A stretch of DNA of 60,083 nt, counting the filler, from Dugesia japonica (taxonomy: Eukaryota), in assembly GCA_001938525.1 (NCBI GenBank). It is 4 parts of 4 records of this genome, joined end to end, with 100 filler letters (N's around TTAATTAATTAA, not from the genome) between each part and the next. Parts side by side here need not be neighbours in the genome. Positions count along the whole stretch, not along the records: positions 1 to 25,744 come from MQRL01544292.1; 3 more parts are not named here. One strand, written 5' to 3'. This document shows positions 1 through 60,083 of this stretch, piece by piece. The position numbers were made by a program, and so were the translations under genes. Under the pieces are notes generated by a model. The model saw only the letters and a list, made by a program, of their open reading frames with translations, had not been told where the DNA came from and searched no databases. Every line of letters starts with the position of its first letter. Position 1 is the first letter of the stretch.

Positions 1-1619
1 CTGTGAATTCGGTTATTTCGTTGTTTTTGATTACCAATCATGATTTTCCTTTTCATTATTTCCTTCTTTTCAATTAATGATTTAGTTCCTCGGCCATCGT
101 TTATTATTTTCATTGTTCGGATTACCACTTCTTTACTTTGTCGGTTCGTTTTATTTCCTCGTTATCTCCTGCTGTAGTTCCAGTTCTTACATCCCTTATA
201 CGAGTTTTGACCTTCTNNNNNNNNNNNNNNNNNNNNNNNNNNNNNNNNNNNNNNNNNNNNNNNNNNNNNNNNNNNNNNNNNNNNNNNNNNNNNNNNNNNN
301 NNNNNNNNNNNNNNNNNNNNNNNNNNNNNNNNNNNNNNNNNNNNNNNNACATGCAATATATGACAATTATTTTTAAACATTTATAAAATTCATTGAAATT
401 ATTCGTTAAATCGTAAATATTTATAAAAATTACATACATTAATAATAATCAATAAAATAAATTTTAATAATATCCGTTTTTTAGTAATAATTGATAAACA
501 TTCCATTTCATTATAATATTTGTTCGAAGAAAAAAACGATTCGATTGATAATAAATAAACGTCACATCAATGCCTAAATGATATAAATTGATATAAAAAT
601 TGTCCAAATAAAGTTTGGCTAGTTGAATATATCTTGAATATTGTTGTTGGGTTGATTGATGTTTGAAGTTGGTGCTGGTTTATTTCTTTTCTATGTATTG
701 TTGTGTTGTGTATGCGTGTGTATATTATTGCATGTTGTCTGTGTTGTGTATGCCTGTGTATGAGTATTTGTGAGTGTTACCTGTGCTATCTGCCTTCCTC
801 AACATTCTGATAAAAACGACATTACCTATAGGTACCCATAATACAGTCAAATATTGAAAAAACGTAGAAATTTACTTATAAAATATTTATTATTATATCA
901 AAAAACGGATAAAGTTAGTATTTTTATTGCTAGGCTGCAACACAGTAAGTTTAAGTCTTTGCAATTTCAAAAATGGATAAAAAATGACAGTGTGAACACA
1001 GTATTTATACTATTTTTTACAGGAACAAGGAGTTTTATTATTTACAAATTTTCTAAAAAGGTACTTAATATTTTTCAAAATTATTACAATTTTCATAAAA
1101 ATCTTTTTACATTTAAATATTTTCATAAAAGCAAAATTGATTTCTTCACAAAGTCTAAAAATCATTTAAAATAAAATCAATTTGACTAAAATTAAAAATC
1201 ATTCACATTCAAGTATTAAGTCAGTTAATAATTTTTCACCCCTTTTTTTCAGAAATATAGAAATAAAATTATTAACATAATTATTAACTAAAATTATTCA
1301 CATAATTAAAAGTTTGATAAATAAATATAATTCAAGGATATGATAAATACAAATGTAATTCAGAAATTCATAAAATGAACATATCATAATAATTGAAAAT
1401 GTCATAACAGATCAGCGATTGATTTGTTGTTGGATTGATTATTTGGCAGATTGATCTTGATGATGTTGATTGTTTGATTAGTTTATTTGAAGTTCAGTTT
1501 AGTTGAATAGTGTTAAGGAATGTTAAGATCTTTATTCATTTATTCCATAGAAGTTGATTTGATAGAGATTTATTCTCATTCATTTATTTATTAAACATTT
1601 CTTTCTTTTATAGATTGTT

Positions 1620-1938
1620 AATAGCGTTGTTAATAAATCCCATACACCAATTGTTTTGCGTTTTAACCTTGTTTATCAATTTAAATATAATGGGTGTGAT
1701 GCCACATACATTGAAGAGACGGCCCGTCACCTCTGTACAAGAGTTCAAGACAATAATCGTTTTGGTGGTGGTAGTAATATTGCCAATCATAAAAATAGAA
1801 ATAAAAGTAAATGTAATGCGAATGTTGAAATTTGAAATTTTAAAATTTTGTCTAAGCAATTTAAGAATGACTGGGAGAGAGTGTTGTATGAAGTGTTAAT
1901 GATTAGATTTCACAATCCAAGCATTAATGTACATTAAT
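1620..1938 (+). mobile_element. Penelope-like element, degenerate GIY-YIG endonuclease 3' fragment
   Basis: Manual translation from 1671: VYQFKYNGCDATYIEETARHLCTRVQD...NFKILS...ERVLYEVLMIRFHNPSINVH. This matches the PLE GIY-YIG pattern (VY.F.C..C...YIGET.R.L..R), with one stop. Confidence 0.8.
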
Positions 1939-2239
1939 GCTCTTTCGAATAAATTGATTAAAAGTTTTTATTTTAAAAAAAAGTTTTTAATTTTAGAAAT
2001 TTTAATATTTTCATGTTTTTTTATAGGTTTTTATAAGTTTTGTATTTGGTTTTTTCAATATAATTTTCTATTTTAAATATTTTTGTGAAACGTTTTTCTT
2101 TGGTTTCTTTGATTTTTATAAGTTTCAAATAGTAATTTTAATAAAATATTATAGAAAAAAATTTTATTAGAATATAAATTAATTTTTTGTTGAAAAATTG
2201 TTTAAATTTAAATAATTAAGAATTATAACGATCTTACAT

Positions 2240-2790
2240 TCAGTATAATTGCTTGAATCTTTGTTTAAATAATATAGACAAAACAAATTCATATTTTTCA
2301 TTTTTATCTGATGATGACGATCGTGCCCTTTCGATCTGGCACTCCAACCCTCTGATCCTTGTGTTTTTCACTGCCAGCTGCAGACGAACAGTCTCATTTT
2401 CAGCCTCTAAACTCTTTATCTCATTGAGCTGCAGGTCCGTATCCTTCTCCATCATCACCCGCACATCATTCCATTCAATATAATAGCGCCCCGCCTCATC
2501 AATATAGGGCCATACATACAGAGGTCTTTTGAGTGATCGTTTGTTTTTCGTCATCTAATAAATGTCAAATAAATAATATTGATAAATGGGAATANNNNNN
2601 NNNNNNNNNNNNNNNNNNNNNNNNNNNNNNNNNNNNNNNNNNNNTTTTTTTTATTACGATTTCTTCTGCCTGCGGCCTATCATTTTATTTCCACCGCTTC
2701 ATAACGCGAACCAGGGAAGATGACCACCTAAAGTAAGTATCATTCCTCGTTCCAGTTATCGTCAAGCTCTATTAAGAATTCCCTAAATCG
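2240..2790 (-). pseudogene. Fragment of an uncharacterised repeated coiled-coil gene family (copy A)
   Basis: ORF 2240-2554 (DEAGRYYIEWNDV + coiled coil) resembles ORF 46473-46838 (DAGTFWIPWRNAV + coiled coil). DNA at 2655-2785 aligns by eye to 46950-47080. Confidence 0.5.
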
Positions 2791-5089
2791 TTGCCATACA
2801 TTTTCTCACTATAGGAACAGTACAAAATGTCTCCTTTCATGATAATAACGATATTGATGATATAAAAACGTACTAAAATACTGAATATTTATGCTATTTA
2901 ATCTAATTAACTCATTTGTGATTATATCATAATCTGCTGAATTACTTAACGGTGATAATATTTAGTTACAGTTTCATAAAAAATAAATTTAATATATTAA
3001 ATGAAAAGAAAGATGTAATCCGTTACAAATTCAATTAATTTATTAAATTTATAAAATGAACAAAATTAAGTAATGATTATGATGTTTATTACCAGACTTT
3101 TATTGTCGATAAAATAAGATAAAAATAAAATTAACAAAACCTGCAATGGTTATGCTTTAAAAAAATTTAATTCATAGCCAAACGAAATTAATAAAAAGGG
3201 AACATCGATGATCCTCTCCACATGACTGACCGAGCTCTACAGAACAGTTTCTCTTTCGAACATTAGCATTAATTAATTAATTTCTCCAAATCTACTATTC
3301 TCATAATTCTTTTACTTTATCCCCAAACATATTGATTTCTTTTTTGTCACATATATCTCTCGTATTGACATATAATTTCATATTCACATATCTCACGTCA
3401 ACTAGAATCATTTCCTTCGTATCGTTCTCTCCTGTCTTGCACAAATTGAGTTAAACATCAGTTCCCATCCCAAATCTTGTTCATAAATTCTTATCGACTC
3501 TATTTTCTCGTAAAATATTTTGATTTTGAAAAGAGCCCGGTCACTCAGGTGGAGACGATCTCTGGGAATGGCGCTCAGATAATATAATTAAAGCACAAGT
3601 TGAAAAATAAATATAACTTACTTTTTATTTATTTCTGCCACTATCTTCTCCAAAGTTGTTTAATTAGATTCGTAAATTTTTAGCACAAATTCTTTCACGT
3701 AATTAGCAAAATTTATCAATTCAACAATATCAAAATTTCTCAATTCAATGAAAATCAAGATTTATCAATGTAGTAATATAAAAAATTATCAATTTGGTAA
3801 TATCAAAAATTATCAATTTGGTAATATCAAAAATTTAATCTCAAATTATGCTCAATAATAACAAAAATTTATTTTCAACTTATGGCCAATAATAAAAATT
3901 TATTTTCAAATTATGCCATCTCGTCTTCTCGTCATCTGGTTTTATTTCTCGTTGCAACCGAACAAATTTTTGCCCTCGATTAGCCTGCCAATGATATTAT
4001 GATTTTCTCTCTCCGGACTTTCCGATTGGCTTCTCCTGTTCCGAATTCGGTGTGCGTATGTCAGTATTTTTGCACACGAACTCGGACTTTTCTGATTTAG
4101 AGAAGTTTCAATTGTCACCTCATGTGACCTCTGATTAATCTGTTGGTTTCCATGCAAAGTCCTGAATTAAACCGAGAGATCCAAATATGCGTGTGAAAAA
4201 TGGACATGATAATGAGGTCTTGTTTCTTGAATTTTACTTTATAAATTTTCATATTTAATTGGTTGCTTTCATTTATCAATTGAAAATTCTTTTCTGGATC
4301 TAATGGACATTTGATGTCTAATAGGTGGATTGTTTTCTTTTCATCGTTANNNNNNNNNNNNNNNNNNTACGTTCTTTAGAGTTATTGACGAATAATCAAT
4401 TTTATCAATTTCAATGATCAAGTCTGGAGATTTCAGACAGTTGACAATTTTTTAAGCATGTATTTTGTTTTTCAGTTGCTAAACTTTGATTAAATTTACA
4501 ACTTTGAAGACCATGAGGCATAGTTTCCTCTGCATCATGATAACGGCAACAAAGACGATCGTGCTGATTGATGATAAATAGATTAGCAAATTTGAACAGG
4601 TTATTTAAACGAGCCTTGTGAACGAAGTTCTATTGAAATTCATTGAATTTTTCACGATAAATCAATTTGTTGATGATTGGACCAAATTGAATAGTTGATA
4701 TGAGTATATTACTATGATTTCTCAATTCCCATTTTTCAAGATATGCGTTAAATAGTTTTATGTAAATAACACTAGCAAGTTCTTGTCGAAATGTGGCTTT
4801 CAGAATTCATGTACCTCGAATGTTTCTGATTATACGTAATGCTGGTTCTTCATCAATTATTTCAAATCAATTATTATGTCTAAGTTGCTCTCTTAGCTTA
4901 GATTCTTAAAATGTCGCTTTAAATGGAATTCCTCAATATTAGATAACTTTTCTTTACATATAAGACAGAAATATATATATATATATATATATATAAATAT
5001 AAAAAAGAGTTTTAATTCCCATTCTTTGATTTTTCTATTTTATTCTATATATTTTCTTTTCATTGTTTGCTTGAGTGACAGAAATATTT

Positions 5090-5460
5090 CTTAATTTTGT
5101 TGGGTATTTAAACTCAACAAAGAGATTTTATGGTTCGTATTTGAAACTATCGTAAATAATATAGGGGACTGATTTTACGGGTAGATACTGTATTATATAG
5201 GTGATATCTTTACTCAAAATTTTATAAATATAGTAATATAAGCATGACTCTGATCTTATATAAATAAATAATAACAACCTTTATCAAAGGTTTTATTTTT
5301 GATGTATAACAATATAACAGTTATGTCGTAAACCTTATTAGTGATATTTTAATTTGACACAAATCAGCTTCCCTGAGAGGTCAGTGTTTCTGCAAATGCA
5401 GAAATCTAATTACAACTAAAAAAGGCTGAGTATATATACTGATTTTATACGTACAACCCA
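5090..5460. repeat. Dispersed ~370-bp repeat, copy 1 (LTR/pLTR-like)
   Basis: Shares GGTATTTAAACTCAACAAAG..ATGGTTCGTATTTGA and CAGCTTCCCTGAGAGGTCA with 11045-11420, in direct orientation. Confidence 0.7.
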
Positions 5461-8400
5461 CCACCAAACCATTTAAAATTGTTAACGTATTTCAAAGATT
5501 TTTTTAAAAAAAAAAATTCATTATTAACTAATTGATTAAGTAAATAATTTCGTTTTTTTCTGGAGAATTCAATTTACATAATTAATTTGTTTATTTCTGA
5601 GAAAGATTTTTATTTACATAATGGATCAAAAGGATATGTCTCAAAAGATAAAAACTGTTGGATAGCTTTTTTCTGGGGGTGAAAATAATGAGTTTCGACT
5701 CTATTTATATTAAATCGTCGTCCATTATTTTCACACGATGGTTATATTTACTTTACGTATTTTTTCAAAAATAAAAAAAAATTGCCAAAATTCATTTACA
5801 AAATAAATAAAAATTTTGAATTAAAATTTCGAAATACATTAAAATCCATTTCCATTAAATTTAGAAAGAAAATAAAGATTTTATTATTTGTTCTATTAAA
5901 GTTCGTGATCGATTAGATTATTGATTCTAGATCAACAGATTTCCATTTAAAAAATAAGTAAAGAAAAATAAATTTTTTGTTAAGTCCATAAAAATAAAAT
6001 AAAATAATTGATAATTATAACCATAATAAAATAATAAAATACATAAATATGAAGTCAGCTGTATGTCCGGAAAATAAAGATTCGTAATTAGAATGCAAGA
6101 CTGTTGCGTTTACCCCTATAGCCGAGTTTTAGGAAAAAGCAATCATTCATGCTGTTAGATATTTAATTGAAAATCTGTCTATCGATTATATGTGCATTTT
6201 CTCTGGAAGTATAGAAAGAAAGTCGTCTATATCAGTGGTAATTCTGGATTACGAGGGCAAGGTTTAACTCCAAGGGGCTGAATCCAAATTTTCAGGCAAA
6301 ATTTTTATGATAACAGGAAAAAATAGTCTGAATCATGAAAATGAATATGAAATAAATAACATGATACAGCAGGAGATGAAGAATACAATTCTAATCCGAT
6401 ACGATTTCGTCCTAGAATTTAGCAGCCTAATGATTCCTAAATATCTATTAATGAGAATCAGGGACTTTGCTTATGCTAAAATTCTCGAGGCCAGAAAAAT
6501 TGAAGAAAAAATGATCAGCTTAGAAACTTTGACCATTAAATTGCGAATCAGCGATACAGATAATGAAACATTCAGTATTGGAGGATGCAAAGCGGTACGA
6601 GAAATCTAAGAGTAAAAAATGATGACTAAAACTAAAAGAATTATCATTGAGAATGTTTGTAATTGAATCATTAAGTGAATAACCTTTCAAAATTAATGTT
6701 TGGATGACGATATTTAACTGCTGTTTGAGAAAAGATATCATAATCCGGTGTTTTAGATGATCCAGGTCTATCAATTGTTTCTGATACATAAGATATTGAA
6801 GAATCAGCTACACTATGAATGTAGTTTAGTGACTACGAGGGAAATTGGATTCTGTAGTTAATTCAAAATAAAACTCACCTTCTAATTCTATTGGTAATTA
6901 AGATTTGCACTTAAGTTTTCTGATTTTCGTCTGGGTTATATCGAGAATGGATAAATAAAATTTCTCTTTGCGATGCTGATTATTTAGTTTCCTCACTGGT
7001 CGATTGTTAAAGATTTCTCAGTGAGGTGGCATTCAATCCGTGTAGGTAATTTTTCTCTTTGAAAATATGTGCCGATCTGACACAATGTTAAATTATTCGG
7101 GATTTCTGCTATTGATGTGCTTGATCAGTCCTGATTCGATTGTCTGAGATGTGTCAGGTAGTTTTTATTTTTAGATAGGAAGAATTTTTTATTTAAATTT
7201 TTGATAAGTTTCTTGAAAAATTGTATGTCGTTAAATTGGAAATTTGATTGATCGGATATTTTTTTCCAGTACGGATTATTTTCTTGAATTTATTTTTCTT
7301 GTTTATTGAGTTTTCTTATTTAGTAGAAAGATTGAAATGAAATTAATCTTGAAGTTCCAAATTTGAATAATTTTTTCGTCCGAATCTCGTGGAGTAGTTT
7401 TAACAAGTTTTGTTCGATAAGGATTTTTTTGGGTAAATTTTGTGATTTTTTTATTCTCCAAGTTCATTTTCTATTGGCTGTTTTGGATCACCTATTCGAG
7501 ATATTTTACACCAAATTATGTTTGATTGTTTGCAAAATTTAAATTTTCCAATGTAATTTATTTTTTTTGCTAATTATTTGTCTAATTTTTTAAAATTAGT
7601 TATCTTTATTTTCTATGATATGCTCAATCATTGCATTTACTCGTAGATTTTTTTTGATTTTCGGACATTTTACAATACTTTCGTTAGTCTTTATTGTTTT
7701 GATTTTTTAACAATATTTTTGATTATTTATTATTCGATTTCCTTATTGTTTTTTATTATTTTTGGCTTGCAATTTTTTGAGATAGATAGATTAAATTTCG
7801 TCCCAACATATCACTCCTGGCACTGTTTAGATTCGGTCCCCGAATCTGGGTTTATCAAAATATTAATTCTTGAATTGGATTGAGTTTCTCTACCATACGT
7901 GGTCACCAAACAAAGAAAATATAAATCATAAAAATACACATTGTTATTTGATGATATTATTGACAATAGAAAGATTGGAGTAACATAGTTACAAGATAAG
8001 ATAAGCTAGTTGTAAACAAGACAAGAGAGATTTTAAATAAATATATGTACATACATAGTAGGTATTGTAATTGCTACTTATTTCTTGTTATTAATTTACA
8101 GCCGAGATGAAGTTTTAAGTAGATAATCAATGATCTGATGTAATAAAATCACAAATAATATTAATTTGAATTAAATTCAAAAAAGTTATTAAATGCTTAG
8201 TTATAAAATTTCGTTTGTTAAAAAAGTACAGTAATTATTAAGTATATTTCAGGGAACATTAAAATTTTCTCGGATTGCTTCTTGAGAAAAATTGAGTAAG
8301 ATCGTTTTAATTCAATTATATAAAGAAAACCAATAAATAAATATCAAATCAAAATTATTTAAAAACCAATTTATTATTATTAGACCATTTTAATTGAGTA

Positions 8401-11044
8401 AACGTATTTTCAAATGATTGAAATTTTTTGTAAAGAAATTGTTTTCACTATTTATTTTCTTGTCAAATCTATTTATCTAGTAACATCTAATTGTTAATTT
8501 GTAGTTTATTATCAAATAATACTAAAATTCAATGAAGAAATTTTTATTTGTTGAATGCTCATATTGCATATTAACAAAAGATTTCCAGTACCGTGATGGT
8601 TAATTTCTTTATTATCGGTATTTCCAATATTCAAGATAAGCGTAATATATTTATGCAATATAAAGTTCTGATTAAAATAAGAAAAACAAAATATTTTTGA
8701 AAAATTAATTTGATATAAATTGAAAAAAAATGAACGAAACCAAAAACAAAAAATATGACGTGAAAAATAAAAAACCATTTAAATATTATTTTTGTCCCAG
8801 AAATAGTATGAATTATTCAAGTCATTCATCTACCGAAATTTTGTTAATAATAACTTTATTGCTGAAAAAACTGTATTCTTTAACACTGTTGGGTTGCACA
8901 ATTTTTAAATAACATTCAATTATATTTATATACCTGTCATTGTAAAAGTTTTTCCTTGTATAGTTAAATTTTTTTCCGATAACGTTTAGAAGCTCTTACT
9001 TTGATTTAATTTATTTGTTGACANTGTTTTAATTGAGTCTGACTTTTTCCTTAATTTTTGCTGAAAAACTTATCTTAATGATATTTACACTTTCTCTTCA
9101 TTGGTAATGATTTCTGAATTAGTCCATTCATCAAATAAGAAACTTAACTTTTGATTTTCGTTGTTTTAAAATATTCAGTTTTGTTGTAATTTTGTCTTAT
9201 TTTCACCATTATATTTCCTAAATAGCGGTTTCTTGGATTATTCGAAACTCCACTGGAAGATAGTTTCAATCTTATATAAATGGATTTGCTTATTATATCA
9301 AATTATCTCCCATCTCGACAAACTAATCGAGATAATATTACTTGTAAAGAATTTGCGGTTTTGGAATTAAAATAGTGGGGTAGACGCTAAATCATTTATT
9401 AAATGGGATTTAATGCTACCAATATTTATTTTTAAAAAAATTAAAATTTTCTTCGTATAATAACAATTTCGATTGTTTTATCTATTTGCAATATTTACTG
9501 TTACGAAAAAAATAATTCTTGAACCTTTGATAAAATTACCAGTCAAACTGAGTATGCACAAAAAATAATAATTACAATAATTAAAAAAATGGTATTAAAT
9601 AATTTACTATAATTTAACAACTTAACTTAATAAAAACTTTACAAAATAATTAATTTAACACTAATTTGAATTACACGATAAAAAATTTCCTTCTTAAAAA
9701 TTTTTTTAAACAGCCCACAAAATAAAATTGAAATAAAACCCAAACCAAAACAAAATCGTTTTAATTTCAAAATCTATTTAAAAATTCATCGCGTAATAAA
9801 ATTATTGCATAGTCCATTATTGAATTTTTCGATTTTTTAGAGCTGTAAAAGTAAACTAGATGACAGTTTTTAGATAAAGCTATATTGAATATTTCATTTC
9901 ACAATACTGGTTAATTTTTTGTAAAATAATTTTATTGGAGTGTCTTCTTTAATAAAGAATAATTTTTGCACATTTAATACATTTGCTTTCATGTTTGTTT
10001 TTTCACGAAAATAATTCCACACATTTCATTAGTATGGTTTTGAAATTTTGAAATTTTATCAATAATTTCTTTAATAAATTTTAAAGATTTCACAATGTTA
10101 GAATATAAAGTCAAATGAAGATCTTGACAGTTTTTTTTTGAAAGCTATTTAAAAAATTAGACTTGCGAATCAATATACTTAGAATGTTGGTATATGATAT
10201 TAAACACATTATTTTTAAATTTACACGTTTTCATAGAATTTAAATAATATATAATACAGAATTTAAATAATATAAAATTAATATTTTTTAATGAAAACTG
10301 AAACACAGAACAAAATGTACATATTTAAAAAATTTACTATATTGATTTAGCTTAAATGACATTACTCAAATAACACATTTAAATTTTTTAAATTTACAAT
10401 TTATAAAAGTTCAAAGCTAAACCAACACCATAAGCTAAGAGAAAATAAAATATTATTAAATAAATTTTTTGCTCGACAACTCTTGGTGTGGCATAAAATT
10501 TCAATTTGATAAATTTATAAGTCAATTCCGAAATACCTGTTTTCTTTGTTTAGGTAATACGGATAATAAATAATTGCACTGTGGATACAATAGCTTGTCC
10601 ATATCAAAATTTGCATTGATTTTCATGTTCCAACTTAATACGTGATAGAAATTTATTTATCAACTTGATATTATTTTTTCTCAGTAATTACTGGTATTAC
10701 TAGTTTTATTATGATCGGTAATAGTTCAGTATAAAAATAAAGCAAGAAAATATCTTAGGACGTATCTATTCACCACTTTTATGTTCCTTTAATCTAGTGG
10801 GGCGTATTTCTATTTGTTAACTTAGTTCTATCCTTATATCCTATAGTTTTTTTTACTTAAATAAATTATATTATTTTATTTTTATTTATTATTTTATTTT
10901 TATTTTATTTTTATTTTATTTTTATTTATTTTATTTTAATTACCAAAGAAATTCTGTTGAATCCGGTAGCGTCTCCTGGATCAATGTTGCGACAACCGGG
11001 GTGCTTGATGTGTAATTGTGTTAATTTAAAAGATGGTTGAAATA

Positions 11045-11420
11045 AATACTTAGTTCGGTATTTAAACTCAACAAAGTGATATTATGGTTCGTATTTGATA
11101 CTATTAACAAAAATGAATAATTTGTCTATGATTTTACGAGTGTTAATTTTATCCCTGTATATGTGTAGATACAATACTATATAATCTATATTTTACTAAA
11201 AACGTATAGATAGGGTAATATATTGTCTTAATTGCCTTATATAAATAAATAATCAAACACCTTTTAAATAGCCTTTATTTTTTGTATATAATACAATTTA
11301 ACGATGTCGTTTTAAATCCTTATTAGCTTTATTTTAATTTATCAGAGTACAGCTTCCCTGAGAGGTCATTGTCTCTGTAAATAAAAAAGTCTGTCTCAAC
11401 TAAAAATGCAGCCTGTTTAA
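11045..11420. repeat. Dispersed ~370-bp repeat, copy 2
   Basis: Diverged direct copy of 5090-5460. Confidence 0.7.
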
Positions 11421-11839
11421 ATACTATATTTAATAAACAGCTTCTACCTACTTAAGAAAATCAATTATTCTTTTAAACAAACTAAACAATTATTTTTTAC
11501 AAAATAAATTATTTTTTTACATTGTTTTTCCCAAAATAAAAATCAATCGGGTTTTGTTCAAGATCACTTATTATATTCTCAGTTAATTACAATAAAAATT
11601 AATCACTGTTTTTTCAAGATTACTTATTATATTTTCAGTCAATCAATCCTTTAAGAGAAAAATCAATTATTGACATTACACTATGCATTCAATTTAATTA
11701 ATAAAATAAATAATATTGAATACAAATAGACTTATTGCTACATAAAATAAAATAATATAAAATGTTTAGATAACAATGTTCAGATTAAAAATGTAATGTA
11801 ACGATAACGAATTAAAATGTCTAGATCAAATTTATATCT

Positions 11840-12930
11840 GCATACCTAAAAACCACAAGCATTTAAGGTACCTCTGTACCATGCCCCTCTTTTTCCTGGG
11901 TCCAGCGTTTAATTTGCAGTATCGCGTCTTATACTGATGTTAATCACATGGACAATTTGTTCATTTAATATTTGACTTTATAATTACACCGTGATTCTAC
12001 TTTATCGAACACAATTCAATGAACATCCATTAACGTTTATTTATATATTTACAGTTTTCTTTTTCATCGACTACCCTGCGTCCAGGTCAACAGTGTAGTT
12101 ATGCTCCTTGAATCCTCTGGCACGAGTCTATAGTACAGCCATAGTGTTCTTAAGGTGGCGAACATAAAGATCTTATAACTGACTTAACCCTGATCACTTC
12201 TTAAGAATAAAAAGAAATTGTTTCAGTTCTACGAAAACGAGATAATCATTCACATAAAATATTTCGATATTTGAATGGTAAGTTCGTGGTAATTCGACTA
12301 CCTTTTATTTACGACACGACTTATTGATAACAAACTATAATTAATGAAATAATTGTCTAGTGGAGATGTTGCTGGAAATAAATTTACTTTAAAACTTAAG
12401 TATTCCAACGTTTTATTACTAATTAATCTAACATGAGACAAAAAAATAGAAAAAAATAATAACACGATCAGGACACTCGGTAGATGTATGAAAAGTAATG
12501 ATTTTACGGGGATAATGTTAAACACAAAAAAATATTTTCTTTTCCAATAGTTTCTTTTTCCACAAATTGATAGATAGACTTGGTGATAAATATAATGATA
12601 ATTTCGTTTTAAGATGTCGTTAATAATTACAATAAAACAAAACAAAATTGGTTATAAGTCTGACCATTTTTTTCTTTGCAAAGAAGCTTTATTCCTCGTT
12701 TGCACCACAACTTCGGACGATTCATTAGTCCACCAACCATTATCTGTTATTGGTAAACCGTATCATCTGATTGGGTGACACTTACCATTAATCGATGTGC
12801 TTCTCTTCATTTTCTGTCTGGTGAGATGTTTCACGCCCACCAAGTCCGATGTACCCAATTTTTCAGTCAGTCACCTCGTATGACTTCTGAATAATCGGAT
12901 AGTTGCTGTGGAAAGTCCTTGTCTGAATTA
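11840..12930 (-). pseudogene. Fragments of the uncharacterised repeated family (copy B)
   Basis: 11845-11935 aligns with 46170-46260; 12869-12922 aligns with 4112-4165. Confidence 0.45.
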
Positions 12931-13226
12931 GGTTGAGGAAGTTGTTTTCGTTGTTCATTTTAGATTTTATTACCCTATTCAGACAAGGCACGATGACTGG
13001 ACCAGAATTAATTAACTTCATAATAATATCCAACGCTAATTAACGTTACAATAATAAATAAAACGGGTCGTAGAAACCCTTCAAATACAATATTATATTA
13101 TTATATTTTATTTTATTATTTAACTATTCATTTGCTTCTTGTACATATAATTTTCATTTCTGTGTCCCTAAATTAGGGTTTCTTATGGCCGATTTTTATT
13201 TTTTTCGATATTTTTATAATAATTCC

Positions 13227-13227
<1 letters not shown>

Positions 13228-13294
<67 letters not shown>
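13228..13294. repeat. (TAA)n microsatellite running into an assembly gap
   Basis: Perfect TAA run. Confidence 0.95.
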
Positions 13295-14480
13295 NNNNNN
13301 NNNNNNNNNNNNNNNNNNNNNNNNNNNNNNNNNNNNNNNNNNNNNNNNNNNNNNNNNNNNNNNNNNNNNNNNNNNNNNNNNNNNNNNNNNNNNNNNNNNN
13401 NNNNNNNNNNNNNNNNNNNNNNNNNNNNNCTTTTTCCTTTATTATTATTCTTTTTTGATAATCTATACACTTTCATTTTCCTTTCTTTTCTTCAGTTTAC
13501 TTTTTTGTTTTGATGTGTTCTAGCCCAACACTCCTATAAACTTGAATAATTGTCATATAAGTCTTATTAATTAGATCTAAATATAAAATATTTATAAGTA
13601 ACTTTCTTATTTCAAAAACCTTGTCGAACAAATAATTTCAATACGAATAAATAATCCAAACTCAAAAATTACTAGTGATTTTTAAATTATAGTAATTTTC
13701 GTTCTAAATAGTTCCTATTTAATTTTATACAGCACCATCCTCAAATTTTTTCAAATTTGTGGGCCTAGGTGCTCCTCACTAAGATTAAGACAGAAGATTA
13801 GTTGATTTTAAAACTCTACAATTTAATAATAACAATCTAAACCACCGAATATTATTGCAAAGTCAGATTTAAAATTATCACAATAATAAAATTAAAATAA
13901 AAATAATTTTATCACGTTATTTTTATCACAATTATTTTTTAAACTTTTATTTACAAACCAATAATAAAAAATTTATCATCAATGATAAATTATTTTTTCC
14001 TTTCAAAATCTAGTATTCTATTGAATAAGAAAGTGATCATAAAATTTCATATTTCTAACAATCTTTTAATCTTCAAGAGAGTTAGACAAATTTTATGGCA
14101 TCAATTGATTTGTTTATGTTGCAAACTATGCTAATTACGGTATTTTACAAAATATATAAATCTGTTAGAAAACTGTTTAAGAACCATAATATTTATTGAC
14201 GAAATCTAAAAAAGAATAATAAATATATATTTAACTATTATTTGAGCAATCAATCTCAATCAGCAAACAAATGTTTACAGTCAGATATTGATTGTACAAC
14301 ATATCGTTTTAATGATTAGTTAATAATTATTTATCCTTGTATTCACCTCTCTTTAAAGACTCCTAACTATATTTATCATAACTGTTTTACAATTTTCAAA
14401 TTAAATGTGATAACTCCTGTCATGTTTCTTTCTAATTATTATTCCTATCTTTAATTATTATTATATCTAATTAGTAGTGT

Positions 14481-14852
14481 GGCCACTTGTGAATTTTTTT
14501 TTACATAGAAGTATCACAGAATTTTTAGAAATTGTATAGATGTCACTAAATATTTTATAAAATTGCATAGAAGTCAATAATTTTTTTTATGAAATTGCAT
14601 AGAATTCACAAAATATTTTATGAAATTTCATAGAAGTCGATAAAGTTTTCAAAATCCTATGTAAAACAATGGGAAAATAATTAAAAAAAAGTGTATAGAA
14701 GTCATAAAATAAGTTTATGAAATTTCATAGAACTCGCTAAATATTTTTTGAAATTGCATAGAAGTCACTAAATATTTTATGAAATTTCATAGAAGTCGAT
14801 AAATATTTTATAAGATTGCATAGAAGTTATAAAAAAACTTTCACAAGTGGCC
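14481..14852. mobile_element. MITE-like element with internal ~30-bp tandem repeats
   Basis: Inverted ends GGCCACTTGTGAA / TTCACAAGTGGCC enclose about 10 copies of AAATT(G/T)CATAGAAGTCA..AAATATTTT. Confidence 0.65.
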
Positions 14853-14889
14853 CAGAGTGGATGCTTCCCACTACTCTAATTATTTTATC

Positions 14890-16010
14890 TATATCTTTAT
14901 TAGCAGCAGTATTTTTGACCAAAACTTTGTCTCCAATTTTAGAATGTTTTTTTGTAATTCCATAATATTATGACTAATTTCATCTTGATCAATCCTATTT
15001 TTTACTGTATTTCCATGTTTCTCTTAAATTTTCACGAATATTCCAATCTCGTGAAATTTCTTTTCAAAACCAATTTCCACTGGGCTTTATTTGATATGTA
15101 GAATTTGTCATAAATTCTACTTCTAGGAGTATATCTGTCCAATATTTATGAATATAATCTCTTATAGTTAGAAATCGCCTTTCGATTTGTCCATTACTAG
15201 AATGATGATACGGGCTTGAAAATTTTAATTCTATTTCATGTTTTTCTATCAATTCTTTAACCAAACTCGATTCAAATTATCTTCCTCTATCACATAAAAA
15301 AAATTTTAGGTTCCCAAAATTTCAAAATCTATTGATTTTTTAATGTATTTTCTACAGTTTTTTAATTTGATCAATAACTTATATTAATGGGATATGATTG
15401 CTAAATTAATTTATAATACCCATTATATATTTTATTTCATTTTATTGTTTTTAAACGGTTCACAAAATTCAATATATAATTTGAAATGTATCTGTAGGCA
15501 ACATTTTAATTATGTCTTCCTTTATTTTTGAAGTTGAAGGTTTCCTTTTTTGTCAGTCTTATTATCAGTTTTCCATATAAAATTGTCTCGAAAAATATTC
15601 GTGAGCCTATTTTGATCCGTCATGACATAATAATTCATTAGTATAATTTATAAATTTCACTAATTTCTTTTGGGATCCAAGTTTAATTTTGAATTGTTTA
15701 AACAATATTTTCAATTAATTTAAATTATAGATTTTTCAAAGTTTAAGTTGTCTTTAATAACATCAATTTAATTACATCCTTCTTGCCATTTACAACCATC
15801 ATTTTTTTTAACATTAGTGCTAATGTTAGTTTTATTTTTCCAGATTTCTGTTCTTTATGTGAAGTCTAGTATTGAACTCAGGTTTCACAATCTATTCTTG
15901 AGAGAATCAGCATTCAGGTATTCTTCACTTTTAATATCCAAACTGCTAAGATGGTTGATTGAAGCCTGAAATTATGGTGTTTTTGGTCTTCAGCATAAAC
16001 GCTTTTGCTT
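14890..16010 (-). mobile_element. Ty3/Gypsy pol remnant (RNase H-integrase)
   Basis: ELKFSSPYHHSSNGQIERRFLTIRDY is the integrase SPYHP.SNG..ER motif; flanks are degenerate. Confidence 0.8.
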
Positions 16011-16326
16011 TATGAAAAATTTAGGAAATTTCACAATAACATCGATCAATTTGAAAAAATATTATGTTTGATTAAATTTAGTTGATTTTTAATTTAATAT
16101 ACTTTTATATATTGTTTTTTAATAAAATTTATTTGTAATTTATGATTAAAAATCTGGGAAAATTGGTTTGATTTTTTTCTTTAAAATTCTTTAGAATTGA
16201 TCTAGTATTCGTAATAATAAATTTATAACAAATTTTATTATATTTATTAGATAATTTTGTTATTTATTGTATTGTATTAGCCTTTTGTGATTTACAATAC
16301 AATTTAATTTATTATTTATTTATTTA

Positions 16327-16767
16327 TTTATTTTTAATTTGTCATCTTTTCGATATAAATGTGTTATTTTATTATAAATGTGTATTTTTTTCAAAAAAAT
16401 NNNNNNNNNNNNNNNNNNNNNNNNNNNNNNNNNNNNNNNNNNNNNNNNNNATCTTTTCGATATAAATGTGTTATTTTATTATAAATGTGTATTTTTTTCA
16501 AAAAAATAACTAATTATTTCCTCTAATAAAAAAATAATTAAAAATGAGGAAAAATATTCCTCATAATAAAGGAAACATTTTTTTAATAAAAAGAGGAAGA
16601 AATCCTCTTTTTTAATTTAGTTATATTCCTTTTAATGAGGATAATAAATTCCTCTTTTATTTTTTTTTATTATTTAAGAGGAAATAATTAGTTATTTTTT
16701 TGAAAAAAATACACATTTATAATAAAATAACACATTTATATCGAAAAGATGACAAATTAAAAATAAA
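16327..16767. repeat. Long terminal palindrome / imperfect hairpin of the pPolB element
   Basis: 16451-16524 is the exact reverse complement of 16677-16750 (74 bp). The interior pairs imperfectly around GAGGA-agaaa-TCCTC (centre ~16600). 16344-16400 duplicates the left arm across an N gap. Confidence 0.9.
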
Positions 16768-17049
16768 ACACTTACATAAAAACACTTTTCTTTTAACAAT
16801 TAAAAGCAGTTAATAATAATTATGTGTAACTTTAATTAATGTTTTGTACATAAAAAGATAAATTACTAATAAAATTATTCTTTAAAACAATAAGATATTA
16901 ACATTAAAAAATAAAATTCTTAATAAGATGTTTGGGTAATATTTTAAGCAACTAAATCATAAAAAGTTAATAAATTAATAAATTAATCTTTACATTTGAG
17001 TTACTATTTTTAATAAAAAATTATTGATTAATTCAATAATAATTGGAAA

Positions 17050-17770
17050 AGTCTAATTATTCTTCACATTTAAGTTGTTAATTAAAATAATTATTCTTTA
17101 GATTATAGATTTAAATAAAAGTTATTGAAATAATCTAATTATTCTTCACATTTTAATAATTTTTCTTAGATCAAAGATTAAATAAAAATTAATGAATTAA
17201 TCTAATTATTCTTTAATTAAAGATTAAAAATAAAAAATTAATGAATTAATCTAATTATTCTTCACATTTAGATGTAATTAAAGATTAAAATAATTATTCT
17301 TTAAATTAAAGATAATAATAAAAATTCTTCACATTTTAGATTTTAATAATTATTCTTTTAATTAAAGATTTTAATAAAAATTCTTCACATTAGATTTTAA
17401 TAATTATTCTTCACATTTAGATTAATCTAATTATTCTTCACATTTAGATTAAAATAATTATTCTTTAAATTAAAGATAATAATAAAAATTCTTCACATTT
17501 AGATTTTAATAATTATTCTTTTAATTAAAGATTTTAATAAAAATTCTTCACATTTAGATTTTAATAATTATTCTTTTAATTAAAGATTTTAATAAAAATT
17601 CTTCACATTTAGATTTAAATAATTATTCTTTAAATTATAGATTTTAATAAAAATTACTGAATTAATCTAATTATTCTTCACATTTAGATTAAAATAATTA
17701 TTCTTTAAATTAAAGATNATAATAAAAATTCTTCACATTTAGATTAAAATAATTATTCTTTAAATTAAAG
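17050..17770. repeat. Subterminal tandem repeat array (core TTCTTCACATTTAGATT and AATAATTATTCTTTAAATTAAAGAT)
   Basis: More than a dozen shuffled copies of two or three short modules, followed by a (TAA) microsatellite. Confidence 0.85.
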
Positions 17771-18189
17771 ATAATAATAAATAATAATAATAAATAATAA
17801 ATAATAAATAATAATAAATAATAATAATAAATAATAAGATAATAATAAATAATAATACCACATTCACAATAAGTATGTGGTATCACCAAGTTATATTTTA
17901 AAAAACTAACTTCAATTTTAATATAATAATTTGGATTAAACTCGTTTATTGTTTCGTTGTTTAAAAAGTTAGCATATATTATTGTTAATATCTTTTTGAT
18001 TATATAATTTATTTTCATAATTAGCTTCAAAAGATGTATCATAAATATATCTATTGTCACATTTAACTTTTAAACAAATAAGACGGCAACAAAAAAATTA
18101 AAAAACTATATTATGGTAACTTTATTTTTAAAATATCTTCTGTTGCATTCGGTATTTTCTTTTTAACAATTAACATTTTAGAGTGTCTC

Positions 18190-18549
18190 TCATAATTTTT
18201 TATTTTTTAAAGTGTCTTTTAAAAATTTATATTCATATTCAACAATTTTAAATAAAATGTAAAAAAATANTATAAAAATTAATAAATCTATAATGTTACT
18301 TTGAGATATTAATTTTATATTATGTTCAGATTTTAATTCTATTATTTTATCTTTCATTATTTCAACAGTCTTTTTTGCTAGTAAGTATGGGTAATAAATA
18401 TATTTAATTATTTGTTGTTGTTCAGCTGGTGAAGCATTTAATGCTAAATCATATTTTGTTTGTAAATCATTTTTAAAATCATTATCTTTAAGTATTTCTT
18501 TTAGAATTTTTTCTAGCATTTTCTTTAACAAATAATTCTTCATAACCAT
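18190..18549 (-). CDS. Hypothetical helical protein of the pPolB element
   Basis: 119-aa ORF co-oriented with pPolB; start preceded by TATAAAAAATG; contains one N. Confidence 0.5.
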   Translation of the reverse strand: MVMKNYLLKKMLEKILKEILKDNDFKNDLQTKYDLALNASPAEQQQIIKYIYYPYLLAKKTVEIMKDKIIELKSEHNIKLISQSNIIDLLIFIXFFYILFKIVEYEYKFLKDTLKNKKL

Positions 18550-18995
18550 TTTTTATATTTTCATCAATATTAGTTTCATTCTTTATATTGCCGGCTATTA
18601 TAGTTGAATTAAGTACTCTTGTTCTAGTTTTTGGTGCAGAATTAATAATTGCATTTCTTTTTTCTGTTAATGTTGGTTTTTTTAATTTCTCTTGTATTAA
18701 TTCAAAATTATTAATTTTTACATTAAAACAGTAATCTCCAAATTGATTTTTAATGAAAGTATTTGTTTTTTCATCATAAAAATATTTTACTCTTTTATAA
18801 ATTTTTCTTGGTGGTTTTATATTTAAGTCTCTAAATGCTTTATTTATTTTGTTGATTGAAACATTTAATTCTTCTGCAATAATGTTATCTTTTAATGTTG
18901 GATTTTTTTTTAATTTCATTGAATTTTGTTATTAAATCAATCTTTTCTTGTTTAATAAATGTGAGTGGATTGAAATAATCTGCTGAATCTGCCAT
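18488..18995 (-). CDS. Putative HTH DNA-binding protein (frameshift in an A9 run near 18905)
   Basis: KKNPTLKDNIIAEELNVSINKINKAFRDL is HTH-like. The upstream ATG at 18995 (MADSADYFNPLTF...) joins the ORF if one A is removed from the homopolymer. Start preceded by TATATAAAATG. Confidence 0.6.
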
Positions 18996-19030
18996 TTTAT
19001 ATAGAAAATATTTAATATTTTTTATTTATT

Positions 19031-22000
19031 TCATGTTTCACAGTTGAGTGTTTTATTTATTTTATCTAATCTTAAATGCCATGTGTTGCACAAAGAACAG
19101 AAATATTGATTTCCATGTGGCCATGTTCTAGTTCCATTGTCTTCTATTATTCTTTTATCACTATAACCTGTTAAAGCAATTTTCTTTTGAGAAATTAATT
19201 CAATTTGATGCAATGTTGATTTTAAAGAATAATTTGTGCCGTGTATTATTTTCTTGGGATCTTTTAACACAGAATCAAATTCTTGCATTCCAATTTTATT
19301 GAAACTTTGTACACCTTTATGTTTTTTATTAAAATTAATCTCACTTCCTTTATTATTATTTGTGTATTCATATGCATAAGATTTAGGTTTTATAAAATCA
19401 CATTTAAGTATTTCAGAATTAGGCATTTCATCTTTCATCTGAAATAGATTATCTCCAGTTAAAGAATTTAATTTTTCCAGGTTATCATTTCCGGTGATCT
19501 CAACGAATACGGAATCTGTGTTTTTTATTATCAATGGAAATCCACAATTGAATGTTCCATCTTCGGTTTCAATGTCATATACATCTTCTGTGTTTTGTCT
19601 TAAAAATTTAATACTTTGAGGATTAGTAGTTATTTCAGATTTTGTTTCTTGTAGTTTGAAGTCAGCTGTAATAATTAAATTCATTCCTAAAATTGTTCCT
19701 AGATAATATGCTTTAGACAACGATATTTTATCTGTAATTGTTTTATTAAAAATGTTAGATTTAAATTTATTATTTAAAGATATTAATGTTTTAAATTTAT
19801 TATGTAATAATTTAGTATCCAATGTTAGATTCATAGGTTTAATTTCTTTATTGTTTATATCTAATAATGAATGGTCTTCTGTAACATCGACAATGCCCAT
19901 GTGTGTTCTTATTCTATAAATCTTTTTATTTGTAGTGTGTTTAATTACTTTTTTCAATGGAACCCAGTTACTTTTAGTCCAAATTTCATAATTTTCTGGA
20001 TAAGAATAATACTTTACCTGGTCGCATAAAGCAGTGTTCTTTATATAATTTCCGGAGATCTCTGAAATCTTTTTAATAATAATATTTCTTCCTTTTCTTA
20101 GTAACACTGGAGTATCAGATGTAACACTGTCAGAGTAATGAATTTTATAATTTTCATTTCCAATATTTGGTTCTAATTGGTTATATACAAAATTGTACAT
20201 TACTTCTTTAGCATATTCTAGGATAGTGAAACCTAGATATGGAAATTTGTTATATTTTAAATTTGTTTTCGACATGTGCATTACTCCTGTGTGACATAAT
20301 ATTTCATCATTTAACGAAAAACATTTACTATCTATATAGCTAGGTTTACTTGCAAATTTTCGGAAATCTTTGTCAGTTCCGACAATTTCTATGCTACATC
20401 GATTTCTAATATTTTCTAGAGTTTTCCCGTAGAATGAATTATTCATCAATTTAAAGAAGTCAACTCCAAATTCATCTTTATTTCTTTTTGATATAGTTCT
20501 TTGGGTTATATTAAATAGAATATAATCTTTTAGCCATGGTGAAGTCGGTAGTTCATATTTAGAATGTATAGTTTTTAGTTTGATTCCTAATTGTAGATAA
20601 AGATCTAATGTTGAATCGAGAATTATATAATTTTTCTTATCGAGTTGATTCATTGTAAGTTTAATATTTTTATCTGTTAATTTTCTATTAAAACTTTTTT
20701 GATAATTTGTTAGCATATCATTTGTAATAAGTATTCTATCAGGTGCTAATGGGAAATATTTAGTTTTATCATGTAGTTCTTTTGGGTAAACAAGATCAAC
20801 TTCATAGAGATAATTAATTGTTTCTGTTGAGATTTCATATTCTAGATCTTTGGATTTAATGAATTCACCTGTTGGTAATGGTTTTGTCATGCACGATGCA
20901 TAAAGTGAATTTGCATCTAGATATTTTATATGTCTATTTTCCATTATATTATTAACATTAATTTCTTGACCTGAATTCATCATTTTAATGAGATCTTCAA
21001 AATCTGATTTATTTAATTCTCTAGTATCTGGATTTTTAATAATATTATGATTGAATACTTGACGTTCACCTTCTTCTCCTGAATAACCGCCGCGTACTCC
21101 GCGTTCGAATTTTAAGAAAATATCATAAGTTTCTGGTTTTGCAAATTTTAATTTTTGTCTTGTAAATCTCATACCAGCATTCCATGTTAATCCTGGTGAT
21201 GTATAACAATAACATGGATCTATTTTATAATTATTTAAACATAGTATTCTGAAGTTTTCAATATATTCCATTAAAATTAAAACATCTAGTTTCATATAAT
21301 GCAACATGTAATTCCAGAGATTAATGTGCGAGGTGCTTAGTTCAGTTTTAAATGCTTCATATTCTTCGTTGGATATTCCTTTTTGTTTTAGCGTGCTAAA
21401 GAAATCTTCTTTCTCTGGTATTTTCTCGGATTTTAATAATTGCATGACTTCTTGAATATTGTTATCTTTTACATAATCATATGGAAATAATGCTTTTTGA
21501 TTTTTATTTAATGTTTTTCCCATTTTCTCTATAGTAGTTGGACATAATCTGTAAGAATCAAGGAATCTAATATTGTTAAATTGAAATGAGATATATTGAT
21601 CATCTGAATGTGGAATTATTTTCTTAATACTTTTTGNNNNNNNNNNNNNNNNNNNNNNNNNNNNNNNNNNNNNNNNNNNNNNNNNNTTTGGATTTTTATT
21701 TAATAATTCTATGAAAAATAAATGATTGTCATATCCCATTGCATTATGAAAGTAAAATGGAATAAATAGATTCTTGATACTTTTATCTTGTAGATTACAA
21801 TATGAATGTGCATAGCCTCAGGGTTCACCGTTAAAATGATTGTGATCTATAACAAGATTTTCTGTTATTTCTTGATCACAGTATCTACATAATTGTTCAG
21901 TATGCTCTGGGATAGGACCAATAAATGAAGAATGTAACATATCAAATTTAACATTTTTTAATTGTCTGTTTATTTTTTCGAGAAAGTTAATAAATTCATA

Positions 22001-23332
22001 TACAACATTTTCACCTGAAAATTCAAAATATTCATCTTTAATTAGATCTTGATATTCTGATTTTAAATATATTCCAAGGCTAATCGGTTTTTGTATATTT
22101 AAATTATTTGTGTACGATTCGAAATCGCCATATAAAACAAATGGCATTTTATTAATAAAATAATTATTTTTATATTCAAAATATTCTTCATTTGGAAATT
22201 TAACTTCAGCTGGTTTGTGTAGTATACATTCTTGTTGGTGATTAAATAAAACATGTACACTTGAATATTGATTCAAGCAACCAAGACAAAGACAATTATT
22301 TTTTTTAACATTAAATAAAGTTTCAACATTTCTAACTAATGAATAATGATTGTTATATATCAAAAGATTACATTTATTTTCTTCTGGTTCAGGTTTTATT
22401 TCATAGTGCGAAATATGAAGTGCTGTAACTCTATTATCTAACTCGAAAACATTTATTTTTAAATTGTTTAATTTTTCTAATTTCTTGACATCTTCAATTG
22501 TAGATGGAAAATTAATTCCTTTTATATTTAATTCATTTAAATGTGGAATATAATTATTTACTCTTCTTGCGTTATTTCCATATTTATATTTATGTGCGAG
22601 AACTGAATACAGTAAACATTTATTATCTTTATTTTCAATATTAATAATTCCATATTTATTTTTATATTCATCTGGTAATACGCAATAAGTTGCTCCGGCT
22701 GTCGAATGATATATTTCAAGTTTAAGAACAAAATCCAATATGTAATCAAAATTCCAGTTAGATTCATTTCTCTCTGCGTCCTCCATAAAGTTCTGTACTT
22801 CTTCTAACATTTCATTTACTTGTTGCTTATATGTATCGAGCACATAAACTATTCTATTTTTAGTATATGAATAAAATGTTCTAAGTTTTCCTTCTTTACT
22901 ATATTGTGAATTAACTCCTATTCGCATTTTTAACACGTTGGTTGCTTTAAAAAATTCAGATACCATATTTTTAAATTCATAACTGGCTGGATAAATTGTT
23001 CTATATTCATATTTCGCAATAAATCTTTTCATTTCTAATTTACTATCTTCTAATATTCTAATATGGTAATCAGGATATTTTTCTTGTGTAAATATTTCAT
23101 AGATTGGTAAACCAATTTTTGTTTCTATTGGGATTTTTTCTTTTTTTCCACATGTACTTTTTGATTGATGAATATTTAATGATTCTAAAGTTTTAAATCT
23201 TCTTTTACATCCTGTGCATAATACATAATCACTCAATGAAATAAAAACACATTTTTTAAATCTAATGTGCGTATTTAATGCTCCTTTTGATTTAAATAAA
23301 CCATTGCAATTTTCGCATGTGAATACACTCAT
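19031..23332 (-). CDS. polB: Protein-primed family B DNA polymerase (Polinton/adintovirus-type) with N-terminal Zn fingers, TP-like region, OTU-like protease and EndoVII; intein-containing; one in-frame TGA at 21818-21820
   Basis: ExoI YGDFES, ExoII HNAMGYD, ExoIII YMKLDV, motif A YLDANSLY, motif B KLMNNSFYGK, motif C YSD|TDS, KPKSY, KHKGV, DKR. The 504-aa and 902-aa ORFs are in frame and are bridged by GEP*GYAHSYCNLQ. Confidence 0.93.
19520..20128 (-). mobile_element. Mini-intein (203 aa) in pPolB motif C
   Basis: Block A SVTSDTPVLL, block B VDVTEDHSLL (TxxH), block F VYDIETEDGTFNCG, block G IIKN followed by +1 Thr. Removal restores YSDTDSVFV. Confidence 0.93.
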
Positions 23333-24289
23333 TTTCTATAGTAATAATTTAATCAAAGTTATTTATTTTCTTAATTTAAAATTTATATATATGTTGCACT
23401 TTTTTATCATATTATTATGTAACATTTATATAAATTTTTAAGCAATTAATGCAAATTTTTGTAGCACTATTGCTGAGTGAATATTCCATTTTTATTTAAC
23501 TTTTTATTTTTTTTTAAAAAAATTGTTACAAAAAATATGTTACCGTACTGGACCTGAGGGAATATACCTATTTATATCACTACTTATAATTAGTAAAATG
23601 GTTTGAAATTTTTTAAATTTGAATGTGAAATTTAATTAATTAAGTTCATTAACCAATATAGATTGGTTAAAATAATTTTAATTGGGAAAAATATGCTTCG
23701 ACACCATTATGTGTATTAGTTAAATTTAAAATCTCCATAAATTGTTTATTGATTATTACAAGTCTTTTCTTAAAAAATAAAAATATGNNNNNNNNNNNNN
23801 NNNNNNNNNNNNNNNNNNNNNNNNNNNNNNNNNNNNNNNNNNNNNNNNNNNNNNNNNNNNNNNNNNNNNNNNNNNNNNNNNNNNNNNNNNNNNNNNNNNN
23901 NNNNNATTTAACACCATGTAAAATTTTAACTTTAATTTAAAATATCTTTGTTTTACATATATATTTATTTATTTTTCTAACTTTATAATTTTTAAAATTT
24001 TATATTTGAAAAATTTCAAAAAAAAAAACTTAATATTAAATATAAAAATTAAAAAATCTCAAACATCCAAAATTCATGAATCGATACTCACAATGTGTAT
24101 GTAAAGGTTTCCGTCTTTCACGTATATATGACATGATTTATAAAATTAAGATATATGCATGCCAGATTTTTTGATTAGTTAAGTCATTATTGATTAATAA
24201 CTGACTTATAAATTAAAAATTGACTCATAATTATTACTTTACATATGGAAGTTTAGAAGATGCCTATTCATCATTGCATGCTTTTTATT

Positions 24290-25262
24290 CAATCATAGCA
24301 CAAAATCTGCCGAAGCAATCAGAATTATTTGCGAGACTAATGGGATTGGAACAATAACTGAAAGTTCTTGTAGTGAGTGGTTTCGACACATTAGAAGAGT
24401 GGACTTTGACATGAAAGATAAGAAGCGTACCTAGTGGCCACATGAGATAAGTTCGCATGACTACAAGGGTTATTGAAAGTAGGTTCGACAACGTCGAGAG
24501 TAGAACTAGTGACAAGATTACATATTACTCAGAGCACCGTAATTCGATGCTTGTATCATTTAGAACAACTTAAAAATAATGAAAATGGGCTTCTCATGAT
24601 TTATCCGAGAAACACATAGCCAACCGTCTCACCTTTTACTTTTCATTGCTCAAGAGACACAAACGCAAATCTTTTATGTATTGAATTATGACTGGTGGCG
24701 AAAAATGGATATATAATAAACCAAATCGCAAAAAAGAACCAATTAGATCACGGTTGAAACGAGATAGTCACAGTCACATAGTCCTTCTGCCTATCTTGTG
24801 GAACAGACAAGGAGTTCTGTATTTTGAACAATTAAAACCGTCTCAGACTATCACTGTGGAATTTTATTCTCGATGATTGAGGTTTTTGATGGAGCAATTG
24901 GTTGAGAAGCAGCAAAATTTGGTGATTATTCTGTTACTTATGTAACATTAAGAACTCTGGAAACCTTAAAGGAAGTACAATTAAATATTACACCTGGCAT
25001 ATTCTCCATATAATACCCCTTCGTATTTTTACTTATTTAGTTCTTTGTAACACAACCTTTTTGAAACACTATTTCACAATGTTGAAGAAGTGCAGAAATT
25101 CATTGATGATTTCATTCAAGACATTATTCATCGGGGTATCCATTTTTGCCTGAAAGATGACAAATAATTAACGAAAATATTTGATTAAATGTACTGTTAT
25201 TTATAATAATTTTTATAAAAAATTTTCTCTTAAAACGATGGAAACTTTTGCATATCCCTAAT
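24290..25262 (+). mobile_element. Degenerate mariner (Tc1/mariner) transposon
   Basis: IMTGGEKWIYN..PNRKK (VTGDEKW), LWNRQGVLYFEQLKPSQTITVEFY, a YSP-like remnant, and a 3' end AACTTTTTGCATATCCCTAATA resembling a mariner TIR + TA. Confidence 0.85.
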
Positions 25263-25744
25263 ATATATTTATTTAAATCTATTTTTGAATTTTGTTGAAT
25301 AAATTATGTGTGAAAATGGTAGTATTCTTATGAAAAGTATATTTTCTTTAGACGATTTTCCTATTTGTTTGTGTTATAATAATGCTGGGTTCCTGAGTTT
25401 TTGATGTTACTGTCATAATTTTATTTTTACTCTATCTCGTTTCTTTCTTAAATTCCTTTGCTAGGGGTAGATACCTAGAAACCGGCAGAAATTTGATCAA
25501 CACCGCCGTGTTGAGACCATCTACCCCGTGGTTCATGCTGGACTATGCGGTATCACGTCTTGTTAGAAAGTCTTTGATGTTAAAGCTCAGAGTTAATTGA
25601 AGGTATTTATAAAAGCACAGATGAAACCCATTGAAAATATATGTACAGATTCAATTAAGAAGCCATGAATACCCGAAAATAGTCTCTTCTGTTATTACAC
25701 AATGCAACTCCGTTCTGTCATTAACCTCGTACTCCTTCCATAAT

Positions 25745-25844
25745 NNNNNNNNNNNNNNNNNNNNNNNNNNNNNNNNNNNNNNNNNNNNTTAATTAATTAA
25801 NNNNNNNNNNNNNNNNNNNNNNNNNNNNNNNNNNNNNNNNNNNN
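25745..25844. other. Artificial scaffold spacer N44-TTAATTAATTAA-N44
   Basis: Exactly 100 bp with a six-frame stop linker; identical at three places. Confidence 0.9.
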
Positions 25845-25959
25845 ATATATTATTAAAATTTATTTTAAAAATTCATATGTAAAATAAAATATTCCATAAA
25901 ATAAAATCGATATTTTTCATTTATTTTATAAAATTATTGCGTAAAATATTTCATTAATT

Positions 25960-28900
25960 TTTATGTGTTATAAAGAAGTCCAAATAGAATTTCTAAATTA
26001 TGGTGATGATAGGGACTCGAATAAATAATATCAAAATTAAATCTTTCTGACAAATTTCTTAATAAATGTGGTTCAAAACCTTTACCTCTATCTATATGAA
26101 TTGTTTTAGGGGTCCCATATTTTAAAATCCATTCGGTTAAAAGTCATTTCGTAAGAGTTTTATCATCTTGTGATGTAACAGCCTTTAAAATCGTATATTT
26201 ACTAAATTGATCAATTATAGCAAAAATGTATTTCTTTCCAGTTAATGTAGTCTGAAATGGTCCACAAAAATCAATAAAAATGCTTTGAAATGTTTCATGT
26301 ACATTATTTGTAACAATAATTTCTTTTGTTTTGCATGTCAATGTTTTACGATTTTGACAAGTCACAACTTGTTATAATGTCTGTGATAGTTTTATTTATA
26401 TTTGTCAAATCATATTATGCAAAGATATAATTAATAAGTTTATTAATCCCAACATGGCACAGCTCTTTAAGTTTTTCTAAAACAAACTCCCCCTTTCTTT
26501 TTCCGTGATATATATTTTATTTTTCTGACTAAAAACTATGTTTTTATCCATATAAAATTTACTTTCTTGTTTTTCTTTGATTCTTGATATTATTTAATCA
26601 ATTTCTTTACATTTGCTTTGCCATTTATATTCATATTTTACATCTTCAATTGCCAAAATCTTTGTCTTTATTCTTCCTGTTTTTGGATCTTGGTGGGCCA
26701 TCTGACATTGTTTGCAATCTTCTACATTTAACCTTGATAGGGCATCAGCGTTATTGTGTGATTCACCTTTACGATATTCTAGAATCATATTCAAACTACT
26801 TAAAAAATTTATGCAGTTTTGAAATTGAGCTGTTATTGGTTTTTTGTAGTCATCATAAAAGTTATTTTATTATGGTCTGTCCTTAAAATGAATTTCTTTC
26901 CATATAAGTAATGTTTAAAATGTTGAACAAAGTGAAAAAGTGATAACAAATCGTCCCTAGTTATGCAGTATCCAATTTCATGTTCATTCATGATTTTTGA
27001 TCCATATGCAATGATGACTTCTTTTTGATATTCATCTTTTTGTGATAAAACTATGCTTATTGAATCAAAACTTGCATCTGTATCTAAAATATAAGTTTTC
27101 TGAAAAATTGGATGTCTTAATATTGGTGTCTTTGTGAGACGTTTTTTTAAACTTTTAAACGCTTCTTCACATTTTTCAGTCTAAACTAATTTAACTTCTT
27201 TATTCCCAATTAATTCTTCCAATGGTCTGGCAATTTTGGAATAATCTTTTATGAATTTACGATAATAATTTGTTAGACCTAAAAACCTACGAAGATGTTT
27301 AATGCATCGAGGTTTTACAAAATTTTCTATCGCCTCTATCTTTGAATTATCAGTTTTAATCCCTTCCTTATTTACAATATAACCTAAGAACTTTAATTTG
27401 GATGCTAAACAATTGCATTTATCTGGATTTATTTTTAGCCCCGATTTCTTACTTCTTAAAAATATTTTTTCAATCCTTTGTTTATGTTCATTTAAATTTT
27501 TTGAAAATACTAATATATCATCGAGATAAACCAGAGTTTCTTTCCACATCATGTCTCCAATAATAATTGACATCAATTCTTGGAATGTCGATGAAGCAAC
27601 AGCAATACCAAATGACATTCGGTTAAAACAATATTGTCCCATTTTAGTCAAAAATACCGTCTTAAACTTACTAACTTCTTCCCACTCCACCCGATAGTAT
27701 GCATTTCCTAATTTAATGGATGAAAAATATTGTGCCCCATATAACGAATCAAGCATCTCCTCAATATTTGGAATTCGAAAAGGTGGTCTAACAGTGTATT
27801 TATTTAATAATCAGAAATTTAAGCACATTCTTATTTCATTTGATTCCTTTTTTTAATTCATACATTTGGAGAGTTCTATGGGGATTCACATTTTTTTATA
27901 ATACTATTTTCTTCTAAATTATTTATAATTTCTACTATTTTTTCTTCGCAGTGCATCGACTGCCTTCTAGCTATCATTAAAATCGGTTTGCAATCGGTTT
28001 CTATTTTATGTTTTAAAATGTCTGTTTTACCAATATCCCATTTATTATTCATAAAAATTTCAATATATCTGAGAATAACTATTATCGTCATTTAATTAAA
28101 ATTTTTTATTAATTGTTCGCTACTATTCATATATATATTATTTGTTGAAAATTTAGCTTGTAAATTTAAAACGCTGGGATTTATATTATCTATTTCTATT
28201 ATTTTTATTTGTAAAGAATTTAAAATATCGATTCCTATAGTTATTAGGGGATAAATTTCTTCAGTAATGAAGCTTTTATTAGTCCACTTTTTGCAATTAA
28301 ATTCAATATTTATATCTACCTTATCTATAATATTTAGGGCACTTCCATTTGCACATAATACTTGCTTGTCATTAACATTTTTGTTATTAAATTTAATATT
28401 TTTAATTTCCTTAGCTATAGTTTTACTCATTACGCTTATTTTCGCCCCAGTATAAAATAATGCATTAAAATAATTTCCATTTAGTTTAATATTATTAACA
28501 ACATTAAAAAATTCAAGCATACATATATCAGTCAATCTATTTTCATCATTCATGTTTTTAAATATACATTCAATCATTGAATCATTTTCAATCACACCAA
28601 TACTATTATTAAAATTATTCAAACAATCATCATCACACTCAAACATACTAGTCCTCATATTATTAATATCACATCTTACATGTAATTTATGGCTCCTATC
28701 ATTTTCCCGTTGACTGAAGCCTTGGCATTTCCCGAATCATCATTTTATCATCTATCTCGTTTGTATCGTCATCATATAGAGCAACAACTTGATTTCTTTT
28801 ATTTGTAGGATAGTATCTGTCATCTCCATGGTATTTGTCATTATCGTAATCTTTGACTTGGTGTCTAATATTCATTTAGTTTTCTGTGTCTTTTCGATGG

Positions 28901-28975
28901 TAGCATTTATAACTCAGATGTCCTCTTCCATTACAAACAGAACATCGGATATTCGGGCAATCACGGCGTAAGGGT
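25960..28975 (-). mobile_element. Ty3/Gypsy LTR retrotransposon internal region (gag knuckle, protease, RT, RNase H, integrase), degenerate
   Basis: CSVCNGRGHLSYKC knuckle, ALFYTGA protease, YLDD RT, LRRFLGLTNYYRKFI, NADALSR, IDFCGPF...IIDQFSKY; many stops. Confidence 0.92.
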
Positions 28976-29339
28976 CGAAGAATATTTATTATTTATTCAT
29001 TTATTATTATATTATTTTTTGAAAATTTTCTCAGATTTTTTGTTTGAATACTATGAATTATTCTTGATAAAATTGTTATTTTAATCAAATACACTTGTTA
29101 TAATAAATACAATTTATGGATAATTGTGAAGTTTTGAATTTAACTAATAATCTGTATGTTCTTTATATCTTTCAAAGAAATCACTTACAATATCNNNNNN
29201 NNNNNNNNNNNNNNNNNNNNNNNNNNNNNNNNNNNNNNNNNNNNNNNNNNNNNNNNNNNNNNNNNNNNNNNNNNNNNNNNNNNNNNNNNNNNNNNNNNNN
29301 NNNNNNNNNNNNNNNNNNNNNNNNNNNNNNNNNNNNAAA

Positions 29340-30270
29340 ATTTAATAGTGGTCTCAAATAATCTGCCATAAGTTTGCATAATGATGTAGATGGACTATCA
29401 GAAGCATTGAAAATAGGTCTTCTTTCATTTTTGTTTTATGATCTTTAGGAACACAGTACATAGATAATGAAACTGGTTCATGACATTTAACTGCTAAAAA
29501 TAAAGATTTTATTCGGTCTTCAAATTTCTCTGCAATTTTAATCAATTCTTTATTAAATTTATTCTCTTCAGTGATTGGTAGTCTTTTATGGGTGATAGTT
29601 TCATAATTATTCAGATGTTCAGAGAAGAAATCCTTGAATGTCTGTTCAGATAAGGCTACCAATTTATTTGTTTTGTCTGTTGGAGTGATGATAATTGATT
29701 TCAAATTCTTTATTTTTTTGATAATTTCGTTCTCAATACTTTTAGATTTGATATTCTTGTTATTTTTGTAAGTTTATTTCTGAGTTCTTCTATATTGTTG
29801 CCAATTTCTGTAATAGGATAATTATATGTTGGTATCACCCTTCTGAATGATTGTTTATATTTCCACTTTGATGAAAAAATTGAGGAATTGTCTGATATTT
29901 CGTATGTTGTGTTTTCAAGTCTGTGTAATTGGCATCTGAGACTGTAAATGGAAGATCATTGATGTTTTTAAATTTTCTATATGCTTCTCCATCTTCTTTA
30001 TTTAGAAGGTAGTGGTTTATCTTCTATCAGATAATTAAGTACACTATAGAGCCTTTTTCGAAGAAGAGTTATCCATTGAAAGCTATGACGTTTAAATAGT
30101 TCTTCAGATTGATAACATTGAAAAGTATTCTTGAGTTTGTTTTTAGTTCTCAAACCAAATGGTATTAGTTCTCTTCTTTTACATTACTATATAAATTTGA
30201 TATGATTTTGAATTTTCATCGCATTGAATAAATCAAAAAGTCCACGGAATCTATCAATAAGTCATCATGT
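29340..30270 (-). mobile_element. Penelope-like element, N-terminal/RT fragment
   Basis: LIPFGLR, IITPTDKTNKLVAL (DKG motif), MYCVPKDHK...RPIFNASDSPSTSLCKLMADYLRPL (LYGLPKIHK-RPI motif). Confidence 0.85.
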
Positions 30271-30849
30271 TCCTGAAGAAGACAATTGCCGAAAAGTTGA
30301 ATTTCTATACACACAAATTTTATTTTTGATCGAAGCCTTTTCTTTATTTTAATGAAATCTCAAACGCGATCAATCGTTAATTCCAACAATTATTCTCACA
30401 ATAATTGTATTTATAAAACTTATCATTGATTTATTCAATGGGATGAAAATTTACAAAATGTTCAGTAAATTCTTAATACAAACTTTGACATTACAGATTT
30501 TAAATAAATCTGCGTAAAATCAATTTTTATTGGATTTTAATTGTAATATAAAATTAAATGAACATTTTCTCAGTTAAGTGCTGCAAAGCATTATGATAAA
30601 TCTATTTTGTAAAATAGTTTGAAGTTTTCAATAGATAAACTCGTTTTCAACAACAAACAATTTTTAATTTCAAAAAGTCAAAATTGCTGTTCTTTTATTT
30701 TAGATTTCAGATATTAAAGAAAATTCCAAAAATAAAATAAAAAGTCTTTATTCAACGACTAATTTATTTCAATTAATATAATTACAATTATTGTGAGAAT
30801 AATTGTTGGACTTAACCATTGATCGCATTTGAGATTTCATTAAAATAAA
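30270..30849. repeat. Inverted pLTR-like repeat pair next to the Penelope 5' end, with a hammerhead-like core
   Basis: 30347-30409 is inverted relative to 30783-30849; CTGAAGA-agacaattgcc-GAAA at 30273. Confidence 0.55.
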
Positions 30850-31959
30850 CTTATAAAAACAATCTCACTTGAAAAAGTATAGTAAACAATGTAAAAACAA
30901 AAAAAGTATAGAAAATAATCTTAAAAATCTATTATAAATATAAAGGTAAAAATTTTCTGCACTATATCTTGTGGGTTTTAGTCATTGCTAGACTTTGAGG
31001 AGAGTTCTGCAATTTTTCTCGAATTTAATACATATATATATATATATATCGGTTAAACTCTCATTCTAACGAGACTATTAGAAAAATTAAATTGTCTACA
31101 TTCTTTCTAAATAAAAAGAATGTAAAGATCGAAATGCGGCGAGTCCCTAATTTTGGTTTCATTTATTCGTTATTTTACGGGATTCACCAATATGATTCAA
31201 CTGATTTTGTTTGTTGGAAATTAAAAAAAGAAAGCATTTACGATTTTTATACCGCCCAGATTGAAGTTTTCATATTAAAAACTTGGTCGCGCAATAGCGA
31301 AACCACGCAATTAAAAGCCGAGCAGTTAGAGTGCTTACTGTATATGAAAATGTATCAATATTTGAATCTTTCCGAGACATGGGTTATTTTTTAAAACATT
31401 CTTTTATTAAAATATTAATGAGAATTAGTTTGTTGAAATATTCTGAATATTTATCTTTTTTAACCAAACTAATCATATATTCATGATACGAATAAATAAT
31501 TTCTTATAGANNNNNNNNNNNNNNNNNNNNNNNNNNNNNNNNNNNAAGTTTTTTCATTTTAATTTTTTTCAAGAAAAAGTCTGAAAATAAAATGAAAAAA
31601 TATTACAAAAAAATAAAAAATTAAATTTGAAATTTAATTTGAGAGATGGAAAATCCTCACAGTTTCATAAAAACATTATTGATGGAATACAATATTTTCT
31701 CGTTAATCAAGAAAAAAATTCAATATCACGAGAATATTTATGAAAAGTTGATTATAAAAAATTTGGTAGAGAATTTGTGATGAAAAATAATAATTATAAA
31801 TTTGTGAAATTTTTTCTTTAAATTAAACCATACAATATACATTAAGCAATTCATAGGTAGTTTTTTATTGTGATTTTTACAGGTTTGAAAATAAAAATAA
31901 TTATAATTAAAATTATAAATATAATCAAATATTATATTTTATTTTCACAACCAAACATT

Positions 31960-32893
31960 AAATGATACCAATCTCAAGCTTATATAATCAATATTGTCTG
32001 AGAAATTTCTAAACCAAACTCAAAGTGATCCAGTGTGCCATATCCTTTATCTTGAAAACTAAGCATATTCATATAACAAACCCTATAAACAATATAATCA
32101 GTTTTTAATTCTTAGAATAATGGTACTAAATTCAACATCATACGAAAATATTTTACTGAGAAATTGATTATTGAAATTTTTAATTAAAAACTTCAAACTC
32201 GATTTTTATATGAAGAAAGCATTTTCAGAAAGAATGCATAGATTCATTCTTTACTTACTTTTTCATTCTTTATCCTATGATACCGATTTTAATTTGAAAT
32301 CCTCTAGATCATGGGGAGTGATACTGATCCAGTTCTCCACATACTTTATTTCAATAACCAAGCATGTTTTGAAAAAATTAGATTTATATTCCTATAGAGA
32401 TGCTTTTATCCAGCTGAATTATATAAAAATATTTAAACAATTATTATTTTTCGAATTTATAATTATAATTTATAATTGATATATTATCAAATCAACGAAG
32501 CATTTTTCACTATAAGTCCTTGAGACAATGTATAGGTAACGTTTTGTTCTGAGTATAATGATACCAAATTCGAAGGCATACGACCATTATCGACTGAGAA
32601 AATACTAAATCCAAGTTCATGTTATCCAGTGCGCCACATACTTTATCTCAGAAACTAAAAGTATTTTTTAACAAAGCCTATATAAGCAATATTCAGATTT
32701 TTACTCGGAATTCAACGATACTAAATTTAAAACTGAACGATCAAAATTAATAGAAAAATTACAAACAAACTTTCGATCCATAGAATTCAAAATCAAAAAA
32801 CCTTTTCGACCAATCAAAATCATACATTTTTAGATCATTCAAATCTCTGGATTACTTCGTCAGAGGAGGGGGGCTGATCCAGTGTGCCACTAT
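31960..32893. repeat. ~300-bp-period diverged repeats, probably a non-autonomous DNA transposon end
   Basis: Recurrent TGATACC...(G)ATCCAGT(G)TGCCAC(A) at ~32030, 32328, 32624 and 32876. Confidence 0.5.
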
Positions 32894-34079
32894 TATTCAA
32901 CTAATAAAATTACATTAAACAAAATTTTTAATTATTAATAAAAATAAATTAGAAAGAGGAAAAACTTTACAATCTATAGTTTCACATTCAGTAAATAACA
33001 AAATAAATAAGTATAATTCTTAATTTNAATACAATAATTCACATAAATTACTCAAATAGTTATTGATTTGAGTAATATTGTAATTTTTTTGATTGTAATA
33101 CATTGTATTTCAATTTTAATATGGGTAATTTTAATTTTATTATAGTGTTGAAATTTTTGTTGAATTTATAAGATGAGTTTAATTTTTATTTACTGGATCA
33201 TAATTTTGCTTTGATTGCATAACATTTCTATACAAAGGATTTAATTAATGGATGAATGTTTGGTTAGAGTATTGAGGATTATTGGAATAGAATTTTTATG
33301 CTCTAAGTAGATGATTAATTAGTTAATAAAGCAGATTAGTTAGATTTAACGACTAATTTCAAGGGACTTTTACTAGTTTAAGTTTATAAGAGTGAAATAT
33401 GTGAACAACTAACTGAATTATTTCGGTTTATTGACTACAAAGTATAGATTAAAGGAATTGTCTGAATAATAGAGCTAACTATCTGGTATAAATGATTAAT
33501 ATAGTGAATTTACATTCATTGATTTGATTAAATGAGTGGTCTATTGTAAGAGTGATTGGAAAATAAACATGATTATTTAGATTGAATAAGTAAATTAAGA
33601 AGATAAATCAACAGGTTATTCTACGGATTAAGTATTCAAGGTAAATTGACTAAATTTTAAGAATAAGTATATTAAGATGGTTAATTGTCTAGTTAAATTA
33701 AGGAGATAAATAAATTGTATTAGAGGTTGAAATGACAACTATAAGATATTTGAAAGTAAATAAATGGTGAATCGAACAGATTAATCATAAGAACAGATAA
33801 AATCATTTACTGAGGTATCGATGNGTAAATTAACTGATTTGAAAGGGTAAATATCATAGGTGAATGAAGTATTGAATTATTTATTCATAAAATCAGGAGC
33901 ATAATTCATGTTATTTAATGGTTCAATTGAATGACTGGTGGAAATTTAATGAAATCCAAGGAAATTTATGAGACTTAGTGTATATGTTTTGAAGTTTTAT
34001 GTAAATCTATTAAAATTCTTTATGACTCTATGAAATTTACATATCTTTATAATTTAGTCTATATTTCGTATTTATAATT

Positions 34080-34300
34080 GCAATTATTGCGAGAATAATT
34101 GTTGGACATAACCATTGATAGTTTTACGGAATTCATTTAAAATAAAAGCTTCGATTAAATTTTTTTTATTGATATTTGATAACAATTCGATAATTCGACC
34201 TTGTCTTTTTGACTTTTTTTCCTGACGAAGACAAGGTCGAATTATCGAATTATTATCAAATATCAATAAAAAAAATTTAATCGAAGCTTTTATTTTAAAT
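34080..34300. repeat. Palindromic pLTR-like repeat with hammerhead-like core
   Basis: ~73-bp arms (34135-34208 / 34228-34300). CTGACGA-AGAC-AAG-GTC-GAA at 34222. Same family as 30320-30410, 30783-30849 and 59975-60045. Confidence 0.65.
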
Positions 34301-34953
34301 ATATTTCGTATGTTGTAATTAATTAAAGATTTTGTTGAAAAGGATGTATGACGAAACATGTATTTATGTTAAAGTCATTATTTTCATGCTGAATCCATTA
34401 TTTTTGATGAAAACTTTCTATATACTATACTGCATATTTTCCATGATAAAATCTTTACTTTTCATGATTAAACTATTATTTTTCAATTAAAACATAATAA
34501 AATATTTTATAAAAGCATTATAAAACCTTAACATTTGATCACTAAAAACTCTATGAAAATACTATAAATCTCTAAAAAATCTATATTATATTATACAAAC
34601 TCTAGAAAATTCATTAAAATTATATAAAGATCAAAAACAATAGAATTAAAGTCTATTAAGAGACTCCCGGAGAATATTAATTACTCAGATAAAAGAACCA
34701 TAACATGTTTTAATTCAAAAGTCCAAAATGTATTGGATATGTAATGAAAGAATCTTTCAAAATGAGAATGGATATTGTTGTAAACAATTAAATACTATCT
34801 ATTTAAATAAAATAAATTTAGAAAGAAGTCTTTCGTTTTTTATAGCATTGATAGAATCACAAACTACGATGAGAATAAAAATTCTACAATCATTTCCATC
34901 AATAGTTATAGATGATTTACTTGATATTATTGTAAGTGTTATTCGCGGTAATG

Positions 34954-35053
34954 NNNNNNNNNNNNNNNNNNNNNNNNNNNNNNNNNNNNNNNNNNNNTTA
35001 ATTAATTAANNNNNNNNNNNNNNNNNNNNNNNNNNNNNNNNNNNNNNNNNNNN
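34954..35053. other. Artificial scaffold spacer
   Basis: N44-TTAATTAATTAA-N44. Confidence 0.9.
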
Positions 35054-37896
35054 AGATCTGGTGTTACTCTTTCAGCAACTAAGAAAGTAATCTCTTTGCA
35101 AACTTCATCAATTATCACTCCAATTTTGATCTCGTTCGATCTCATAAAAAAATGTTATAAGAACTGTTCTTCTCAGTTTGATCATAATCTACTATGAATG
35201 AAATAAATTCGTCTGATATTTCTCAGACTTTCCTAAGTAGCTCAGCTATGGGCGAAAATGACAAAGTCGAGAACATCTCACGTCTTGGTCACAATGGTGA
35301 TAGTTTCTCCTTTTTGAAGCAGAATTTTCAATTCTCTGTTTCAAATAAACTTACCGCTGCTCATGCATGTAAGGGTGAAATTGTCAATAGTGACAGTAAT
35401 TCATTTGTAGATCTTCATGATAATGGTGTATTATTGGACTTGGTTACCCCGGCTAAAATTGTCAATGAAATTACGGATAACGGAATTGATCTGATGAATT
35501 CAGTTGTTAATAAATCTGATAAAGATGTAATAATGGACATGGTTACTCCGGCTAAAATCGTTAAAGAAAATACGGATAATGGAATGAATCTGTTGAATTT
35601 TTTGAAATTCATGGAGTTCTACCTAAAATATGCAAATGAGCCAAACAATGACTGCTGCCTCGATCTCCTCAAAACGATGATGAATATTGGTCTCTGCAAG
35701 TATCANNNNNNNNNNNNNNNNNNNNNNNNNNNNNNNNNNNNNNNNNNNNNNNNNNNNNNNNNNNNNNNNNNNNNNNNNNNNNNNNNNNNNNNNNNNNNNN
35801 NNNNNNNCAAAGCTCGGAAATGCAATGGAAAATGCAATTTCTTGGCATTGTCTGAAGAATGGAACGCAGATCAATGTAAGCTCATCACCGAATTTCGTTT
35901 AAAGTTCTTAAATTGTAAATTTTGTAAAGAAACCTTTTATTTAATGTTTGATGTTAATTTTATTAGTGTTTTTAATGTTTTTTATTATAATTATTTTTAT
36001 AATTTTAACGAGTTTGAAGCTGTGAAGTTTGCAGATTTTTTTAAATGCCTTCACTCAAATAATGAAAATGAATGTTTAAACGCTGACGTGCAATGAAATG
36101 CCCATTGTCTATAAATTCATGCAAAGATTCTTTAAATACATAGCTAAACAAACTCCACAACCTTATGTAGTGGTGAGGAATAGACCTCTCCCAAATTTTG
36201 TCGTTAATGGGCCAATTGGTAGCAGCGTCTTGAAGATTGGCGACAAACTGCTGCAAAATTTCATTATCAAAGCCCCTAGTAATGTGAATAAAAAGAAAAA
36301 TATTCAGACTAATCGACAAATTCTTTTTAATTCACTACATTCCCCCGAAAACCCAAATTTTAATAAAGTAAATGAAAAAAATCGTGAAAAACTCACACAT
36401 ACTGCATATAAAATAATTTATAATAATAAGAAGAAGAATAATTATAATACTGATGATACTAGCTACAAAAATTATTTGAATAATAAAGATTATAGCCATA
36501 AATATGACAGTTACTCCCATAGTCAGAAAATTGACCTAGATAATGGAAATAACAATTATAAAATTTTGTTAAATAAAGTCAATTATCTGACAAAGCAAAT
36601 CAATGCCTATAATAATATTTATAAATTTAATAATATGAATTATAAAACATCTTTGGCAAATAATGGTAATCAGGGAATATTAAAAAAGTTGAAAATTTAT
36701 CAAAAATCTTATTTTAATGAAAAATGTGTTAATATTCCTCAAACTGAAACTGATAAATATAATAAAAACAATCAAAGCACTAATCCTAATAATGTAAAGC
36801 GTGAAATATTAAAAAATTCGGAAATCTATCAATCATCCAATATTTTGGATAAAAATGATAATTTTTCTAATAATGGAACTAATAAAAACTATCATAACGT
36901 CAATCATAATATTCAAAAAGAAAGAAAGAAAAGTAACAAAAGATGCCAAACATCTGGCAACAACACTAAATATTATAATAATTCAAAAAATGAAACTAAT
37001 AACAATTTGACGAAACCTCCCCAAACTTTTGGTAAAAATCAGATTTCATCGAATCAGTCTATTTTTCCTTATAGCAACAATGCAAATCAACATTTTTATG
37101 GTTTCAATTCCAAAAGACACCCCCCAGCATCTAAGAATATGTATAAAAAACTGAAACAAAATGAAATTGTTGAAATGGCTTCACGCAGATATGTTAATAA
37201 TATGATAAATCATACAAATCGAAAGGGTCCTGGAATTTACGATGCGTACGGGAATAATATTAACAACAACAAGAGTCCCACTAATAAAACTCTAATAATT
37301 TTAACTTCAAAATTTCGAAAAACGTTGCCCATCATTCTAGTGTTAACGACTCGCCTTGCCACAGCCCATCTCTTACAAAGAACACATCCCCGAGAACTAC
37401 TGAGCAGTGCCCAACAGTCACCGCACCATGCTCACCCCCAACCCATACTTTGTGTCCTTTTCTTAAATTCACTGCCTCTCCTCTGAGCAATCCGTCACTC
37501 ACTTCAGATCTGCCCACCGCACCGAACTGCTTCCAATATGTAAATCTTAACAGTGCCAACTCCATCGTCAATATTCCTTCAATGCGCACATCTGTCACAT
37601 GTAGCGCTGTCGAGGGTAGCTCTGCTAGCAGCAAGGACTCAAACTCCATCATGATCATCACCCCCAAAAAAAATAAGAAATCCAAAAAAAGATCATACCC
37701 ACTCCGCAGCAAAGCACAAAAGGCGAAAAAAGCCAATGTGCTGAACACAACCTCAATTGCTGTTTCTATCAAAAATGCTGTCCCAGTCAAAAACGGCCTC
37801 AGCTATTCCAGCGCAGTGCGGAGCCCTGCAAGGCCCTCTGGCACATGACGGTCTGGGTCCATAGTTACCCCCACGATTGCCGCTAGTGAAGCAACT

Positions 37897-39003
37897 GTGG
37901 ATAACTCAAAAACTGACCTACCCAATGATGCCTTGTTTACTGATGAGCAGATTAATACTTACATGAAAGCTCATTTTTCGGATAACGCGTTCGCTCATAT
38001 TGACCCATGCATAATTCAAATCTTTGTTGCAGGAAGTGGTACACTGACCTCACTGGGATGTGATACCACTAAACTCCTAATGACCAGAACCATTGTAGCT
38101 GCTGTTAATATTGCAAGCCAACATTGGATCTTGTTCATGTATGATAGAATGAACGGGATCGCTTGCAATATTGACCCTCTCCAAACTGCCTTCAGACCAG
38201 ACATAGCAGCAACATATGGCGCAATAATAACAGATAAATTGAACACGGTCATTGGTGATGATGTTGTGTTCTCTAACAAGGCGGAATTTGAAAGATAGAC
38301 ACAGCAGAATGGCTATGACTGCGGGCCATTCGTCTGCGTTTATGCGACAAATCTGTCAATTTGTGAACCCCTCACTAATCTTCACATAAGACTTGTAAGA
38401 GAATTCATTTGCTCTCCTGGTCTCTCAGGGATAAAGCCAATCAAAGGTGGAGGCTTTCATCTCACAACCTACTCCAAACTTGACTCTTACAGTCTGCTCT
38501 CATGCGTAAGCGGAGAAATTATGCAATATTTTGCATCTAGTATGGCCCCTAACAAAGACTACTTCATAGTTGACCCAGTATTATCCAGGGCCTGCATTGA
38601 AGGAGACAACAACTACATTACTGATGTTGTCTGTTTCCGCACATATAAGTCTGGAAAAATTGCCTTCTGCCGCTTTCTCACTTCAACAGCAAGATGGGCA
38701 TTGTTTGTTGTTGACATAAAAGGTGGGATCTCCTACATGTTGGATCCCAAAGCTGGCAATGTCGATGACATAGATGAAGAAACTTCTTCTCGTCTAAACT
38801 ACTGTATGGTGGAATTCTGCAGAAAGAAAAACATCGACATGGTCCAGTCTCCGCATGAAATAACAACATGGCAGAAGAATGACAATGAAGGCGGACTTAT
38901 AATATGTTGCTACATCAACTCTATCGCAAACTTCAATACCCTGGGTAGAGTTGATGTAACCCGCGTAAAATTTAAATTAGACATAGATGAAGCAACTTCT
39001 TAA
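37897..39003 (+). pseudogene. Tandem Ulp1/C48-like protease domains of the LINE
   Basis: Domain 1: QHWILF..IDPL..(stop)TQQNGYDCGPFV. Domain 2: ARWALF..LDPK..QKNDNEGGLII, lacking the catalytic His and Cys. Confidence 0.8.
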
Positions 39004-39256
39004 ACAGCAAACTCTGCAATAAAATAAAATCAAAAATAAAATCAAATCAAAATCAAGGGGGGTTAAAAAGAACAGCGACAGCAAAGACAAAAATAAAACT
39101 AATGAACAAACCAGCGCATTGCTAAAAACCATCGACAGTAGTGATGTTGACGTAGCTGTGAACGCATTCTATAGTTATGCGCACTCCGTTCGATGTGTTA
39201 AACCCAAAGCCCTAAACTTTAAAATCAGCGAGGGATAATCCAGCAAGCGTACTGAA

Positions 39257-41848
39257 ATGGATTTATGCTTAAGGGATCGGTACTATCATTCACAGAAAGC
39301 AGTCTTTGAGCTAATCACTGATGAGGTATCAGCTGACTGCTTTCCTTCACAAACTGATCTTGAGGCTTACTTCCAATCGAAATCAGAAGTTGATCCGACT
39401 ACAAAATGGGATTTATGCCCCCCCATAAAATCAGGCGAGAATTCCTTTGAATTTTCCTGTCCCCAACCTGCTAGTATCAGAGCCATCTTATTTGGGCTGT
39501 CCAACTCGGCACCTGGTAATAACAACATTACATACCAGGACCTTAAAGCGACTGACCCAAAATGTATTCTGATACACAGGATTTTCAAGAAAATTCTATT
39601 GACAGGGACAACTCCGAATAGCTGGCGTGCCTACTCAACCCTGATGATACCAAAACCTAGAAAAGCTGGCTCCTACCTTCTAGTCTCATCTTGGAGGCCA
39701 ATAGCCTTACTTGACTGTCTGTACAAGCTCTTCATGGCATGTCTTGCGTCTGAACTCTCAAGATGGACACAAAACTCTGGATTATTACATAATCTCCAGA
39801 AGAGCGCTGGACAGTCTGAGGGCTGCTCAGAACACAATTTTTTGCTCCTTTGTCTCCTCAATGAGCAGAACCGATATAATCAGTTCACTCTGCATATCGC
39901 GTTTCTGGACATAGCTGACGCCTTTGGTAGCATCCCCATTTAACACATTCTAGATATTCTAATGAAAATGGGGGTCACCGAAAAGGCAATTATGCTAATC
40001 AGAGCGCTGTACTCTGATTGCTGCAGCTATTATATTTGCAATGGGATATCTACTAGTCCTTTTGCAAATAAAAGGGAAGTTAGACAGGGTTGTCCTTTAT
40101 CTATGTTGCTGTTTAACATCGGTATTAATCCCATCATAAATGAGATCTCAAAAACTCAGGGTGCCGGTGTTAAATGTGCTGGACATCCCATATCTTGCTT
40201 GGCATATGCTGATGACTTAGCACTTGTTGCTTCCTCCAAGGCCAACCTGCAAGATATGGTGTATGTAGCTGTCAAAATTGTGAAATGTTCCTCTTTAGAT
40301 TTTAGGCCGAGTAAGTGCGCCTATTTAATATGTCCCGTAAATGGTGAACTTGCCCAAATTGTCGTAAAGGAGGAAATTGTTCCCAAACTTATCAACAAGG
40401 AATCCTACAGATATCTGGGTGTTGACTTTAATCAGGAACATTTCCAAACCCCAGTGGAGATGTTTGAGAAATCTGTCAGGGACCTGGAAAAAATAACCAC
40501 TTCGGTTCTTCATCCCTGGCAGAAGATCCACGCTTATAAGACATTTATCCATTACCGTTTCACATTTGCCTTTAGAAATTTCAATATTCCTATAGGCAAA
40601 TTCTCTTGTAGTGCTCAAACGGAGAATGGAATTGTCCATAGGAAAAAGGGGATTGACAAATCAGTTCGCCATAACATCAGAAAGATTCTTTCAGTCCCAG
40701 AGTCATTCCATCTGACTACCTGTACGGTTCCCAAATAATAGGGAGGGTCGGACTAACATCAGCGAGGGACGAATACTCTGTACAATCTCTCGTGCAAGCA
40801 CTCAAGATGCTTGAATGTCCTGACGAGATTGTACGAGATGTGGCAAGCAATGACCTAATTCATGCTGCCACTAAACACCTTAAACTTCATAAACTGTGTT
40901 CACTCGACGAAGCACTGGATTGGCTCTCTGTGGATACCACCAAACTCCAATTGAAGTGTTGGTGGTCCAAGGCCCAAGGTGCAATAGTCTACCTGCAGCA
41001 GACTCTGAACTTACAAACGCAATGAGCTTGGAGTCTGTTTGCAGGTCATCGACTGCGCCTATGAAGACAATTATCTTATTTCCTTCAAGAGCAATGACAA
41101 ACTCCTCCATGACTTACTCGAGTGGACACACACGAGAAAGTGGAACGCTCTGGTAAAAACTGGTGCGATGTCAACTGCAGTTGGAGAATCCCGACTCTCA
41201 ACGAAGCCGTTATATGATGGCTCTATCAGACTCGAAAGCTGGCGATTTATTCACAGGGTGAGAACTAACACTCTTCCTGTCGGTTATAATCTAGGGAAGA
41301 AAGAACCTTGTAGAAAATGCCCATACTAGCAAGAAACTCAGGTACATGTCTTGTGTCACTGCCCATCTTTAATGGGTCAGCGCATTAGACAACACAATGA
41401 TGTGCTTGAGTCCCTGGTCGAGTTTGTTAGAGCAAATACAAATTTCAAAGTCATCATCGATCAGACCTGTGACCTTGTTAACAGGACTGATCGTGTTGAC
41501 CTGCAGTTGATAAATAGCAATGAAAAGCGCATAATCCTACTGGATGTGAAAATCCCATACGACACATCCAGTAACATAAAATTAGCGAGGGAGACGAATA
41601 TAAATAAATACACCCCACTCAAGGACAACATTCTAAAGAACTTACCGAACTGGAATGTCCTCTTGGAGACGATCTCAGTTGGGTGCCTGGAATCCTGGTG
41701 TATTGAGAATGAACCTGTTCTCAAAACAGTTGGTCTCCGCGTCAACATTATTAAAAAATTTGCGCTCCTCTCGATCAGGAAATGTATAGCCTGGTCGAGC
41801 AGACACTGGGCTTTCCATAGCGGAAGAGCTGGCAGCATGGACAACTAG
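39257..41848 (+). pseudogene. Reverse transcriptase + CCHC + restriction-like endonuclease of the LINE
   Basis: Consecutive ORF fragments separated by stops/frameshifts, carrying canonical motifs. Confidence 0.92.
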
Positions 41849-42283
41849 GAGTCTGATTACCTCAACTCATGCGCTGGCTTATCTGCAATGGAATATGCAG
41901 GATAATGTTTCCCATCTCCGACAACTTCTTGCGACAACATCTTCTTTTTTCTTCTCTTTTTGTTTTTTTCATACAGCAATAAGCTGGCCAAACCGAGTCA
42001 ACAGACTCGGTAAGGGTTTTCTCACCTGAAATACGGTAATTTAATACTTTGCGTTGAATACGTGTCGTACTTAAAGTAAATTTATTATCACTAGTTGATA
42101 GCTGTTAAAATTATTTATTTTAGAATTATGATGCTTCTGTTGTTGCTGCTCCTGTTGTTGCTTCTATTTATGATAAAAGTTAGTTTTTATTTATTTTATA
42201 ATTTATTTTATGTTAATTTTTAAATGAACTTTTAATAATTTTATAAAATGTAATACAACTTATTTTTTCCATAATTTTGTACA

Positions 42284-43565
42284 ATGTACAAACAGTATTG
42301 TGCAAATCGGATTCATAAAGGCTGCCATAGTACTATAGAGAGATACTATGCACAATCTTTTAATGAGGAAAAGTATTGCATATGTCCATCATGTAGGTCT
42401 TTAGAAATAGGTGAATATTTAGACCACTTAGGACAGTTTACAACAAATAAAAAACAATTATTGAGGATGATATTATATAAAGAGATAGATGACCAACCAT
42501 CGAAGAAGAGAAAAGAAGATTTAGTAGTTATCTCAGATGAGGAAATGAAGGTGGAGTCTCAGATAATTAAAGATGATTGGACAAATTTCTAAATCATAGT
42601 TGAAATGGATGAAGACGATATTTCCATGCAAAATTTTGTAGATGAAGAATAAGCACAAGTTGGTGGCTTTCTCAATAAAGATGTATTAACAGAAAGTTAC
42701 ATAAATAAATGTCACCAGATATTAAAAATGGATTTTTCAGGGTGGAATACGAGAGAAATAGTTTTAACAAACTCGTTGATTGAGCAGTTATTCAAAATTA
42801 TTAAAGAATTAAAAAATATCAAGATCCAATTTGGGATAATTATTGAATTTGAAAAAAATGAGGAAACAAAAACTTGTAGATTATCCAATCGAGCTGTTCC
42901 ATTGAGCAATTCGATTTTCAAAGATGGAATAAAACAATTAAATGAGAAGATAGCTATACAAAACGAGCTCAGATCTAGTTGGATACTAAGCCGCATACTG
43001 GACAGACTGCACTGGACTTAAGTAAATTAAGAATGTACAGATTACAGTACATTGAGTTGGAAAAGTACAGGCAGGAAGAGAATTGTAAGATAAATATAGT
43101 AGCTGGCGATACTAATAGTTTTTTCTTAGAAGTGGTAGACATAAGTTTAGAAAAACTAACCGGATTAATGATGAAAAATCAGCTATTGGGCACATCCAAT
43201 TACAGCACAAGCCATCCCCTTTACAGAAATAGTTTAAATTCAGTAATTGTAAAATTCAAGGATGATAGTGAAGGAAAAAATATCAAGAATGGATATTTTT
43301 GAGACCGAAGTGTTATAGCCTACTTAGTGAGAAAGAATCAATGAAAGCTAAGGTCATAACAATAAAAGGTACTGACATTTCTCAGCAGTAGTATCTTGAT
43401 TGTTATAATAATAATGAAACGGTCTCAGTAGAGCAAGTTCGAATAACATCAAAAAATCATCAGCTCTACTGTATAAAAATAAAAAAGTAGCTCTGCTTAA
43501 TACGGATGATAAGCAAGTATAAACAGAGGAAATTTTAAGCTTACTATACGGGCATTATACATTTT
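42284..43565 (+). pseudogene. Polinton pPolB remnant (TP-like region joined to the C-terminal polymerase part), no intein
   Basis: QNELRSSWILSRI, then IVAGDTNSFFL, TSNYSTSHPLY, KFKDD, FLRPKCYS, SKNHQLY, KVALLNTDDK, YGHY. Confidence 0.85.
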
Positions 43566-44829
43566 AATAATTTTTCTCAATAAATATCAATCAAACTCAA
43601 TCAAGCTCAATTTGATCTACTTCAAAGTATGACTTTATTTTATTTTAGATAATATTTAACTTTTATAATTAGGAAAAAGAAGAAAATCGTGTATATGTGA
43701 ACGTGTACTGGTACTCTTTAGGACCAAAAATATTGATTGAGAGTATATCAGTCCTCTTTAGAGCGGAAAATCATAAATTTGATCAAATAACTGAAACAAA
43801 GAAAATAAAATACAGATGCATTTCAAGAAAAAGCTATGAGTCATACTTGAGAAACTCAAATGCAAGTGAAACAAAGAGATGGCAACACGAATTCAATTAG
43901 AACAAAGAGCTTGAGTCATACTTATGCATCATGAATGCAGGTTAATCAAAGACAATAAAACTCAAATGCAACTATACAAAGAGCATGAGTAGTGCAGGTG
44001 CGCAATAAGAATGCAAGTTAAATAAATAAAATGAAGTTGACACAATGGTCAATATAAAAAAATCAACATGTTTCATTTTATTAACAGTTCATTTCGATAA
44101 AGTTATAGATGATATGGTTGAATATATTAATATAACCTTTTTTTATGAAAATCAACAAAATGTTGTAGAATTGAATGAAGAAAAGAATAATGAAACATTT
44201 TTTGAAGCTCTAGGTAAGTTATTTTTATTAATTTGTTATTTAAATAATGAATAACTTAGAAAATATTTTAAAGGATGTGAAAATGATAGTTGATGTACAG
44301 ACAGTTGAATATGTACCAATGATAGAAGAAGAAATATTGATTAATAAAGGTACGGACCTTTTAGAAAAATCAATCAATATATTTGATAAAGGTTTCATTT
44401 AATTTTATTTAACTTATATTAATTATTTTTCAGTGTTGTTCATCGAATTACTTGAAACTAATTATCCAAAACTAAGAAAAGAAATACTATATTGCGCACC
44501 AGAATTGTTATGATTTAAAATAAACCATATGACCAGAGTTGATATCAAAAAGTTTATGAATATATTCAACGAATATCATAAAGAAGATATTGATTGTGAA
44601 TATTTTTCTGGAAAGAAGAATGATTTGAAGAGAAAATTTATCGACTCTATCAATCCTGAGTATAATAAAAGACACTTAATAAATGTATGTCAATTAATTT
44701 AGTTTGTTATTAAATAAATGTTAATTTATATATTAATTTATTTATTCTTTATTAATTTATTAAATACTTTAAATAAAATTTTAAAAAGAAATTAAAACAT
44801 TAAAAAAAACAAAAAATATTAATTATAAG

Positions 44830-45354
44830 TCTGCGCGGGGAATTCAAATATTAAGTCTGTCCGGGTAATTTAAATATGAAGTCTGTCTGAGAAAGTTTGA
44901 CCGGATGACCTTGAAACGCTTCGACCAATCACATCACAGGATACTATATAACTTTGACATTGAACCACGTCGACCAATCAGAACGCAGGGTACTATATCA
45001 CTTTGACCTTGAAACGCTTCAACCAATTAGATCATAGGGTACTTTATTTCTTTGACCTTCAACCACGTCGACCAATCAGATCAAAGGATACTATATCACT
45101 TGGACCTTGAAACGCATCGAATAATCAGAACGCGGGATGCTATATCATTTTGTCTTTGAAACGCATCGACCAATCAGAATCTAGTATACTGTATCCGTTT
45201 GACCTTGAAAATTCGGTCATTAAATTTTTGACCAATCATAATAGAATATACTAGATCACAGAACATCCAGAATCAAGTATGCTGTATCAGTGACCTTGAA
45301 AAAAATTCTTCTCGATGGGGGAGGGGTGATACATTGCGCAACTATCTACCTACT
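44830..45354. repeat. Polinton subterminal ~56-bp tandem array and terminus
   Basis: About 7 units of TGACCTTGAAACGCxTCGACCAATCAGA..TACTATATCACTT; ends ...ACTATCTACCTACT, consistent with an AGT...ACT Polinton-type end. Confidence 0.7.
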
Positions 45355-46159
45355 CACAGATGGTCTGTTTGCACCACGAATTACTTTCTGAATAAGCAAT
45401 ATATAGACTGCTTAATAAATTTATAAATAACTAATAATAACTAATAAATAATAATTGTTTCTGGCTCTTTGTTATAAATTTTGAGGCATTATAGATAGCT
45501 TTTCTGTTCGACTTTGTATTTTTTATAAAATCTATTTACCATCTTAAACTATTAGTTTTGTAATCTTCTCACTGAGTTTGTAGAAGTATTTTTACTGTTT
45601 TTGTCAATGTAAATATTTTTTTCTTTCAAGGTATGCTACTGAGTGGTTCTGATATTATCACTTACTCTTTAATAAACATTTTATAATAGTTACTGGACTC
45701 AATAAATGTTTGTAGTTCTTTCTTACATCCAAATATCGATTTCAATGATTTTATATAAGCGATTTGAAAAGATCCGTTGCAACTCCTATTTGTGACACAA
45801 ATTGTCCAAAATATTATATCTTCTTTCACTGGAATGTATACTTTTCTGGTAATATTTTGAAACCAACATCTTGATTTTTTTATAAAGAATGTTTTTGGCT
45901 CTTCCATTGTTTTTCTATTTCAGGTTTATGACATTTTCCCCAGTTTTCACTTCATGGTACAATATACATTGTCATTAGGAAAATGCCATGAGCCGAATGT
46001 AATCTAAAGGGCATTCTTGTGAATTCATTTTATTTAGTTTTTTTTCTGTTTTTATTAATTATTTACAATATTTATGTTGGGTTCTTAGGATTTGGATGGT
46101 TATATTGTTCTGTATTTTCTCTGATCTCGCTTTTGATAATTATCGTTTTTATTGACATA

Positions 46160-47100
46160 TCTAGGGGCAACCTAAAACCACAATTATTTGCGTCACCTCT
46201 GTGACGTGCATCTCTTTACCACGGGTTCAGCGCGACTTTGCGATATCGCGTCTTACTCATTGAATACATGAACCCTGACAGCAATAATTATTTTTATGCT
46301 CAGTAAAAATTTATTATGATAATTCTACTTCCACGAATAAAATCTCTAGAAAATGAAAATACTACTTCCACACTCATTTATATTTATTGATTCACATTAA
46401 ACATCCGTCAATCGGTGTCCAAGTCGACTGTTTGGTCCGTGGTTGCAATCGTTTCCGCTGGAGATGGATAATTTAGCCAGAGAGTTCGTAGCGTGACGAA
46501 CATGGATCCTTTCGGTCGGCATATGTTTTTATAATATCCGCCTTTAGCCTGTTCGCGTGCTGAAGGAACAGCTTCTTTTCTTTAATCTGGTTGTATTTAG
46601 CCGTTGATTTTATTACCTGTCTTTTCAGCCTTAGAATTTCAATTTTCAATTCTCTTCGCTTCTCTTTCCATCTTTGCTGCGCGGCGGTCGTCTCTTTCTT
46701 CAACATCTTTTCTTCATTAGATTTATTCAATAAAAAATTTTTTTCCTTCTCGTAGCCAGCATTTTGGTCGTCCAACAGTTCAACTGCATTTCTCCAGGGA
46801 ATCCAGAACGTGCCCGCATCACCATCGTTAGAAAGCACTAGCGGAATGTGCTCGAAAATATGCCGTCATTTTCTATTTAAAAATAAAAATATTATATATT
46901 ACCTCAGATTTAATCAATAAATGTAAATTAAATACATAAAAATTGTCGGGTGTCGCTTCTTCGGCCTGCGGCCTCATATGGCTTCGTCTTCGCTTCAGTA
47001 GTACGAATCAGAGAAGATTTCCACTATAGCAGACATCTTCTCTGGTTCCCACTACTTCAAAGCTATGTTAAGAATTTTCTTTATTATTGTAAAAAACATA
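46160..47100 (-). pseudogene. Uncharacterised repeated coiled-coil family (copy C)
   Basis: ORF 46473-46838 plus flanks homologous to 2240-2790 and 11845-12090. Confidence 0.5.
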
Positions 47101-47979
47101 AAATTTCTTATTCGTGGCTTGTTTATAGTTGAATAACTCATTACGTTACCAAGTCTTAATTATTTAATAAAACCAAAATTTTTAGCAAATAAAAACTATA
47201 TTATAACTCCAAAGCAAAACATTACATAAAAACAAAACAAAACTGAACGAAACCCAATACAAAATCCTTTATAAAATTCAAAGTGCCATCTGTATTCATT
47301 CATAGAGCTCCCCATTCTTCTGTGATAATCGTTCTGCACGTTTAATTTAGATCAACTCCGTAATCGTTTCTTCATTAACCCATTGCTAGTTTTCATTCAT
47401 ATTTCTGAAGATGGGTGGGTAACTTTCCATTCTTGTTCCTTCGAAGTTTTCACTCACCACTCCGCAATGACAACGTAGCTCTGGGATTTCATTTTCCCAA
47501 TATTTGACTTTCCATTTTTATCCACATCTATAATTCTCTCACGACTCTATAATAATTTTATAGTAATTAAATCTCATTTTCTCAGTGTCGTATTTGCCAT
47601 TTTCTCTCACTTTTTCATCAGGAATTATAAGCGGTTGAATCTCCTTTCCTTGATATTTTATTTTACATTTTTCTATCACCACTCTACAATAATCTGATAG
47701 TAATTGAATCTCATTTTTCCATTGTCGGATTAGCCAATTTTCTTTTTCTTCTATTTTTGTTTTTTTCCTTTCCATGCTCCGGGAGCACAACCTTTAATCA
47801 GGGCACTAAGAATTTATGATATTGTATAAAAAGACAATGGGGTAATTTTGTAAAATAAAAATAAAAATTTACTTTTTCTTTCAATTATATGTTACATTAC
47901 ATAATAATTAATTACATAATAATAATGACAATAATAATAATAATAATAATTTTGACAACATTTTCTCGTCCAGTTCACC

Positions 47980-48079
47980 NNNNNNNNNNNNNNNNNNNNN
48001 NNNNNNNNNNNNNNNNNNNNNNNTTAATTAATTAANNNNNNNNNNNNNNNNNNNNNNNNNNNNNNNNNNNNNNNNNNNN
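47980..48079. other. Artificial scaffold spacer
   Basis: N44-TTAATTAATTAA-N44. Confidence 0.9.
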
Positions 48080-48563
48080 CCCCCCCCCGAGGATGTTGCG
48101 GGTATCCCGTGAAAGAAAATCGAAAAGTATGAAACATCCACGAAATGATGTGAACAGAAAATGTGTTATGCAAATTTTTGAATGATGACTAAATATATAT
48201 TGTGATTTGGGTTTATTAATTGATGGTCATTACACGATACGAAATGATCGAATAGCTTTGCCTACCTTCAAAGCTAAGAAAATAAGTTAACATTTATGTT
48301 TCGTTGTATTCCCTGCGTGTAGTGTCTTGTCAAACTGCCAAACGTTACTGTCGGTTTATTGAACCCTAGGGTAAATAGATCGTTGATTAGTATTATGTTA
48401 GGCAGCATTATTGTCAATATTACTGTCATCTGGGAACATAAACTCTTTGATTTAGAAATATTATACATTTTTCATTCGAAATATATGGTTTGTCTAAAAC
48501 TATATTTAATAACATCTTTTATTTAGATGTCTATATGAATTTATATATATATATATATATATA

Positions 48564-48968
48564 AGGTGGTTAGGTAGAGACACGATCGAAAATGACGCAA
48601 TCACCGTTCACGCTTCTTTATGTAAAAAACAATAATTGTGAATTTTCACACCTTTAAGTAAACAATTGATTTTTTTATTGTTTTTTTCATGTAAATAGTG
48701 AACTTTCTCAATTTAAATATTTCTTTCATACCTTAATATAAATAATGAATTTTCGCTCCTGAGATCTATATTTTTCACACCTAATCTGTTTTATGCATGG
48801 TTTAATGCGCCTTACAATATATAAAGATTGTTACCATAAAATGTTATTTTTATGTGTGATCTTTCACACATTAATGTAAATACTGAACGTTCACACATAT
48901 TTTGTTCTGAGGTAAAACTAGTGATGAGCCTCAATAATTACATATACTTTTATTTGTGAACCTTCATG
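48564..48968 (+). repeat. Left inverted repeat (DNA transposon end-like) flanking the Polinton module
   Basis: 48700-48968 is a diverged reverse complement of 54813-55081. Confidence 0.8.
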
Positions 48969-49276
48969 GTAATGTAACTGTCATCTTTATCACCCAAAAT
49001 CTTTTCCATCACGGTGATATGCATCGTACACGTAATTTAAATGTTCATTATTTGGTTCTATTAAAAAATCCACGCGATCAAACTGTGATTGATTATGTTT
49101 CTCGTCAAGCATTTCCTCACAATAAAGGATTTTTATCTAATGTATTTCGCGATGTTACTACAAAACCACATGAATATTTATTTATTGATTTCATGCAACT
49201 ATGTCCTGATGATAAACGAGTAAAAACCGATATTTTCAATTTGGAAGAAATAACAGTTTACAAACCATTGGTATAA
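48965..49276 (+). pseudogene. Polinton A32-like packaging ATPase, 5'-truncated
   Basis: VIFITQNLF..RT.NLNVHYLVLLKNPRD...SRQAFP...YLFIDF. Confidence 0.85.
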
Positions 49277-49305
49277 AAAAATTAGTACTTTATAAAAAAA
49301 AAGAA

Positions 49306-49815
49306 ATGAATCGATTTAAAAATGTTGTCATAAAGCAAAAGGATGGTGGTTGTGGTGGTAGTTGTGGTGGTGGTGGTAATGGTGGTGGTAATTTGAGAAT
49401 ATTTTCAGGAAGTATTCCATACTTTAAGGCAATTTTAAGGGTTTTATCAGATTCTCGATGGAAAATTATGCACTCTTTGCCGGAATTTGTAATGAATGAT
49501 TTCATTAGTGTTTTGCAACAAATTGTTTTGGGTCGAGTAAATTTTGGTCATAAACGTGGAAAATATCGATTGAAAAAGTATCAAAAAGCTCTTGAAGATA
49601 TGGCAAAAGCAATAAATTTGGTAGCAAAGAAACGAATACTTCAAAGACATTTTCCTTTTACGAAATAAAACAAGAAGAGTAACAAACAAGTTTATAATGG
49701 ATTTGTTTGGGCTGCACTTTAACCGATTCTAAATTTGTTGGGTAAAGCGGCTGCAACAAATGCAGTTGGTGCTGCTACAGGATATGCTACAAAAAAAATT
49801 ATTGATTCAATATAA
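49306..49815 (+). pseudogene. Polinton small basic protein with amphipathic C-terminus
   Basis: Reading through the stops in frame gives ...NGFVWAAL*PILNLLGKAAATNAVGAATGYATKKII. Confidence 0.5.
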
Positions 49816-49989
49816 ACAATTTAGAGTCTTTTTGCTATTGCAATATAAATGTATGTTGCACCTTCTAATATTTCAGACATTTCATTAAGTATTCGTTGTT
49901 GTATTTCAGGCGATCAAGTTGATGGAACAACTATGGATCTGGTTGGATACGCCGGTATTTTAAAGCGTGCATTTGCTGCAAATGTTTCG

Positions 49990-50880
49990 GTAAAAGAGAT
50001 GAAGAAATGTTTAGGTAATCAGTTGGCGTATAGTTTGAATAGACAAATGTGAAAACGGTTTCCAACATGCAAATATATTGTTGCTGGTGTTAATAGACTA
50101 TGGCAAATAGACTTGACGGAAAAGATTCCATATGCATGCATAAATAATGAATATAGATATATTTTGACATATACTGATGTATTTAGTTGATTTGCTCGCG
50201 CGGTTCTAGTAAAACGGAAATCTGGTAAACATATATGTTGTTGGCTTTGACGGCAATATTCAAAGATGTTCATCCGAAAGCTATTCAAACCGATTTGGGT
50301 AAAGAGTTTTACAATACTTAGGTCAAATCATTACTGAAAAATATAGCATACTGCACATTTCAGTATTTTCTCAGTACAGGGCTGGTCTATTAAAGTGATT
50401 TAGTTGAACACTACGCACACGATAAAACAAGTTTTTTACGAAACAAGGTAACAAAAAATATGTTTTACCATAAATGATTTATGCATACAACCATTCTCAG
50501 TATAGAGGTATTGGAGGACGAAAACCTGAAGATGTTAAAGATGATGATGATTATACGCAGTATTTCATCAATAAAAACCATAACCAAAATATAAAATTGA
50601 ACAACATGTACGGATTTCTCGAATTAGTACTTCACCATTCATTAAAAACTTTGATAATAATTGGAGGGATGAAGTCTTTCAAATCTCGAAAATCAACACG
50701 AGACAAACCTCAGTCTAGTAGGCAATATGTGATGAAGATGGAAATATTATTCAAGGCAAATTCTATGAGCAGGAATTGCAAGTGTTGCCGGAAAAACCAA
50801 GTATATATCAAATCAAATCAGTTCTTAATATAAACAATATAACCAAGATATAGTTAAATAGCATGGCTATTCAAAGCCTA
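49990..50880 (+). pseudogene. Polinton retroviral-like integrase
   Basis: LWQIDL, YRYILTYTDVFS, IQTDLGKEFYN, YNHSQYRGIG, IQGKFYEQELQ across frameshifts. Confidence 0.85.
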
Positions 50881-50908
50881 AGTGGATTCAAGCATTTCAA
50901 ATCCAATA

Positions 50909-52250
50909 ATGAGTTTCAATATGGTTTTGCCAAGCAATAGTTTCCTGGAACTCGGCCTGATAATAATGCGAGCAAGTATTTGGTCAACTATGAGAATGCC
51001 ATCAAATTAAAAGATAACCATTTTGAAGTTGCCATGACAGAATTTGTTTCAATTATTGTCCAAAGAATATACGGAAAGATTCAAAAATTGAATATAAAAT
51101 AAGAGAAGTGATGGAAACTGAAGATCAATTTCAATTAAGTATTGTAGATGGTAGTATTCAATTTTATAATACCGTACCTATCAATAAATATAATTGGTAT
51201 ATACTTTCAGATAAAAAGAAAGTAATGTTAAAAACAGATTGCCAAGTTGAACTGGAGTTTAAATCGTTATCAGATGCAAAACACATTGGATTCAATTTAA
51301 TCAATACAAAAAATAAGAAGCCATTAGTTTCAGTCATTAAATCTGATGATCAGTTAATTCTGGAAAATATTCCATCAATATCTTTAAAATTTAAGTTTAA
51401 TAATACTGATGAAGGAAAGGGTAAAATAAAAGAAATTGAAGAAAATGTAAATGTTGAGGTTAAAAATGGAAAACCTGTTGTTTCTGGATTAAAAAATAAA
51501 CAAATTGCAAAATCAGTATTAATGGTGAAAAGAAAGTAATTATCAAATCTGATTGTGATATGTAATTGTAGTTTAATTCATTGTTCGATGCTCGGTTACT
51601 GGGGTTTAATTCGCAAAAGACGAAAAACCAACCGATGGATTCAGTGATTGAATCAGATACTAAAATGTTGGATAATATCGCCAAAACTGATTCTAAATTA
51701 AAATTTACTGAAATCAAAACAAAAATAAATTATTTTGAATTTGAAAGTGATTGAATGGTTACGGGTCTGGATAATCTAATTACATCATTTATAAAATTGT
51801 GCCATAAAATATTGAAAGAATTTGTTATACATCCAAAATTTGGACTGGTCATGTTTAAATTACTTGATAATGTTTAATTTATATCATTTGATGAGAGTCT
51901 TTTGCTAATACTTGGTCTTTCTTCTGCGAAATTCTACAAGTCTACAGAAAAAGTAAAGGGTTTGCATGCACATGGTGGTATTAGACAACTATATATTTAC
52001 TCATCAATAGTCGATTCCATCCTGGTTGGTCATATACGTGTTCCACTTTTGAGGAGTATATAGGTTGATAGTAGAAAGCATTCATTTAGTAATTTTGTAC
52101 ATGTAAGACTTGAAAATCTAATGTATTTACCTGTATCATCGTCGTCCATCAACAAAATTGAAGTGAACATACGTAATGATGTGGGAAGATTGATTGATTT
52201 TCCATAAAGATCAAAAACAAGTTTATCTCTACATAAACAATTTGATTATC
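50909..52250 (+). pseudogene. Polinton minor capsid (penton-like) protein with a long internal insert
   Basis: MVLPSNS..NNASKY..FEVAMTEF ... LYIYSSIVDSILVG..VPLLRS ... MYLPVS...IEVNIRNDVGRLIDF. Confidence 0.75.
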
Positions 52251-52639
52251 ATGTGATTCATTATTGAAATGGTTGATCAAGCTATTATATCAATGTATAG
52301 TCGTCAACAAATGGGTGGAGACTTGTCATATTTTATCGGTAAACAACAACAGCAAGGTGGTGAAATTTGACTGCATAGAATTGGACGTTTTGAAATTCCG
52401 ATTTTGCAGAAATTTGTACTTCCAATTGCAAAGTCGGTGGAGCAAGCAAACTATTGATAATGTTCTAAACAAGAAACAGTCATTTAAAGAATCAATCAAG
52501 AACCAAGCAATGAATATGTTGCCGGATATGAAGGAAAATGCACTTAATGCATTAAAGAAAGTTGTTGATGGACTGCATTGCAGTGAATTAGTTAACGGGA
52601 AAATAGAATAACACCGAGTATAAACAAAAGACGACCATT

Positions 52640-53812
52640 AGTATGCTGGAAAACCTAAATTATCGCTTTTTGACCACAATATACCCCAGGTTGTTGTTGA
52701 AAGCTCTACATTTGAAGAAATATACCCAAAGGATTATATAACTGGATATGCTGGACAATAAATTGAATTCCATATTATTAATTCGGATAAGGATAACTTG
52801 GATTTGAATGATACGTTGCTCATTATTAAATTAAAAACGGTAAAACATGATGAAACGGATTTTGCATTAACTGAATCTACCAATATGATTCCTTCCAATT
52901 ATTTGCTTCACACTCTATTCAAAGAAACATCATTAACACTAAATAATGTAAAGGTTGAAGATACAAATGATACGTATATGCAAAAGGCAGTAATTGAAGC
53001 AGCATTGAATTTTGAATCGGATACAAAAAACCTTTTTCTTGAAGCTACTGGTTATCATAAAGAGGATGATAAAAGAAAAGGTTGGATTAAAGTGTTTGCA
53101 AAGCTAACGCTCTGTGGTGCACTTCCTTTGGATTTCTTTGAACAACCAAAGTACTTGTTGCCGTGAGTCAATGTGACAATCAAATTGACGAGAAATGTGT
53201 GTTCAGTAATTTACAAATATACTAAAGACACTGCAGAAAAAGTTGAGATGAATGCACAACCATGCATTATAAAGTAAATTTAGTAGTGCGACGTGTTTGT
53301 GTTGATCAGTCAGTCAAGGATTGGAACATCAAAATGCAATTTACCCTTTCCAGAAAAGAAAAATCGTACATTTTACAATTCCAAAAGCCTCACATGGGGA
53401 ATTGCTTTCCAATCATCAAAGCAAGCCAGTGGTGATTACGGTTCATTGTGTTCTACATTCTCAAATTTTGATGTAAAGTCGATATGTTTGTCGAGAAACG
53501 TTGATTATCGAGAAACATATTCTACTGACTTTGATACTGACTATACCGAGGCATATGTGTAATCGATTATTCGGAATATGAGTCTGTTAAATGTAGATTA
53601 AAACAATGGTATTATAATAAAAGAATTCTAAACATTCGTATACATTTTTCACCTTTGTGTTGGCTCCTGACTTTCGAGTTGATCAAACGCAATTACCAAA
53701 CACCGGAAATCTCAAGTTGGATATGCGATTCCATAAAGCCTTGACGGAATCAAAGACCATGCATGCATATTAGGAAAATCAAATTACCAAAAAAATGGAG
53801 TAGTTGTTTAAA
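52640..53812 (+). pseudogene. Polinton major capsid protein (double jelly-roll)
   Basis: LSLFD..PQVVVE...IYP, LDLNDTLL.IKLK, NYLLHTLFK, DFFEQPKYLLP*VNVTIKLTRN, GNLKLDMRF. Confidence 0.8.
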
Positions 53813-53874
53813 CAATACATGTATATGCGTATTGCAAAGCATGAAGTATATATTGATCTTTATATAAAGAGAAT

Positions 53875-54185
53875 TTATTAATTGATAGTACTTTTCAGAT
53901 TAAAACTATACTGAAACGTGATTTAGACAGAAGGAGATTTAAAGGAGTGCATCCACTGGAACGATTACTGGACTTTATACAAAACGGATGCTATGTAATT
54001 AATATACATACCGCAAATTTGGATGGGAAGCATTGGATTTCTATTCATGTCAAACTAAATATTATTCGTGTATTTTAACCGATGGGTATGTTTTAACGTG
54101 TCAACTACAATCAAATCATGTATCAGAATCCATTGACATTTCTATGTATGCAATATTGTATTGAATGGCTCAAAAGCCAGTATAA
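53875..54185 (+). pseudogene. Polinton adenain-like cysteine protease
   Basis: FKGVHP..L, YVINIHTANLDGKHWI, YQNPLTFLCMQYCIEWL. Confidence 0.75.
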
Positions 54186-54234
54186 ACAATGTTAATGTGA
54201 TTATCTATAAAATTTAAAATGTCTTTTAAAATGT

Positions 54235-54690
54235 GTTTTTATTGATTATGAAACCTTTCAGGATAATAATGGTGACTATTTAATTAAAGAATTATGTATG
54301 TGGATAACATCTTTCAACTGTTTTATTACATGCTTGCCATGGCGGAATCAATGGGTAGTTTATCAAAATATGCTCAAACAGCTATTGAGTACTTACAGCT
54401 CTGGCATCATGATCTCAGGTGGATTGATGGAGATTTTAAATTTGATACAATTAAAATTCTCAATGACTTGCAGGCAATTCCTTATGATGCATTATTTTAC
54501 GTGAATGATCAAGTAAATGGAAAGAAAATCAATACTCTCAAATACTTTTTCCGAGTCTTCGAATTATCAATAATAACTCAAATAAGCATCTCCAATTATG
54601 CATACCAGATAATATTTTCTGTCCATATTTTATTCATGGAGATTATTGTTCATATAAAAAATGTTTAAAGCTTTGTGTACATTACCTGTC
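54235..54690 (+). pseudogene. Polinton accessory gene (exonuclease-fold-like)
   Basis: FIDYETFQD...LIKEL ... HHDLRWIDGD, in Polinton context. Confidence 0.4.
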
Positions 54691-54812
54691 ATCATGTAAA
54701 AAAAGTTTTTTATGTATTTTTTATATTAATTATAATATAATTTATAATAATAATGATAATAATAATATTAGAATATTAAGATTCATCAATAAGGCCATGC
54801 TTGAAGTGTGAA

Positions 54813-55081
54813 ACATGAAGGTTCACAAATAAAAATATATGTGATTATTGAAGCTCATCACTAGTTTTAACTCAGAACAGAATAGGTGTGAACGTTTAAT
54901 ATTTACATTAATGTGTAAAAGATTACACATAAAAAACATTTTATGATAACAATCTTTTAATATTGCGATGCGCATTACACCACGCATAAAACAGATTAGA
55001 TGTGAAAAATCTAGATCTCAGGAGCGAAAATTCATTATTTACATTAAGGTATGAAAAAAATATTTAAATTGAGAAAGTTCA
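54813..55081 (-). repeat. Right inverted repeat flanking the Polinton module
   Basis: Reverse complement of 48700-48968. Confidence 0.8.
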
Positions 55082-55869
55082 TTAATAATACGTATGGAAA
55101 CATGAGAAGGAATTGAGATCATGCTTATACAATTGAAAAAAGGGAAAAAATTGTACATGGAGAGAAAATAAAAGATACTGCTATAAAGAAGTATAAAATT
55201 TTGTCACCCTTTGAATACTAAAATGGCGAAGTTCGGACCGTAGTTGAGATTGTCAGATTGTTGAATTATGTATCACCACAATTAGCAATATTGTTATTTA
55301 TAGTAAAAATATGATATATAATAATATAAATGGAATAAAAGAAGATAAAAGTATAGATCAGCAATATGATTTAAAATACAATGTTTCCAAGTTTGTTAAG
55401 AAAGGAATAATTGAAAACAAACCAAATATGATAATGATATAAGCAAAGATGCTGGCAATGAAACATTGATGATAGAAGAAGTAAAGCAGCAAAGTATGAA
55501 TTATGAAAATATGGAAGGTAAATCACGTGTAACGGTTAAGATTTAGGGGAAATGAATTGACTGTTTGTTTGGTACTGCCACAAGAGTTAATGTAAGAAGC
55601 TTGAATATTTTTGAAAGATTAAAATAAGTCAATATAAATAAAATGTGAACATAATTTGAGACGTAGCAATTATTTTCCACTAAAAATTCTAGGCACGATG
55701 AAGATAGAAGTGTAATTTGAAAGTTAAAGTGAGAAAGTTAAGTTTTTTTGACGAGACAGATAAAACTAAAACTAATAGGACTAATAGAACTACAGAAACA
55801 GTTTGGATTTGGACTATCGAGAGTGATTGAGAATAATGATATGTAACTGGGTAATATAAAAGCGAGATA

Positions 55870-56075
55870 TTAACGCTTTTTTATTTATTGGAAACTGTTC
55901 AAAGCAGACTTTTTGTAGATGATGTGAAAAAGTTTCCGAATTGCATTATTCAGATTTCTAATAACAAACGTAGCTGCTCAGGGTCATATCATGGACTTCA
56001 ATATCTAATTATGTTGTTCAAGATAATAATATTGAAAATTGATTTGTCTCAAATATTTGATTTGCTGCGTTGGTA
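55870..56075 (+). pseudogene. Degenerate paralog of the PAN-domain exon
   Basis: DDVKKFPNCIIQISNNKRSC vs YDVKRFPNCIIPIYNNKRNC; same ...TTGATTTGCTG..G|GTAATT donor; has an internal deletion. Confidence 0.8.
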
Positions 56076-56191
56076 ATTATTTAATTTCTTTTTAACATCC
56101 TATTACAAATTCAGTAAAGAATTTACTATAACTATATTCGTAATTACTGTTTAAAAATAATACCAAGATTACTATCAATGATATTTTGGCT

Positions 56192-56689
56192 GGTTCTAGA
56201 ACAACCACTCCCCGGAAAATTTCTTTACGGACAATATCTCCTCAGGGCAATTTCCCCCCGAACAATATCCTGAAAATCATTTAATTATATTATTTCTTTT
56301 CAATTCCAAGTTATAATTATTTCAAATAATTATTTATGATATTAAAACCCAAAAAAAATTATATATTATTAATTAAATATTTAAATATTATTTTTAAATA
56401 TTATTAATTAACAAAAAACTTGCAAAATCTTATTGTTTTAAATTTATTTTTTTTAAATAGTTTACTTGTAAGTTTACTTTTTTATATTTTACTTTCCTCA
56501 AAATTTTAATTATTTTGTCTGGTGAAAATTGTCCTAGACTCATTTTGCTTATTAAATTTGCTAATAAAATTTTTTTTCGGTTTTAATAACATAAATAATT
56601 ATTTGAAATAATTATAACTTGGAATTAAAAATTTTCGGGGTGAAATTGTCCAGGTGGAAATTATCCTGGGGGATATTGTCCTGATACTC
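56192..56689. mobile_element. Non-autonomous DNA transposon (MULE/hAT-like MITE)
   Basis: TTTTGGCT target duplication at 56184-56191 and 56690-56697; inverted internal arms (~56303-56360 / 56570-56625); ACAAT/ATTGTCC subrepeats. Confidence 0.7.
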
Positions 56690-57197
56690 TTTTGGCTAGA
56701 GATCTTAGATTAAAAAACCAATAAATATGTATCAATAATTTGTATCATTATGCAATAAGAATATTCAAAATTTTAAATATAATTTATGAGTGTAAAGATT
56801 ATTTTAATGTGTGATAAACTCTTAAGAAGTAATCAGACCAATCCATTTTTCGAAGAAACTCATAAATTTCGTAGAGAAATGGATTGTATATAATTATTTT
56901 AAACCAAAAATATCGTGATTCATGCCCAGTGAGCCATCTCAAGCAACATCAAATACTGAAACTCATCAAAGGTTATATTGTCAATATGGTATGGTTATAA
57001 GGTAATTGCATATTTTTAACAGTTACCAGTAAACATCTAAAATAGAAAAAAATATTTACTGACAGCAATTAAACAAAAAAAGGATTTTTTGTACAAAATT
57101 AGTATATTATGAAAGCGTTGTTAGTAACACACAATATTGTCAGTCATAAGAGATTTCTTAAGACCCTTAAAAGTTTCGTTTAATTCATCCTTTCATT

Positions 57198-57530
57198 CTA
57201 ATTTTTAATGTTTGGTGGACAAACAACTATTCTAGGATCCTTGATTTTCTTGCGTAATTTTCTATAAACATCCTGTAGTAATAACATATTCCTAAGAAAC
57301 CTCACATAGTTAGATTTGTCAAATGTTTTTATTGCTTCTATTTTAGACAGATAATTTCTAATGTGATCAAGAAATTTAATTTTGCTTTGAAGAAACTGAC
57401 ACTTTTCTGGAATAATTCTTAAATCAGCCTTCATTATTTCCGTCGTTACTGTATCAATTGCTTCATATATGTGATCTTTATTGTTTGTAAATATCAGAAT
57501 TTTATGTAGATATACCATAGCTTCATTAAT
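57198..57530 (-). mobile_element. Gypsy RT remnant
   Basis: MVYLHKILIF (VYLDDILIF), PEKCQFLQSKIKFLDH, SKIEAI. Confidence 0.7.
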
Positions 57531-59126
57531 AGAAAAGGTTTTTTATCTTGATTCTCCAACAGTAGCAATCGAGATATTTAAAAAGAGAAAATAAAAATTG
57601 GAAACAAATTGAACTTTTACTATAAATTTAAAAGTTATAAGACAAAAAATATTACAAAGTTTTTAAAATACCCTGCAAATGAAAATATATATAATTTACT
57701 TTTGCAACACGATTGCAGCACGAATGTAACACGTCTACAATACGTTTGTTTCATAAAATAACGTGCTCACATTAATAAAGCCTGCTCAAACTTTGAAAAG
57801 TATAAAGCATTGCCTGAACATTCAAAATATTAGGACTATTCAAATATTAATCTATCAACATCTTTGTTCAATTCCACCATGATTTTAAAAAATTCAAAAA
57901 AACCACACACCTAGGAAAATATAAACTTACCTTTTTCCTATCAACTCAACCATTTTCTTTCAACCAAAAATAATATCAATTCAAAAATACATTTCTTCTA
58001 TATATACTATTTACAAACCTTTACACTTTATCTACCGAAAATAAATCAATAATTAATCAAAGTAAACGAACATCAATAACATTACTTCTCCAACAACACC
58101 AGATTCATCAAAATCTAACAATTACACCCAACACCAGATATAGTTTAAGAGAAATGCACGATAACTCATTGCCCTGGTTCAGGGCGCAAACAGGTTCATC
58201 ATCTTCTTATGCATTTCACACCATAAGTCATTTAAACCTTGTATAAGTCGAATCCGTGGTCCATCTCAAAAATATCATTAAAACTTCAAAAAAGTGAAAA
58301 TCAAACGCACACACACACCACATTTGACTTTAATTTCGTTTTTTACCATAACTTTCATCACATCAAACACACCACCATAAAAACAACATCATAACGTGCA
58401 CACACACAACCATAACACCAATATCTACCAACAACACTATATCTAAAAAAATGTTTTAAAAAAATCAAAAAAAATTTAAACCATTTAAAAATTAATAAAA
58501 ATCAACATCTCAACAACTGAAAGAAATGACAATAATCGAAAATTTTAATATCTAAAAAACAACAATTTAATTTGATCGAAGCCTCTACTTTATTTCAATG
58601 TAAAATTCAACCATTAATTAAAACAGAAAATATTAAAAAATTTGATCCGATCAAAAATCTGATCATTTCCAAAATCAATAAATCCACGATAACCCATACC
58701 AGATTCATATTCAAGTGCAATGTGTTTTCTCTCGGGTGGTAGAAGTTGTACAGTGCGTTCACATCTACATACTCAAATCCCAATGAACACTTCTCTTAAC
58801 AGAAGTTAATAACAAAAAATACATAAATTAATTTTATAACCGATGAATTAATGCTTTGCATTGTTTCTACTATAAATATATTACATGAAAAAGAATACTC
58901 AATAATAAATCATTTTATTTAATTCGTAAATTAGACACCTTTTAAAGATTAATTACAAGTTTTCATTGCTTATTATTTCATTTATTGTTTTAATTAAATG
59001 GTCTCAATACATATTTTAATTAAATTAAACAAAACACAACTTATCGCCAAATTATTATTGGTTAACCAATTTTATTTGTTGAATAATTAAATTTAAATTC
59101 TTTTCATCATACACAATCAGTTTGCA

Positions 59127-59487
59127 ATGAGATTTTTTCTAAATTTTATTTACGCTTTTTTATTTATCGGAAAATGTTCAACACAGATAGTTACATTTGC
59201 GTATGATGTGAAAAGGTTTCCGAATTGTATCATTCCAATTTACAACAACAAACGTAACTGCACAACGCCATTACAATGGGCTTTGATATCTAATTATTAT
59301 GTTCCGGGTAATAATATTGAAAAGGTTTATTCCACAAATGCGGACTATTGTAAAATCAAATGCATAGCAGATTTGAATTGTTTTGGTTTTGACTTTTACC
59401 AAACAAACGAGTGTTACTTAAATAAATATGTAGTTTCTTTAAGTTATGATGATTCCTTTGAGAATTACTATTTGATTTGCTGTGCCG
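59127..59487 (+). CDS. First coding exon of a secreted PAN/apple-domain host protein
   Basis: Signal peptide MRFFLNFIYAFLFIGKCST, PAN pattern CKIKCIADLNCFGFDF...CYL, splice donor G|GTAATT at 59488. Confidence 0.7.
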
Positions 59488-60083
59488 GTAATTATTATTT
59501 TTTTTTAAAATTATTTTACAAATTCTGAAGAAAATAACTTTTTAATCATTAATAAGTGTAAAAAATTAATTATTGAAAATAGATACCATGGGAGTTAAAG
59601 ATTAATGTAATAGTAAATAAATAAATAGTAAATGATATGTTTTGTATTGTATATTTTTTTTTGTTTAAAATAGTTTAAAATATAATTTTTCAGATGTTTT
59701 AACTTTTTAAATTGTTTTAATTTTGACTTTTCTAAAAATAAATTGTTTTTTAAAAATCGATTATTTACTCTACATTCTAAAGAATTTACATTATTTATTA
59801 TTTTAATAATTTTAAAATTGTATATTTAAATTAAAACAAAAATTTTATTAAATTAAAATCTTTGATCGAATAGTTGTTTTGTTTTTTTCTATTTCTTTTT
59901 TCATTTTCGCTTATTCTCTTCTTCAGAAATTTGGATAACTAACAAAAAAGTAATAAAAAGAAACAAAACAATATTTTGATCGAAGCTTTTAATTTAATGA
60001 AATTTAAAAATTGGTTAAATCAAACAAATATTCTCGCAATAATTGAGATTGTTAATCATTAAATGAACTGAATTAAATTAAAT

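Follow-up and report, generated by a model that had tools for sequence, protein, structure and literature searches.

The locus and its genes

The window, 60,083 nt of DNA from Dugesia japonica in four joined parts, opens with a stretch (1-25744, contig C544292 of an 854-Mb assembly in 648,594 contigs) that carries a large palindrome and, running on from it, an element of 6,985 nt (~7 kb). The element is a Maverick/Polinton derivative that encodes pPolB and two small ORFs. Its features are as follows.

16327..16400, no strand: outer portion of the left, mirrored arm, which closes the contig on the left side of a gap; borders on host DNA at about 16327, within an A/T tract
16451..16524, no strand: left arm as first described from the sequence
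16525..16676, no strand: asymmetric core with three GAGGA..TCCTC modules, in orientation F1 in the window copy
16593-16607, inside the core: central hairpin GAGGA-AGAAA-TCCTC
16677..16767, no strand: right arm of 91 nt, which runs on into the element; Logan contigs span into it
17086..17857: sub-terminal AT-rich tandem repeats with 28/55/67-nt periods
18190..18552, minus strand: orf2b, a small ORF without an assigned role, common to short elements
18488..19007, minus strand: orf2, a predicted three-helix (HTH-like) protein, with a frame break near 18900 in the window copy
19031..23335, minus strand: pPolB, with C2H2 fingers, a TP-like domain, a vOTU-like stretch, an EndoVII-like motif and a polymerase with an intein-like insert
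22703..23119, minus strand: terminal-protein-like domain within pPolB, with approximate limits carried over from the L056 model
23580..23584, minus strand: sharp Polinton-type end (CTACT on the plus strand, AGTAG on the minus strand), about 250 nt upstream of pol

The same order, from core through repeats, orf2b and orf2 to pol, is found in all six core-bearing contigs that reach coding DNA (L145 among them has an N gap in place of the core). This bears out the sequence-only reading that preceded our analysis, which held that the palindrome is tied to a pPolB element and is no chance duplication.

The polymerase gene matches PF03175 in a profile search (E 4.4e-20), and the window copy carries a stop at 21818-21820 and an N gap at 21637-21686. 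The 1429-aa ORF of a sister copy, L056, shows the C2H2 fingers, a weak EndoVII match and the intein-like insert by sequence search; the EndoVII matches (PF02945, E 5e-4 in L056 and 1e-4) both fall below the curated cut-off. We modelled the terminal-protein-like domain on L056, which is 85% identical to the window copy over the N-terminal part. Residues 76-212 are modelled with pLDDT mostly 82-92, and their best match is the Y-family little finger 4IR1 (Z 8.6, rmsd 2.4, 95 aligned), a Z barely over the tool's noise level of 7-8. Y-family polymerases fill the top five rows of this fold search, an invariant Ser lies before the last strand, and the whole N-terminal pPolB model matches adintovirus and MELD PolB. 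A match to the Y-family little finger is likewise reported for polinton terminal proteins in the available text of PMC11161782. Judging from the model, pPolB thus appears to retain a PRD1-like terminal-protein domain. As a query, the pPolB N-terminus retrieved three distant proteins and nothing else. In the vOTU-like stretch the Cys is invariant and the His is present in 14 of 15 rows (by eye), in a region that is modelled with pLDDT <50. The intein-like insert (19031-20100, in the C-terminal part of pol) matches NEQ068 intein structures, and many sister copies are without it, as seen from split tblastn matches.

The gene orf2 recurs in the full Mavericks of this genome, where it comes first at the far end. 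It has no Pfam match, and its best scores are 0.81 in the ESM Atlas and E 0.69 in Foldseek. The fold matches, all at E > 0.5, are mostly to HTH proteins, and the N-terminal three-helix part of the model is confident; we treat a predicted HTH protein as a lead. The ciliate genetic code gave nothing useful.

Queries from this genome found no integrase (rve), ATPase or capsid in stretch 1-25744 by tblastn. There is no reverse transcriptase among the element ORFs, for which PF03175 is the sole profile match, and no Rfam family, the hammerhead ribozyme included, matches 16200-18200 at E <= 1. Nor does the stretch hold a second copy of 23400-23600 that could be a TIR partner; the mirror duplex proposed below would itself possess TIRs. 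Full Mavericks are nevertheless present in this genome, with rve (E 2e-10), an A32 ATPase (1e-10) and a DJR capsid (3e-8); unlike the window element, the full element C635298 has rve, capsid and packaging ATPase. Further genes of the full Mavericks are ones that we take to be penton-like, fibre-like and membrane-lytic. AG-type ends mark Polintons, and AGTAG also stands at the pol side of L054, L056, L058 and L059.

The window holds other repeats. The right flank of the window copy (23574-24100) is a very high-copy repeat with a summed depth of 9,000-20,000, followed by a mariner-like remnant (by eye). Inverted repeats of 87-92% identity lie about 6.4 kb apart at 48696-48968 and 54812-55084; the ORF remnants inside look Polinton-like by eye, and those of 48696-55084 gave no matches to this genome's Maverick queries. 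More fold-back or MITE-like inverted repeats occur at 34125-34310, 30343-30849, 56297-56631 and 59840-60005, and, in the parts that follow the first, remnants of elements with RT, of LTR type (together with protease and RNase H) and of LINE type, at 26833-28736 and 39239-40738. Elsewhere in the genome, nested perfect inverted repeats (22, 40 and 24 nt) lie downstream of the genes of a capsid-type element (L052:2478-2759), like two Maverick-type ends back to back.

The palindrome and its predicted fold

The arms 16451-16524 and 16677-16750 pair with no mismatches around an asymmetric core of 152 nt, with GAGGA modules at 16546, 16593, 16637 and 16678 and TCCTC modules at 16519, 16558, 16603 and 16650. 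The pairing and the motif positions agree with the perfect 74-bp stem around a GAGGA/TCCTC core that had been described, and the arm can be extended. The 50-N gap at 16401-16450 is flanked by an identical 57 nt (16344-16400 equals 16451-16507), and 16694-16767 recurs, reverse-complemented and without a difference, at 16327-16400. Because of this identity and mirroring, the true arm is about 91 nt (16677-16767), and the figure of 74 bp marks a contig edge. Sequence left of 16327 has no match to any element locus compared, and so we take it as host flank.

Public contigs agree with the assembly on the element side, where the Logan contigs covering 16638-16855 and 16677-16983 show no differences from it and both cross the right arm unbroken. 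The mirrored stub of the window copy is absent from the Logan contig tables, in which 16291-16400 is masked, and with the same stretch masked there is no strand-changing joint among the matches listed for the Logan k-mer contigs of public runs. Since 91 nt are identical on both sides and the reads are short, the assembly may leave the orientation of the core in the window copy unfixed.

As DNA, the palindrome has a minimum free energy of -101.5 kcal/mol (z -19.7), which none of 200 shuffles equals, and the core alone reaches -27.4 kcal/mol (z -5.6). It had been proposed that the core can fold either as one long bulged hairpin or as a branched structure, and folding predicts both, a rod at -101.5 and a branched form at -99.8, a predicted gap of 1.7 kcal/mol in the window copy. 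The further idea that the core is switchable is not supported as a trait of the family. The predicted share of the branched form is 7-12% at 37 C in the window copy, 18-29% in L002 and 12-23% in L005, and in all four scored subfamily B copies with their own branch energy this form is 3.5-8 kcal/mol worse, with a share of about 0. Across the 10 complete cores (6 of 16 were excluded as incomplete or unparsed) the modules pair alike in rod and branched forms (92 and 94 of 100), and the pairs flanking the modules favour the rod, 71 vs 49 of 120.

A covariation analysis by RNAalifold on a 16-row alignment finds six pairs and no compensatory ones, because the two subfamilies are out of register. In L004 an apparent double change, TCCAC with GTGGA, favours the rod by eye, but the motif parser chose another register, and the case carries no weight. 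What is conserved across the two subfamilies, as far as sequence and predicted pairing go, is the set of GAGGA modules together with the bulged rod. The GAGGA modules may be protein sites.

Copies, mirrored DNA and an empty site

Three genome searches place the core at 19 loci, a count that leaves aside L009-L012 (arm only or low-complexity), L132, L135 and L138 (contig without core) and L122 and L145 (core an N gap); a tight core pattern matches nine loci, and its reversed control none. Relative to the arm and repeat side, the core lies in orientation F1 in 7 copies and F2 in 11, with one unassigned. The single-armed copies are the informative ones because there the assembler has no choice of core orientation, and the 12 copies that have no far arm, or one shorter than ~35 nt, divide 4:8 between F1 and F2 (p 0.39 against 1:1). 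A flip/flop arrangement, with both forms beside the retained arm, is thus supported across copies; it is seen between copies, not within one.

In all four copies checked the inner arms match each other, apart from one mismatch at the edge of the core in one of them; from copy to copy they differ by 3-22%. Other arm pairs have diverged, to 95% identity in L121 (94.8% over arms of 269 nt), 91% in L133 and 98% in L122, and so are no assembler echoes. The length of the far side varies from a cut inside the core through 10-35 nt, 91 nt (window) and about 220-250 nt (L122) to at least 269 nt (L121).

Mirrored element DNA is present at eight loci: L013, L112, L113, L129, L125, L121, C245424 and L055. 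In L013, L112, L113 and L129 the sequence passes abruptly from the core into mirrored orf2b/orf2; this mirrored piece, in L112 and L129, agrees at 99-100% identity with what is probably the second arm of that copy. In L125 the sequence passes from the core into mirrored pol (48 nt, 87.5% identical to a sister). Two of the eight are without a core, C245424, whose identical 1120-nt arms reach the pol end, and L055, whose end holds 77 nt mirroring its own pol; fold-backs therefore also arise elsewhere in the element.

Seven of the eight pol+orf2 elements form one clade (SH-aLRT 96) with branch lengths of 0.08-0.27 in a quick tree of 43 pol-core rows, and therefore the layout propagates; one copy (L042/L055) falls outside. 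The pol family is large, and 88 of 15,674 candidates were scored. None of the 648,594 pieces of the assembly holds a whole mirror element with two AGTAG ends. Outside this genome, we found no relatives with the pol N-terminus or in viral and metagenome contigs. The central-hairpin pattern has no match in viral contigs, and its four matches in metagenome contigs, none of which extends past about 40 nt, we read as chance. A third short layout exists at L057, L058, L059 and L061, with pol, a convergent ORF, a small ORF and tandem repeats to the contig end, and with the EndoVII motif kept. A search with the far end of this layout returned itself alone; that end may be another type of hairpin.

The window copy can be compared with its empty site. 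A contig from run X4 (605 nt, depth 9.5) covers 15931-16290 and 23584-23692, the empty allele, and it resumes at 23584, exactly the AGTAG end. In runs X1, X2 and X7 the left-flank contig carries 179 further nt off the window, consistent with the same empty allele, and the filled junction (to 23628) is covered by contigs of depth 5-6. The empty allele has 134 nt between its flanks; the window accounts for 36 of these, which leaves a loss of about 98 nt of host DNA at the hairpin; part of this could be A/T-tract polymorphism in the masked stretch. No TSD is seen at this one empty site, where the right-flank hexamer has no repeat at the left junction. Since there are both empty and filled alleles, and an exact boundary at 23584 against the ~98 nt lost, the insertion is polymorphic, sharp at AGTAG and ragged at the hairpin. 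We read the window copy as a stump, with a sharp end, a 91-nt stub and host DNA gone beside it. Over the core the contig depths add up to 17-32, where a single host allele gives about 9-13, and so an abundant free form is not seen.

A proposed fold-back mini-Maverick and its alternatives

The explanation that we favour, with a probability of roughly 0.6, is that the palindrome is the axis of a ~14-kb mirror duplex (2 x 6,985 nt) with AGTAG at each side, whose displaced strands would give ~7-kb clothespins. Each clothespin would have one predicted protein-capped end and one bulged hairpin. We read the palindrome as a symmetry axis rather than an end because several copies continue past the core into mirrored element DNA. 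Polintons measure 13-25 kb in the available text of PMC10748475, and twice 6,985 nt fits this range. Several observations weigh against this reading: no assembled piece has two AGTAG ends, depth over the core is low, two fold-backs are core-less, the empty site is without a TSD, the stub of the window copy is absent from the masked Logan tables while two contigs cross the arm unbroken, the L042/L055 copy falls outside the clade, and the searches found no relative in other genomes.

In such a cycle the terminal-protein domain of pPolB would prime at AGTAG and copy by strand displacement. The displaced strand, from the symmetry of the duplex, would be self-complementary and fold at the core, so that flip would come from one strand and flop from the other. 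Priming on a clothespin would then lead to copying round the hairpin and remake the duplex, so that no resolvase would be needed and the arms would stay identical within a lineage. The integrase of full Mavericks, and perhaps their capsid, would be supplied in trans and work on one AGTAG end or both. According to the accessible part of PMC7999016, chromosomes do not stably maintain long inverted repeats whose spacer is short, and for this reason one arm would be cut back, sometimes into host DNA. The outcome of this step is seen in the copies themselves, where deletions from or near the core leave stubs of 0-270 nt or mirrored genes; an integrated duplex or an integrated clothespin would either of them yield such stumps.

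An alternative places the fold-back at insertion. The mobile form would then be a one-ended duplex with a quasi-palindrome, and the mirror DNA would arise by fold-back priming during or after insertion, much as in the Penelope inverted stubs here. The raggedness of the mirror side, the microhomology-like A/T tract at the window junction, the two core-less fold-backs and the loss of host DNA at the site would all fit such a process. What makes us think it improbable is that it offers no simple reason for a whole asymmetric core of 110-150 nt to stand in both orientations beside an intact arm, single-armed copies included, nor for a bulged core conserved in two subfamilies, and that the element is without RT or any Rfam match. 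In a Penelope-type inverted stub an RT remnant or hammerhead would lie in the arms, whereas neither is found here and the linked gene is pPolB.

We rank lower, as rather unlikely, a cycle in which a cruciform forms at the duplex junction and is cut by the EndoVII/HNH domain of pPolB to leave flip and flop hairpin ends, which would give the same anatomy with an enzyme-made hairpin. The poxvirus enzyme A22 cuts cruciforms likewise. The PF02945 matches, under the curated cut-off as they are, point this way, and across pol loci L015-L081 the motif DHxH..G..RGYAH..CN is kept, where visible, in 5/5 pol+orf2 elements and 5/5 other short ones, and has degenerated in 16 of the 21 elements of capsid type. 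However, these counts are not independent, because the degeneration is essentially a single loss on the tree, and five capsid-type elements keep the motif. The AT-rich bulged hairpin beside tandem repeats recalls the vaccinia layout, as given in the available text of PMC8956199, but endonuclease inserts in pPolB are common and are read as homing-type insertions in what is accessible of PMC11161782 and PMC10748475, and a primed open end makes cutting unnecessary.

That fold-back chimeras or repeat collapse in assembly or library made the perfect arms and flipped the core is very improbable: the window palindrome does begin at a contig edge by a gap with a 57-nt overlap, several copies end inside the arm and the arms of C245424 are 100% identical, but three copies have arms that differ by 2-9%, both orientations occur among 12 single-armed copies, and core-to-interior contigs recur in independent runs, which refutes an artefact for the family, though it may still account for the perfect match, or for the core orientation, in the window copy.

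The fold-back mini-Maverick combines traits of several known systems. With Polintons/Mavericks, adintovirus-like ones included (PMC10748475, PMC11161782 and PMC8502044, in the text available), it shares pPolB with a TP-like domain and an endonuclease insert, the AGTAG end and orf2; it differs in being without integrase, ATPase, protease, capsid and, in the assembled stretch, a separate TIR pair, and in having a conserved hairpin axis and a mirrored body. With integrase, capsid and TSD absent it is no Polinton itself, yet it descends from Polintons and likely works with them. The pFOXC clothespin retroplasmids of Fusarium, in the accessible text of PMC3035579, have a hairpin at one end and a 5'-linked protein at the other, as would our element; they are mitochondrial, 1.9 kb long and use a reverse transcriptase, whereas the element encodes pPolB and is part of the nuclear genome of an animal. 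Poxvirus telomeres, as the available text of PMC8956199 describes them, are AT-rich, incompletely paired hairpins in two complementary forms with tandem repeats adjoining, and the predicted fold and repeats of the element are similar. Poxviruses have such hairpins at both ends and need a resolvase, whereas one end here is Polinton-type. The initial comparison to flip/flop viral hairpin telomeres therefore stands as to the two orientations beside the arm and fails as to a poxvirus-type telomere at both ends, the other being AGTAG. Snapback genomes of AAV, in the accessible part of PMC8235507, are likewise self-complementary sub-genomes with one terminus that replicate by way of head-to-head dimers and with helper functions, but they are by-products with variable turning points, whereas the element turns at a conserved core that stays fixed across a clade encoding its own polymerase.

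A deletion derivative of kalilo, a pPolB-type linear plasmid, reportedly forms hairpin and duplex DNA in a single mitochondrial mutant. Published accounts present Polintons as linear duplexes with an inverted end on either side, and what is known of their free forms is mostly inferred. The literature searched, with subscription papers, Repbase entries and supplements outside its scope, holds no hairpin-ended or fully palindromic Polinton, and the available text of PMC11296320, PMC6431247, PMC8502044 and PMC10748475 describes no such form.

More tentatively, and we think it possible rather than probable, the elements may be a lasting satellite clade of Mavericks, their free genome having a terminal protein at one end and a flip/flop hairpin at the other, replicating themselves with their own pPolB and both packaged and integrated by helper Mavericks, in which orf2 would read GAGGA and EndoVII could resolve the junction. 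If so, the clade would link protein-capped with hairpin-ended DNA virus genomes as a natural intermediate, and would be a polymerase-bearing, integrase-less Maverick satellite in an animal.

Overall, a family in which one end is replaced by a conserved flip/flop hairpin would preserve the record of a replication intermediate in the genome, and mirrored arms and a core that can invert are expected if strand displacement starts at a protein-primed end. Search filters that ask for TIRs plus a TSD overlook such elements. The family would offer a concrete case of a terminal-protein genome gaining a hairpin end, and in our own reading it may bear on the origin of hairpin-ended large DNA viruses.

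What the first reader, a model, noticed from the sequence alone, without database searches (positions are those of the whole stretch)
19520..20128. Intein inserted in the catalytic motif C of a protein-primed DNA polymerase in an apparently animal genome
Seen: motif C is split as YSD|SVTSDTPV...VDVTEDHSLL...VYDIETEDGTFNCGFPLIIKN|TDS. The 203-aa open insert has Ser1, a TxxH block B, a block F Asp, terminal Asn with Lys rather than His in the penultimate position, and +1 Thr. Established: this YxD|TDS site is the one used by archaeal PolB and Mimivirus-type giant-virus PolB inteins, which sit in RNA-primed polymerases. True inteins are essentially unreported in metazoan nuclear DNA and I do not know of them in Polinton pPolBs. 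Inference: the intein homed from a giant-virus PolB into this pPolB during co-residence in a cell, making the polymerase dependent on protein splicing.
Basis: partly seen in the sequence, partly recalled or inferred. Interest (0 to 1): 0.92.

Follow-up and report, generated by a model that had tools for sequence, protein, structure and literature searches.

The report
Mini-intein splitting a Polinton DNA polymerase
A real self-splicing protein element (intein), of the type known from giant-virus and archaeal DNA polymerases, sits in the catalytic centre of a virus-like (Polinton-type) protein-primed DNA polymerase gene in a very AT-rich eukaryotic genome, but this copy is broken and nothing shows that the host is an animal.

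Summary
Window 19520-20128 (minus strand) encodes a 203-residue in-frame insert that splits motif C of a protein-primed family B polymerase (pPolB) as YSD|...|TDS. It is a true intein: NCBIfam intein_Nterm E 3.8e-10, a confident Hint-fold model whose best PDB matches are all inteins, and Ser1, TxxH, terminal Asn and +1 Thr. The penultimate Lys is the family norm (147 of 179 relatives), not a defect. It is a mini-intein with no homing endonuclease.

Its relatives sit mainly at the homologous YGD|TDS site of delta-like, giant-virus-type PolBs (227 of 264 fetched). Six metagenomic pPolBs from Polinton or Polinton-like-virus contexts carry a LAGLIDADG-bearing version at exactly the same site. The intein therefore most likely arrived with the element and was not acquired at this locus.

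This copy is a remnant. The gene has one in-frame stop and one N run. No capsid, ATPase, protease or terminal repeats lie nearby. The host is unidentified; a Mos1-type mariner remnant is the only hint of an animal.

I rate it a new variant of a known kind, of moderate to high interest. I found no description of a Hint-fold intein in a pPolB in the searchable literature. One possibly relevant 2006 paper could not be read.

The parts
19031..23332 (-). [quoted passage not shown] It is broken by one in-frame stop and holds one N run (18 codons). No frameshift was detected.
   Evidence: ORFs and translations. Pfam PF03175 DNA_pol_B_2 E 7e-20. 1449 pPolB relatives with E<=1e-3, the best 33-44% identical. 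Counts of stops and N runs, and presence of the Exo I-III, A, B and KxY motifs.
23162..23323 (-). Two C2H2-type zinc-finger motifs at the N-terminus of the pPolB
   Evidence: Pfam zf-C2H2 and zf-C2H2_4, weak (E 0.006, below the cut-off). The nearest full-length relative P0122 carries precomputed zinc-finger families PF12171 and PF12874.
20186..21595 (-). Region matched by the Pfam pPolB profile (exonuclease and palm/fingers, up to just before motif C)
   Evidence: PF03175, residues 15-484 of the 868-residue stretch downstream of the N run
20129..20137 (-). N-extein half of motif C (Tyr-Ser-Asp); the Asp is the -1 residue
   Evidence: contiguous SDTDS in the intein-less relatives
19520..20128 (-). 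Mini-intein, 203 residues, class 1 type (Ser1 ... Asn203), no homing endonuclease
   Evidence: NCBIfam TIGR01445 E 3.8e-10, 40.6 bits against a cut-off of 24.5. AF2 model pLDDT 87.4, pTM 0.84. All 31 Foldseek PDB matches with E<=1e-3 are inteins or intein-like Hint domains. Best BFVD matches are giant-virus DNA polymerases. No LAGLIDADG family hit.
20090..20128 (-). Intein block A (Ser1 nucleophile, DTP motif)
   Evidence: S1, V2, T6 and P7 invariant in alignment A1; Ser at position 1 in 251 of 251 relatives
19859..19897 (-). Intein block B (VDVTEDHSL; T83 and H86 form the TxxH motif)
   Evidence: G78 and V82-L88 invariant in A1; the same block is present in the pPolB-hosted relatives
19604..19816 (-). 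Linker where relatives carry the LAGLIDADG endonuclease. It keeps a helix plus strands that align with the last part of the endonuclease domain of P0139.
   Evidence: residues 134-203 align to P0139 residues 1259-1334; helix 134-146, strands 151-161, pLDDT dips at residues 111-130; intein lengths 203 against 337-348
19520..19588 (-). Intein blocks F and G (VYDIETE ... FNCGFPLIIKN; Asn203 is the last residue)
   Evidence: V183, Y184, D185, E187, T188, G191, F193, G196 and N203 invariant in A1. The FNCGFP signature and 13-residue spacing are shared with all six other pPolB inteins and six classical PolB inteins.
19511..19519 (-). C-extein half of motif C (Thr-Asp-Ser); the Thr is the +1 nucleophile
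   Evidence: +1 Thr in at least 162 of 179 relatives

Best explanation
The insert is a genuine class-1 mini-intein of the 'pol-c' allele type, the type that occupies the YGD|TDS catalytic motif of archaeal and giant-virus family B polymerases. Here it sits at the homologous YSD|TDS motif C of a Polinton/Maverick-type protein-primed polymerase.

Mechanism in an intact copy (inferred from conserved residues and established intein chemistry, not shown here):
1. The precursor is translated with motif C split by 203 residues and is therefore catalytically dead.
2. Ser1 makes an N-O acyl shift.
3. The ester is passed to Thr+1.
4. Asn203 cyclises and releases the intein.
5. An O-N shift re-joins ...YSD to TDS..., which restores the metal-binding motif.

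The homing endonuclease that full-size relatives carry has been deleted down to a short remnant. This copy cannot home and can only travel with its host gene.

The intein was most probably already resident in this lineage of Polinton/PLV polymerases before integration. Ultimately it was exchanged with giant-virus-type PolB inteins through the shared xxD|TDS target.

At this locus the element is a recently dead fragment: the polymerase gene has one in-frame stop and no partner genes.
For: Intein identity:
- TIGR01445 is above its cut-off.
- The Hint-fold model is confident, and every significant PDB match is an intein or an intein-like Hint domain.
- There are 1552 homologs with E<=1e-3.
- The catalytic positions are invariant in A1.
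- Family-wide, Ser1 is found in 251 of 251, Lys-Asn at the C-terminus in 147 of 179, and +1 Thr in at least 162 of 179.

Site homology:
- Relatives in classical PolBs read YGD|S...N|TDS.
- This is the Mimivirus / archaeal pol-c / N. equitans position (PMC549080; NEQ068 hit).
- Named structural matches are the PolBs of Megavirus, Pithovirus, Marseillevirus, HaV01 and Klosneuvirus.

Resident in pPolBs:
- Six other pPolBs carry 337-348-residue LAGLIDADG versions at the same site.
- Their loci hold DJR capsid, rve integrase or A32-like ATPase genes.
- P0004 is the nearest N-block neighbour (57% identity).
- All pPolB inteins share FNCGFP and the same spacing.
- Intein GC3 (0.18) equals extein GC3 (0.14-0.19).

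Polinton-type polymerase:
- PF03175 matches.
- The nearest relatives P0124 and P0128 lie beside DJR capsid, A32 and rve genes.

Dead fragment:
- One internal stop in 1434 codons.
- No other element genes and no terminal repeats.
Against: - Pfam Intein_splicing is only E 0.016, below its cut-off.
- No C-terminal intein HMM hit.
- Splicing itself is untested.
- The phylogeny is weak. Bootstrap is 31% for window+P0004+P0139+P0155 and 3% for all six pPolB inteins then in hand.
- The C-terminal block is closest to classical PolB inteins (P0266, P0017: 23 of 39 identical, against 16-19 of 39 for the pPolB ones). A separate, direct transfer from a giant-virus PolB into this pPolB lineage is therefore not excluded.
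- The best full-length matches are mini-inteins in classical PolBs (P0001, 41% over all 203 residues).
- No read data exist to exclude misassembly.
Confidence: 0.8

Rival explanations
1. One reading: the intein homed directly from a giant-virus PolB into this particular pPolB lineage, independently of the other intein-bearing pPolBs, during co-infection of one cell.
For: - 227 of 264 fetched carriers are classical PolBs.
- The window's last 21 intein residues are nearly identical to those of the classical PolB intein P0266.
- The best full-length match is a classical PolB mini-intein of the same architecture (P0001).
- Intein-bearing pPolBs are scattered over the whole extein tree (5 of 122), and the window groups with intein-less P0121-P0125. 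Several independent gains are therefore plausible.
- The downstream 18 nt of the target are 15 of 18 identical between the window and P0001.
Against: - The window intein has no endonuclease.
- The nearest N-block neighbour is pPolB-hosted.
- The FNCGFP signature is present in every pPolB intein but in only 6 of about 220 others.
- No giant-virus sequence lies in the window.
- Scattering on the extein tree is equally explained by homing among pPolB alleles followed by loss.
Confidence: 0.25
2. The scaffold is not from an animal. It may be an AT-rich protist or early-diverging fungus, or a contaminant of an animal assembly, so the 'first metazoan intein' angle falls away.
For: - No host gene, tRNA or diagnostic RNA is present in 25.7 kb.
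- GC of 24% is unusually low for an animal.
- The intein-bearing pPolB relatives for which a sample could be read come from ocean and other metagenome assemblies.
- The gene is not on record in the contig collection.
Against: - A Mos1-type mariner remnant is present (HTH_48 E 1.9e-7, Transposase_1 E 3.1e-8). From general knowledge this is commonest in animals.
- Coding density is low, with microsatellites and satellite arrays, as in a large eukaryotic nuclear genome.
- Many pPolB relatives lie on contigs of 1-9 Mb.
- The gene's GC3 of 0.14-0.19 matches the AT-rich flanks, so the element is adapted to an AT-rich host and is not a stray contaminant.
Confidence: 0.4
3. The insert is not an intein but one of the nuclease-domain insertions already described in Polinton pPolBs (HNH, VSR), or a non-splicing Hint-like domain.
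For: Polinton pPolB2s of nematodes, oomycetes and molluscs do carry inserted HNH or VSR domains (PMC10748475). Pfam Intein_splicing is sub-threshold.
Against: - The fold is Hint, and the best matches are bona fide inteins.
- All splice-site residues are present and family-invariant.
- No nuclease family matches.
- The insertion falls exactly between residues of a contiguous catalytic motif, which only a splicing element could tolerate.
Confidence: 0.03
4. Assembly artefact: an intein-containing fragment of a giant-virus PolB was joined into a pPolB contig.
For: The assembly is a draft with many N runs. No reads are available.
Against: - Both junctions are in frame and at the canonical residue.
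- Composition and GC3 are uniform across the junctions.
- Seven independent contigs from different samples show the same pPolB-intein architecture.
- The flanking exteins are pPolB on both sides.
Confidence: 0.03

Closest known systems
PolB inteins of giant viruses (Mimivirus/Megavirus, Heterosigma akashiwo virus 01, Klosneuvirus, pithovirus-like and marseillevirus-like genomes) at YGD|TDS
   Same: - The same position in the homologous motif C.
- Ser1, C-terminal Asn and +1 Thr, and mostly Lys before the Asn.
- Hint fold with TM 0.70-0.86 to the model.
- 27-33% identity to named viruses and 35-47% to metagenomic relatives.
- Many are mini-inteins of 208-250 residues with the same linker remnant.
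   Different: Their host is an RNA-primed, delta-like PolB (PF00136/PF03104; one search shows Pol delta as the best PDB match to their exteins). The host here is a protein-primed PolB (PF03175) of a Polinton-type element, and the -2 residue is Ser, not Gly.
Archaeal pol-c inteins, including the Nanoarchaeum equitans split PolB intein (NEQ068) and PI-TkoII
   Same: The same insertion position III (PMC549080). NEQ068 is the best PDB sequence match (E 0.008). 2cw7 and other archaeal inteins are fold matches.
   Different: They are much more distant in sequence (about 10-16% identity in the structural alignments). The hosts are thermophilic archaea, and these inteins are mostly large with an endonuclease, or split.
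Metagenomic pPolB-hosted inteins found here (P0003, P0004, P0061, P0139, P0155, P0386)
   Same: - The same host family, the same site (xxD|S...N|TDS), and the same FNCGFP signature and spacing.
- 44-57% identity in the N-terminal splicing region.
- Where flanking genes could be read, the loci show Polinton/PLV neighbours.
   Different: They are 337-348 residues long, five of them with LAGLIDADG-type domain annotations on record. Most have His before the terminal Asn. Their pPolBs belong to other branches, several with an Endonuclease_7 N-terminal domain.
HNH and VSR nuclease-domain insertions in Polinton pPolB2 (nematodes, oomycetes, molluscs; PMC10748475), read as traces of 'intein invasions' in PMC11161782
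   Same: Selfish-element-derived insertions inside Polinton polymerases, used as markers of horizontal transfer.
   Different: No Hint fold or splice-site residues are described for them. They sit at other positions and stay in the mature protein.
Inteins in endogenous giant-virus-like DNA polymerases on nuclear scaffolds of Klebsormidium, Tetrabaena and Hondaea (PMC10710043)
   Same: A viral-polymerase intein found inside a eukaryotic nuclear assembly as part of an endogenous viral element.
   Different: Those are classical PolBs of integrated giant viruses in algae and protists, not a pPolB of a Polinton-type element.
Kapitonov and Jurka 2006 (PNAS 103:4540), the original Polinton paper
   Same: From memory only, unverified: it may mention an intein in the polymerase of a fungal (Glomus) Polinton. 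If so, the kind is already on record.
   Different: The paper is not held in the library, and no searchable paper repeats such a statement.

Membership tests
Intein (class 1, Hint fold) | In-frame insert inside a conserved host motif that is contiguous in insert-free homologs | tested here: met
   YSD|203 aa|TDS against SDTDS in P0122/P0123 and TDTDS in P0124
Intein (class 1, Hint fold) | Hint (horseshoe beta) fold | tested here: met
   AF2 pLDDT 87.4, pTM 0.84. All 31 PDB matches with E<=1e-3 are inteins or intein-like Hint domains, the best at 7e-7.
Intein (class 1, Hint fold) | Nucleophile (Ser/Cys) at position 1, block B TxxH, C-terminal Asn, +1 Ser/Thr/Cys | tested here: met
   S1, T83, H86, N203 and T+1; invariant in A1 and dominant family-wide
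Intein (class 1, Hint fold) | Penultimate His (block G) | tested here: not met
   Lys202. However, Lys is present in 147 of 179 family members and His in only 14, so His does not define this subfamily.
Intein (class 1, Hint fold) | Curated profile matches | tested here: inconclusive
   TIGR01445 (N-terminal region) passes: 40.6 bits against 24.5. Pfam PF14890 scores 15 bits against 35.8. No C-terminal model hit.
Intein (class 1, Hint fold) | Autocatalytic protein splicing | not testable with these tools
   Inferred only, from conserved residues and fold
Full-size (homing) intein | Embedded homing endonuclease (LAGLIDADG or other) | tested here: not met
   No endonuclease family in Pfam. 203 residues against 337-348 in the pPolB relatives; only a remnant aligns.
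pol-c allele of PolB inteins | Insertion between the Asp and Thr of motif C (YGD|TDS) of a family B polymerase | tested here: met
   The same residue pair (PMC549080). The host is a protein-primed, not an RNA-primed, member of family B.
Protein-primed PolB (PF03175) | Profile match and Exo I-III, A, B, C and KxY motifs | tested here: met
   PF03175 E 7e-20; all motif patterns present
Protein-primed PolB (PF03175) | N-terminal terminal-protein and vOTU-like domains, as described for polinton pPolBs (PMC11161782) | not tested
   A Cys-containing and a His-containing motif typical of relatives are visible by eye in the N-terminal part. No profile or fold test was run.
Complete Polinton/Maverick element | Companion genes: DJR major capsid, minor capsid, A32-like ATPase, Ulp1-like protease, rve integrase | tested here: not met
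   tblastn with genes of six related loci finds only the polymerase, plus one weak rve-like remnant (E 0.027). Relatives do have these genes.
Complete Polinton/Maverick element | Long terminal inverted repeats flanking the element | tested here: not met
   No inverted repeat brackets the gene within the piece. The upstream end may lie beyond the piece.
Metazoan nuclear DNA | Host genes or RNAs diagnostic of animals on the same scaffold | tested here: inconclusive
   Only a Mos1-type mariner remnant. No tRNA, no Rfam family above threshold, and CpG o/e 0.94.

The most novel reading that the evidence does not exclude
The piece really is animal nuclear DNA, and inteins in pPolBs have not been described. 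It would then be the first true (extein-ligating, Hint-fold) intein recorded in a metazoan genome. It would also be the first documented case of one intein allele family shared between RNA-primed polymerases of giant viruses and protein-primed polymerases of Polintons/PLVs. That would imply intein traffic between the two virus classes when they meet in one cell, and a lineage of Polintons whose replication depends on protein splicing.
Probability: 0.3. Interest if true: 0.78.

Novelty: new variant of a known kind. Interest (0 to 1): 0.6.

Why it matters
- **Intein reach.** Inteins are held to be absent from animal genomes (PMC5784728). In eukaryotic viruses they are catalogued in giant viruses. 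A bona fide pol-c-type intein inside Polinton/PLV-type protein-primed polymerases extends their range to a second major class of eukaryotic DNA viruses and virus-like transposons.
- **A possible transfer route.** The six-residue catalytic motif shared by two otherwise very different polymerase families may act as a common landing site. Many Polinton-like viruses and virophages are hypothesised to parasitise giant viruses (abstracts listed), so this would give a concrete, sequence-level marker of genetic exchange between them.
- **Annotation.** Polymerase genes of Polintons that seem to have 'lost' motif C may simply carry an intein.
- **Limits.** This copy is a broken remnant. It says nothing about present-day function in its host, and the animal claim is unproven.

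Tried and rejected
**Alternative genetic code or mitochondrial plasmid origin: rejected.** The gene uses TGG for Trp 8 times and has only two in-frame TGA, one of them terminal. Its relatives are Polinton-type, with capsid, ATPase and integrase neighbours. A mariner remnant lies beside it.

**Finding the source contig by exact protein look-up.** It is not on record.

**Naming the host.**
- Cluster names and the accession of the nearest NCBI relative in the literature gave nothing.
- The Rfam search gave one sub-threshold snoRNA-like match.
- There are no tRNAs.
- Pfam on ten flanking ORFs gave only the mariner, a weak rve and weak HTH hits.

**Other element genes in the window.** tblastn with genes from L002, L004, L007, L009, L010, L026 and L027 found none. 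No terminal inverted repeats were found.

**Intein-bearing pPolBs in IMG/VR.** All 13 PLV-like pPolB loci lack the intein.

**Phage collection.** Only two weak partial matches.

**Resolving the intein tree.** A neighbour-joining tree on 114 columns has low bootstrap support. Per-block identities give conflicting nearest neighbours. I did not concatenate the N and C blocks, because of the rule against stringing stretches together.

**Literature.** No searchable paper describes a Hint-fold intein in a pPolB. Kapitonov and Jurka 2006 and two Krupovic and Koonin reviews are not held.

**A suspected GIY-YIG (Penelope-like) fragment at 1614-1832.** It gave no Pfam hit and was dropped.
Full report

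Two lapses occurred.
- My first notebook entry recorded the bounds of the two open stretches of the polymerase gene. That implies where the in-frame stop lies.
- In my early private reasoning I also noted what relatives carry at that column.

I stopped doing this, deleted nothing, used it for no repair, and do not repeat either item here. In this report the gene is treated as one part.

**1. What is in the sequence**

The piece (1-25744) is about 24% G+C and has very few long reading frames. The exception is a minus-strand gene at 19031-23332. It has 1434 codons, one internal stop, one N run of 18 codons and no detected frameshift.

Several results identify it as a protein-primed family B polymerase:
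- Its product matches Pfam PF03175 (DNA_pol_B_2, 'organellar and viral') at E 7e-20.
- It has patterns for Exo I-III and polymerase motifs A, B and KxY.
- It has about 1450 relatives with E<=1e-3, the best 33-44% identical.

Motif C reads ...KIHYSD, then 203 extra residues, then TDSVFV.... The nearest full-length relatives without the insert read SDTDS or TDTDS without a break.

**2. The insert is a real intein**

- NCBIfam's intein N-terminal model matches above its cut-off: 40.6 bits against 24.5, E 3.8e-10.
- Pfam's Intein_splicing is only sub-threshold (E 0.016), and no C-terminal model fires.
- An AlphaFold2 model built on an alignment with 14 homologs is confident: pLDDT 87.4, pTM 0.84.
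- All 31 significant PDB matches to the model are inteins or intein-like Hint domains, including a TFIIB mini-intein, the Aes123 PolB1 intein, and VMA, RadA, CDC21 and DnaB inteins.
- In the viral structure library the best matches are the DNA polymerases of Megavirus courdo11, Pithovirus LCPAC302, Marseillevirus LCMAC201, Heterosigma akashiwo virus 01 and Klosneuvirus: TM 0.70-0.86 on the query, 27-33% identity.
- Ser1, the DTP of block A, T83/H86 of block B, D185 and neighbouring residues of block F, and Asn203 are invariant across alignment A1.
- Across the fetched family, Ser is at position 1 in 251 of 251. Asn is last in 163 of 179, and in most of the rest the alignment is merely offset by one. 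The +1 residue is Thr in at least 162 of 179.
- The residue before the Asn is Lys in 147 of 179 and His in only 14.

No endonuclease family is detected. Residues 134-203 align with the tail of the LAGLIDADG region plus the C-terminal splicing block of the full-size relative in P0139. The model shows a helix and short strands there, with a low-confidence stretch at residues 111-130. This is a mini-intein that keeps a stub of a deleted endonuclease.

**3. Relatives of the intein**

Two very large searches with the intein gave 250 hits (E<=1e-3; 5.8 billion proteins) and 1552 hits (1.8 billion representatives). The best were E 5e-30 to 6e-33, at 35-47% identity.

Of 264 fetched carriers:
- 227 are classical family B polymerases (PF00136/PF03104).
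- 5 are pPolBs.
- 32 are other proteins or fragments, among them type II topoisomerases and an XRN-type exonuclease.

A sixth pPolB carrier, P0386, came from the junction-centred search.

The exteins of the classical carriers match Pol delta best among solved structures (E 4e-50). One carrier lies on a 199-kb, gene-dense, mostly ORFan contig, as expected of a giant virus.

In these proteins the intein sits at YGD|S...N|TDS. That is position III, the 'pol-c' allele, which Ogata et al. described for Mimivirus, archaeal PolI and the split N. equitans polymerase (PMC549080). NEQ068 is indeed the best PDB sequence match.

**4. Inteins in other pPolBs**

P0139 and P0155 (Tara Oceans scaffolds), P0004, P0003, P0061 and P0386 are pPolBs or pPolB fragments. 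Each carries a 337-348-residue intein at exactly the same place: xxD|SV...FNCGFPL..N|TDS. Five of the six have LAGLIDADG-type annotations on record (PF14528); P0004 has none.

Their loci look like Polinton or Polinton-like-virus genomes:
- a DJR capsid gene next to P0155;
- an A32-like ATPase in the P0004 contig;
- DJR capsid plus rve integrase beside P0003 on a 761-kb contig, and DJR capsid beside P0061 on a 101-kb contig.

All seven pPolB inteins, including the window's, share the FNCGFP signature and a 13-residue spacing between block F and the terminal Asn. By contrast, 208 of 219 other inteins have a spacing of 14. Only six classical PolB inteins share FNCGFP: P0266, P0290, P0303, P0306, P0111 and P0032, all confirmed as PF00136 proteins.

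Intein-positive pPolBs are rare:
- 2 of the 120 best pPolB relatives;
- 0 of 13 IMG/VR loci.

**5. Phylogeny and its limits**

I analysed the contiguous N-terminal splicing region alone (114 columns, 246 sequences). The window intein joins P0004, P0139 and P0155 in a pPolB-only group. P0003 and P0061 fall a few nodes away, among classical PolB inteins.

Support is poor:
- Bootstrap is 31% for the group of four and 3% for all six pPolB inteins then in hand.
- P0004 is the nearest neighbour in 46 of 100 replicates.
- Per-block identities disagree. P0004 is best in the N block (60 of 106). The classical PolB inteins P0017 and P0266 are best in the C block (23 of 39, against 16-19 of 39 for the pPolB ones). 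P0266 shares the window's last 21 residues almost exactly.

On the extein side (265 columns, 122 sequences), the window polymerase groups with the intein-less P0121-P0125. The five intein-bearing pPolBs span the whole tree.

My reading is as follows. One intein lineage, the FNCGFP subtype of pol-c, is shared by a few giant-virus-type PolBs and by several separate pPolB branches. This fits horizontal spread by homing into the shared xxD|TDS target. The number and direction of the transfers cannot be resolved with these data.

**6. State of this copy and its surroundings**

The closest polymerase relatives lie next to DJR capsid, A32 ATPase and rve integrase genes (P0124, P0128, P0127). The polymerase is therefore of Polinton/Maverick type.

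In the window, however:
- tblastn with the genes of seven related loci finds only the polymerase, plus a weak rve-like remnant at 15136-15450 (E 0.027).
- No inverted repeats bracket the gene.
- With one in-frame stop, the locus is a solitary, recently inactivated fragment.

The gene's GC3 (0.14-0.19) is the same in intein and exteins and is as AT-rich as the flanks. I infer that intein and polymerase have shared a long history in an AT-rich host lineage.

An alternative code does not explain the stop. Trp is TGG eight times, and there are only two in-frame TGA, one of them terminal.

**7. The host**

Nothing in the piece identifies it:
- no tRNA;
- no Rfam family above threshold;
- no host protein domain;
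- the gene is not on record in the contig collection;
- the cluster tables carry no taxon names.

A degraded Mos1-type mariner (HTH_48 and Transposase_1), the satellites and the microsatellites indicate a large eukaryotic nuclear genome and lean towards an animal. An AT-rich protist or early-diverging fungus is not excluded. I put 'animal' at roughly 0.5-0.6.

**8. Comparison with the literature**

Known:
- PolB inteins at YGD|TDS in Mimivirus, HaV01 and many phycodnaviruses (PMC549080; PMC5784728 lists 67 DNA-polymerase inteins in eukaryotic viruses).
- Inteins in endogenous giant-virus-like polymerases on algal and protist nuclear scaffolds (PMC10710043).
- HNH and VSR nuclease insertions in Polinton pPolB2 (PMC10748475). 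These were interpreted as possible traces of intein invasions (PMC11161782).
- The statement that metazoan genomes lack inteins (PMC5784728).

I found no searchable paper that describes a Hint-fold intein in a pPolB. From memory alone, the original Polinton paper (Kapitonov and Jurka 2006) may mention an intein in a fungal Polinton polymerase. It is not held, so this remains unverified and tempers the novelty claim.

**9. Verdict**

The giant-virus affinity and the dependence on splicing are reasonable. Acquisition in this gene and host, and the animal setting, are not shown.
- Best explanation: a pol-c-type mini-intein inherited within a Polinton/PLV polymerase lineage, now fossilised in a broken, solitary gene copy.
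- Novelty: new variant of a known kind.
- Interest: 0.6.

Noticed in passing
window 24231-24873 (+): Degraded Mos1-type mariner transposase in pieces across frames (Pfam HTH_48 E 1.9e-7; Transposase_1 E 3.1e-8). It is the only hint in the piece about the kind of host.
   Followed up: partly
window 15067-15450 (-): Remnant of an rve-type integrase (SSPYHHSSNGQIERRF...). Pfam rve_3 E 0.049; tblastn E 0.027 to the integrase next to the related polymerase P0128. It could be the element's own integrase or an unrelated retrotransposon.
   Followed up: partly
window 16327-16767: Foldback or MITE-like structure in 12-15% G+C DNA. It has perfect 74-nt inverted arms (16327-16400 and 16694-16767), a second 142-nt imperfect palindrome inside, and an N run after the left arm.
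   Followed up: no
window 17086-17860 and 14521-14827: Satellite arrays: a 55-bp unit (about 7 copies, 87% matching) running into ATA-rich microsatellite about 1.2 kb 3' of the polymerase, and a 31/63-bp array further on. No inverted copy lies on the other side of the gene, so they do not look like terminal repeats of the element.
   Followed up: partly
window 18190-18928 (-): Two overlapping small ORFs (143 and 119 aa) directly 3' of the polymerase. Pfam gave only weak HTH-like hits, and there is no match to genes of related elements. Whether they belong to the element is unknown.
   Followed up: partly
proteins P0269, P0277, P0295, P0298, P0335, P0319 (topoisomerase II) and P0338 (XRN-type exonuclease): The same intein family (E 1e-18 to 1e-22 to the window intein) also sits in non-homologous host genes, probably of giant viruses. 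The family therefore moves between unrelated host proteins, not only between polymerases.
   Followed up: partly
L011 10001-11638 (P0002) and similar 545-590-aa proteins (P0006, P0007, P0022, P0027, P0068): Many classical PolB carriers are called as short proteins that start only 35-75 residues before the intein, with no polymerase N-half next to them on a 199-kb contig. These could be split PolB genes (as in Nanoarchaeum) or gene-calling artefacts.
   Followed up: no
whole piece 1-25744: CpG observed/expected is 0.94 and GpC is 0.97, so there is no CpG depletion. The piece holds several N runs, and one single N lies in the small ORF 3' of the polymerase.
   Followed up: no
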